55,769 bases of DNA from an uncultured virus (IMG/VR IMGVR_UViG_3300021431_000088) (Duplodnaviria; Heunggongvirae; Uroviricota; Caudoviricetes). This document shows, one piece after another, positions 1 to 55,769 of this stretch. Position 1 is the stretch's first letter. Every line of letters begins with the position of its first letter. Position numbers and translations under genes: made by a program. The stretch lies in the IMG/VR virus record IMGVR_UViG_3300021431_000088; one strand, written 5' to 3'. The notes below the pieces were generated by a model that worked only from the letters and a program-made list of their open reading frames with translations, did no database searches and was not told the origin of the DNA.

Positions 1-149
1 GCTGGAGAAAATGCTGAACGAGTAAAAGCCCGAAAGGGCTTTTACTTTTTTCAAAAAAACTTTTGAAAAAGGGTTGACATTTTCCCGGCGTTGTGCTATA
101 CTATAATCACAGAAGGGGAAAACCTTCTGAAAGAAAGGGGATTGAAATC

Positions 150-341
150 ATGGTAGAGTTTGGCAAGATGTGGCAGATTGAAAACAAGGCCGATTTTGAA
201 AAGGCTATGGCGGCGCTGGACGAAGCTAAGTTTATCGCGGAAATGTCGGATGACTTTTCCTGCTGGCGGCGTGAGCGTGAAGAGGTTGATAGACAGCGGC
301 GGCAGGTGCTGGCGGCGGCGCGTGAGAAGGGGCTAATCTAA
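150..341 (+). CDS. Small early protein, unknown function (63 aa)
   Basis: Promoter 74-102, RBS GAAAGGGG, ATG at 150, TAA at 341, terminator hairpin AGAAGGGGCT/AGCCCCTTCT plus T-tract. Confidence 0.8.
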   Translation: MVEFGKMWQIENKADFEKAMAALDEAKFIAEMSDDFSCWRREREEVDRQRRQVLAAAREKGLI

Positions 342-445
342 GCCCCTTCTTTTTCGCGCAAAAGTTAGTTATAATTAACTAAATTAAAAATGGGCAGATT
401 CACCGTGGGTCCCAGTGTCTTGTGCTCCTCCCCTGATCTGATTAT

Positions 446-474
446 ATTATAGCAGAAGGGCCGGCACTTGTCAA
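446..474 (-). promoter_or_regulatory. Antisense sigma70-type promoter with no downstream ORF
   Basis: Minus strand TTGACA-agtgccggcccttctgc(17)-TATAAT, back-to-back with the + promoter at 520. Confidence 0.75.
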
Positions 475-597
475 CCCTTTTTTTTGAAAAAAGTTTTTTC
501 AAAAAATTTGAAAAAAGTGTTGACATTTTCGCCGGGTTATGTTATTATATACTCACAGGGAGGGACAAGAGCCCACCGAAGAAAGGAAAGCAAGGCA

Positions 598-819
598 ATG
601 AAGAAGATTTACAAGATCAAGGTAGAACGGGTCACGGCTGATTGGGGACGATTCGAGGGTTATGATGAAACCTACGTGAGAACGGATAATATCGCCGCCG
701 TGGTTGAAATGAAAAAGGCAGAGATTGAGAAAATCGGCGCGTGGTGGATGGGCTACGGAAAAGCTGAAGATGGGCGCCCGAACGTGGAAGCAGAAGAGCT
801 GAACGTAATCGAAGCGTAA
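598..819 (+). CDS. Small early protein, unknown function (73 aa)
   Basis: Promoter 520-548, RBS AAAGGAAAG, ATG at 598, terminator GGCCGGCA-aaa-TGCCGGCC-T7. Confidence 0.8.
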   Translation: MKKIYKIKVERVTADWGRFEGYDETYVRTDNIAAVVEMKKAEIEKIGAWWMGYGKAEDGRPNVEAEELNVIEA

Positions 820-946
820 AGCTTCGGGCCGGCAAAATGCCGGCCTTTTTTATGTGCTGCGTTAGCTATAACTAACCAGCGCGCGGATTCCTCGTGAGCC
901 TGCCCAACCTCTCTCCGGTCTCCCCGGTGTCCTCGACTGTATCTGT

Positions 947-975
947 ATTATAAAACGTCAAGCCGTGTTTGTCAA
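947..975 (-). promoter_or_regulatory. Antisense sigma70-type promoter with no downstream ORF
   Basis: Minus strand TTGACA-aacacggcttgacgttt(17)-TATAAT, back-to-back with the + promoter at 1021. Confidence 0.75.
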
Positions 976-1102
976 GCCCTTTTTCAAAAGATTTTTCAAA
1001 AGATTTTTTCGCAAAAGGGGTTGACATTTTATCCGGCATATGATATACTAATAATGTCAAAAGGGGAAGGAAAACCCCTAAAAACCAGAAAGGGGCAAGA
1101 AA

Positions 1103-1306
1103 ATGAAGGAACTGTTCACGGAAGGAACTTACACGGCACGCGGCACGCGCAAGGGCGCAACTTATAGCGTTGAGATCGTTGATGCTAATGGTACAATCGT
1201 TGCGTATCGGTGGTTCAATGACGCTACTAAAAACGCCGATAAGTATGTGCCTGCTAAGTTTTACGACATGATTCACACGGCTATTAGCAAGACAAGGTCT
1301 TGCTAA
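1103..1306 (+). CDS. Small early protein, unknown function (67 aa)
   Basis: Promoter 1021-1049, leader hairpin, RBS GAAAGGGG, ORF track. Confidence 0.8.
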   Translation: MKELFTEGTYTARGTRKGATYSVEIVDANGTIVAYRWFNDATKNADKYVPAKFYDMIHTAISKTRSC

Positions 1307-1414
1307 TAGCCCTAATTTTTTTCAAAAAAGGGGTTGACATTTCATCCGGCATATGGTATACTTATACCGTAAAGAGGGGAAGGAAAACCCCTAAAAACCA
1401 GAAAGGGCGCTAAA

Positions 1415-1588
1415 ATGACTGTTGCGATGCTGATGGAAATCCTTTCCCATATGTCCCCTGATGCGGTGGTTGAGTTTGATGATACCTATACCCAATGCGA
1501 AGGTTGGGAAGAAGGGCACGAAGATGCTACCATGGTGGTATCTGATGCGGTGGCCGATGGTGGCCGTGTGGTTCTGCACGGCGAATAA
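1415..1588 (+). CDS. Small acidic early protein (57 aa, MTVAMLMEILSHMSPDAVVEFDD...)
   Basis: Promoter 1334-1362, RBS GAAAGGG, ATG 1415 to TAA 1588 read by hand, terminator GAAAAGGGC-gcaa-GCCCTTTTC-T7. Confidence 0.75.
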   Translation: MTVAMLMEILSHMSPDAVVEFDDTYTQCEGWEEGHEDATMVVSDAVADGGRVVLHGE

Positions 1589-1813
1589 GAAAAGGGCGCA
1601 AGCCCTTTTCTTTTTTTCAAAAAGGGGGTTGACAGATTGACTTTGCTATGCTATAATATGGATGGTGGAGGAGGGGCACATATTTTAACACTTTACTATA
1701 GTAAAGTGCTAAAGTTGAAAAATCTTTTTATAAAAGGGTTGACAAACCGGCGCGTTTATGTTATACTAATACTGTCAAAGGGGAAAGCCCTTGACAGAAA
1801 GGGGAAACGAAAA

Positions 1814-1945
1814 ATGCTGTATGTTATGCTCCTGATGAATGGCACGCTGTACACCTTCAAGACGGAAAAGGAACGTTTTGCCGCATGGATGAAACTGCCA
1901 GACTATAAAGCGAAAAACGCGCGATTCTATGAAATGGTTCTGTAA
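1814..1945 (+). CDS. Small early protein (43 aa, MLYVMLLMNGTLYTFKTEKERF...)
   Basis: Promoter 1739-1767, RBS GAAAGGGG, ATG at 1814. Confidence 0.7.
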   Translation: MLYVMLLMNGTLYTFKTEKERFAAWMKLPDYKAKNARFYEMVL

Positions 1946-2017
1946 AGAACCATTTTTCTTTTGTCGTTTTCATCTATTCGCTAAACCGTAGTTTAGCGAA
2001 TAGATGAAAAAACCGCA

Positions 2018-2144
2018 TAAAAAATGCGGAACTTCCATCCGCTTGCGACGAGGTTTTTTATTTGCTCCTTTATGCCCGTGTGTGTTTGCCCTTTTACGGT
2101 GCGGGCGGCGGGAGGCCCCTACTCGCTTGACCTTTCCTCCCTAC
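2018..2144 (-). ncRNA. Candidate small non-coding RNA, copy 1
   Basis: Minus promoter TTGACT-N17-TAAGAT at 2151-2179, no ORF, ends in hairpin GCGGA-tggaagt-TCCGC plus T-tract, paralogous to 2249-2390. Confidence 0.55.
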
Positions 2145-2248
2145 GCTTATATCTTACCACAACCTAGGGAAAAAGTCAACCCCTTTTTGAAAAAAGTTTT
2201 GAAAAATATCGGTGGTTTTTCGCGCGAATAGGCGCAAGCGAATAGGCA

Positions 2249-2390
2249 ATAAAAAAGGCGGAAGTTCCATCCGCCTGCGACTGGATTTTTTTATTTGCGC
2301 CTTTGTGCTCCTATGTGTCTTGCCATTTCCCTTTCGGTACTTTAGCGGGAGCGGCGGGAGGTTCCTACTCGCTTGACCCTTCCTCCCTGT
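2249..2390 (-). ncRNA. Candidate small non-coding RNA, copy 2
   Basis: Minus promoter TTGACT-N17-TAGTAT at 2397-2425, no ORF, ends in GGCGGA-tggaact-TCCGCC-T6, shares conserved blocks with copy 1. Confidence 0.55.
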
Positions 2391-2535
2391 GACTGTATAC
2401 TATCATATCTCTATAAAAAAGTCAAGCCCTTTTTCAAAAAAAGTTTCAAAAAAATAGGGGTTGACTTTTTCGCGCCGGTGTGCTATACTAACAATGTAAA
2501 GAGGCGGCAACGCCAGAAAGGGGATGGATGGGAAA

Positions 2536-2604
2536 ATGCTGGAAATGGTTCTGCTGGGTGCTGTCGCCATGGCATGGGTGGCCGCCCTTGTAAAAATGGC
2601 TTGA
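2536..2604 (+). CDS. 22-aa hydrophobic peptide MLEMVLLGAVAMAWVAALVKMA
   Basis: Own promoter 2461-2489, purine-rich leader AGAAAGGGGATGGATGGGAAA, ATG 2536 to TGA 2604. Confidence 0.55.
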   Translation: MLEMVLLGAVAMAWVAALVKMA

Positions 2605-2705
2605 AAAAAGTTTTGAAAAGGGCTTGACAAGCCGGACAAAACGTGTTATACTAACAATGTAAAAAGGGTGAAGGAAAACACCGAAAAACCAGAAAGGAAA
2701 GGGTC

Positions 2706-2888
2706 ATGAAAAAGTACGCGGTTATGTTCGTAAACTGGCAGGGTTGTGAAGAGGTTGAGAGGTTCGCAAAGCTGGAAGAGGCGAAAACCTACGCCGAAAA
2801 GCTGGAAGAAGAGGAAGGCAGGAACGGCTATTCGGTGGAAGAAGGTTATGAGGTTTACAACCTTGAAACTGGATGTTTCATCTATTGA
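2706..2888 (+). CDS. Small acidic early protein (60 aa)
   Basis: Promoter 2624-2652, RBS, terminator AAAAGCCC-gaaa-GGGCTTTT. Confidence 0.8.
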   Translation: MKKYAVMFVNWQGCEEVERFAKLEEAKTYAEKLEEEEGRNGYSVEEGYEVYNLETGCFIY

Positions 2889-3070
2889 CAAAAGCCCGAA
2901 AGGGCTTTTTGTTTTGTCTATACGCTTTACTATGATAAAGCGCGAAAGCGTTTAAAAAAGTTTGAAAAAAGTTTGTGAAAGGGGTTGACAAGCCGGCTAT
3001 AATGTGATATACTGATACCGTTGAAAGAGACAAGGAAAAGTCTTAAAAACCAGAAAGGAAGGAAAAGGCA

Positions 3071-3235
3071 ATGTTTGAAAACAAGGAAATCATCATCTAC
3101 GGTGTGGAACTGGAAAACGGTGAGCGCAACGTGTACACGAATGAAGGCGACAGGATTCGGTTCTTGAACTGGCTGAACCGTGTGAATTATCCGCTTTACC
3201 TGACCGCGAGAAGGTTTGAGTTGACCATTTCTTAA
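3071..3235 (+). CDS. Small early protein (54 aa, MFENKEIIIYGVELENGERNVY...)
   Basis: Promoter 2985-3013, RBS GAAAGGAAGG, ATG 3071 to TAA 3235, terminator AAAAGCGCC-gcaa-GGCGCTTTT. Confidence 0.75.
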   Translation: MFENKEIIIYGVELENGERNVYTNEGDRIRFLNWLNRVNYPLYLTARRFELTIS

Positions 3236-3462
3236 AAGCGCCGCAAGGCGCTTTTTGTTTTTCTAAAAAAAATGAAAAATAGGGGTTGACAACTTGACTT
3301 TTCTATGCTATTATATGTACGGTGGAGAGGGGCGGCCGCCTATTGACTTTAGTATAGTAAAGCGATAAAGCGCGAAAAAAGTTTCAATTTTTTTCAGAAA
3401 AAGGGTTGACATATGCCGGGTTATGTGTTATACTAAGACCATCAAAGGAGGAGGTCGAAACC

Positions 3463-3717
3463 ATGAAGTACTATGGCGCGAACGTTCAAAAGCATTGGGG
3501 TGCTCCCTATCATACGGTCTACTTTGCTATGAAAGATATCCATGACAGGAAAAAGATTGAGGAGTTTTGCCGCAAGGAATGGAACTTGACGAAAAAGAAT
3601 TGCTTTGGCTTGTATCCTGTCAAGCCCGCGGAATACTTTGTCAAGGCGTTGACGTGGCCGCAATCCAATTCCGAAAACTTTTGGAACTATCGCAAGTCTA
3701 TCATGGTCACGTTGTGA
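3463..3717 (+). CDS. Small early protein (84 aa)
   Basis: Promoter 3406-3434, RBS AAGGAGGAGGT, ATG at 3463. Confidence 0.8.
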   Translation: MKYYGANVQKHWGAPYHTVYFAMKDIHDRKKIEEFCRKEWNLTKKNCFGLYPVKPAEYFVKALTWPQSNSENFWNYRKSIMVTL

Positions 3718-3830
3718 CCATGATATTTTTTTGAAAAAATATCAAAAAAGGGGTTGACAAAGTGAAACGCCGGTTATAATATATAGTCAAGAGATGCGGA
3801 AAGCATCTCAAAGAAAGGAAGGAAAGAAAG

Positions 3831-3977
3831 ATGTTCACCTACACCATCAGCGAGTACCCCAACCTGGTAAAGCCCTTCGCCGTCTACCGCAATGACCCGT
3901 TTGGCAACGGCGCGATTGTAAAGACCTTCAAGACTCGCAAGGGCGCGGAGAATTGGATCAGGCGGCAGACCGCCTGA
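3831..3977 (+). CDS. Small basic early protein (48 aa, MFTYTISEYPNLVKPFAVYRND...FKTRKGAENWIRRQTA)
   Basis: Promoter at 3754, RBS GAAAGGAAGG, ATG 3831 to TGA 3977 read by hand. Confidence 0.75.
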   Translation: MFTYTISEYPNLVKPFAVYRNDPFGNGAIVKTFKTRKGAENWIRRQTA

Positions 3978-4379
3978 TCCCTTTTTTGGTATATGGTTAG
4001 TTATAACTAACTGAATGGGCTATGAGGTTAGTTATAACTAACTGAACGGGCGGAGGGACTATTGAGTTAGTTATAACTAACCAGACGCACGAGATTTGCC
4101 CTGAGACGCGTTGAAATGGCATTAAATGCCCGTCCGGTTGATGCCTCTTAATTTCAGCGCGTCTCAGGGCGTTCTACGGAAAATCATGAATAATTATACA
4201 TTTGAGTGTATAAAAACCGCATTTTTATACAGAAATACTATGGTATTCTGTATAATATACATCGTTTTTCTGTATATGCGCACAGCGGTATTTTTCGCGT
4301 GATAAAAAAATTACAAAAAAGGTGTTGACAAACGGTCTTTTATCGTGTAATATAAAGACAAGAAAGGGGGAGGGACTCA

Positions 4380-4817
4380 ATGAAGAAGGCGATCTGGTTC
4401 GACATGGATGGAACGATTGCTAACCTGTACGCGGTGGATGGTTGGCTGAACGACCTGAACAACGAGAAGGCTCGCCCGTATCTGACGGCTAAGGTTATGC
4501 TCAACATGAATACCCTCGCCCGCCTGCTGAACAAGGTACAGAAAAACGGCTATTCCATCGGTATCATTTCTTGGACTTCTAAGAATGGTTCGGCCGCCTA
4601 CAATGAGAAGGTAGCAACCGCAAAAAAGGTTTGGCTGTCTAAGCATCTCAATTCTGTAAAGTGGGACGCCATTAAAGTGGTTCCCTATGGCACGAACAAG
4701 AACACCGCTTGCGGCGGCGGTATCCTGTTTGACGATGAAGAAGGCAACCGCAAGGCATGGACAAACGGTATCGCCTACACGCCTGACAACATTATGACAG
4801 TGCTAAAAAAACTTTGA
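4380..4817 (+). CDS. HAD-superfamily phosphatase, 5'(3')-nucleotidase-like
   Basis: HAD motif I (IWFDMDGTIANL), motif II (IISWT), motif III Lys and motif IV (ILFDD), promoter at 4325, RBS GGAGG. Confidence 0.8.
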   Translation: MKKAIWFDMDGTIANLYAVDGWLNDLNNEKARPYLTAKVMLNMNTLARLLNKVQKNGYSIGIISWTSKNGSAAYNEKVATAKKVWLSKHLNSVKWDAIKVVPYGTNKNTACGGGILFDDEEGNRKAWTNGIAYTPDNIMTVLKKL

Positions 4818-4913
4818 AAAAAGTCAACTAAAGGGTTGACAATTTGCCCGGTCTGCTATAATATATAGACAAGAAGTGAAGGAAAACACTTAAACACCAG
4901 AAAGGGCAAGACC

Positions 4914-5096
4914 ATGAAGAACTACACCGTTGAGACCGAACACACCAACATGACCGCCGACTATGAGACCTTCACCAATGAAGGGAACGCCCGCAAGTGG
5001 TTCGATAACATGGTTAAGCGCGCCGAATCTGACAAGTCTATCGAATGGGTGAGGATTGTACACGGCAACGACTTTACCGCCGAGTGGTATCGCTAA
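4914..5096 (+). CDS. Small early protein (60 aa)
   Basis: Promoter at 4836, leader hairpin, RBS, terminator AAGAGACCC-gcaa-GGGTCTCTT. Confidence 0.8.
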   Translation: MKNYTVETEHTNMTADYETFTNEGNARKWFDNMVKRAESDKSIEWVRIVHGNDFTAEWYR

Positions 5097-5283
5097 GAGA
5101 CCCGCAAGGGTCTCTTTTCTTTCCCCTTTACACTTTACTATAGTAAAGCACTAAAGCGCGAAAAAAGTTTTGAAAAAATCGAAAAAGTTTTCAAAAAAGG
5201 GGTTGACAATTCGCCCGGCACGCTATAATATACAGTCAAGAGGTGAGGGAAAGCACCTCAAGAAGAAAGGAAGGTAAACCACA

Positions 5284-5481
5284 ATGAAGACCATGAACGA
5301 GATTAACAACATCATCTGCCACGTCATGACCGACAACGATTTCGACCACGTCCTTGAAGCGGCCTACGACCGCGATGACTTGGACAAGCGCGTTGCCTAC
5401 AACGGCAAGCGGCGTCTGGTAAGGGCTCTCAACAAGTACGGTCTGACCCTCAACGAGTGGGACGCTTGGGACGCCATGTAA
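5284..5481 (+). CDS. Small early protein (65 aa)
   Basis: Promoter at 5203, RBS AAAGGAAGGT, terminator GGCGGAGGGC-gtaa-GCCCTCCGCC. Confidence 0.8.
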   Translation: MKTMNEINNIICHVMTDNDFDHVLEAAYDRDDLDKRVAYNGKRRLVRALNKYGLTLNEWDAWDAM

Positions 5482-5539
5482 GGCGTCCCACAACGGCGGA
5501 GGGCGTAAGCCCTCCGCCTCTTTTGTCGTTAGCGCTTTC

Positions 5540-6550
5540 GCGCTTTACTATAATAAAGTATTTGGTTAGTCATAACTAACCTGCCAAACAGGCAAACGGA
5601 AGGTTTGTCCGAACTTTGTTAAATTATTGTCAATCTCGCCGCTAAGATAGATTGTTAATTTTGTGTCAATCTCGCCACTATTAGGGCACGCTAACTAGTT
5701 GTTAAAAAAACGACAATCTCGCCACTAGTGAGTTAGTTATAACTAACTCGCTGGCGGAGGAACTTCGGCGGTTAGTCCACACTAACCGCCGAAACGGCCA
5801 AACTTATGTTCGTCAGGAAGATTGTTAAAATATTGTCAATCTCGCTGCTAGCGGGCACTTTGTTAAATCTTTAACAAGCGCCCGCTATTAGTTAGTTAGT
5901 CATAACTAACCACGCGAAAAAGGCAAACGTGCGGTTTGTCGGAAGATTGTTAAATCTTTAACAAGCGCCCACTAGTTAGTTAGTCATAACTAACTTAGCG
6001 GTCCTGGGTTAGCCATAACTAACTGCCCAAACGGGCAAACGCACGTTTTGTCCTAAGATTGTTAATTCTTTAACAATCTCGCTGCTAGGTGGCGGTTGTT
6101 AAATCTTTAACAATCTCGCCACTAAGTTAGTTAGTCATAACTAACTTCACGGACTACTACAAGATTGTTAAAACGTTAACAATCTCGCCACTAGGTGGCG
6201 GAGGGACATGGGCGCGCAAGCGCGCCGGCAGCGCGACCTATACGAGGGCAGCACCGCTGCGGTGGTGGAGGGACGTGCCCGGCGGAGGGACATGCCCGGC
6301 GGAGGGACTAAGGTTAGTTAGTCATAACTAACCAAACGGACTATTGGTTAGTTAGTCATAACTAACTCGATGGACTATTGTTAAATCTTTAACAATAGGC
6401 CGAAACGGCCAAACGTAAGTTTATTAGGAAGATTGTTAAACCTTTAACAATCTCGCTACTATTACAGAATGAGGTTATGAAACGTCATTTCCAAACTCCG
6501 GACGGTTTTCGACTGTCCTGTACTTTAGCACTTTACTATAGTGAAGTGCG
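5540..6550. repeat. Non-coding cluster of interspersed palindromic repeats
   Basis: GTTAGY(T/C)ATAACTAAC at 5565, 5732, 5895, 5979, 6008, 6130, 6317 and 6351. About 11 copies of TTGTTAA-N4-5-(TTAA/TGT)CAA(TCTCGCYRCTA). Repeated GGCGGAGGGA and GGC(C)AAAC blocks. No ORF of 60 aa or more. Confidence 0.9.
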
Positions 6551-6636
6551 CCGGACGGTTAAAAAAGAATGAACCGTCCTGGACGGCCATTTATACGAAA
6601 CGCTATCGGTCATGCGCCGGCAGCGGTGTTTGACAC

Positions 6637-7109
6637 GCGTGCGCATTTTTTTGACCTCAAACCACAAGGGCAGAAAAATGCGCGCGCCTTGTTATCCGTC
6701 GCTCCCCTATGCGGCGGTAGCGCCGCAAGCGCGCCCCTCATGTCTTAAGCCACATAGACAGGAGGGGCGCGCGTCCCTGTTGATTCGTCTCTACCCGCGG
6801 GGCGGAGGGACGGGCACGCTTCACACGTCTCAAATCACAAAGACGGGTGAAGCGTGCCTTCCTGTTATTCGTCCCAGTATTGGCTGAAGGCGCATACGCG
6901 CGCCTTGTTCTTTTTAAGCCACACAAAAGAGCAAGGCGCGCGCCTGTTATTCGTCCCACTTGCTGCGGCGGAGGGACGCCACATTTTTCGTTTTTTAAGC
7001 CACAGAAAAACGAAAAATGTGGCCCCTGTTGTTCGTCGCACTTGCTAGGGCGAAGCGCTACGCGATTGCTTTTCATTTTTCAAGCCATCAAAAAATGAAA
7101 AGCAATCGC
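6637..7109 (+). repeat. Tandem array of six hairpins with unrelated stems and a conserved 10-nt loop
   Basis: Hairpins at 6637-6687, 6729-6772, 6813-6858, 6897-6942, 6978-7023 and 7062-7109. Loops CAAACCACAA, TAAGCCACAT, CAAATCACAA, TAAGCCACAC, TAAGCCACAG, CAAGCCATCA. A CCTGTTATTCGTC-like linker follows units 1-5. Confidence 0.9.
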
Positions 7110-7528
7110 CTTCATATGCCCTGGCCCGGTAGCCCTGTATTTTCAAATCATTGGGTAAGGCGGCGCGTAGTGCCGCAGCCATAATTTTTTTAATATTGGT
7201 GGAGGGGGTGCCAGAAAAAAGGGCATGCCTTTTTCTTTGAAGTTGAAAAGGAGGGTTGGCCTTTTGTTTTTTGAAATTGAGGAAGAATTAGGGATGAAAT
7301 AGTTATGAGAAAAATACTGATATTAGAGTGTAATATTGCCAGCGCAGCTCAGCTCCGGCGTAAACCCAGGTCCCCGGGGTATGTTTTGGGATCAGCTTTT
7401 ATTTAATTCTAATTGGCGTAAGGGCCGTCCACAAATGCCACCAACTTTTTTATTTTTGAACCTTATTTCACACATTCCACCAACTTTTTTATTTTTAGAC
7501 CCTAACACCAACTTTTATCCTCAAATAC

Positions 7529-7558
7529 TTGACACCCATAACCCCTATATGGTACAAT
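7529..7558 (+). promoter_or_regulatory. Promoter of the morphogenesis operon
   Basis: TTGACA-N18-TACAAT with extended -10 TG, then RBS AGGAGG ahead of ATG 7585. Confidence 0.7.
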
Positions 7559-7584
7559 AAAACAAGAAAATAGGAGGCGATTCT

Positions 7585-8895
7585 ATGAAAAAAGCTTACT
7601 CGCTCGACTTCTCCATTGTTCGAGACGTGGATCGTCTTCACGCAGTTGAAGAGATATTGGATACAATGGAAAAAGATCCAACTGCTACCGAATTAGAACA
7701 AATGGCATCCTATATCCTATATGGAAAAGATGAAGATGGAAAAAATAGTATTCAACGCAACGAAACCATAGATAAAGATAAGCGTTTTAAGAGTTATAAG
7801 ACAAAAGATGATAAGGTATAGTCCTTGGATAGAATTATGGAAACCCCCGGTTTTGATGAGTAGCAACTTCGTTCCGCATATAAGCGCGATCCCTATACGC
7901 AACCGAAACCTAGTATTCGGCGCCCAAAATACGACAAAACTACCGGTGAGATGATAGACCCCGGCGATTCCGACATTCCCGGTATGGTGGAGCAATGGGA
8001 GATTATTGATAGGTGGCAGCGCATGCTCGACATCGCGCAAGGAAAAATAACCCCCACGGAAAATGACACCATCATTTCTGATCCCTACCGCATTTACTTA
8101 CTAAAACATAACTTAATTGATATTAGGAAACATTAGTATTATTTGAAGGACTCATATAAGCCAGAAATACATTTCCAAAACTTAGATCACCCAAAACCCC
8201 AATACTATGATTGGTCGCGCGATTCCTTCTATTGGATTCCCTACGCCGAATGGCAAGACCGTGTCAATCATTCCTATACAACCCGCGTATCTAAACGCCT
8301 AGAAGACTATGAGACGCGAGGGGAGGGCGACAATCTCGAAGTGAAGTGGGTAGTTTGCCAACACACTTTCGACTGGGAAAATTACCTCCATGTACGCGCC
8401 CTACTTAATAATTATCCACTTATGTATGATAGTATGCATGACAAGTTAAATACATATGGATGTGTTCTGCTTTGGGACTTAGACCGCTACATTAAGTTAT
8501 GTAATTTTACCGAATTGCGCCTTTTCTTTATAGATATGCGCAAGCAAGGCATCTCCTATGAAGATATAATGAGTGAAATGCGAGCGCGCTTCGCAGTCGA
8601 ATACTCACCCAACTACCTAGCCTTTGTTATTAGTAATGAGATACCCAAGAAAATTGCGCAAGTAGCAAAAATGGAAAGATTGAAGCATGAGACACCACCC
8701 GAAAAATGTAAAAAATGTATTCATTGCGGCCGCATTTTACCTGCCGACTAGCTCTTCTTTAGTAAGAATAACGCGCGAAAAGATAAGCTTTCAAGCGTCT
8801 GTAAGAGCTGCGACAAGATTAACCGTTTAGAAAGAGGAGTGATTAATAAAGATGGAGACCTCCGAAGGAAAGACCCGACGTTGCCTAAAATGTAA
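7585..8895 (+). CDS. Putative DNA-binding regulator with sigma region-4-like HTH and C-terminal Zn finger (436 aa, TAG recoded)
   Basis: ORF fragments 7585, 7951 and 8143 are in one frame separated only by TAG, and the gene ends at TAA 8895. Contains FFIDMRKQGISYEDIMSEM and CIHC...CKSC. Confidence 0.65.
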
Positions 8896-9802
8896 GCGCG
8901 AGTTGCCGCAAGAAGCTTTCCAGCATACACCCTCCAAGTTCTTTCCTGGCGGCGTCTGCTACATTTGTACCTCATGCCTTGAAACAATGATTAAGCAAGA
9001 TAATTTGGGCGAAGTAGACCGCCTAATGCGCTGGCTTGACCTCCCATTCGACCTCGACAAATGGACATAGCTTTACGCACAACATAAAGATCATACATTA
9101 ACTGCTTACTTCAATCTCCTATATGATGATCACTATTCTAATTTATAGTGGCAAGATGAAAATGAAAGATGGCGACTTGCGCGCGAAGAAGGCGCCATTG
9201 ATGACGAAATTAAGACACTTAATGAGTCGAAAATGAAGAAATTGAGAAAGGTATGGTCTGCCGCATATAAGCCTGATTAGTTGCTATGGCTTGACAACTT
9301 CTATAATTAGATTGTCGCAACACAAAACGTTTCTACACCCATCCTTCAAGAAAAGGCTCGTGATTTCTGCGAACTTCAACTCCATATTAAGGAAGGCTTG
9401 CGCGCAGGCGTTGATGTTTCTAAAATGATGAAGCAGGCAGACGATATTGTAAAAACATATAATTTTACTGCCTCTAATGCTAAATCCGCGGCCGACTTCG
9501 AATCCGTTGGTGAACTTATGGTATACTATGGAAAGAAAGGATGGCATCCAAATTGGCATACCGAGCCGCAAGACTCCATTGACTTTATGATGGAAAACAT
9601 TTAGAACTATTTGAAGCGGCTTGTTATGAATGAGGGTAATTTTGCGGAACAAGTAGAAGATAAGAGGGCTAGATATAATATGACTGAACGATTAGAAGAA
9701 ATTGAAAATGAGAAATTAGAGTTTGACGAAACCGCCGATATTGAGTATGAAGGTGAGGATAGTCTGGCTGCCGAGCTAGGAAGTGATGATGTGAATGAGT
9801 GA
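8852..9802 (+). CDS. Zn-finger protein, possible terminase small subunit (316 aa, TAG recoded)
   Basis: Fragments 8852, 9398 and 9611 are in frame and end at TGA. N-terminal CLKC...CTSC, acidic C-terminus, overlaps the terminase large subunit start. Function inferred from position. Confidence 0.55.
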
Positions 9803-11579
9803 GCTACAACCAATTGTATATAGAGATGGCATACCAGTTGAAAAAGGCATCGTACTAACTAAAGAGTTCCTCGACAGCAATCAAGAGTTATTTACAAAAT
9901 ATTTAAATCTATGGATTCTATTTCCGGACCTATGGCTCGATGCGATTCAAGACACTACCGATGCTCAACACTTCCATCTCTTTCCTTTCTAGCGCATCAT
10001 GTTGCGCGCAAACATGCGTTATCGTTATTCCTTTACTACAGCTACGCGCGCGACTTCCAAATCCTTTACTGCCTACCTAAGTGGTGTATGCCGAGCAGTC
10101 CTGCTTCCAAACTCTAATATCATGATTGCTTCTGATGTTAAAGGTACGGTTATAAAGATTGCTGAAGCTAAGTTTGAAGAAATATTTAGACATTGGCCTC
10201 TCTTACGTAAGGAACTAGCAACGCGCGAAGACGACGGTAAGACAGGCGTCAAATCTAGTAATAACTACTATGAATTACGCTTCAAGAATGGCAGCATGAT
10301 TACTGTTGTTTCTAAGGATACTTCAAGAGGTCTTAGGGCAACTGCTGCTATACTAGAAGAGTGCGCCCTTATCGACGAGGTTCCATACAACGAAGTTTTA
10401 CTTCCTCAGATGAATATAAAAAGGCGCGAAGTTGATGGCTCCATTAATCCCGATGAACCAAGCTCGCCCCAAATCTTTATCACTACTGCCGCAGAACGAA
10501 CCGTATTCATGTATTAGAAGTTAATTGAAATTACAGTTAATGCGGTATTGCGGCCGAAAGAGTATTTTTCATTTGGTCTTTCATATGAAGTTCCACTTCA
10601 CTATGGCCTATTGGATAAGGCTACGCTAATGGATCAGAGATATTCTAATACTGTTAGTGAGGAATCATTCGCGCGCGAAAGTTTAAGCATTTGGGCGGGT
10701 AGCTCTAAAGATGCTTGGTTAGACTCTCGAAAACTAAATAGATACCGTAGTTTATTAAAGTGCGAACGTAAAGCTACATATTCTAATAATTAGGATGCTT
10801 GGTATCTATTAGCAGCAGATATAGGTAGATATAGCGCGAATACCGCAATTATGGTAATTAAAGTACTACCCAATGCGCAACGTTTTAAAAAGAATGTTGT
10901 TTATACCGAAGTTATCAATGGCGCGAACTATATTACTGAACAGGCACCACGTCTTAAAAAGTTAATTCAATTATATGAGCCACGAGAAATTGTCATCGAC
11001 GGTAATGGCCCAGGTATTGGATTACTAGATGCCATGGCATTACCATCTGTAGACTCCAAAACAGGCGAATAGTTCCCTCCTTATTATGTATTTAATAATG
11101 ATCATCATTTACCGCCTGAAATGCGCACTCCAAGCGATGAACCAATGCCGCGCCTAAATGCTATAATTTATGATATTAAGGCAAGCGCATCTAATGAGGA
11201 TGAAATCAATTCAGCATTTTTATCCGCTATTAACAATGGTTCAACATCCTTCCTCGCGCATGAACGAATTATCAAAGAAAAGTTAATGGCTACAAAAAAG
11301 GGACAAAAGATGACAGCCTATGATAGACGAGTATTCTTATTACCCTATGAAATGACATCTCGTTTAATGGATGAATTAAATAATTTGCGCATTAAGCCTA
11401 CTGGTATTGAAAATAAATATAAAGTAGAACGCATATCGCGCTCACTGGAGAAAGACCGTTTTAGTGCTTTAGAATATGGCCTATATCGTATAAAATATTA
11501 TGAAGATAAGGAAATTTTCAAAAAGAAAAGAAAGAATATTGGATAGTTTGGCTTTTTTACTCCTAAAAGTAGGAGGTGA
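9795..11579 (+). CDS. terL: Terminase large subunit (594 aa, 5 in-frame TAG)
   Basis: Five in-frame fragments. LFPF(TAG=Q)RIML adenine-binding motif, Walker A-like TRATSKS, SRGLRA, Walker B ILEE, FITTA coupling motif, nuclease LAADIGR, IDGNGPG and KDRFSALEY. Confidence 0.92.
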
Positions 11580-11584
11580 TTTTT

Positions 11585-13126
11585 ATGGGTAAAGATTTTG
11601 CTACACTGTTTAAAAATGCGGCATATAAGATCAATTATGTTCCTTTAGACTCTCATACACGCACCTCTCGCTGGGGTGGCTACCGTTCAAATAGCGTCAG
11701 TGATAGAGATTTTTCTTTAGAGGAAATTGAATCTATTATCCGCTCTGGCGAATTATCTGCCATTCGTGAGCTGTCCCGCTATTACTATCGAACAAATGCT
11801 CGATACCGTAATAATATCGATTTCCTTGCGGCCTTACCATTATATGATACTGTCGTTACACCCGTTTATGAGTTGGGCAAGGGGTCTAAAGTATAGATTA
11901 CAAAAGCATTTTATAATGCCTGTAGTTTCATTGAAGCTCTAGACGTAAAGAATACTTTATCTCGCATTACGCGCGAATGGTTAAAGGCAGGAGTATATTA
12001 TGGTATTTTATAGGAGCAAGGCGATAAAGTGGTTATATAGGATCTTCCAATGGAATATTGTCGCACGCGCTTTAAGGATTTTAATAATCTAAGTATTCTA
12101 GAGTTTAATATAAATTATTTTAATTTAGCTTATACCGAAGATGATATGCGCGAGGCCGCAGTTGCTAACTTCCCAGAACCAATTCAAAAAGCATGGAGAT
12201 TATGGAAAGCAAAACGTTTAATTGATCCTTGGGTATTATTGCCAGCAAGTTCAGGCGGCGTTACGTTTTGTTTCTCTGAGGACTAGACACCATTGTTTAT
12301 CGCGGCAATACCAGAGCTTGCTAAGTTGAAAGATGCGATTGGCCGCGAAGAGCAGCGCGATGAAAATGAATTATATAAATTGTTAATTCAGCGTATGCCT
12401 ATAGATAGTGATGGCCATTTAGTATTTGAATTAGATGAAGTAGCTGAGATACATGCTGGTACGGCAAACATGCTTAAAGATTTAGATACAGTTGATGTAC
12501 TTACTACTTTTGGCGAAACATCTCTAGAAAGCTTACAGGATACATCCGCTGCTAGTCAGTCTAATAATAGACTAGAAAAGTATGCTAAAAATACTTGGGA
12601 TGCGTTAGGTACAAGTGAATTATTATTTAATGCTGAAAACAGTTCTTCCTTGGCCTATGTTATTAAAAGACTTGAAAGTATTATGCGCACATATTTAAAT
12701 ATGTACGATACTTGGATTAGGTATCTTATAAATACTCGCTTTAGTCGCACAGGTTTAAGTTTTGATTTTGAAATACTACCAACTACTGTTTTTAACATTA
12801 AAGATTACCAAGGCCAATACCTTTCCGGCGCACAGTTTGGCTATTCAAAGATGCGCGCGGGAGTCGCAATGGGTGTTAAGCAACGTGATTTAATTAGCAT
12901 GATTGACTTTGAAAATGAGTTCTTAAAACTCGACGAAATTATGAAACCATTAAGTTCTTCTTATACCCAGAGCAACGAAAAATCTGAAGAAAAAAATAAT
13001 TCTACAGAAAAAAATAGTAGTAGTTCCGTATCAACGAAAGACTTAACTAATAAGGGCGGGAGACCCGAATTGGCTGATGAAGAAAAATCAGAAAAAACGC
13101 AAGCTAATATTGCCGCGATGGGTTAA
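11585..13126 (+). CDS. Portal protein (513 aa, 4 in-frame TAG)
   Basis: RBS AGGAGGTG, in-frame fragments 11585, 12050 and 12293. Size and position after terL fit, and the C-terminal PLSSSYTQS...GGRPE tail is typical of portals. Confidence 0.8.
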
Positions 13127-13139
13127 GGAGGATTAAGTT

Positions 13140-14438
13140 ATGAAAAAGAACATTCCCGTTTATTTTGATAACGCTATCATAATGTCGCCTGCTGAACCCA
13201 TTAACGGGTCTTCAGGAATAAATAGATTAAAAGTTGGCGTATTTACTAAGTATGGAAATCGCAATGGCTCTTATATTAAAGATGATGTTGCTGATATGAT
13301 GATTGCTAGTGCTACTAGAGGCGATACTCCTGTAGTTGGGTTCTTTGATCCAGAATCAAAGAATTGGGCATCCCATACTGGGCCAACTTTAGCTAGCGCC
13401 TATGGCTATGTTGAATATTTTGATGGATGGCAACCTTTTACAGATACAGATGGTATTACTCGTGATTATGCTGTATTCTCTGTAGTGCTTTTCACCAAGT
13501 ATTTTAATGAAGCTAATTTTGTAGTTGGACAAAATCAATCTATGGAACTTGATATTAACTCAATTGATGGTGATTGGGCGGATATTAACGGCCAAGAATA
13601 TTTTGTCTATACTAAAGCCGAAATCATGGGTTTATGTATTATTGGAAACCATGAACCATGTTTCTCAGTATCATCCTTCTTCGCAAAAAATGATGATACA
13701 TATAGATCATAGTATGAAAAGTTCTCTTCTCTATTGGCTGATTTGAAAGCTAAAGTTGAAGAGGCCGAGAAACAACCAATTGAAGGAGGGGCAACTCATA
13801 TGGAAAATGAAATGAATCCCGAAGTAAATGAACCCACTCCTGAGCAGGAACCAATCGTTGAAGAGCCTGTAGATCAGGAGCCAGAGGCCCCAGCTGCAGA
13901 AGAAACAGTTGTATCCGAAGAAGAGCAAGAGCCAGTCGCAGAGGAATCTGCTCTCCCAGAGGAAGAACTCGTCGTAGAACCTGAAGCTGAAGAACCTGCG
14001 GTGGAGCCTGAAGAAGAATCTGCTTCTCAGTTTGAGGTACAGATTACAGAACTTCAAAACCAATTAAATGAAATGACTGCTAATTATGAGAATGCTCAGA
14101 ATCGTATTGCTGAACTTGAAGCTCAGATAACATCCGCGTCTGAAGTTGAAGCTGGCTTACGTAATGAAATTGCTACTTATGAAGCAGAGCGGACTCGTTT
14201 AGAAGTAGAAAGAAAGAATGCTTTGATTGAGCGTTATGAGAATAACTTAAATGATGAGGATCTAGAAGACGTGCGCGAGCATGTTAGTGATTATTCTTAT
14301 GATGAAATTGAAAGCAAGTTAGCAATCAAGTTTGCTAATAAACAAATGGCTGGCAGTGCTGACAACAAACTAGTTCCACTACCAGAACCCGTTGTTGATG
14401 AATTTGCGTTATTCATGCAGAAATATCGCAAGAATTAA
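13140..14438 (+). CDS. Prohead protease/scaffold fusion (432 aa, one TAG at 13710-13712)
   Basis: N-terminal domain with NRNGS, QSMEL and GLCIIGNHEPCF motifs, followed by a Glu/Pro-rich linker and coiled coil. Lies between portal and capsid genes. Confidence 0.75.
13800..14438 (+). CDS. Nested in-frame scaffold protein from an internal start (212 aa)
   Basis: Internal RBS AAGGAGGGG then ATG at 13800, in frame with 13140, acidic and coiled-coil sequence. Confidence 0.65.
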   Translation: MENEMNPEVNEPTPEQEPIVEEPVDQEPEAPAAEETVVSEEEQEPVAEESALPEEELVVEPEAEEPAVEPEEESASQFEVQITELQNQLNEMTANYENAQNRIAELEAQITSASEVEAGLRNEIATYEAERTRLEVERKNALIERYENNLNDEDLEDVREHVSDYSYDEIESKLAIKFANKQMAGSADNKLVPLPEPVVDEFALFMQKYRKN

Positions 14439-14450
14439 GGAGGAATAACT

Positions 14451-15068
14451 ATGGCGATGAAAAGATTTCCCATTACAAATGTTGTGGGCGATTTAGTTGA
14501 CCAGCATCGTGATCCCGATGAAAAGCTATATGCCAGCCTCGAATTGAATCAGGTCGCTTTCCCAAAGACTGGTATGGTAGTATCTCAGGTTCCACTTGGT
14601 GCTGCTTTCACTAAGGCTAATCCTTGTGAAAATGGTATGTGGGTCGTTGCCGATAAGGCTGCCGGCGCAATCAATGCTCCTGCCGCTGCAACTGATTCAC
14701 CAATCGGTATTGTATATACTACTGAAAAAGAATATGATTCTATGCATTATGGTTTACAGCGCTTTGGCCGCAAGGTTGCGGGCGATTATCCCCGTGTTGG
14801 TATTTTTGGCCTTGGTGATACTGTGACTACTAACTGCTTACAATATGACACCACTGATTTTGCTGATGATGAGGCTTTATGGACTGCTCTTGAAAAAGAT
14901 TTATCTGTAGCTGCTAATGCTTTATATGTTAAGGCTGTTGCTGGTTCTCCAGTACCACAGATTACTAAAACTAAGCCAAATGCTGGTACTTATGCTAAGG
15001 TAGTTAAATATTACACCATTCCTAATGGCGGAAAGGGCGTTAAGTATCAGATTGTAAGTCTAGGTTAA
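14451..15068 (+). CDS. Capsid decoration or minor capsid protein (205 aa, no TAG)
   Basis: RBS AAGGAGG, lies between scaffold and major capsid genes, strongly biased codon usage. Confidence 0.6.
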   Translation: MAMKRFPITNVVGDLVDQHRDPDEKLYASLELNQVAFPKTGMVVSQVPLGAAFTKANPCENGMWVVADKAAGAINAPAAATDSPIGIVYTTEKEYDSMHYGLQRFGRKVAGDYPRVGIFGLGDTVTTNCLQYDTTDFADDEALWTALEKDLSVAANALYVKAVAGSPVPQITKTKPNAGTYAKVVKYYTIPNGGKGVKYQIVSLG

Positions 15069-15082
15069 TGGAGGTGCGACTT

Positions 15083-16186
15083 ATGAATAAGCTAAGTGTT
15101 TTAATGAACGGCGTATTTGGTCGTGCCGTTCCTGCTGAGTTCGCAGCAGAAAATTATGATTATGAAGCCGCTCTCCGCGACGAGCTTTCTAAGTTAATGT
15201 GCAAGCCCAATCGTAAGACCGGCGCTATGGAGTTCAATCGTCATGTCTTTGAACAGAACAAGCATGAAATTTTTGAGCTTCTTGAAGAAAATCTAGAGGA
15301 AGTTCTTCCTCAGAATGTACAGGCTGCTCTTGATATGTTCGTAGAGGTTAAGTACTATGCACAGGGCCAGCGTCCAGAGTTCCGTGTAATTCGCGGCAAG
15401 CAGCGCGGCAAGCAGTTCGTTACTCGCGCAACCGAATCTGGTAACTACGAGACCTTCCGTCTTGATAGGGATCGTTTTGATCTATATATCCAGGCTATTG
15501 GCGGCGCCGGCTATGTTGACTTCGAGCGCTATCTCGATGGTCTTGAGAACATGGCTGATATTTATGAAGTAATTCAGGAAGGTATTGTTGATCGTCTCTT
15601 TGAGATGGTACAGGAATGCTTACTTGCTTCTTGGAATGCCGCTGGCCGTCCTACCAATAACAAGGTTAGCGCAAATGGTTTCAATCCTGCTTCCATGAAG
15701 AAACTTTGCAATACTGTTGCTCCTTATGGCTCTCCAATTATTTATTGCACTCCTGAGTTCGCCGCAGAAATGGTAAATGCTATTGTTTATAGCAGCGCAA
15801 ATCCAGCTTGGGTCGGCGGCAAGATTTCTGATCAGGATATGATTGATATTCGTGAGCGTGGCTATATCGGCAAGTTCCAGGGCGTACCAATCGTTGTTAT
15901 GCCACAGTCTTGGACCGATGAAACCAATACAAAGCTTGTAATGAATCCATCTTTCGCTTATGTCCTTCCTGCTGGCAAGGAAAAGATTATTAAGATGGCC
16001 TTTGAAGGTTCTCCTTACTTCCGTGAGTGGGATGACCATGAAGGCGATAATTCCTTCGTGCTTCAGGGTTATGTAAAGGTTGGTGTTGGCCTCTTTACAA
16101 CTCCTAACTATTGGGGCATTTATTACAATAGCGCTCTTGACGCTGGTAGCGGCTGGGCTACTTATAATCAGAGTTTAACTAACTAA
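15083..16186 (+). CDS. Major capsid protein (367 aa, no TAG)
   Basis: RBS GGAGGTG then ATG 15083. Size, position, the capsid-like GYIGKFQGVPIVVMP segment, high-expression codon bias and a following terminator all fit. Confidence 0.85.
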   Translation: MNKLSVLMNGVFGRAVPAEFAAENYDYEAALRDELSKLMCKPNRKTGAMEFNRHVFEQNKHEIFELLEENLEEVLPQNVQAALDMFVEVKYYAQGQRPEFRVIRGKQRGKQFVTRATESGNYETFRLDRDRFDLYIQAIGGAGYVDFERYLDGLENMADIYEVIQEGIVDRLFEMVQECLLASWNAAGRPTNNKVSANGFNPASMKKLCNTVAPYGSPIIYCTPEFAAEMVNAIVYSSANPAWVGGKISDQDMIDIRERGYIGKFQGVPIVVMPQSWTDETNTKLVMNPSFAYVLPAGKEKIIKMAFEGSPYFREWDDHEGDNSFVLQGYVKVGVGLFTTPNYWGIYYNSALDAGSGWATYNQSLTN

Positions 16187-16201
16187 TTTATAATATATAA
16201 T

Positions 16202-16232
16202 GAGGGAGAGGATTTCTCCTCTCCCTCCTTTT
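16202..16232 (+). terminator. Intrinsic terminator after the capsid gene
   Basis: GAGGGAGAGGA-tttc-TCCTCTCCCTC-CTTTT. Confidence 0.75.
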
Positions 16233-16254
16233 GGAGATAAAAGGAGGGCATAGC

Positions 16255-16695
16255 ATGGCTATTCAAATAAAAAATATTAGTACTGGTCTAGTATCTTTAA
16301 TGGCTCCTAACATTCGGTTCGCGCGCGAATTGACACCTGGCCGTGTAATTTCTATTACGCAAGAAGAATATGATGAACTTGCTTATGATGTAGGCTTTAG
16401 TGCTCTTGTCAATGGGCATTATATTAAAGTAATGGGCCTTGAAGAAGATAAGCAGGTAGAAGTTGTAGAGAATGTTGTAGAAGCTAGTGAAATTGAAAAG
16501 ATGCTAGTAAATAATGATGTTACTGCTTTCGCTAAGTTTATTCCTCATGCTACTAGTGCGGAAAAGGATAGTGCAGTAACTTTAGCAATCGAGCACAAGA
16601 TTACTAACAGTGGTATTGTGGCTTTAATTAAGAAATACTGCGATGTTGATGTAATTAACGCAATTGCAGTCAAGCATGACGCAGAAGAGAAGTGA
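16255..16695 (+). CDS. Hypothetical head-associated protein (146 aa)
   Basis: RBS AAGGAGG, ATG 16255, TGA 16695. Confidence 0.7.
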   Translation: MAIQIKNISTGLVSLMAPNIRFARELTPGRVISITQEEYDELAYDVGFSALVNGHYIKVMGLEEDKQVEVVENVVEASEIEKMLVNNDVTAFAKFIPHATSAEKDSAVTLAIEHKITNSGIVALIKKYCDVDVINAIAVKHDAEEK

Positions 16696-16700
16696 TAAAA

Positions 16701-17192
16701 ATGGCAACACCCTTCTTAAAAGTTTATGATGCCTTCCTCGCACGAATAACTGCGGATGAATGGACATTAGAAGAAGAGTTAGCTATCGTAGAACGAGATT
16801 GGCAAGAACTTCTCAAGATGGCCATTGCTCGATTTAAATATCCTCGTGTGAGTTTAGACTATGAGGAAGTACCTAATGCCGCAAATGATGATAGGGATCC
16901 TCAGTTTAAAATATATTAGTTTAAAGAAGACTTATCTAATGACGAGATTCAGTTGCTAGCTGTTTATATGAAACATGAATGGATTAAACGATGTGTAGCA
17001 AGCTGGGAACATATTGGTTAGTTGTATACTTCTAAAGATTTCTCTTCCGCAAATCATCTTGATAAATTAAATGACCTTGAGCTGAATGTTAAGCGCGAGG
17101 TCGAAGAATAGCAGGATATATATGACAGATCGCGTGGAAAAACCCCTTCAGAAATATTCAGAAAGCTGGCGGGGAAGCGACAGTATAACTGA
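16701..17192 (+). CDS. Putative head-tail adaptor (163 aa, 3 TAG)
   Basis: Frame from ATG 16701 continues through TAGs to TGA 17192. Helical sequence, position after capsid genes. Confidence 0.6.
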
Positions 17193-17457
17193 AGCGACTT
17201 TTGATGGATATAAAAATAAATTAAAAGGTCGCTTATATGGTTTACTTTGCGAAAGAGAGAAGGACGGAGAATGGGAAAAGTTTTTAGATTCTCTTATTAT
17301 AGAATTAATGGGCTTGGGCGCAAACTCCATCAACTGGTGGCCCCTATTAGGGAAAATGGCCCTTTTGCGCTATCTATCCTATGAGTTCTTTAGAAAAAAT
17401 ATCTTCGAATGTATCAATTTAGTGAGCGGGTTAACAATACCAGATGAATTATCTTGA
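17122..17457 (+). CDS. Hypothetical protein (start uncertain)
   Basis: Open frame YKNKLKGRLYGLLCEREK...FFRKNIFECINL fills the gap between flanking genes, but no clean RBS plus ATG was found. Confidence 0.55.
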   Translation: MTDRVEKPLQKYSESWRGSDSITEATFDGYKNKLKGRLYGLLCEREKDGEWEKFLDSLIIELMGLGANSINWWPLLGKMALLRYLSYEFFRKNIFECINLVSGLTIPDELS

Positions 17458-18850
17458 TGTATACTTTTCTCGCGTTAATTATTTTGGAGATAATACAACT
17501 GATCGGATAAACAATAGCGGCATTGTTGCTTTTGAAAAATGGCTAGCTTAGTCTCCTTTTACTGTTAGACATCTATCTGTTGAGCGCGGTCTTTATTTCA
17601 GCGGTATAATAGAGACAAGTAAAGATAGAGAAGAAAAAAAGATTATGTATTTATATGTTGCGAATGACATACCTATACGGGTAGGAGATATTCTTACTTG
17701 GCAATAGGACGATGGCACTGTTGAAAAATGGCTTTTATTATAGAAGATTCATAAGGTGCATCCAACATATCAAACTTATTAGATTATAAAGTGTAATTAT
17801 CAAATCAAATGGATTGATTTTGACGGTAAATTGCGCAAGCAATGGGCTTATGCTGTAAGTTCTGTAGATAGTAAGATTAAAAGTAATTTCAGAATGTGGC
17901 ATTCTCTAGTTTCTCCCCAGCCGAATAAGTTTGCTGAGGTTATTATGCCAAGGCCAATATTTGAAACTGGGAAAGAGGATTTAGATAGGTTAATGCGTGG
18001 TATTACTTTTATTATAGAAAATGAAGGCTGGACGGTCATTGAATGTGATTGGACAAGTGTTGAAGGCATTGCTTATATGTCGTTAACGGAAAGTAAGGTC
18101 AACTATTTATATGATGATCGTGTAGTAGATGTTGCAGAACTTGATAGATTTAAGTTTCCAGAATTACAATCTTCTTATATGGTGGGCGAAACTATTAGTC
18201 CTACTTTTTCTGAAGATACTTACCAAGTATGGGATATTGTTATGACTGTCATTGATGGCGCAGAACATATCACTTGGGAAGATGATGAATTAAAAGCAGA
18301 TAGTGCAGGACAGATTAAGGTTAAAATGCAGTTAAAAAATATAACTGAAAAAGAGCCTAATAAAGCTGTCGAAAAAGTATTTGAAATTACAATTTATAAT
18401 ACATCTGATAACTTTAAAGGATATATTTTTGGTGAAGATAAAATAAGGCTGGGTCGTAAAAGTTATTATTGTGTTGCAAGTGAAACGGAAACAGAAACGG
18501 TATCTGATGATGCTAACGTCACTATGATTATAAAAGGTGCTCCTGCAGATAATAATCCTTCAGCATTGCGGTCACCAGAGGATGATTCTGCTCCAGATTA
18601 GCGGAAACCTTAGCCAGATCCAAAATGGCCAATCTTACGTTATGCTAAGATAGAATGGAAGCCTGATGAAAAAAATGATCCAACCAAAAAAATACAAAAG
18701 GTATATAAGAATACATATGTTCTTGAAACTACTGCATAGACTAATTTAGGGGATATAGTTTTAGAAGCGACCTATGATAATGGCGAAGGGAAAATTGAAA
18801 CCTATACTAAAACTGTAAAAGTTGTTCCTCTGTGGTAGAAGGTGAGTTAA
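17444..18850 (+). CDS. Putative head-closure/neck protein with C-terminal beta-rich domains (468 aa, TAG recoded)
   Basis: ATG 17444 is in frame with fragment 17831-18601, with only TAG interruptions up to TAA 18850. Confidence 0.6.
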
Positions 18851-19363
18851 ATGGCAACAGACAATAATTATAGTTAGCAACGACGTTTTCATTCAATGGG
18901 CGAAAATGCCTTTAATATCGCCAATACCTTAGTAAACAATTAGACAATATGCAGATTATTGAAATACCAGGTCCGAGATGCTCTTGATACAACTAAATAT
19001 GAAGATGTAGTTGGTCTTGATTTGCTAAATAAACAAATCATGATTGTCCCAAAAATCTTTGATGATAGCACGGAGAAAACTTCATACATAGTCGCTATGT
19101 TTTCTGGCTTTACGGTTAATGCCTTAAATCCAGACTTTAAACTAACCACTATTCGCTTTGACGTGGCTTGCCCTTATGATGAATGGATTCTAGATGGTAA
19201 GTCATTGCGGCCATACCTACTAATGGAAGAAATAGATAAAGAGTTCAATTAGAAAAAGATGGCTGGAATAGGAACTTTATAGTTCGTGCGCGCGGATAGC
19301 TTAGTTTTAACTCCTCAAATTGGCGGCTACTCTATGTTGTATCAAATCAATGAATTTAACTGA
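18851..19363 (+). CDS. Putative tail terminator/completion protein (170 aa, TAG recoded)
   Basis: ATG 18851 is in frame with fragment 18959-19252 and ends at TGA 19363. Function inferred from position. Confidence 0.55.
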
Positions 19364-20120
19364 TAATGAAGTTTTAAAGTTTTTAAGAGGCGGACCTGTA
19401 TTTATAGATGATATATGCGCAGTTTATTCTTTAACTCTAGGAGAAATTATTGATGAAGGATACGATAATTTTTAGTAGTATTTGAGTGTATTAACTACTA
19501 CCAAACCTATAGATGTAAAGAATAATAAGGAAATGGAAGATATTCTAGAGCAAATTACTGACTTCCAATACTTATTATTAATTGCATCTATTGATCCTCA
19601 AGTTAACTCTATTCTTGAAAAAGCTTTTTAGTTTTTAACTCATTCTTCTGCGAGATTGAGTTTAGAGCCGCCTAGTTTGATTCTAACGCGTGAAGGCGAA
19701 GAACACGTATTAGATGAAGAACATTTCTATGACTTACAGCACCTAGTTCGTAGGATGTATTTTTTAGAATAGGATGGCGATGAGATTATTATTTCAAAAG
19801 ATGATGATCCCATAACTAGACGAATAAAAATGAATATGAAAAAGAATAGAGAAAGAGTAAAACGCGCAAAAGCCAAAAAGGCTGCCCAAGAAAAATCTGA
19901 TTTAAAGATGTCAGATTTAATTGGCAGTATGGCTATTAATGATTGCGGCCTAAATATTGTAAATATTTGGGACATGACATATTATGCTTTTCACGATTAG
20001 CTAAAGCGGATGGGCTGGCGAGATTAGTTTAATATAAATTAGAAAGCTGCCCTTGCGGGCGCAAAAATTAACAAATCGTAGTTGAAGCATTGGATGCGAT
20101 CCATTGCGGATGATAAATAA
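19350..20120 (+). CDS. Hypothetical protein, possibly a tail assembly chaperone (256 aa, 8 TAG)
   Basis: Absent from the ORF track but open from ATG 19350 to TAA 20120 when TAG is sense, including a TAG TAG pair. C-terminus NIWDMTYYAFHDQLKRM. Confidence 0.65.
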
Positions 20121-20134
20121 AGGGGGTAACTCTT

Positions 20135-21088
20135 ATGGCAAGTAATGTTAATATCTTTGATAAGTATGGTATTAAAGAGGTAGCTAACGTTTACTTCGAG
20201 GCCCTGGATGATGAACCTAGCGCCGGTGTATACAAGGGCGATATCGTTCTCTTCTTGGACACTCTAAAAGTTTCCACCATTGAGACTACTGGTGAGAATA
20301 CCGCAGCTCAAGGCGGCTGGGGCAATCCTCGTCTAATCCAGTGGGACTATGGTAAGGAAATCAATATTACTCTAGAAGATGCTCTTATGTCTCTAGAATC
20401 TTTACGTTTCATGCTTGGCGGTGCTATTAAGAAGCCAGAAACTGGCAAGCCAGTAGTAATTCGTCATACTGAGGAAGTTGTCTGTGGTGAAGGCGGCGTA
20501 CTTCCACAGCCAGAAGATCATCTTACTAATGAAAAGCTAACACCTGTGGCAAGCGTAGCACATCCTATTCGTTTAATTAATTTGACAACTGGTGCTCGTA
20601 CTCAGCTTACAAGTGGATCTATTGATGGCACCAAAGCTGTGAAGTTTGTAAATCCTGCTCTTATCGGTAAAGAGGGTAATACTCCAATTGAAGTCCCATC
20701 TGCTAAGGGCGATCATATTCGTCTTTTCTGGGAAGTAGAAGTTGAAAATGATGAAGGTAAGGAAACTGCTATTGAAGTAACAATTTCTCCTGATACCTTC
20801 CCTGGCACTTATAAGGTAGTTGGCGACACCTTCATGCGCTCTGAAAAGACTGGCCGCGACGAGCCATTCCAGTTCGTTATTAATAAGGCTAAGGTACAGT
20901 CTAACGTAACTCTAACTCTACAGGCTGAAGGCGATCCAACCACATTTGAAATGACTCTAAACGTCCTTCGTGCTACTAACGATCGTGGCGAAAATGAGAT
21001 GATGAAATTAGTTCGCTATAATATCAGCACTGGTACTAGTGGAACTAAAGATGATGATGAGGGCTCTGTAGCAAATCCTGGTTCCTAA
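20135..21088 (+). CDS. Major tail (tube) protein (317 aa, no TAG)
   Basis: RBS AGGGGGT, beta-rich sequence with AQGGWGNPRLIQWD and LQAEGDPTTFEMTL, followed by a terminator, upstream of the tape measure gene. Confidence 0.8.
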   Translation: MASNVNIFDKYGIKEVANVYFEALDDEPSAGVYKGDIVLFLDTLKVSTIETTGENTAAQGGWGNPRLIQWDYGKEINITLEDALMSLESLRFMLGGAIKKPETGKPVVIRHTEEVVCGEGGVLPQPEDHLTNEKLTPVASVAHPIRLINLTTGARTQLTSGSIDGTKAVKFVNPALIGKEGNTPIEVPSAKGDHIRLFWEVEVENDEGKETAIEVTISPDTFPGTYKVVGDTFMRSEKTGRDEPFQFVINKAKVQSNVTLTLQAEGDPTTFEMTLNVLRATNDRGENEMMKLVRYNISTGTSGTKDDDEGSVANPGS

Positions 21089-21108
21089 TTTTAACTAATA
21101 AACATATA

Positions 21109-21142
21109 AAAGGGCTTCCGTATGGAAGCCCTTTATTTTTTT
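21109..21142 (+). terminator. Intrinsic terminator after the major tail gene
   Basis: AAAGGGCTTCC-gtat-GGAAGCCCTTT-ATTTTTTT. Confidence 0.8.
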
Positions 21143-21162
21143 AATAGGTGGTGAAACTACCT

Positions 21163-22092
21163 ATGTCAGAAGATTACTTAGATGATGAATATTTTGGCCA
21201 TAAAGAATTATATGAAGTAGTTCTTCGCGCAAAAACTCCAATGCAATTTGGTTCAAGATATATAGAAGCTGCTGAACCCGTTTTATACTTTAACAATGTA
21301 AATATGTCTCTCCTTACAGAACAAAATAGGCCCGTTTTCGCGAGAGGCGGTTGGGCAAATATGCCCCGTGTTATATGGGATGAACGCAGCGAAGTACAAT
21401 TTTAGATGGTTGAAGGAGTAATGTCTTCTGTTGGAATGAGTATACTTTTGGGCGCGAATGTATTATCAGAAAATATGCAAGCAGACCCAATATATGTTCC
21501 AATGAAGGAAGATTTCCCGCCAGAACATGTGCATACTAAAACAAAAGAAATTGATGGAGTAGAAAAACAATTTCCAGCAGTTGAATTAAAGTATGCGCCA
21601 GTATTATATCCAGAAAAGAAAGTTTTTATTTTCATTTCTGATAATAATGCTATTTAGCAAAAGCTCTATGGAGAATATTCGCCTGAAGTAGATAAAGCTT
21701 TTTATTTAACTCACCATTAGATACTTTTGGCGCAAGATAAAGAAATTAAAGTCCCGGCAGAAATTAATAATAGGAAAATTACAATCGATTACTACCATAA
21801 ATATGAGGATAAAGCTTTGATATATAGTGTAAAAAAAGAAAGATTCAATGGACTTTTTACACTTGAAGCTAAGTTTTATTCTAAGAGTGAAAATGATGGC
21901 GAAAACTGCACTAATGTGCTGTATATGCCAAAAGTAAGGGTTGTAAGTAATATTAATTTACGACTGGGAGAAAGGGCCGATCCAACAGTTTCTACGTTTA
22001 ATATTATTGGACTACCGGAAACTGTGGGTGAATAGAAGAGCTTAATTATGGAAATCACACGTCTTAGAAAGGACATTGACAGTGATATATAA
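21163..22092 (+). CDS. Second, divergent tail-tube paralog (309 aa, 4 TAG)
   Basis: Fragments 21163, 21406 and 21727 are in frame and end at TAA 22092. ARGGWANMPRVIWD and KVRVVSNINLRLGERADPTVSTFNI align by eye with the preceding gene. Confidence 0.75.
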
Positions 22093-22093
22093 T

Positions 22094-22125
22094 AGCCACT
22101 TTCTTCGGAAAGTGGCTCTTTTTTT
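22094..22125 (+). terminator. Intrinsic terminator before the tape measure gene
   Basis: AGCCACTTTC-ttcg-GAAAGTGGCT-CTTTTTTT. Confidence 0.8.
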
Positions 22126-22153
22126 ATTTTTGTGATAAAAGGAGATGAATGGT

Positions 22154-25100
22154 ATGGGTATGGCAAGTCAAGGAATATAGCTGCCAATTTCTCTATAGTT
22201 ATCTAATTTATAGGACATTGTTAAATAGTTAAAACAGTTTGCGTCAAGTAATGTTTTAGCTGATTCTTTCGGAGGGAAGAAGCTAGATAAAGAATTAAAT
22301 TAGATTTCTGATAAGTTAGAGAGAATTAGCGCGAAATCAAAAACTGCTTTTACTACTCAATCAGATTTTGCTTCGATTCAAAGGGAAATAGACGCAGTAG
22401 AGGTTAGCTTAAATAAAGCGCAAGGGACTATTTAGAATCTAAGCTTTGGAGATTTAAAAATCCCTGCTGATGTTATGGGTAATATTGATGCGTTATAGGA
22501 ACGTATTCGCGCATTAAATAACAGTTTAATTTCATTTAAAGGAACGCAGAAAGAAAAGCTAGTTAATAATTAGGATTTTTTAGCCAACCTCAATGTTGCT
22601 GCTCCTGAAAAAGCAGCAGATATGCTATCAAAAGGCTATGATGAATTATATACTGCTATTTAGACAGGCATGAGTAAAGTTAATCAAAGGTTAGCTTTAG
22701 CAACTGCAGAATATAATAAGCAATAGGAATTATTAACATAGAATAAAGGTAGCGAAAAGTTTGTCACTCAATGGGGCGCTATTGATTACATGTCTGCTGC
22801 CTTTAAGACACTTGGTAAAAATGGTCAATAGAATGATGTTTAGAAATCCTTATAGGGAATGCTAAATTTTGATCAAAATGGTGTATTTTCTGGTTTTACA
22901 AATGGCGGTGCGCCTGGATTTAAGAAATTTTTCTCAACCCTAAAAGATGCTTTTTCATTTAGCGATGAAGATATTGCAGATATTAGGGCACGTTTAAAGG
23001 AATAGGCTGAAAAGTTAAAGGTTACTCAAACTGAAGTTTTTAAATAGTTAGGGGATAATCCAGAACTAGCAAAGAATATTCTATTCGGTGATAAAGCTGG
23101 ATTTGTAGAAGCCTAGAAGGATTTAATTAATTAGATTACTTCAGCACGCGATGCTGCATAGGCAGCAATGCAAAAATGGTCTACTCGTCGAGATGCTTTT
23201 GCAAATGTTAATCAAGCTTTTGATTTACCCCAAAAAGAAATTAAAGCCAAAGCTCAAGAGATTGCTGAGGCTTTAAAGATACCACAAGAAGCTTTAAAAG
23301 GCTGGGAAGCTGCAGTTGTTTCTGCGGTAGCTAAATCCCCACAGCTTGCGGCATTATTTGGAGAGGCTTCAGCGCAAGTTGGCAGAATGACCTAGACAGT
23401 CGAATAGGGTAAATAGAGATTATAGCAAATTGATACCACTATTGGAAAAATGTAGGGTATTTCTAATTTTATTAATAGATATGTTGGCATTTATGCTATT
23501 ATGCGTAAAGTCACTACTATGATTAGAAATGCCTTTAATAACATAAAAGAGCTTGATGCGGTAATTACTAAAATTGCTGTCGTTACAAATATGTCTCAAG
23601 AAGATCTCTGGGGCAAGATTGGTGAATATACCGCAATGGCACAGCAATATGGTGTTGCTACAAAAGATGTATATACAGTATCTCAAATCTTCTATCAGCA
23701 AGGTTTATAGACAGCACAAGTTATGTCTTTAACTACTGAAACCTTGAAGATGGCTAAGATTGCTGGTCTGGATTATGCTGCGGCCGCAAATGCTATGACA
23801 GTTGCTATTCGCGCTTTCAATATAGATATGTCTGAGGCATAGTAGGTTACTGATACATATAGCGCGCTTGCAGCTAAGTTTGCTGTAGACTCTGGTGAAA
23901 TTGCCAATGCTATGGAAAAGACAGCATCCTCTGCTGCGAACGTTGGTATGTCATTACAATCTACGTCTGCTTTCATGAGTGTTATGATTCAGACTACTCG
24001 TGAATCTGCATAGAATATCGGTTCTGCTTTAAAGTCTATTATTTCACGTTATGGTGAAATGAAGGCTTCTCCAAAAGAGTTATTAAATGTCGATGGAGAA
24101 GAAGTTTCATTTAACAAAGTAGATACAGCATTAAAGTCAGTTGGTATTTCTATTAAAGATGCTAGTGGGTAGTTCCGTGACTTTGATGATGTAATTCTGG
24201 AATTAGCAAAGAAATGGGATACATTAGATAATAATACATAGAGATACATTGCTACTGTTATGGCTGGTAACAGACAGCAATCTCGTTTTATTGCTCTTGT
24301 ATCTAACTATGATGAATTAAGCCGTGCTATTGATGTTGCTAATAATTCATAGAATACTAGTATTGTATAGACTGCTAAAACTATGGATTCATTAGAAAGC
24401 AAAGCAAATCAGCTAAAGAACGCTTTTTCTTAGATTTACCTTGATTTACATATTGAAGATGGATTAAAAGATCTGTATGATTGGCTTACAAGAATATTAA
24501 AAACTATTGGAAAATTAGGAATGCTTAATGGTGCGTTACCAACATTAGCTAATATTATTGGCGTTGGTAGCGGCGCTCGGTAGTCGATTGATACTTATAA
24601 GAAACATCTTGAAAGTGATAGAGAAGGTATAAGGGAAAAATTAGAACTAGATACAAAAGCTGCTGATCAAGAAAGAGCTGACTTTGAAGCACGATTAAAA
24701 GAAGAAGTTAAAAAAGTATTAGATTTAGATACTACTAAGGCAGAACAAAAGGCTGATGAATTAAAAACTAAAATAGATTAGATTGCTGAGACAGCTTAGA
24801 CTATGACTAATCCTAATACAATTCCTGATAGTCCAACTAATAATTTTAATAATTTAGTATATGGAGCATATAAGGCTAATACTCTAGGTAGCAAGGCTGG
24901 GCGAGCTGAATTACTTTCCTAGTTAGGCGTAAAAAGCGGAACAGACCAGTTTAATTAGATGGATAGCATTTTAGCTAATATGTAGGGTTTAACTGGTACT
25001 GAATTGACTGGAGCCTTAACTGCTTTAGAACAAGCTTTTAATGGTACAACATCTACAGTTGAAACTCTCTCTACTGAAGTACAAAATGCTAGCACAAATG

Positions 25101-28100
25101 TTGCTAATGCGGGATTGGCCACTAATGAAGTTACAAATACAACTACGATAGCTAGTGCAGTAGTTTAGACTGGATCTTAGTAGATTAATTAGGGTTTAGT
25201 TGAAGCTGGTACGGCAGCAGTATAGACAGGATAGAGTCTTAATGATAATAGTATTGCTGCAAATTAGTCAAAGCAATCATTAGAGGGTCTGGGAACGGCC
25301 GCGAGTGATGATGAAGAGTCATTATCACAATTAACGCCTGCCATTTAGGCTTCTACAGCAGAACTTCAAAGATTACCTGCAGAAGTAGCTACCAATACTA
25401 CTGCTATTGAGAATAATAATATGGCTCTTAGTACTATGAGTTTGGCAGCGCAATCAGCAGCAATGGCAGCTCTTTATTTGAATATGGCTCTTCAATTAAG
25501 TACTGGTCAAATTACAATGGCAGTCTTAAAAGGTATGGGGAGCTTAGATAAGCTTGAAGAAGGCAGTAATAATGCTAGTTTAATACTTGTAAATAATGGC
25601 GAACTTTTAAATAAGATAACTGCTACAGTAGCTAATCAATTATCCCAGATGAATGATGCGGCAAAAGAGGCTACTGATGGATTATCAAATATACCGGGGC
25701 CTAACAATAATCCAACACCTGGGCTTCCTGGTCAGACTAATGAGAATCCTAAACCTGCAGAGAATCCTAAGCTTAAAGAAGACCCTGATAATCCTCCTCC
25801 TACTAAAAAGGATACTGGTCTAAGTTGGAGTAATTGGGGGACTGGGAAAGCTCGTACTATAGCGGGAATTGGAACAACTGCGGCTCGTATGCTCGGTATG
25901 ACTATTATGGCAGCTGGAGCCGCTAAAGAGGATAAAGCTAACGATAAAGTCGAAGGATCTAAGATATTCACAGGTATTGGTAATGGTTTATCTTCTGCGG
26001 GTACTGGTGCTTCAATGCTTATGGGATTAGGCCCTTGGGGCGCAGCAGTTGGCGCGATTGGAGGTTTCTTAATAGGCGGTCTTGGAGCTATTATCGATGG
26101 TGCTAATTATACAATTGCAGAACGAATTGAAAATGCGAAGAGAGAAGCTTAGAAGGCTAGCGATGAAAGTTTGAAAGCCCAAGCAAAAGTTACTGATATG
26201 AGCAGTCAAATTGAAAACTTGAAAGCGTTACAAAAAGCTATGTATAATTCCGATGAAGATATGCAGAATTATATAGAAGCAATGAATAATATGGCTTCTG
26301 CTTATCCTGAATTAATTAGTGGGTATGATAATGCTGGTAATGCCATTATTGATTTAAATCATGCTGAAGAAGTTCTTGCAAGTACTCGTCTGGAGGGAGC
26401 AAAAGCAGCATAGGCAGCAGCAATAGCCGCAGCAGATGTAGCGAATAAACAAGTTGAGGCATATGGTAAACTTAATGATAATGAATTAGAGTATGGGTCT
26501 CCACAAGTTAGTGATATTGAATTAACTAGAAAATATATGGAAATAGCTATGGACACTCCAGAAGGAATTGGAAAACTAAGAGGAAAACTCTAGCAAGTAG
26601 GAGGAGAAGAAGATAGCCCGTACGCAAGACTTAATAGTACGAACCTTACAAAAATGTTAGGTGAAGCTCAAGAGTATGGCTATATGCCGAATTCTTCAAA
26701 GTACGTAACCAGTACGGTACTCAGAGAACTTGGACCATTACAATGGTATGAGGATAACTATAAAGCATTAAATCTCCCCGATGTATATCAAGTTACAAAT
26801 CATAAGAAAGATAGTAATTAGTGGTCATTTGATGAAGTTGAAATTTTGTTAAGTTATATTGAAGCTCAATAGAAAAAATCAATTAAAACTTAGGAAAATG
26901 TTAATAAATTAGTTGATGCTAGTGTTGGATTAACATCATTCTTAAACTTTTTACCATCAGCTAAATTAGACTAGTAGAATACTGAACTTTTATCTACGAA
27001 TAAAAATTTCTAGGGTATTTTTACTAGTATGCTTGAAGCAGCGAAACCAAAAGATTTTGCTAATTTATCTGAATGGGCAGAAAGTGAAGGTAGCACTTAT
27101 AATAGTGTTGCTTCTTCATATTTTACAAATTTTAAGGAATGGTATAAGTCATTAGAGCCTTAGTTACGAGAAGAATTTGCAAATTTAGATTATACAGAAT
27201 TTAAGAGTGCAACTGATATAACTTCACATTTTGGTCTTGATGAGATAGAAGATTCACAATTATATGACAGTATAGTACACAACTTTATTGAACAAAACCA
27301 ATCTAATCGTGATCGTATTTTGCGTATGGTTTGGGGCGCCGATGAAGATGGAAATGTTAATATTAGTTTTGATAAATCAAATTTAGAAAAAAACTTTACA
27401 GGCATTAGTAAACTTGGATATATAGGAGAAAAAGCTTTTACGCAAATTGGTAAAGCATTTGATGATAAAGGCGACGATGTAATTTCAAAATATGCTGATT
27501 TCTTTGCTACAAATATTTCAGATATTAATGAATTAGCTAACAACGGATATACTCAATTAGCTTCTACAAGATTAACTTTATTGAATTATTTATCTAATAC
27601 TTTAGCACAATTAGATTCTAGTTAGCAAGAAGACTTATTTGGTATTATTACAAATATAGATTTTAGTAATTTTGATTCGCTCCGTACAGCTAGAGAATCA
27701 TTAGAAACTTATGCTGAAAAGAATAATATAGATCTTAATGATAAGACTAATAATGTAGCTAAAATTTATCGTAGTTTAACTAGAGCCGAAAATAATTTAG
27801 TTTTTAATGTTACTACTCTTTCAGAGACTCTTACCACAGATATTACAAGCGCAGCAAAAAATATTGATAGTATTTTAACTGCTAATAAGTCTGGTTTGAG
27901 TTTAGATAAAGCATTAGATGCTATGAAGTCTATTAATGCTAAACTAGGTAAAGCATTCACATTTGATCAATTATTCACTTATGATGCGGCTCTCGGAAAG
28001 TATGTATATACGGCAGAAGGATTAAAGGCACGATTAGATGCGGAAGAAAAACATTTAAGATAGGATGCAGAACAATTAGAGAATGCGGCTCATTTAAGTG

Positions 28101-31100
28101 ATCAAGCAATATCATATGCTATACCTATTGATGAAGAAACTGGAGAAATCTTAATGTCTCCAACTCGTACTTATACTAAGGATACAAAAAATGAATTGCT
28201 TCGAGATACAGGCGTTTCGAAAGATACTGATACTTAGCTGGCTACTTATTATGATATGATGGCGGAAAATTTCTTAGCTACTAAAGATAGCTAGCATACC
28301 TGGCATGATTGGATTAAATATCTTCAAGAACAGGCTACCAAGGATAATGAAGAATCAGAAGCAGCTAAATAGATTCTCGAAGCATATGAAGGTAATAAAA
28401 AGAATCAATTATTCGGAGCAATAGATTGGAATAAACTTATTACCAATACAGACTTCTCTGGTACTAATCAAGTATTAATGGAAGCTTTAGCTGATAGTCT
28501 TTATAAAGACGATAATGGAAATATTAAAGACGCATTTAAAGAGCGTTATAAGGATGGCAAACTTACTGCAGATTGGTAGCAAGTCTATAATGATTACTTA
28601 GATGCAACCTATGGCTCTATGGATGAAATCCGTAAAATTACAGATAAGGATTTATAGAAGCAAAAATTAAATGCTCGTAAGGCCGCAGAAGCTACATTAA
28701 TGGGACAACGGAAAAAGTCCTTAAGTAGTCAAGTCTCAACAGCAATCACTGAAATACTCGCAGGCGCAGGTTCAGTATTAAGCGAGACTACTACTGCATT
28801 AATGCTAGGCGACGATAAATTAAAAGGTTTGGTTCCAAAGAGTGGCATTTTAGGTGCGAAAGATAGCGTCTTGGACGCGGCTGATGAATATTTAACTACT
28901 GCTATTCAATTATATGAAGCTCATAAAACAAGTTTACTATCTGTTGCTGAACGCAATAAAGCCTATAGTGAAATCCTGACTTAGAAATATTCTCAAAACA
29001 ATACTGTTATTACTTCATTGAGTTCTGGCGCATCACTTGATATTGCTAGTCTTACTAGTCTATTTGATTCTGTTAATTTAGAGTTAAGCAACTTTTTTGA
29101 CGCCGCAACCGGAACTTGGATGAATGGCTTTAAAGATGTATTATCTACTGACTAGTTTGGAAAAACTCGTATTACTAATTGGGATCAGTTTATTTCAAGG
29201 CTGTCTGGTAATGGTGTAGATATGGCCGCGCTTAGTGGTACATTTGAGTTCTAGAATGCTTATTCTTCCTATGTTGACGGTCTTGTTACTTTAGATAATT
29301 AGACTTAGGAATTAATCAAAAAATCATATGATAATGCTTTTAGTGATATTACTGGTTTTAAATCGTTTAATGTATCACAATTAAGTGATAGTGTAACTAA
29401 TTATTTAGCAGGTGGCATTAATGGCGATAATGAAGCAGCAACTATTGAAAATGGCGTTTTAAAGATTAATGATGCAGTTTAGTATGCTAAAAATGCAAGT
29501 GATCTTTTTGCTTATATGTCAACATTGCCAGAATCTGAATTATATAATCTTACTGGTTTAACAAAATCTGATTTAGCAAAGAATTGGAAAAATGTCACAG
29601 AAGTAATTACTTAGGTAGGAGATACATGGATTGGATTAAGCGAGAATATTACTGGATTAACTACAGATAATATTTCTACATTAATTGAAAAAGGTGATTT
29701 TAGCTTACCAGAATTAGCTGATTTTACTAAAATTGGCGATGTTTATGTAACAACTTTAAGCAATTATAGAGCACATTTAGTAAAAGCGATAAGTGGCGGG
29801 ACCGATAAACTTACTCCTGCTCAAAAAGAATAGGTAAATGAAGCTTATAATAAAGCTGGATAGGCTATTGTTACTAAGGTTAGTGGCTTAGATTGGACTA
29901 AGATGCTAAATGGCACTGCTACTGATGCAGATGCAGATACTTTTATGAATGGTTTAGCCACCTCTATGGCTTCTTTAGGAGTTGATATTTCAAAATATTA
30001 TTCTGGTAAGAAGTTAGATGTATCTTAGATAATCACTGTTTTAAAAGATTTACACTCTGATGTAGCTGATCAAATAGTCGAAAGTCTTACAAATATGATC
30101 TAGGGAGCTCGCGATACAGTTCTATCTGCTATTGGTACTGCTGGGCAATATACCATGGAAGGTACTACTAGTTTAGCAGATATGTAGAAGTTTATTGATG
30201 AGTATAATAGAATTAAACCTAAAGATGCAGACGCGATAGACATGAGTTCCTTTAGCTATGATACTAATCTATAGAAGTTTACGTTAGATGGTTCAGTATT
30301 ATAGCGTTATATTGAGGCATAGAGAAAATAGTTAAAACAACTAGGATTGAACGATGCGGCTATTGATGCTTATATTAGAGATCAAACTTCTAGAATGCTT
30401 CAATCTAATATGGATATTACTAGCATATTAGATGGAATGAGCACTCCAGAATAGTAGCAGTCTATGCAGAATTTTGCTAGTGTTGTAGATAATTATTTAA
30501 AGATTACTTATTCTTATTCAGATGAAGTTAGAAAAGCCGTTACTAAAGGTATTATTTCAACTATTTATAATGGCGGCGAAGAAGCTGTTAAAGTATTAAA
30601 GCAATTAAAAGGTAAAGAAGTTACTTCTGAAGAAATTGCAGCAGTTTATAATGCTGGAATAAACCGTTTAAATGCTGCGGAAGAAGCATTAGCTTCTGGG
30701 GCAGGAACTGTTCTGACAGGTGTTGCGGCAGAAATAGCACGAGTTAGTGATGGTATTGAAGTTGTTAATTTACCAGATGGCAGTGCGGTAATTACTTCAG
30801 TTACCAGTATGGTAGATGTTTATGCGAATATTTATAAACGTATGCAAAATACTGCTGGCACGACAACTTCTTCATTGAATGCTGCTTATGCTAAATTATT
30901 AACTGCCGCAGATTAGAAGAATATTGATGCCCTTGAAACATTATAGAATGCTTCTAGTATGACATATGAAGCTTTTGGTGAATTACTTGCTTCTTATGAT
31001 ATTAAATTAGAAGATGTGCTCAATGGCATTGGAAAGGACGGCAAGCCAGCAAATTGGGGTGTAGAATAGGATTTCCTTGGTAATATTCGAATTACTGATT

Positions 31101-34100
31101 TTGATGCTTTTGCTAAACAAATGAAGTGGGATATTAATAGTCCTGAATATGCCGAAGCTTATAGTCAATGGGTTGACTCTATGGCTGAATTATAGAATAG
31201 GCCAATTAGTATGATGGAATCGGCGGCAGAAGAGCTCAAAGGATTAACTGAAGCTAAAGCTGGCTCTGTAGTTAATGTTAGTTATCTTGAAAAATTATTG
31301 CCTGAATCTTTTGGAAATATTGTTGAATCTTATGGATTAGAATTAAATAATGGTTTATTAAAAATTACTGAAACTACTAATTTGCCTCAATTAATTACTG
31401 CTATTGCCAATGAAGCCGCACGAACTGGCAACATGCTACCAGAACAGTTGGCTGAAGTTGCGGATGCAGTTGCAGGTATGCTTGACAACATAATTAATCT
31501 TATTAAGAATGGTATTACCGGTAGCCTGAGTAATACTGACGCAAACACATTATAGCAATGGGCAGATCAATTTAATATTGACTTGGATTTCACAAAGACC
31601 GCAGAAGGATTAAAATTATCTTAGGAATCGGCTATTAAATTATACAATGCTCTTGAATAGACAGATAGTATAAAATCTAAATTAGTTTTTGATGAATTAA
31701 ATGATAGTTTAAGAGAAACTAATGAACATTATTAGAGCGTTAGTGATATAGCCGCTCGTATTGCTTGGATTGAAGATGAAGCCCATCCTGAACGGGCACA
31801 TTAGTATGCGGAAGAATTAAAATTAGCTAAGGAAATCCTTGCAGTTCGCTCTACTACTGAAGATGATTCTTTCAATTTCATGTCTGGTAAGATTCCAGGA
31901 GCACAAAATAATCCGATCAATTATTTCAACAATTGGGCGCAAGCATTACATACTTTACAAGAAGCTAAAAAATCTTATTCTAAAGACAGCAAAGGTAAAA
32001 TTCATAAAGGATTAATTGATTATCAAGATTGGTATAATATTGTTAATGAAATGAATAATCTTGCCGCACTTGGTGATGATATAGAGGTAGCTGGTGTTAA
32101 ATTAGATGGATCTATGGAAGCTGCTGCGGCACTTATTGAAAAAGGCGCTAGTGCATTAACAGTTGATTCTGCTGGTAATGTTAAAGTAGCTCTTGGTGAT
32201 ATTGGCGTTGATTTTAAGGCTGGTACAGACACAATGTCAAAAGGCATTGATAAGGGCATTGATCAAATGGCAGATAGCTAGATTGCAATGTTAGATGCCT
32301 TAATTGCATTACTTGAAGCTATAGTCTCAATGGAAAAGCTTGGCGATCTTGATCTTGATGGTAATGGTATTGATTTAAGTGAATTATTCGCAGTTACCTA
32401 TGATCAAGATGGTTGGAAAAAAACTGATTGGACTAAATTTAATGAAGATTATGAAAAATGGCGCCAGGATATGATAAAGTAGCTTACTTTAAAAGAAGGC
32501 GACAAAGACTTTAATGAAGATTTACAAAAAGCTCTTAAAGGTATTAAGATTGGTGATTTTTCATTAGCAGATATTATCCAATGGGATCCTAAAAAATTAC
32601 GTAATGCAGATAAAGGCGTACAACAAGCCTATACTGCTATTTTAACCGCTTTCTCTAATGCTGCTAAATCAGGAAATTATGATTTAGATAATATTCAATA
32701 GAGTGTATTATAGACATTAAAAGAAAGCGGACTAGAAGGTACTGTTCAATTAGATATAGGTGATATTACTTGGTCTATTAGTGGAAATAGTATAATGTCG
32801 ATTGACTGGTCAACTACCGAAGCAAAAACAGTAATTGATAAGTTAAAAGGTAAATATGGTAATGACATTGACAAGACTAAAGAAGCTATAAGAACCTCTT
32901 TACAGAAAGTTCAAGAAGGCAAAGGAACAGTAGAAGATGTTGAAACAGTACTACAATTGGATGGTAAATTGACTTTAAACTCAGATGGCGGCGGAGGAAA
33001 AGTAACCATAAATGGACAAGAGTATCCATTTACCGAAAGCAATAAAGTAGGATATCTTAACGCCGCTATGGCTGAAAAGCTAGGATTTAAATTACCTAAA
33101 GATTGGAAGACCAAAGCTAATAGCGGTGGCACGTTTACTTTTGAAACTAAAATTGGAGATGTCGATATTGAAGTTGATATGGTAGATGGCTAGCCATAGT
33201 ATAAACGCCCTGGTAGTACTAAAACTTATCCCAGCGAATAGGCTTTAATTGATGCAGAATGGGAAGATTATCTTGATCATGCGACAGGCCCAGTATAGTT
33301 AACAAAAGAAGAATGGGTCTACCGTACTTTTGGTATTCGTGCAACTATTACACCTGAAATTACTTATAAGAATGGAGAAAAAGTTGACTTAAATAATGAT
33401 CCTAATGCCAGAAAAACTTTAAAGGAAATTACTGAAAAAACCGATGATTTCTTTAAGGAAGGCGGCGAAAATCTGCAAGCCACCGGCGATGGTAATTATA
33501 AACTTACCTATAAAGGCTTAACACTAGACCTGGATGGAGATTCAATTACAACTGATGGAAACGTAGACCCCGAAAAAGTTAAGGCTCAAATTATGCAAGC
33601 ATTAGGCTTAGACACCGGTTTAGCAGAAACTATCGGTGTTGCAGTTACTGATGCTTTAACCTCGGCAATAACCAGCCTTAATACAATCGATGATGAAAAC
33701 CTATCTGCTGTTGCAACTGCTCTATCTAGTATTCTAACTAGCTTAACTGGCTTACAAACTATCGACTACGAAACCATCGCAAAAGGACTTGCTTCTTTAA
33801 CCCCATCTTCTGGTGAAGGCGGAGAAGGCGGTTCATCTGGCGGTGGTGAAGGTGGAGAAACTCCTCCCGTTCCAGTAGACAAAATAACTGTTTTGCCTTC
33901 TGCGATTGAGATTGATGCTTCCAGCGCAACAATCGGAATGCCCGTAGGTACAGTATTAGCTATAACTGATCCAGTTGTTGCTACCGGCCTTACAAATAGT
34001 TTAACTCTAGACTTATTAGAAGGAGTCACTCCTGAATTACATAAAACTACTGATGCGGATACGACAAATATTGGTGATATTGGCGCTACATCCGGCCTTA

Positions 34101-37100
34101 CCGATAAATTAACAGTAAAAGCTGATGAAACCACTATTAAAGAGCTTGATTCAGGCATATAGGGTGTTGAAGTAGAAAGTATTGGTAATGTAAAGGGAAA
34201 AGCTTCAAGTCTTGAAGTTAATATTGGTGGAATAGATGCTGGTAATATCACTACCACAACTGGTAACAATAGTGATGATGGAACAGCTGAAGTGCCTTTT
34301 GAATTGGGCGATATTGGAAACGCAAGAGGATATATTAGCTCTCTTGCTATCATAGCCGCTGATGACGTCACGGTTGCAGAAGATTTGGGAACAAATATTG
34401 CTGGCCAAATTACAAGTGCCGTTCAAACAGAATTAGACAATAATCCTGTTACTATAAAAGTAAATCCTCCAGGAGGAGGTGGCGGAGGTACTGGAGAAGG
34501 CGATGGTGAAGGAGGCGGTGGTTCTCCTACAACACCTGTCTTACCCAAATTTACCCCATTTAGCACTGGCGGCGCTAGTACATTAGATACAAGCCCAATT
34601 GCGGCAATTCAAGCTGCTCTTGATACTATTACTGCTGATAACGTTACTGCGATTAAAACAGCACAAGATGCAATTAAGACTACTTAGATTGATAAGGTTA
34701 AAGCTGCGATAAATGCTATAAGTTCTGCTGGAGCAGAAAATGCTAGAGCCGCAATTAATGGTATTAGTTCTGCCAATGCTTTTGCAGTACAACGTATTTT
34801 AAATAATCTCCAAGTATCCATTGAAGAAAAAACAGCAAAGGCAAACTTAAATGTTTATGTTACCGCATATGCTAATGCAAAAGGTAATGTTGCTCTTGCT
34901 GGTGGCACTCAGACCCTAATGGGCGAACTTGGTCCTGAACTCGTTGTTTCAAATGGTAGATACTTTGTAGTTGGTCAATCAGGCGCAGAGTTCGTAGACT
35001 TAGATAAAGACGCAATCGTCTTTAATCATCGTCAGACTGAGCGTCTCTTAAGTAATGGTGGTATTAATTCTCGCGGCAAACCTTTTACTAATGAAACAAA
35101 TGCTATTTCTCGCGCAAAAGGCAACGTAGAAGGAGACGCACTTGTACAAGGTATTAAAGTTACTGCTTGGAGAGCTAAATGGGCAAAAACTGGCACTCGC
35201 TGGTCTGATGATTTGGATATGGGTGAGATTAAAGTTGGTGCTTCTGATGCTGCCGCGAAAGGAACAGGCAAAGCAATGGCTTCCGCATCTGCCGCATTAG
35301 CTGCTTTAAAGCAACTACGTGCTCAATGGGAAGCTTTAAAAGGCTTAAGTGTTAAAGACTTAGCGGGCAAGGGCGCCGGTGGTGGAGGCGGCGGTAATAA
35401 CAAAGCTTTCATTAAAGACCTCGAAAAGTGGTATAACTGGTTATAGGAAATTGCTACACTAGAAGAAAAAATCAATTATCAGGAAAAATTAAGACAAAGA
35501 ATTAGTTCTGATAATATGAAAAATGGTAGAGCATATTTTACTAGCCAAATGGAGACATTAGAGAACTTAGAAAAACAGTTAGCAGTAACTAAAGATTTAG
35601 CTAAATCTCAATAGGAATACTTTAATAAACGGCGTGCTGCTCTTAATAGTGATAAGAATCCATTCTCTTCTTTATATCAATTTGATGAAAATGGACAATT
35701 AAAATATAAATCTGGAAAATTAGAATAGTTAAGTGAAGTATTTAAAACAGATAAATATAATAAGCCTAAAATGACTCCAAAAGAGCAATATGACTATGTT
35801 GTTAATACTTTAAAAATTGATAAAAAATATTTATAGTACGATTCTTCTGGAAATAAACTTGAAAAAGATGATTATGCTGGAATGATGCAAGCATTCTGGG
35901 ATAAAATTGATGCTGATAAGGAAGAAATGCAATCTCTTCATGATTCAGTTAATGAATAGATGGATAAAGTTCAAGAATTATAGCAGAAACAAAATGAATT
36001 ATTACAAGAAATGCAAGACAACCAAATGGAAGTCGAGAATGCAGTTCTTGATGCTATGGTTGAAACCCGTGAACGCGAAATTGATGAATTAACTGATTTG
36101 AAAGATGCTTATTCTAAAGCAGCAGAAGATATGGTTAATGGCCTTAATGAAGCCTTAAGTAAGGAACGTGAAGCATATAATAAGAGTGAAGAAGATAAAG
36201 ACCTATTAAGTCTTCGTCGGCGCCTATAGATTGCTCAACGTTCTGGCGCGCCAGCAAGTGAAATTGCTAGTTTGTAGGAACAAATAAGGCAAAAGAGCCA
36301 GGATGCTTACTTCAACGAGCAAGAACGACAAATTAATGCTCTCCAAGAAGCCGCAAATACATAGATAGAGAAGATGGAAAAGGAGATTGATATCCTTACC
36401 GAAACTCTTGAGTATTAGAAGAAACATGGTTTACTTTGGAATAGAGTTGCGGCAATAATGGAGCAGGCTCCAGACAAAATTGCTGAATATATTCATAAGA
36501 ATACTGAAGAATATTGGGGAAAATCACCATTAGCAAATAGTGAAGCTGTTAATGATTGGCTCTTTAAAGCTGAACAATGGGTTGAGTTTAGAGATGTAGA
36601 GCAGGATTAGGCCGCATTATTAGATGAACTTGCCCATCGTGGAGAAAGAACCACTTTAAGCTCAGATCAACTAAAATCTTTTAGAAGTAATTTTGCTAAA
36701 TAGTTTGGTGGCTCATGGTGGAATCTTAGTAGTGGTTTACAAACTAAGTTTACTGATATTCTTAAAGAACAGTATTAGAAACATGGCGGAGATTATGACG
36801 CTGCCGTTGCCGCTACAAAAGAAGAGATTAATAAGAGTAAGTATTATACCAATGCAATAGCACGAGCGGGCCAATGGAGCGAGAAGAACGATGATTATAA
36901 AGCTCAATTTGGAAGTTTTTGGACAGATACAATAAGTGATAATGTTAGATAGGCATTTGTTACCGGCGGAGACGACAGAGCAAAAACCGCTCTTGCTAAA
37001 GAAAAATTATGGGTGCCTGTTAAATGGAGCAACGGAAAATGGGGAGTTACTGAGGTTTCAAGTAAGAATACTATGGCTTGGGATTATACAGGAGCTTACG

Positions 37101-37654
37101 CACAAGCTCATTGGAATACCTTATTAGAGTATAATCCTAATTTAGCAAAGAAACTTAAAGATTATAAATAGACATATATTCGAGCATATACAAACGCTGC
37201 TAAAACAGAGGATCCATTAAAGCCAAATACTTGGGAAGGAAGAGTCGCTGGAAATAAGGCATTAGAAGATGCATTTGAAAAAATGGGCCAAAAGATTAAA
37301 ATTAATACCTATGACATCGGTGGTATGGTAGATACTACCGGCCTCGCACTACTTCACGCCAAAGAAGGCGTCTTAACTCCTGAATAGACCGATGTACTTC
37401 GTAATGAAATCCTCGGCGGTCAGAAAGACTCTTTAATGAACCTACTATTAGATTTCCGTAAGGCTTATACTGGCATTGGAAATGTTGCTCTTGCGGCCGC
37501 ACCTAATGTTGTGATTGAAAATGCTTCAGTTAATATGAATGTTGGCTCTATTGCTAATGACTACGATGCTCGTCGTGCGGGCGAACAAGCTCTTACTGAA
37601 ATGCTACGCATTGCTCGTAAGACTGGTTCTGCCAATAGTATATCAAGGAGGTAA
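22154..37654 (+). CDS. Giant tail tape measure protein (~5,166 aa, heavily TAG recoded)
   Basis: RBS AAAGGAG. Fifteen + strand ORF fragments from 23168 to 37436 share one frame, and the gaps read by hand contain only TAG. Tape-measure core LDAVITKIAVVTNMS...ESAQNIGSALKSIISRY...RDFDDVILELAKKWDTL, C-terminal LMGELGPELVV and YDIGGMVDTTG motifs. Not every codon was checked. Confidence 0.85.
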
Positions 37655-37662
37655 AAGGAGAA

Positions 37663-39516
37663 ATGAGCAACGAAACAAATATTTTAGAAGGAACAGAGGA
37701 AGTAAACAACTCTGTTAAACATACATAGGTATACTATGCGACTCATGATGGGGAGGGGAAGACCCTCCCCTTCATGAATCGTTCTTTCATAAGTTTTTCT
37801 TATGGAGGAAAGAATATTGAAGATTTTAATTTAATTGCTACTGTATCAGGAGACAGGTGGCAAGCTAATGGTTACGCTAATTTTAATGACCTAACAACCT
37901 CTTATGATGTACTAGATGGACAATTCTTTTGGGGTTCTCATTATTCTACATATGAATTAAGTTTGGAATTGTCTACTGATGGAATAACTTAGGAAGAATT
38001 GGATAATTTCTTACATTGGTTTACTCCGGGATAGTATAAAGAGTTAATTTTAGCTGAACATCCCAATCGCGCACGGCTCGCGCGCGTAAGCGCTGTTCCT
38101 GCTTTATCTATGCTACCTTTTGAAAAGAAAATAGATGTACAAATTGGAGGCTCCACATATTCTACTAGCACTACTGAATATAAAGGCTCTATTAGTTTAA
38201 CATTAGTAGGCGATGATCCATTTTGGTACGCGAAAGCGAGTGTATTTGGTAAATTGTCTAATAGTGATTCATAGAAGACTTAGTGGTTTAACGCGATAGG
38301 TAATGAAGTATATCCTTTGAAAGATAAAGACGCATTAAAGGTTATTCATGAAGATCGTATTCCATTATCTTCAATGGTAAAAGCTGATATGATTTTGGGC
38401 GATGGTTTTATGGTTAAGCCCGCGCAAGAACCAGCGGCTACGAACTTAATTTTTAAAAAGTTTGAATAGTCGCAGGGAAGTGGAAACGGCTATTATGAAA
38501 TTAAAGACGTCGATGCAGGTAAGACTTATTACTATAAAGGAGCAACAACTAATCTTGGTTAGATTGCTTCTCCTGTAATGGTAAGTACAGATTCAAGTTC
38601 AGAATCCGTAGAGTTGGCCGCAGGCGACCCTCTATACTTATATTATAGTGGAACTGCGCCCGGACCGCTAAAGATCAAATTTGAATTACCTATTACTTTT
38701 AATGACAAAGGTTATATTAGTTGTATCGCAAATAATTATGATTTAGCCACTAATGATAAGCCTTATAATACTATTACTCTACAAGGCGAATAGAAGCAAG
38801 AGTTCCATTTGACGGTGCCTAATATTTTTAGTAGCTATAATGCTGTTATATATAATCTTAATACATATACAGGTAAATCGGGAGTAGAATTAGAGGAATT
38901 AATGCGCGATTGTATTCATCATGCCGGGGTGCGCGCGTATATAATTCATTTACTAGAAGCCACAACTGGATCTTCAAATACTAATACTGAAACAAATACG
39001 CCTACTACTGAGACTAATGATAATACTGAAGAAACTACTTCATCAGAAAATAGTAATGACTAGGCAGAAACACCGAATGTAGTAGAAGAACCTTATCAGG
39101 CTTCGACAATTACTGAGAATATGATAAACGATATGATAGTTAATATGAAAAAATTCTTTGAAATAATAACAGATACTCCTGATCCTCAAAATCTTTACTA
39201 TTCTCAAACTTTTGAGTTTGATAGTAAAACCGGGGAAGCAACTGGTACATTTACATATAATCTTCCTCCTAAAAATAATTCTTCTGAAAATAATGCTTCT
39301 GAAAATAACCATATAACAACAGAAGAAAATATCCAAGATATGATATTATCTAAAAACTTATTTATAAGAGAAAGAAATACTTTTGCGGTTGACAATGGGA
39401 ATCTTGTAGTATAGGCATGGGAGGAAAACAATCCTAAATACTCACATAAGTTATTCCATGATTTTTCATCAGCTTGGCAGAATGTAGTAATTAGCTATCA
39501 AAATCTTTACTTATAA
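37663..39516 (+). CDS. Distal tail (Dit-like) protein with insertions (617 aa, TAG recoded)
   Basis: In-frame fragments 37774, 38578, 38809 and 39121, ending at TAA 39516. SFSYGGKNIEDFNL...KELILAEHPNR...DPFWYA pattern, directly after the tape measure gene. Confidence 0.7.
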
Positions 39517-39537
39517 GGCGTTAAAGGAGGAACAGAT

Positions 39538-42500
39538 ATGAACTAGCAAGACATACGTAGTTATGAAGTATCTGTTTGGACGCTTCAAGACAGTTTTTTA
39601 GCTGTCTTGAAGCAGTCCGAATCGGGTATAAAAGGAACAATTCAAGATCCGAAGTTTACATTGAATACTGATGGAACACAAAACTTTTCCTTCACTATTC
39701 CAATGAAGTTATATATAGAAGGCGAGTGGCGTGATAATCCTATATGGTACAACACCACTAATGGAAACTTACTTGTCAATATGAGAAAAATAAAAATTAT
39801 TTTTAATAAGAAAACAAAGGATGAGGAAGTTTATGAGTGCCCTATTACTAAAATGGAAATGAAGCACGCACAAGATAGCCCTACTTGTGAAATAACCTGC
39901 GAAAATGGATTGGCATACCATGAATTGGGTAAATAGGGATATAAAGCTGAATTATCTTCAGAGGTTTATTATTAGGAAGAAATAGATTAGTTTAATAAAG
40001 ATGGAAACACCCTATATGCTGATTTGGATTATTGGTGCTTAAAACAATTAAAAATACCATAGCTTCCAACCAAAGAAAATGGGGACATTGATTATGATAG
40101 TATGGACCCGCGCCAATGGTACTATAAAGTAGAAATGGATTGGAGTTCTTATTCTGGAAAAAGAGAAAAGAATAAGGTTTACGAGGATCCTCATGTTGCG
40201 TCTTGGGAAGTTCCAGATTAGGGAGAAATTGCGGCAAAAACAGTTGTTGAGCAAAAAATAAAAGAGCGAGTAATAGATGAGAAATATAGTAATCTATATA
40301 ATTTAACATAGAGCTTAGCTACTAAGTTTAATATCTATTGTCGCTATTAGTATTTATATGATAATACCTATCATATTAGGGGTAAAGTTATTATATTTTA
40401 TAATAACTTTTTAAACGAAACTAAAGATGGGATTTTTCAATTTTAGTATCCTTATACTACAACCGAGGTTTCGCGCGAAGTTGATAGCACGGATATTGTA
40501 ACCAAAATGTATATTGACCTAGTAGATGGGAATACCGTTACTGACCAAATTAGTATTATGAATAGTGATGCTAATAAAATGCGCGAAGATTATTTATTAA
40601 ACTTTGACTATATGCATGAAGATGCGTTGGGCATTACTGAAGATTAGTATAAACAAATTGCAATATATGAAACTACTATTCGGAAACTTAATGACTAGAT
40701 TATTCCTATATAGGAAGAACTTGGCGCATTAGAAGAATAGCAGAATGATTTAAAAGCTAAATTGGCTGTATCAAAGAATGCGGAAAGTTTAGCTGAAGAA
40801 GAAGTAAGTAACATATCAGACTTATTAAATAAAATTACAGATGGAGATGGGAAGCTTAGTAAAACTAAGGAAAGCCCTGATGTCGTAATAGTAAAGGCAG
40901 ATGCTAAAGGCAATTTAACTATTACATTGAAGGAATAGGGTATTGATAAGAAGACTGTACATATATATTCTGATATTCAATGTGATGATAATCATCTTGT
41001 AACGATAAGCAAAAATCCAGTAGTGTAGAAAGATAATACATTATTATATACTATAAAAGACGTTACTGCTGGCACTATAGTTTATGCTACTTATGATTAT
41101 TCTCCTAAATTATATAATGAATAGGTACAAAAGGATTATCAATAGAAAGTAGATATTGAAAGAAAAAAAAGTAAGGAATATTAGAAATAGATAGATAAAA
41201 ATGAAAAAAGGATTGATTCACTTAATGAGCAATTAGCAGAAAAATAGAGCGAAAAAGTAAAACTTATTAGAAAGTTTGAACTTATGATGGGGCCGGCGCT
41301 ACGAGAAGGGCATTGGACCCCTGAAGATTATTCTAATTATGGTGATAGAAAAAATGCAAAGTTTACACCACCGGAGATTTCAACGGATGATGAAAATAAT
41401 AACGAAGTACAGTTTATTTGGGATAAGAACTATTTACCAGATGAATAGCATAATTATTATGAAGAAGGAGTTAATTAGAATAAAGTTTATTATCCTGTCT
41501 GTTATATGGGCAAGGGTGATGATCGTTGGGTAAGAATATTATTAGATCATGAACAAGGCACACCATGTTTATATTTTTATGATGGTCCGACAGAAGCACA
41601 AAGTGGTTCTAACGCGGCTCAATATTATAAAATTATTTCTTTAGGCGCAGGCATGAAAATTATATTTATTGAAAAACCTGATGAATCTAACACCCAAAAT
41701 AATGAGCAACAAGAATCTACTCCGCCAGAAATTATTCCTGCGATTATGATTACAGAGTCTTTAACACCTTATGAGTTAGGACTTTTATATAAGCCGGAAA
41801 ACGCATAGATTGGCATTCCAACTTGGGATGCTAATGGAAAATTTAATGGAGATGCTTTTAAGGAAACATGGAGCGGACTACATTGGAATATTGATCCTGT
41901 TTATGAGAAAGGCAAAATTAAAGAAGGAACGACAAAAGAAATTGTTTAGCGCATTCCTCGTATCCGTATTAAAAATCTTGATTTAATGACCAGTGAAGAT
42001 AAGCTCGCTTTAAAATATGGGCAAGATAAAGAAATTACATTACAGCAAGCTGATTCGACAGTTGAGCCAGCGCAAGAAGCTAAAAAGGTTTCTATATCAA
42101 GTATATTATCTGAATATGAAGATTATTCTTTATTATTATATGCCCCAGAGGGAAGCACCGTATCAAGCATTGATAGCTATGCAATTACGCTCAAAGAATA
42201 GGAACTGTTAAAGCGTAGTTATGTAAATGCATGGGTAAAAGTAGATGAGGGCACGAATAAATGGAACTTCGGCTTTGAACAATTTAATCTTCTTTATTAC
42301 ATTTCTAATGCCAGTACTGCTATTTACTTAGACGCTAAAACAATTCTAAAAGAAAATGCTTATCCAAAAGTAACTTATTCTTTAACCCCAAATGTTCTTA
42401 ATACAACTATCCATAAGAACTTGTATAGGTTCCTCGCGCGAATAATCAATATTAATGATGTTGAACTCAAACTTCATGAAGCTTATGGATATATTTCTGA

Positions 42501-44253
42501 ATTGGAACTAGATTTAGACCATCCATGGAATGATACTATCACAGTCCAAAACTACAAAAATAAGTTTGAAGATATATTCTCTACTATTACAGTATAGACT
42601 GAGGCTATGCAGCGGCGCGAATACCAATTAAATGAAGCTACATAGTTAGTTGATGTCGTTACCAAACAAGTTAATCCAGAAATGCTACAAAAGACACTTG
42701 ATACCTCTTTATTGAATTACGATTTTAATGATGGATAGCTCACCTTTGATAATGAATAGGGCATTACAGGCATATCAAGTTAGGGCGTTATTGCAATTAG
42801 AAGTAGTGGTATTTTTACCGCAAGCAGTAAAGATGAGGACGGCAATTGGCAATGGAATAGCGCGATTGTGCCTACTGGAATAAATGCTAATTTGATTAAA
42901 GCTGGATAGTTGGACACATAGAAGATTCTCATTTACTCTGGAAATGATGTAAGGTTCCAATGGAATGGTGACGGTATCTATGCATATAAGACGGATTATA
43001 GAGGAGACCCATCTAATGCACCTAAAGATTATGTATTATTTAATAAAAATGGGCTAATCCTGTAGCGAACATAGTGGACAGATAATTCAACAACTCCCCC
43101 AACTATTACTACAACAACTCCTATAGTATAGGTTGAAGTCGGTTGGAATGGCTTTATTATGAGAAATAAAAATGGAGATAACGTGTTTGAAGCTGATAAA
43201 GATGGTAATTTAAGTATTAGTGGTAAGGTGACTGCTAATGAAGGAACCATTGGAGGATGGGAAATTACAGATACGGCTTTAAAAAATAATAATATGTTAT
43301 TGCGTGGCAAGGACGATAGTAATGAAGGTGGTTCACCTGGCGGAGGGAAAGTTGGTATTTTTACAACTCCATCATCTATTTATAATAATTTTATAGAATA
43401 TGAAGGCAATACTTATTACTTATTTACTTTTGTTGGACGTACTATTAATAATAAAAGTTAGGGATACCATATTATAGCCCCAAATGAAGAGGCACAAATA
43501 ACTTATGATAATATAGAGGATTTCAATAATGCAGGATACTATACTTTTGAACAAACATTTATTATTGAACCTAAATATTTTATAACTTATAATAATATAA
43601 ATTATTTATCATGGGTAGATCCAAATAGTTATTCCTTTAGTTATTCAAGCGTGACTGAAGATCCAAGAATTATTAAAAAATCAGTAGAATCAGATGGAAC
43701 TATTACATATAATCCGATTAAGTATGATGGCAATGATGAATGGTATAATGATTTCAAACTCGCATTTGGAGAAACTACTAGTATAACCGTAAATGGAGAA
43801 GTAATTCCAATTTCTGCTAATGAAAGCGCTTATGTAAAAACTATATCTATTTATAAGCAAACGAAAATTGAAGCCGCAGATGGTACTATTACTGAAGATG
43901 AAGAGAATCAATTAACTACTAAATTAAGTACACAAGAGACCACTTTTTCTTTAGAAGGAGAGACAGGAAAAATCACTACTAATTATGGACAATTAGGTTC
44001 TTTTTCTTTTAATGCAGAGAAAATAAGTGATGGCACTTTGGCTTCAAATGTATCTTTTGAAATTAATGACACTACTAAAAAAACTTTTTTTGATTTAGGA
44101 CAAGTTATTGTTGGTGTAAAGATGAAAGGCACTTGGGGTAAGAAAACATTAGTCTTTACGCGTTTAAATGGAGAAACAATTACTCTTCCTGACAAATGGT
44201 CAGGTAAAGAATGGTATATTCCTGTTACTTATCTAGGAAGAGCTCCCGTATAA
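39538..44253 (+). CDS. Tail tip / baseplate hub and host-recognition protein (~1,571 aa, TAG recoded)
   Basis: RBS AAGGAGG, in-frame fragments 39607, 41506, 41986, 43159 and 43651. Coiled-coil middle, GINANLIKAGQL and LSISGKVTANEGTIGGWEI fibre-type motifs. Confidence 0.75.
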
Positions 44254-44254
44254 T

Positions 44255-44302
44255 AAAAAAAATACCGGCAATCCAAACGGATTGCCGGTCTTATTTTTTT
44301 TT
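44255..44302. terminator. Bidirectional terminator between the convergent operons
   Basis: A8-T-ACCGGCAATCC-aaac-GGATTGCCGGT-CTTA-T9. Confidence 0.85.
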
Positions 44303-44684
44303 ATTCCTCAATAAATGCTTCCAATTGCACCATCTGCGCGGGAGTGAAGTTTAAATCTTCTAAGTCATCCAATTTAACTTTCCCCGCATTTATACTTATA
44401 TCTAAGTTCAATACTTGGTTTAAAGCATTTATAAACTCTTTCATATTGTCGCCATCGAATGTATATGAATTATTACTATCTAAAATATATTCTCCATTTT
44501 CATCCTTTTTAGCGAACTCATCTAATAACTTTGCGCGCGTATCGTTAAACATTTCTAGTTCTTCGTCGGCGGCTTTAATGATTTTACCAAGCTAATAAGC
44601 GGTCCGGCCTTTAACTGGCCGATCAGCTAATTCTCTTAGCACATTCATATTATTTAATAATGTATTCAACTTTATTTCAATCAT
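44301..44684 (-). CDS. Hypothetical phage protein, DUF1617-like (127 aa, 1 TAG)
   Basis: MIEIKLNTLLNNMNVLRELADRPVKGRTAYQLGKIIKAADEELEMFNDTRAKLLDEFAKKDENG. The start overlaps the upstream stop (ATGA). Family call is from memory of the pattern. Confidence 0.6.
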
Positions 44685-45433
44685 ACAATATCTTCTCCCC
44701 AGTGTACCTGATTGGATTTTAGCTTGCTACAGAAATACTTACCAATACAAATTGCGTCGGCTTCATCTTCTGTACAATCCATCCCATACCACACCTTTAC
44801 CTTAGCTTGCGCGGCTTTCTTCTTAGCATCACGATGCGAATCACCATCATTAATGCCGCAATATGAGCGCCATTCACTTGGATATACAAGATCGCTATCA
44901 ATGCAAGCTTCGAATATCACATCTTTCAACACACCTTGTAAGTTTGCTAAAGTTTGAAATGTCTTTACTTGTGTTTGATTCTTCGCGCCATAGCTCTGCA
45001 ACTAAATGTTTTCAATTCCAATAAAATCTGGATTCCAGTTTTTTATTGCGGCTTTAAGCCACTATTTTACTTCATTGATGCGCTCAACTGTTTCTAAACT
45101 AGAATTAGTTTTGTATGTCCCATACCCTACTAATACTCTATCATCATAAATTGAATATCCAGTAATGCTTGTGGCCGCATCTAATGCTAGTATTCTCTAT
45201 GTATTATCTCCCTTTAGAGGAATCTTATTCTTTTTAATTTTGTATGGATCACCAGCCATACAAATATCACAAAGCTTATGTTTACGCCACTAATCAAATG
45301 TCTATTCCTACTTATGACCTTCAGGACAAATCATTTCTAGTGGAGTTTTTAAGTTTTTATAAACTTCGCTAGTTAGCTACCATCCTTCAGCTTCCAGAGC
45401 ATTTCTTACTACATATATGTTAATAGTGCTCAT
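44681..45433 (-). CDS. ruvC: RuvC-like Holliday junction resolvase with N-terminal Zn ribbon (250 aa, 7 TAG)
   Basis: RILALDAATSITGYS, FIGIENIQ, VYPSEWR and EDEADAICIG catalytic motifs, N-terminal CPEGH...CDIC. Confidence 0.85.
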
Positions 45434-46203
45434 GTGCCTGTACTGCCAAAGCCGCCTTCATTGCGGTCGGAGCTTGCTAAAATATCTACTACTTTTGCTT
45501 GGAAGCGATAGTTGGGCATTACCAGCAACTGCGCAATACGATCGTGCGCCTTGATGGTATAATCTTCATCACTAGTATTATCGTAAAGAACACACAGTTC
45601 GCCACGATAAGAGCTATCAATCAGTCCTACACTATTACTTAGCCGTAATGGAGTTTTTAAACCCATACTAGAACGTGGGAGAATCAGTGCCTGCCAACCT
45701 TCTGGTAGCTAAATCTTAATACCAGTATGAATCATATTGCCATATGAATGGGCTGGAATTACCTGATCTTCTATAGCATATAGATCCGCGGCCGCATCGG
45801 TATCATGCGCATAGCTAGGTGGTACAGCATTAGATGCCACAGTCATTGGTAGTTCAATAGAGTAAGAATGATACTTCTTTGCGGCTTCATCGAAAATCTG
45901 GAACATGCGCTCTAGCACCATATCTACAAGCACTTTCTTGTTGCCAGTATATTCATGATCTGCATAAACCATCTCTCTAAGAGTATCTGCGACTGCCTTC
46001 ATAGACACCGCGGCTTCCTCTTTAGTAAGGCCCTGATCTTCTAGATTCTTTACAATCTGGTTAACTGACTGTAGTACCAGCTGGGGCGAAAATTGCTCAT
46101 CAAGATTATCAGCGATGCTCTTTAATACTTCATCAGTTAATGATGCTTCATCAATATCCGTAATAGCTTTTATTGCGGTTAATAGGCTATCTAATTCATT
46201 CAT
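45430..46203 (-). CDS. dut: Trimeric dUTPase with ~120-aa N-terminal extension (257 aa, 1 TAG)
   Basis: AAADL, TGIKI(Q)LPEG, PRSS, GLIDSSYRGE, RIAQL and RNEGGFGSTG motifs span the TAG junction. Confidence 0.93.
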
Positions 46204-46216
46204 ATTTCACACCTTC

Positions 46217-46423
46217 TTAATCAAATGCTTTTTCAATAGTAACTTTATATTCAATATATAGGATTTCTCCCTTAGACTTCTTAGGCTTGGCAATATAGCC
46301 GCCCTTTGTCAATCTATATCCACCTTCTGCTTGCTGATTCTTTGCGTCCTCAACCATTGTGATGGCCTCTTCCTCACTCTCAGTCAGCCAAACATCAGTT
46401 GTCTTCAGTAGTTGCTTCGCCAT
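46217..46423 (-). CDS. Hypothetical protein (68 aa)
   Basis: ORF track, RBS AAGGAG upstream, start at 46423 or 46432. Confidence 0.65.
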   Translation of the reverse strand: MAKQLLKTTDVWLTESEEEAITMVEDAKNQQAEGGYRLTKGGYIAKPKKSKGEILYIEYKVTIEKAFD

Positions 46424-46805
46424 TTTCTTCATTCTCCTTTTCTTTTTCTTCATTTAACTTTCTTAGTTTTTGTATTAAGTCAACATAATTGAGCTTCTTT
46501 GCAGTTTCATTAACTGCTTCAATTACATCTCCACTCTAAGCCATCATCTCGGCATACTTTTTCGCGCCAACCTTTTTCTTAAGAGCACGCTTCTGCGCCC
46601 TATTCATTGGTATCTGGGTACTGCGAATCTTTTCAAGTGTTTTATCTTGTATCTTTTTAAGAATCTCTTCTTCAGTCGGCGCACCAACTTGTTCTTCTGC
46701 TTCTTCAATACTAATTTGCTGTATTTTAGCGTATCTCTCAATTAACTCTTTTTTAGTTAATTTTTTATTAGTAGACTCGTTAGCTTCATTAATTTCCGTT
46801 TTCAT
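46395..46805 (-). CDS. Hypothetical helical protein (136 aa, 1 TAG)
   Basis: RBS GGAGG, read-through of the TAG at 46536 continues to TGA at 46395. Confidence 0.65.
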
Positions 46806-46817
46806 TAGCTGCCTCCA

Positions 46818-47324
46818 TTATAGCTCTGGTTGCTCTAAAGATATATCTTTTGGTTTTTCTGGTGTTTTATATTCGTTCCAAAAGGTAATATACCAACGAG
46901 CTGGATCGCCTTCTGCTTTTACTTTATGCTTTATACTCATATGATTAAACTTATGAACTGGCGCTTCAAATCCAATATCTTTACCGGTTTTTTGACTACG
47001 CCAGATTTCTTCTGCTTGCGTAGTATAATGCATATGTAAGCTATTAGTTAATATTTCATAATCTTTAGGAGACATAACAGCAGATTCAAGTACTACTTTC
47101 CATCCAGTAGAAGAATCAAACTCTTCAAAATATCCAGTCAAGCAATCAAAAAATATTTCTTTACTTGGATTATTAGTTTCATCCGATAATGGTAATCTTT
47201 CATAAACTAAGATTTTTACATTTGGAATTTCCTTTTTCCCAAAATTTTCATGAGAAAATGCAATCTAATGTTCTTCGTAAAAAGGTCCGGATTCCACATC
47301 ATTAATATCAAATCTTTTAAACAT
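46818..47324 (-). CDS. Hypothetical protein (168 aa, 1 TAG)
   Basis: RBS AAGGAGG, ATG 47324 in frame with fragment 46818-47141. Confidence 0.65.
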
Positions 47325-47368
47325 GTTTTATCCTCCTTATTTAATTTAAATCTTGTCTTTCAGGAGTG

Positions 47369-48403
47369 TTATCCTCCGGCGGTTTTATTATAACCGTGCT
47401 CTTGCGCCTTAAAGAAATCTATATAGTATTTCTCTAATTCGTTCAATTGTTCTTTATCGCAATATGTAATAACTTCAATTGCCCAGTTCCAAAATCCTTC
47501 TTTAAGAATAGCGTGATGCACGGCCTAATCTGCTATTGAACGAATCCCGATGGAGGACTTGAAATGGTCTGCAATTCGTGTCTTTACATTAGTGCTCTTT
47601 CCAATATAGCATTTACCAGTATCTATATTAGTTATCTTATAAATCCCTGGCTATGCTTTAATCTCAATTCGTTTGAATGTATCATCTAGATTTGGTTTAA
47701 CATATTCAGCCCAAACTAACTTAGAAATAATATCTGGATGTTGAACTTTCGCGGCAACTGTAGTAAGCAAAAACTCAATATCATCTTTATATTCATCAGG
47801 CAACTAAATTGTATAAAATAGTTTAGCCTGTTTATCTTTTTCATACTGAGCTAATGTATGTTCAATGCTTTCGAATCGTTCTTTTGCCTAAGTAATAGAT
47901 TTATTGTATTGTTCAATTTGTTCCATGGCTTCGCGCCATTTGACCTCAGAAGCTTCTTTAATAGTTTCATTCTATAAATTACATTGATTGATGGTATCTT
48001 CTAATATTTTATTATAATAATTCTATTTTTCTTCTAATGTCTAATTTAACTCTTGCTCGCGCTTTTGCCGCTATGTTTCTATGGTTTCATCAATTTCTTT
48101 CATCTTATCATTTACTAAATGATGATATTCGTCGCGTGCATCTTGTAAGCTCGTTTGCGCGCTATCTAACTAGTTATACAAATCTGTTAATTTTTGCTAT
48201 TCCGTATTCGTTTTTATTTGTAAATCTAAAAGTTTCCCGCGATACTACTCTAATGCTTCCTTATTAAAATTAAGCTTTTCTTCTGTATCTTCTAACTACT
48301 TTGTATAAACTTCAAGCAGTTTAGTATCCTCTTTTCTTTTTTGGAACAGTTTTATTCCTAAAAAAACGATTATAATAAAGCATAAAATTAGAATATAGAT
48401 CAT
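47369..48403 (-). CDS. Membrane-anchored coiled-coil protein with C-terminal GIY-YIG nuclease domain (~344 aa, TAG recoded)
   Basis: Invisible in the ORF track. MIYILILCFIIIVFLGIKLF hydrophobic segment, long coiled coil, then GIYKITNIDTGKCYIGKSTNVKTRIADH...LNELEKYYI...GYN. Confidence 0.82.
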
Positions 48404-48436
48404 GATCGGCATCACCATTTTTTCTTTTTATACTTT

Positions 48437-48465
48437 ATTATAACCGATTTCTGGGAGTTTGTCAA
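48437..48465 (-). promoter_or_regulatory. Consensus sigma70 promoter for the GIY-YIG to ruvC gene block
   Basis: TTGACA-aactcccagaaatcggt(17)-TATAAT on the minus strand. Confidence 0.85.
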
Positions 48466-49025
48466 ATATTAGGTTTTAATTTTTGCGCGCTAAATAAGAT
48501 GCCGCCAATAATATTTCCTAAAATAGTAAATAATAGATTTATACTAAATTGGCCGCCTACTAGCATATAGTAGAAATCAGCGATGCAATGATTAAAGCCA
48601 GCTATAATAAAAGTTGCTACTCCAAGCACTGTCGCCCAAAGCGGTGTGTCCTTATATGTTGCAAAAGACATTAACATCCCGCAACCAATTCCTTTTGTTA
48701 ATGCTGCTGACATTGTTTGAGCGCTTTTGGCTGTTGCTACCGCTATAGCAGTATCATGCACTACCATATATGACAAACTAGCAATTATAGCTACTCCAAA
48801 AAAATTACATAAAAGTATTAATGGATAATAATACCAAGGATTTTCTTTGGTAAGCATAAATTGAACCTTACCAGTAAATAAATGTAAATTATAGATTCTT
48901 ACAGTAAGCAATCCACAGGCAAATATGATCGCGCCTATAAGAGGGTTGGACGCCGATAAGAACGCCCAACCTCCAAGCGCAATAGCCATGCCCGCGAATA
49001 CTGCTCTTGATAATTTAACGGCCAT
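48462..49025 (-). CDS. Formate/nitrite transporter (FNT, FocA-like) channel (187 aa)
   Basis: Multiple transmembrane segments with FNT motifs AGMAIALG, LFTG, KGIGCGMLM, FIIAGFNHCIAD and GNIIGG. Confidence 0.85.
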   Translation of the reverse strand: MAVKLSRAVFAGMAIALGGWAFLSASNPLIGAIIFACGLLTVRIYNLHLFTGKVQFMLTKENPWYYYPLILLCNFFGVAIIASLSYMVVHDTAIAVATAKSAQTMSAALTKGIGCGMLMSFATYKDTPLWATVLGVATFIIAGFNHCIADFYYMLVGGQFSINLLFTILGNIIGGILFSAQKLKPNI

Positions 49026-49509
49026 TGAAATAATCCTCCATCATAATGATTCGTTGGTTTGAAGAACCACGCAGCGGCAATGTTGTATCTCTTTTATCCT
49101 GTTCATAACGGCCATCTATTAGACAAGTAATGTTATGTAAAATACGATCTAAAGTCCGATTATTGCGTTTTGCTAGTTCTTCTATAGTATAACCTGTCCA
49201 TAAATAGATTTTTAATTCTGGATAATCTAGTTTACACCAACTAATCAAGTTCATGACATCTTCTAAGTTTTCATCGGCAAGTGGTTCGCCGCCAAGAATG
49301 CTAAGAGAACGCATTACTCCATTTTTATTAAGTTTCTGCATAATTTCTTGCCGTAAACTTACATTATATTCGCGTCCATAATTAAAATCTTGTGCTTCGG
49401 GATTATGGCATCCGGGGCAATGGAAATGGCATCCCGAAAAATACACTGAGAGGGAGATACCAGGCGCGGCCGCGGTATCATCCCAATAGATTCCTGCAAT
49501 TTTACTCAT
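49015..49509 (-). CDS. nrdG: Anaerobic ribonucleotide reductase activating protein
   Basis: YFSGCHFHCPGCHN radical-SAM motif, ILGGEPL, WTGY, IDGRY, LRGSSNQR. Confidence 0.96.
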   Translation of the reverse strand: MSKIAGIYWDDTAAAPGISLSVYFSGCHFHCPGCHNPEAQDFNYGREYNVSLRQEIMQKLNKNGVMRSLSILGGEPLADENLEDVMNLISWCKLDYPELKIYLWTGYTIEELAKRNNRTLDRILHNITCLIDGRYEQDKRDTTLPLRGSSNQRIIMMEDYFNGR

Positions 49510-50847
49510 TAGTGTATATGCTTAACCCTTGCTTCAACTTCTTTCTGCTTGCCCCAGTTGAAAGCATCTTTATAGGAACCAGTGAGGTATCCAGTTACGC
49601 GTCTAAGCCTTGAAATATTCTTACTGCCACATTCAGGACATGTTTCTCCAATTTCATCTTGATAGCCGCAATTATTACACATATCTAAGGGTACATTTAA
49701 AGCGAAATATGGTATATCATGGTCCATAGCATAATTTACTATAGTTTCAAGCGCAGGAATATTATTCTTTACGCCAGAAGGAACTTCTACGTATGTAATG
49801 CAACCGGCACTAGAATATCCTGTTAATTGACTTTCAATATCAATCTTATCAAATACTGAAATGTCGTGCCACACTGGTACATGAATACTATTTGTAAAAT
49901 ATTCATGGTCTGAAACATTTTCAATCTCTCCGTATTTTGCCTTAAACTTCTTCATGGCTGTATAGCAAAGATTTTCTGCGGGGGTGTAATATACCCCAAA
50001 GTTGAGTTTATATTTTTTCTTAAACTCTGCACATCTATCTTTAAATAACTGTTCAATTCTTTTAGCTAATTCCATACCTTTTTCAGTCGTATGATCACAG
50101 CCAATCAAGATTTGAAGTGTTTCCGCGAGCCCCAATTGACCAATAACAATTGTACCATGCTTTAATGCAGAGCGAATTCCTTCTTCTGGATGATAACCTA
50201 ACATTGTATTATTTTCATACATAAACTTGGCGGATGCAGGAGACTGCTTGCAAATCCACTCAAAACGTTCAAGGAGCATATCTTTGGCTTCGTGGATTTT
50301 TCTATCAAGTAATTCTATAAAGCCATCTTCTAAATTTCTTGTTGCTGCTAAAGCTTGAGACGCGGGTGTTAAAGTATCAAAACAACTAAAATCACCAATT
50401 TTAAATTTTTCCCATAGTTCTTTGATTTCCATTGCCAATGTTGGCATAATAATAGTAACTGGACAAATATTGCCACGGCCATCCTTACGTTGAGGATTCA
50501 CGCCAGGTTCTGCATTTATGTCTGCGCCATTCGCTGTACGGCATCCCATTGTACTGAAATATGTAGTTGGATCATTAGGATCATAGCCAGCATTTCCAGA
50601 CCAATCAATGTTAGCATAGTTAGGATAAATACGCTTAGCAGTAGATTCAAGAGCGAGTTGGTATAAGTCATAGTTAGGATCGCCAGGCGCGCGGTTAATG
50701 CCTTTTCCTAGTTGGAAAATACCGCATGGGAATATAGGCGTCTTATGATACTTACCAACACCTTTTATAGAGCCTTCTAGTAATGCTTTAATTACCATTC
50801 GTCCTTCGGGCAACGTACAAGTACCATAGTTGATGGATGTGAAAGGT
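49509..50847 (-). CDS. nrdD: Class III ribonucleotide reductase, exon 2
   Basis: PFTSINYG, TMGCRT, TPAENL, YFTNSIHVP, CNNC/CPEC Zn site and RRVTGYL glycyl-radical motif. Confidence 0.95.
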
Positions 50848-52030
50848 CAGTTTTGTTATCCTATAGGCTTTTTATCCTATAGTTCTTATAGTTTCCTATA
50901 AGCTCAGCGTATATTTTCATCTTCGGCTTTGCCCGTTAAGAGCGGACACTCTTGGGTGGATTATATTTATTCACCACCTACGCGTTACACTACTAATTAA
51001 CCTTTCGTAATTTAATTAGTTAGCTCGGTATTATCATATTGTTAATCTAAATTATAATGTTGTTTAAAAGCTAAATATGTTTCATATTTTCTTTTAAGAT
51101 AAATTGTAGCATTATTATAAATCCAATCACCAAATAATTGAATATCGTGAATATTCTGTAATTTAATTTCACTTAATTCTCTATCTTGATAATCATATAC
51201 TTGTGGCTTTACATTTAATTGAAGTTCATTAGTACAATAATTTGAAATATCTTCCATTAATTTATGAGAACCGCAAAAGCTAATACTATGTAAAAATCTA
51301 TTATCTTTATTAAGTTTAGCTTGTATATTTCCATCACCATCTAAAATACCACGGATTAAATGAGACATATATTGCTTTTCTATATTAGTTGGTAAATATG
51401 TAATATAAGATTTTCTTGGTACAACGCCGTACTGGGTCAAGTCTTTTGCCATTATATTACTACGTACTGCTAATGTGCCGCATCCGCGGCCATCTTTTCC
51501 AACTGTTGTATTTGCTTGTAATGTTTGTTTAAAAGCATTTAACATATATTCATCATTTAAATCTAATGTAATTGATATGGAAGCTTGCCGCCCACTTGTT
51601 TCATCTTTAAAGACATTTCCATCGCTAATAATTAATCCTAAGAAATATGCTTTTTCTTCAGTATTAATTTCTTTGAAGAAATCTTCTATTAAGTTTGGAT
51701 TATTTATTTTTGCTTTTGGATATTTTGGAATATCTTTTAAGATTTTAATTACTGTTGGAGGGCTTAATTCAAATTTTGTACCAACCTCTTTTAAGCTCAT
51801 TGGTTTTGATTTATAAAAATCAATAATTTCTTGCTTCAATTTATCATCAATAATTTTTCTTGGCATATTCATCACCTCATATTATGAGTGCTTATGCCAC
51901 AACTTATCTATTATAATTTATTCTTGTAAAATAATTTTTTTATTTTATTTTACTAAAATCAACAACGTAGATTTCACCGATTTTGCCCGGATTCTTTCTG
52001 AAGATTTCTCTTCAGCCAGCCAACCTGTTT
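50848..52030 (-). mobile_element. Group I intron (1,183 nt) in nrdD
   Basis: Exon 1 ends in U (CAG CT) and the intron ends in G (AACTG). Splicing restores SRSGNQ-L-PFTSINYG. P1 CAGCUAA/UUGGCUG has the U-G pair, IGS AGGU pairs with exon 2 ACCU, and P (AAAUCGGUGAA), Q (AAUACCGAG) and P7 (GCGUA/UACGC) elements are present. Confidence 0.92.
51042..51875 (-). CDS. Intron-encoded LAGLIDADG homing endonuclease (277 aa, no TAG)
   Basis: Two motifs, AYFLGLIISDG and HLIRGILDGDG, an N-terminal HTH-like segment, very AT-rich, located inside the intron. Confidence 0.9.
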   Translation of the reverse strand: MMNMPRKIIDDKLKQEIIDFYKSKPMSLKEVGTKFELSPPTVIKILKDIPKYPKAKINNPNLIEDFFKEINTEEKAYFLGLIISDGNVFKDETSGRQASISITLDLNDEYMLNAFKQTLQANTTVGKDGRGCGTLAVRSNIMAKDLTQYGVVPRKSYITYLPTNIEKQYMSHLIRGILDGDGNIQAKLNKDNRFLHSISFCGSHKLMEDISNYCTNELQLNVKPQVYDYQDRELSEIKLQNIHDIQLFGDWIYNNATIYLKRKYETYLAFKQHYNLD

Positions 52031-53022
52031 AGCTGATTTCCACTTCTGGATTGCAATGTGTTAAGGTTGTGATACATACCCTCAACCGCCTGCTGTAATT
52101 CACGTTCAGTCATGTCCATTGCATACCTATATGCATTTTCATCTGAGTACCCATAACGGTCATCAATTTTAAACCATTTACACATAAAATCCGCCATATC
52201 TTTCCAGCGACTTTCTTCAATTTTTTCATCACCAATAGAACCAGGTATCCAAAAATAATCTTTTTGACTAATATATTTTACACCGTCACAATAATGCTTA
52301 TAAAAACTCTTCCTCACATAAGGAACCATAGTCCAATCTAAATGAGTTGCACTGACGCCGCCAAACTGCATTAAGGATTGAAGTTGGAATATAACTGCTA
52401 CAAGTTGGAAAGCAGTATTGATGGAATTGGCTGGGCGTACATCCGTCTGCCTTGTATTAAAGCCCTTTGCTAGTAAATCATCAAATGGAACACTTAAACA
52501 ATTATGCATACCAACTGCATATGCACTTAAATCATGAATATAAATTTCATTATTTAAATGATTATTTCGTGCCATGTCAGACATACAATAATCTAATGCA
52601 TATTGCTTCATCATCTCATCAGATGCTTCGCCCACGCGGCCGCCGAACGAATGCTCATCTATATTGGCATTTTGATTTTGTACATTAGATGCGCGAAGCT
52701 TTTCACTAATAGCGCGAATAAACTCAGTTGAATTCGCGCGCATAATCCCGTGCTTATAACGATATTTAATATATGCTTTACCGACTTTTAAATCATAATC
52801 AGTCAAGTAATCTTCTACCAGTTCTTGGATGTCCTCTACTCCAAGTGGCCCCTCTATTTCCTTAGCAACTTGTTCTACTTCATCTGCGATTTCTTCAGCA
52901 TACTGTGGAAATCCCGTTTCTGTGGGATAAACTTCATGCCATGCTTTACATATAGCAGTATGAATTTTTTCTTTATCAAAAGGTACTAATTGACCAGTAC
53001 GTTTACGAATCTGCAATTCCAT
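52031..53022 (-). CDS. nrdD: Class III ribonucleotide reductase, exon 1 with ATP cone
   Basis: IRKRTGQLVPFDKEKI ATP cone, NQNANIDE, IYIHDL, HNCL, QFGGVS, EGMYHNLNTLQSRSGNQ. RBS AAGGAG ahead of ATG 53022. Confidence 0.95.
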
Positions 53023-53027
53023 CTTAC

Positions 53028-53234
53028 TCACTCCTTAAACTTTTTCCCGCAATATGGGCACTCCGCAGTTGTTGAAAAATCAAAAGTCCCGTTATTATGA
53101 GGGCAGGCTGATTGTAATTCTTTAATTTCATCTCGTATAGTCATTACTTTATCAGTTAATTCCATACGAGATAATGCTACTTTTAATTCTTTGCTTAAAA
53201 TCCAATATGATTTCTAAATATTAGTAATATCCAT
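53028..53234 (-). CDS. Small Zn-ribbon protein (68 aa, 1 TAG)
   Basis: RBS GGAGG/GGAG, MDITNIQKSYW...CPHNNG...CPYCGKKFKE, TGA overlapping the nrdD RBS. Confidence 0.65.
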
Positions 53235-54315
53235 ATCTCCAAAAACCTCCTTTCTATATAGTTTCTGTTGTCTATCTAAATAAAGTCTCTGTTTCCTTAT
53301 AGCGTTCTAATACCTTCATAAGTTGTTCACGTTCCGGGCGAATCTCTGTCATTCTTTTATCTTTGGGGATTCTATCCATAATACTTTTATAAGCGCAAGT
53401 TCCGCCTTGCGTCCAAGTGGCTATTAACTTGGAAAGATCTTTAATAGGATCATAGCATCCTAATTGTGGTTCTTCATATTTTATTTTAATAGGGATATGA
53501 CAACTCCAAAAGACATATAATAGATTTAATTTATAGATTATATCTTTAAGATACTCTGATTGATAATAGAAAGAGCCGCCCAAAGATAAATAAACCTATG
53601 AACTTGGATTAATAACTGCCAAAAGACGGTTTTTATAATGTTTCATTAAAATTGGGGTTTCTTTTAAAGGAATATTTAAATCTAAGTAGGCATCATTTCC
53701 TCTAGCAATTAGAGCATTTTCGCGCACTTCTAAGAAATCAGAGATTTTTTTATAATGCGCTGGATGAATAAAATTAATAGATGATGGATTGCGCATTAAA
53801 ATCTTATTAACTATTTTCTGCCATCCATCTTGAAAAAAGTCCATATCATAAATATAGATACGGCGGCGCTTTTTAACCGCGGGTAATGGTAATTCTGTAT
53901 CACCAGCATGCCATCTATAATAAGAATTATCAAGGAAACGATTGATTTCTTTTTCTGTTAAACCTGCTTGGTACTTTTCTTTTAGAAAAGAAGTATAGAT
54001 ATTTGGGCGAGCAAGTGTGTAATCTATAAGTTTATTTTCAAATGGAATATACTTACCATTTGTAAAAGCAGTACCACCGTAAATTACATTTTTCGCGCGA
54101 AGGAATGCTTCGGGCACACTAGTAAAATCTTTAGATTCACTGAAAATATAAATCTTATCATAACCGCTTAATTCAGTTTCATCCAAGTTAATTAAGCGGC
54201 AAAAGGTATTTTCTTCAGTGCGGTAGTAAGTGGCAAGTTTCATTATTTCAAGATTGGGAGGACAGAGTTGAGGTTTGGGCCAACTCTGTAATTGAAGATC
54301 TACTAAGCCCACCAT
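53221..54315 (-). CDS. Hypothetical protein with radical-SAM-like N-terminus (364 aa, 3 TAG)
   Basis: Fragments 53596-54315 and 53272-53583 are in frame and end at TAA 53221. MVGLVD...PNLEIMKLATYY...YDKIYIFS...YGGTAF, with no CxxxCxxC. Confidence 0.6.
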
Positions 54316-55769
54316 TATTCATTCACCTCAACTCTTTCTGTCTGAAACTCTAAAGTCCCATCATCATGTATTGCTGTAATTTTAGAAATTACAGGATAAA
54401 AACTGTCCTTCCGTTTTTTAGGAATGAAGTCATTTTCGCGCCTAATTCCCTGAATCATTAGCAATGTACCTCTGGAAAACCAGCTCTTTTCTATTACATG
54501 TTTGCGCCCATCCGCGCCCTTTTGAGATAATTGCTTATCGAATCCAGCATATTGATTCTTATATACTTTAACATTAACTACACCGGTTGGTGTTAGCAAT
54601 GTTACCGTATTCTTCATTTTATTTTTATCAATAACCGTTCCAATAATTCGTCTTAATTTATATACTCTAACTTCATTGCCATCCTTACCAGTAAAACTAT
54701 AATCAACTTCTGGTTCTTCTGGTAGCTTAAAGAAGTCATCATATAGATATTGAGATTCTTCTAGCTCATGTTCATGGCTATAAAAACTTACTGATTCCAT
54801 TTCCCAATGAGAGATTGAACCTAACGCATATTTATCAAATACTTCTTTATATAATGCATCATTTAATGCTTTAAGCATTTCATCTTTATGTGCCTTTAAG
54901 TATGCTCTCATCGGGTCCATTGCCTTCTGATAGATAAGATCCCATTTTGCCGCAGATAACTCTGTTCCATTTCTTAAAATATCTACATTAAAGTTATCTG
55001 CTATGAAGTTAATTGCGGCGTCATTTAGTTGATAATACTCGACTTTCTTTTGCTGCTTTAAAAACTTATTAAACAGAAATACTTTCTTACCTAATTGCAT
55101 TTCTTCCGGAATTAAATCATAATTGATTAACATCTGCATATTCTGTAATGTTAATCTCTGCTTTTTATCTGCGATCATATCAATATACTTTTCCATGATC
55201 TTTTCGCGCGGCATCTGCATCATTTCATCAAATGCTCCGCATTTGATTAGATTAGTCATCTGAATCTTATTTACTTTGACTCTTTCGAGGAAGTCCTCCA
55301 ATGAATCAAACGGTCGCATTTCCATAATTTCTCGAATGATTGAGGTCGACAAACGGGTAATTCCTCGCAGTCCATACAAGATTTCATTTCTTTCAACGAC
55401 TGGGGTAAAAGTATAAGAGGAATCGTTAATGTTGGGAGGCGCAACCTTAATCCCGTAGTTATTAAATCTTCCAATTGCGATTGCGACTTTTCCATAATCA
55501 ACTGTTTTTGTTTTCTCTTTTTTCTTATCTTCTTTTTCACCCTCTGCTACCTCATTTTCTTCTTCCCACTCTTCTTCATCTTCATCATCTTCTTCAGGCT
55601 CAGGCTCAACATCCAAGCCTTCATCTTCATCTTCAACTTCTTCAGTCTGAATGCCACCGCTATCAACAATAAGATTTGCGGTATTCCAGAAGATGATTGG
55701 GAAGAATCGCGCAAGATTCATTTCTTGTAATGCGACCATCGAATATGAATATGTGTGTGCAGCATTAAA
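54315..55769 (-). CDS. dnaE: DNA polymerase III alpha subunit (family C), C-terminal part, truncated by the window edge
   Basis: FNAAHTYSYS, PPNINDS, ILYGLRGI, RPFDSLEDFLER, NLIKCGAFD, WEMESVSFY and a C-terminal OB fold. Confidence 0.93.
   Translation of the reverse strand, partial: FNAAHTYSYSMVALQEMNLARFFPIIFWNTANLIVDSGGIQTEEVEDEDEGLDVEPEPEEDDEDEEEWEEENEVAEGEKEDKKKEKTKTVDYGKVAIAIGRFNNYGIKVAPPNINDSSYTFTPVVERNEILYGLRGITRLSTSIIREIMEMRPFDSLEDFLERVKVNKIQMTNLIKCGAFDEMMQMPREKIMEKYIDMIADKKQRLTLQNMQMLINYDLIPEEMQLGKKVFLFNKFLKQQKKVEYYQLNDAAINFIADNFNVDILRNGTELSAAKWDLIYQKAMDPMRAYLKAHKDEMLKALNDALYKEVFDKYALGSISHWEMESVSFYSHEHELEESQYLYDDFFKLPEEPEVDYSFTGKDGNEVRVYKLRRIIGTVIDKNKMKNTVTLLTPTGVVNVKVYKNQYAGFDKQLSQKGADGRKHVIEKSWFSRGTLLMIQGIRRENDFIPKKRKDSFYPVISKITAIHDDGTLEFQTERVEVNE

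Follow-up and report, generated by a model that had tools for sequence, protein, structure and literature searches.

The bacterial sponge RNAs CsrB and RsmZ carry many hairpins with a GGA motif in their loops or linkers and titrate a protein; their stems have few pairs and are irregularly spaced. REP elements occur as hundreds of dispersed copies, alternating in orientation within BIMEs, together with RAYT transposases. The attC sites of integrons have R''/R' core sites of the form GTTRRRY. ToxI units are 36 nt long, nearly identical and adopt a pseudoknot fold. In phages, pseudo-ToxI is reported to act as an RNA decoy against a host defence protein (PMC3475682), and the RNA anti-CRISPRs (Racr) are described as small structured phage RNAs which mimic a host RNA and sequester its binding protein (PMC10651486). 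In the rrn leader of B. subtilis, as described, a small hairpin is followed by boxA (PMC13753749). In phage T5, the genes dmp, A1 and A2 are reported to precede 1.66 kb of untranslated sequence that contains repeats, inverted repeats, palindromes and DnaA boxes (bioRxiv 10.1101/866236). The order of this injection-stop region, with its eight DnaA boxes, is given as conserved among 25 T5-like phages (bioRxiv 10.1101/866236).

The locus described here is an array of six co-oriented hairpins at 6637-7109 of a 55,769-nt stretch of DNA from an uncultured Caudoviricetes virus (IMG/VR IMGVR_UViG_3300021431_000088), the whole of which is referred to as the window. Like CsrB and RsmZ, it combines in one molecule many hairpins, differing stems and a recurring short loop or linker motif, but it is phage-borne, with stems of 17-21 pairs, a period of 81-88 nt and the loop motif YAARYCAYM. 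With pseudo-ToxI, as portrayed in the report cited above, it shares tandem non-coding repeats in a phage genome and accessory status, whereas its units differ from those of ToxI in being about 85 nt long, about 30% diverged (66-70% alike) and folded as a long hairpin. Type III toxin-antitoxin arrays consist of short, near-identical tandem repeats with a terminator and then a ToxN/AbiQ-type toxin gene behind them. Assignment to this class was rejected because of the long diverged units, the sigma-like identity of the next gene and the lack of a toxin gene nearby. A ToxI-like mode of working is still conceivable, as a free-standing mimic would need no toxin gene. In the published account a Racr copies the CRISPR repeat and its stem is conserved, unlike the array, in which the stems vary and the loop is conserved. 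The nut and rrn boxB-boxA sites also present a hairpin and then a conserved linear motif; however, they are single sites rather than six in tandem, the linker of the array is only weakly boxA-like and relatives with the same late genes lack the array. The T5 region is similarly a long untranslated stretch rich in repeats and palindromes directly after the first-expressed genes, whereas the array is found in one lineage only and the window has no consensus DnaA box.

Palindromic, sometimes clustered units in which the folded form matters are also typical of REP and BIME elements. On the sequence available, a REP, BIME or REPIN identity was rejected because no dispersed copy was found in the window, five complete relatives and 100 other loci, and because no RAYT was found among the window ORFs scanned. 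A CRISPR array would show direct repeats of 25-40 nt, near-identical and set apart by unique spacers; it was rejected as the longest well-conserved blocks are the 10-nt loop and a 13-nt linker, while the variable parts are mutually complementary. Integron attC sites were set aside because the linker sequences GTTATTC and GTTGTTC misfit GTTRRRY when compared by eye and no integrase was found in the window.

Genomic context

The phage is a TAG-to-Gln recoded siphophage of about 180 kb from the rumen. TAG is taken as a sense codon because the window reads sensibly only under that code; an ORF of 5169 aa (22145-37654) contains 117 in-frame TAG codons and most other structural genes also open up with TAG as sense. 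TerL is 31-36% identical to the terminases of large Bacillus, Geobacillus and Enterococcus siphophages and of phAss-1, which is described as a TAG-recoded gut phage (PMC10607447). Against 74 IMG/VR loci, several of them from complete genomes of 177-190 kb, TerL identity is 68-83% for nearly all, with one locus at 53% and one near-identical at 99%.

The position originally proposed for the array, between the early region and the terminase operon, is borne out by gene annotation (Table 1). The sequence is untranslated from 5520 to 7580, and the array lies within a 1.7-kb untranslated, repeat-rich part of it. The palindrome GTTAGTNATAACTAAC has 12 copies in the window and the pair TTGTTAAA..TTTAACAATCTCGC has eight copies in the repeat field upstream of the array; the GTTAGT palindrome is also present in the relatives L013, L033, L055, L072 and L074. 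The motif at 6197-6226 resembles an array unit without its A/T-rich upper stem and loop, and an 11-mer of this motif recurs at 6281, 6298 and 4049 and in the linkers before units 3 and 5. Downstream, two weak hairpins with T runs may mark the end of a transcript, and neither passes the terminator scan. Three CCACCAACTTTT repeats lie upstream of the promoter that serves the sigma-like gene, an arrangement also found in relative L072. The genes after the array are in the order sigma-like, TerS-like, TerL and portal. All six units, the upstream early promoters and the downstream genes share one direction.

Array architecture

The six hairpins have stems of 17-21 positions and loops of 9-10 nt that fit YAARYCAYM. 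All six were located where they had been predicted, with loop starts at 6658, 6746, 6831, 6915, 6996 and 7081 and hence spacings of 88, 85, 84, 81 and 85 nt. In each stem the base is rich in G/C and the top in A/T, and wobble is almost absent, with G-U pairs at 3 of the 111 stem positions. Unit 1 is the longest and most divergent; it had been credited with three G-T pairs, of which one proved to be an A-G mismatch. The single G-T pair attributed to unit 4 and the A-G mismatch attributed to a common stem position in units 2 and 3 were both found, the latter six positions from the loop.

Units 1-5 are each followed by the linker motif CYTGTTRWTYCGTC, the copy after unit 2 having one extra base. 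The conserved 3' linker of the original prediction is therefore present after five of the units, while after unit 6 the motif has decayed. RNAalifold suggests that the CGTC part of the linker may pair with G.GACG before the next hairpin to give a small second helix. This helix (CGTC.C with G.GACG) is weaker than the main stem and is broken in two of the six units. A loop-like remnant without a stem beyond unit 6 is possibly a decayed seventh unit.

Table 1. Coordinates of the array, its neighbourhood and the variant contigs, as positions in the window.
Feature	Position	Strand	Description
Early region	1-5300	+	At least 12 strong TTGACA-N17-TATAMT promoters; behind each, a leader hairpin and then a short ORF
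Weak 5'-deoxyribonucleotidase-like ORF	4380-4817		PHROG E 8e-10; Pfam NT5C below cut-off
Small protein	5284-5478		No relative in IMG/VR
Strong terminator	5495-5518		End of last early ORF, from terminator scan
Repeat field upstream of array	5520-6470		Untranslated palindromes and direct repeats
GGCGGAGGGAC motif	6197-6226	+	Followed by a short GC-only palindrome
Unit 1 hairpin	6637-6687	+	21 stem positions, two G-T, one A-G mismatch
Unit 1 loop	6658-6666	+	9 nt, CAAACCACA
Linker motif after unit 1	6688-6700	+	CTTGTTATCCGTC
Unit 2 hairpin	6729-6772	+	17 positions, A-G mismatch at position 6 from loop; loop TAAGCCACAT
Unit 3 hairpin	6813-6858	+	18 positions, A-G mismatch at position 6; loop CAAATCACAA
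Unit 4 hairpin	6897-6942	+	18 positions, one G-T; loop TAAGCCACAC
Unit 5 hairpin	6978-7023	+	18 perfect pairs; loop TAAGCCACAG
Unit 6 hairpin	7062-7109	+	19 perfect pairs; loop CAAGCCATCA; 3' linker decayed in this genome
Other linker motif copies	6776-6789, 6861-6873, 6943-6955, 7025-7037	+	
Loop-like remnant without stem	7140-7151	+	TTTTCAAATCAT
Two weak hairpins, then T runs	7200-7275	+	Downstream of array
Sigma-70-type promoter	7529-7558	+	TTGACA, 18 nt, TG-TACAAT; 11/12; serves sigma-like gene
Sigma-like gene	7585-8895		
TerS-like gene	8852-9802		In the TerS position
TerL	9795-11579		
Run X5 contig	6756-7010		14 differing letters
Run X7 contig	6695-6988		23 differing letters
Run X7 contig	6975-7457		
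Run X19 contig	6883-7191		26 differing letters; run labelled metatranscriptomic but flagged as probably DNA

Pairing and covariation

A 601-nt segment folds on the + strand at -300.2 kcal/mol, compared with -203.5 ± 7.2 for shuffled sequences (z = -13.4); for the - strand of the segment z is -9.8. Hairpins of at least 17 pairs are found eight times in the 55.8-kb window, five of them within the 473 bases of the array. When units 2-6 are aligned, both sides have changed at 15 of the 18 stem pairs, with 96.7% of the 90 cells still paired. None of 500 shuffles matched this covariation, and pairing drops to 41-64% in a control in which the partners were slid by 1-3 columns. RNAalifold recovers the same main helix unprompted.

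The covariance model that had been proposed as a check was built from units 2-6, with unit 1 held out. It recovers unit 1 at 43.6 bits (E 3.6e-12) and scores units 2-6 at 85.0, 85.2, 84.0, 79.5 and 73.4 bits, respectively. In the window it detects nothing else; there is no + strand match beyond the array (none outside 6628-7125), and five - strand matches are the same hairpins.

Pairwise identity among units 2-6 is 51-53% in the stem arms, 69% in the loop and 66% in the 3' linker, the last including the decayed sixth copy. The loop is thus conserved as claimed. The description of the stems as unrelated was too strong, as they align as diverged paralogues at 51-53% identity and, judged from this alignment, are diverged copies of one ancestor. 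Conservation of loop and linker above that of the stems is expected if pairing is all that is required of the stems, whereas recognition of the loop and linker depends on their sequence. All of the covariation is between units of one array, since there is no homologue outside the lineage to supply independent covariation.

Two further kinds of array were considered and rejected. A coding array does not fit as a reading frame is lost over units of 88, 85, 84, 81 and 85 nt and Pfam recognises none of the ORFs that cross them. Nor does a guide or antisense array, as matches of the stems elsewhere in the window never exceed 12 nt.

Variation between strains

Contigs from three other bovine-gut runs, each from a different study, cover parts of the array and differ from it in roughly 5-8% of letters (Table 1). 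A further run (X6) gave no cover over 6463-7217. Variant arrays were also met in translated form, as two protein entries, P0001 (- strand) and P0002 (+ strand), are spurious ORF products that translate them. A third spurious-ORF query gave no further variant, and among 1.84 billion protein representatives the only extra match was an unrelated repeat protein (P0003).

On the reading frames of the window, 71 of 78 residues of P0001 and 123 of 132 of P0002 could be placed. None of the 61 codons lying wholly in stems differs, compared with 22 of 133 others (Fisher p = 1.6e-4), a test that is blind to synonymous changes, counts unit 4 twice, once per protein, and includes one ten-residue segment of P0002 aligned to a paralogous linker. 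By this difference, the stems are under purifying selection between strains. Two loop changes were seen between strains, loop position 1 going from T to C and position 8 of unit 4 from C to T, and both fit the degenerate loop motif. The linker changes, CCTGTT to CTTGTT and ATTCGTC to ATCCGTC, repeat variants already seen among the six units. In the P0002 variant the linker motif is intact after unit 6. Conservation between strains is reversed from that between units; between strains the stems are fixed and other parts vary, while between units the stems vary most.

The array is real and is under selection on pairing plus loop and linker identity. The original prediction of selection on structure and loop identity is upheld by the covariation between units, the conservation of loop and linker, and stems that stay unchanged between strains while the linkers drift.

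Distribution in relatives and databases

No Rfam 15 family reaches its gathering score anywhere in the window. By E-value, only miRNA-precursor models match the hairpins, at 20-24 bits against cut-offs of 62-72. The first reading of the sequence had likewise recognised no described element, and by Rfam and the sequence scans the array is apparently undescribed. ARAGORN found no tRNA or tmRNA in the window or in 20 related loci. A blastn search of 5600-7600 against 50,697 phage records gave no match, and Tandem Repeats Finder reported no array over 6600-7110 and only unrelated 45-65-nt repeats in relatives.

Among relatives, clusters of three or more long hairpins were absent from all 74 related loci. 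The covariance model had no match in any of the 54 of these loci that were searched or in 46 pattern-derived loci (1.15 Mb in total), and in the five complete or near-complete relatives (177-190 kb) it found nothing better than E = 0.99. In 48 loci the 3 kb preceding the sigma-like gene was inspected by eye and contained no comparable array. Relatives without the array nevertheless keep the sigma-like gene (up to 76% identity), the TerS-like gene and TerL (up to 83%). The place of the array is taken by - strand genes and promoters in L003, the closest relative.

Wider searches gave no homologue. A two-loop pattern in IMG/VR returned at least 119 stretches, of which the hairpin filter (applied to loci L075 and above) left a single 9-pair site (L165) and no array. 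A two-linker pattern returned 41 stretches, and the covariance model had no match in the 40 on which it was run (L194-L233, with L234 left aside). The loop-plus-linker pattern returned six stretches in IMG/VR, none matching the model, and nine in JGI metagenome contigs with one site each. Eight of these nine score 17.7-24.1 bits, which is expected as the stretches contain the search pattern itself. On inspection, three of the JGI stretches (L244, L245 and L249) are a CRISPR array and unrelated sequence. In one genome per GTDB species, two stretches were found, in Gemmatimonadales and Gammaproteobacteria assemblies, with a best model score of 12.5 bits. The array is therefore accessory and confined to one lineage of a clade of recoded rumen phages.

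Such a distribution, in one lineage only and in the most variable part of the genome, could be that of a palindromic repeat, selfish or neutral and akin to REP, BIME or MITE elements, which landed in a tolerant non-coding region and was amplified in tandem. Its structure would then be kept by its own propagation or by arm-to-arm repair, with no benefit to the phage, and near-perfect arms fit arm-to-arm correction. This origin appears rather improbable. No copy lies outside the array in the window, five complete relatives or related loci, and only chance matches were seen in IMG/VR, JGI metagenome contigs and one genome per GTDB species. No transposase was found among the window ORFs scanned, the units all have the same orientation, and the loop and linker are conserved above the stems.

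The same slot in relative L072, between the GTTAGT palindromes and the CCACCAAC repeats with their promoter, holds ten perfect DnaA boxes. Perfect-box clusters upstream are also seen in L013 and L074, with four boxes each. The loops could accordingly be read as degenerate DnaA boxes that replace the box clusters of relatives; the loop TAAGCCACA agrees with TTATCCACA at seven of nine positions, and the window has no TTWTNCACA match where 6.5 are expected. A plain DnaA-box cluster was rejected on this same count of zero. A relationship of the loops to DnaA boxes is very improbable, as every unit has mismatches at box positions 2 and 4 and the resemblance may be fortuitous. Because DnaA recognises its boxes in duplex DNA, it would give no reason for flanks that pair and change in a compensatory way.

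Strand and transcription signals

The original prediction took the + strand as the folded one. The three G-T pairs in units 1 and 4 agree with this, although the preference is weak overall. Among non-Watson-Crick pairs that still pair there are three G-T on the + strand versus no A-C, and the 601-nt + strand folds 21 kcal/mol better than the - strand. With RNA parameters for each hairpin, only units 1 and 4 clearly favour the + strand, while units 3 and 6 favour the - strand. With DNA parameters, the + strand is at least as stable as the - strand in five of the six units and the sixth favours the - strand by 0.1 kcal/mol.

No promoter was found for the array. The only nearby sigma-70-like match is weak (6651-6679, 9/12), with 3.4 such matches expected by chance in that region. 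In the terminator scan only unit 5 passes, the tails of the other units having 4-5 T within their first nine bases. No known RNA-binding protein was revealed when the window ORFs other than the 5169-aa ORF were scanned with Pfam and PHROG, and the same set of ORFs contained no Y1/HUH (RAYT) or other transposase and no integrase.

The stability under DNA parameters, the lack of an array promoter, the G/C-rich stem bases with A/T-rich tops and the nearly wobble-free pairing would all suit a cis-acting DNA signal, with single-stranded hairpins or cruciforms read in replication priming, packaging or staged genome entry. So would the setting, a 1.7-kb untranslated field of palindromes and direct repeats directly after the early region, one ORF of which is weakly 5'-deoxyribonucleotidase-like, and the ten perfect DnaA boxes in the same slot of L072. 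The nearest counterpart is the repeat-rich injection-stop region of T5, which comes after the pre-early genes. On balance such a signal is unlikely. Relatives whose sigma-like, TerS-like and TerL proteins are 75-83% identical lack the array, so it is not the packaging or terminus signal of the family, and the array is not conserved in the way that the T5 region is across T5-like phages. In addition, 18-bp arms with ten-nucleotide spacers extrude poorly as cruciforms.

If the array is transcribed as part of a longer RNA, its units might instead serve in cis as weak terminators, pauses or RNase III-type processing sites. Acting jointly, the six would keep the early region insulated from the operon that follows, or an antitermination factor would bypass them, as happens at nut or boxB-boxA sites. 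Each G/C-rich stem base is followed by CCUGUUAUUCGUC, with 4-5 U in the first nine bases, and unit 5 passes the terminator scan. The linker sequences TTATTC and TTGTTC come close to TTNTTT, the motif of NusG-dependent pauses, and hairpin RNase III sites occur in the early mRNAs of the B. subtilis phage SP82 and of T7. The order of hairpin and then linear motif is also that described for B. subtilis rrn leaders (PMC13753749). Even so, a cis-regulatory role of this kind is quite doubtful. Only one of the six units passes the scan, and the linker fits the boxA consensus sequences UGCUCUUUAACA and AUGAUCUUUGAAA weakly, at about 6-7 of 11 positions by eye, although the host's own boxA may differ. 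Termination or pausing needs no conserved loop, a strong terminator already ends the last early gene at 5495-5518, and relatives do without the array.

A possible RNA decoy

The preferred reading, to which we give a probability of about 30%, is that the array is an accessory non-coding RNA whose repeated loop acts as a multivalent decoy for a protein. Six very stable hairpins would be carried on a + strand RNA of roughly 0.5-0.7 kb. Each tip would display the same 9-10-nt single-stranded loop, YAARYCAYM, and each hairpin would be followed by a single-stranded CYUGUURUUCGUC segment. Six hairpins with the same loop and tail imply six equivalent binding sites for one protein. The partner would be a host or phage factor that reads the hairpin loop and is titrated by the RNA as by a decoy or sponge. 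Transcription, activity of the + strand, protein binding to the loops and the titration effect are all inferred.

A decoy fits best because the element is accessory, structured, multi-copy and carried by a phage. Precedents for phage-borne RNA decoys are found in pseudo-ToxI, which as reported is also tandem (PMC3475682), and in the RNA anti-CRISPRs, as far as they are described (PMC10651486). The persistence of the sigma-like, TerS-like and TerL genes at 75-83% identity in relatives without the array speaks against the array being an essential packaging or terminus site, or one for late-operon antitermination.

Several observations run against a decoy. No promoter was found, the downstream T-rich hairpins fail the terminator scan and the + strand is only weakly preferred. 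The window ORFs scanned include no known RNA-binding protein. Palindromes of the double-stranded-DNA type crowd the surrounding 1.7 kb, and G-U pairs are rare (3/111). Stems of 17-21 near-perfect pairs also far exceed those of typical protein-binding RNA hairpins, and in this the array has more in common with DNA palindromes or RNase III substrates.

A narrower form of the decoy is a single RNA counter-measure in which six loops on rigid, diverged stems would soak up a loop-reading protein of the host, for example a defence nuclease or a global RNA regulator. We regard this form as possible but unlikely. The divergence of the stems could itself be adaptive, with less recombination between units or less misfolding across them.

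Significance

The accessory non-coding elements of uncultured phages are almost unexplored, and the solved cases, pseudo-ToxI and the RNA anti-CRISPRs, proved by their published accounts to be counter-defence decoys. The array is an unusually clean signature of selection on structure plus loop inside one genome, and the many sequenced relatives in the clade that lack it provide a natural comparison with and without the element. Should the array be a selfish repeat, the range of REP-like elements would widen to phage genomes. The partner of the loop, if found, could point to a new phage target among host proteins or to a new DNA signal acting in cis.

Promoter cassettes, repeats and DnaA boxes

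The early region of the window carries at least 12 near-identical promoter cassettes, which recall the promoter-stem-loop cassettes of T4-type phages. Five of the early cassettes are preceded by a perfect palindrome, ACTTTACTATAGTAAAGT. Further repeats are a 17-nt tandem unit and three direct repeats, the latter situated immediately upstream of the promoter of the sigma-like gene; their motif is kept as one copy in the related phage L072.

The DnaA box TTWTNCACA occurs nowhere in the whole window, compared to 6.5 occurrences expected from shuffling. In some relatives, perfect TTATCCACA boxes are tightly clustered in the untranslated stretch that precedes the sigma-like gene. One of the chance matches that the loop-plus-linker pattern gave in metagenome sequence, in L244, falls in a CRISPR array; the repeat of this array has GGATTTAAGC at its end.

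Features of the window and of related or scanned loci
Feature	Location	Strand	Description
Early cassettes	window 1-5300	+	A/T-rich upstream tract, TTGACA-N17-TATAMT, leader hairpin, short ORF (family unknown)
Palindrome ACTTTACTATAGTAAAGT	window 1681, 2915, 5123, 5533, 6521		
Tandem repeat	window 6267-6308		17-nt unit with GGAGGGAC, 2.5 copies
Direct repeats	window 7430-7520		CCACCAACTTTT(TTATTTTT)
DnaA-box clusters	L072 7501-7649; L013 4806-4849; L074 461-497		TTATCCACA, in relatives
CRISPR array	L244 150-520		
TAG-recoded genes	window 7585-44253	+	
TAG-recoded genes	window 44301-48418	-	
Zinc ribbons	window 7585-9802 region		
GIY-YIG ORF	window 47369-48418	-	N-terminal membrane and coiled-coil part, C-terminal nuclease domain
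PF01226 ORF	in window 48462-49509	-	
nrdD pieces	window 52012-53031 and 49509-50813	-	
LAGLIDADG-type endonuclease ORF	window 51042-51875	-	between nrdD pieces

Coding features

Most structural genes and some others read TAG as a sense codon, with 117 in-frame TAG codons in the ORF of 5169 aa alone (22145-37654). In-frame TAG is absent from the early ORFs, from NrdD/NrdG and from the polymerase fragment, and no suppressor tRNA was found within the window. The sigma-like protein ends in a C-terminal CxxC...CxxC zinc ribbon, and a similar one opens the TerS-position protein encoded next; PHROG matches of the ribbon, to endonuclease VII and Lar-like families, are weak.

The LAGLIDADG-type ORF splits nrdD, the gene for the anaerobic ribonucleotide reductase, into two pieces, probably reflecting an intron or intein insertion. 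Adjoining NrdD and an NrdG-like radical-SAM activase is an ORF of the formate/nitrite transporter family (PF01226, E 1e-19). As class III reductases use formate as reductant, this transporter may be an auxiliary gene linked to NrdD/NrdG.
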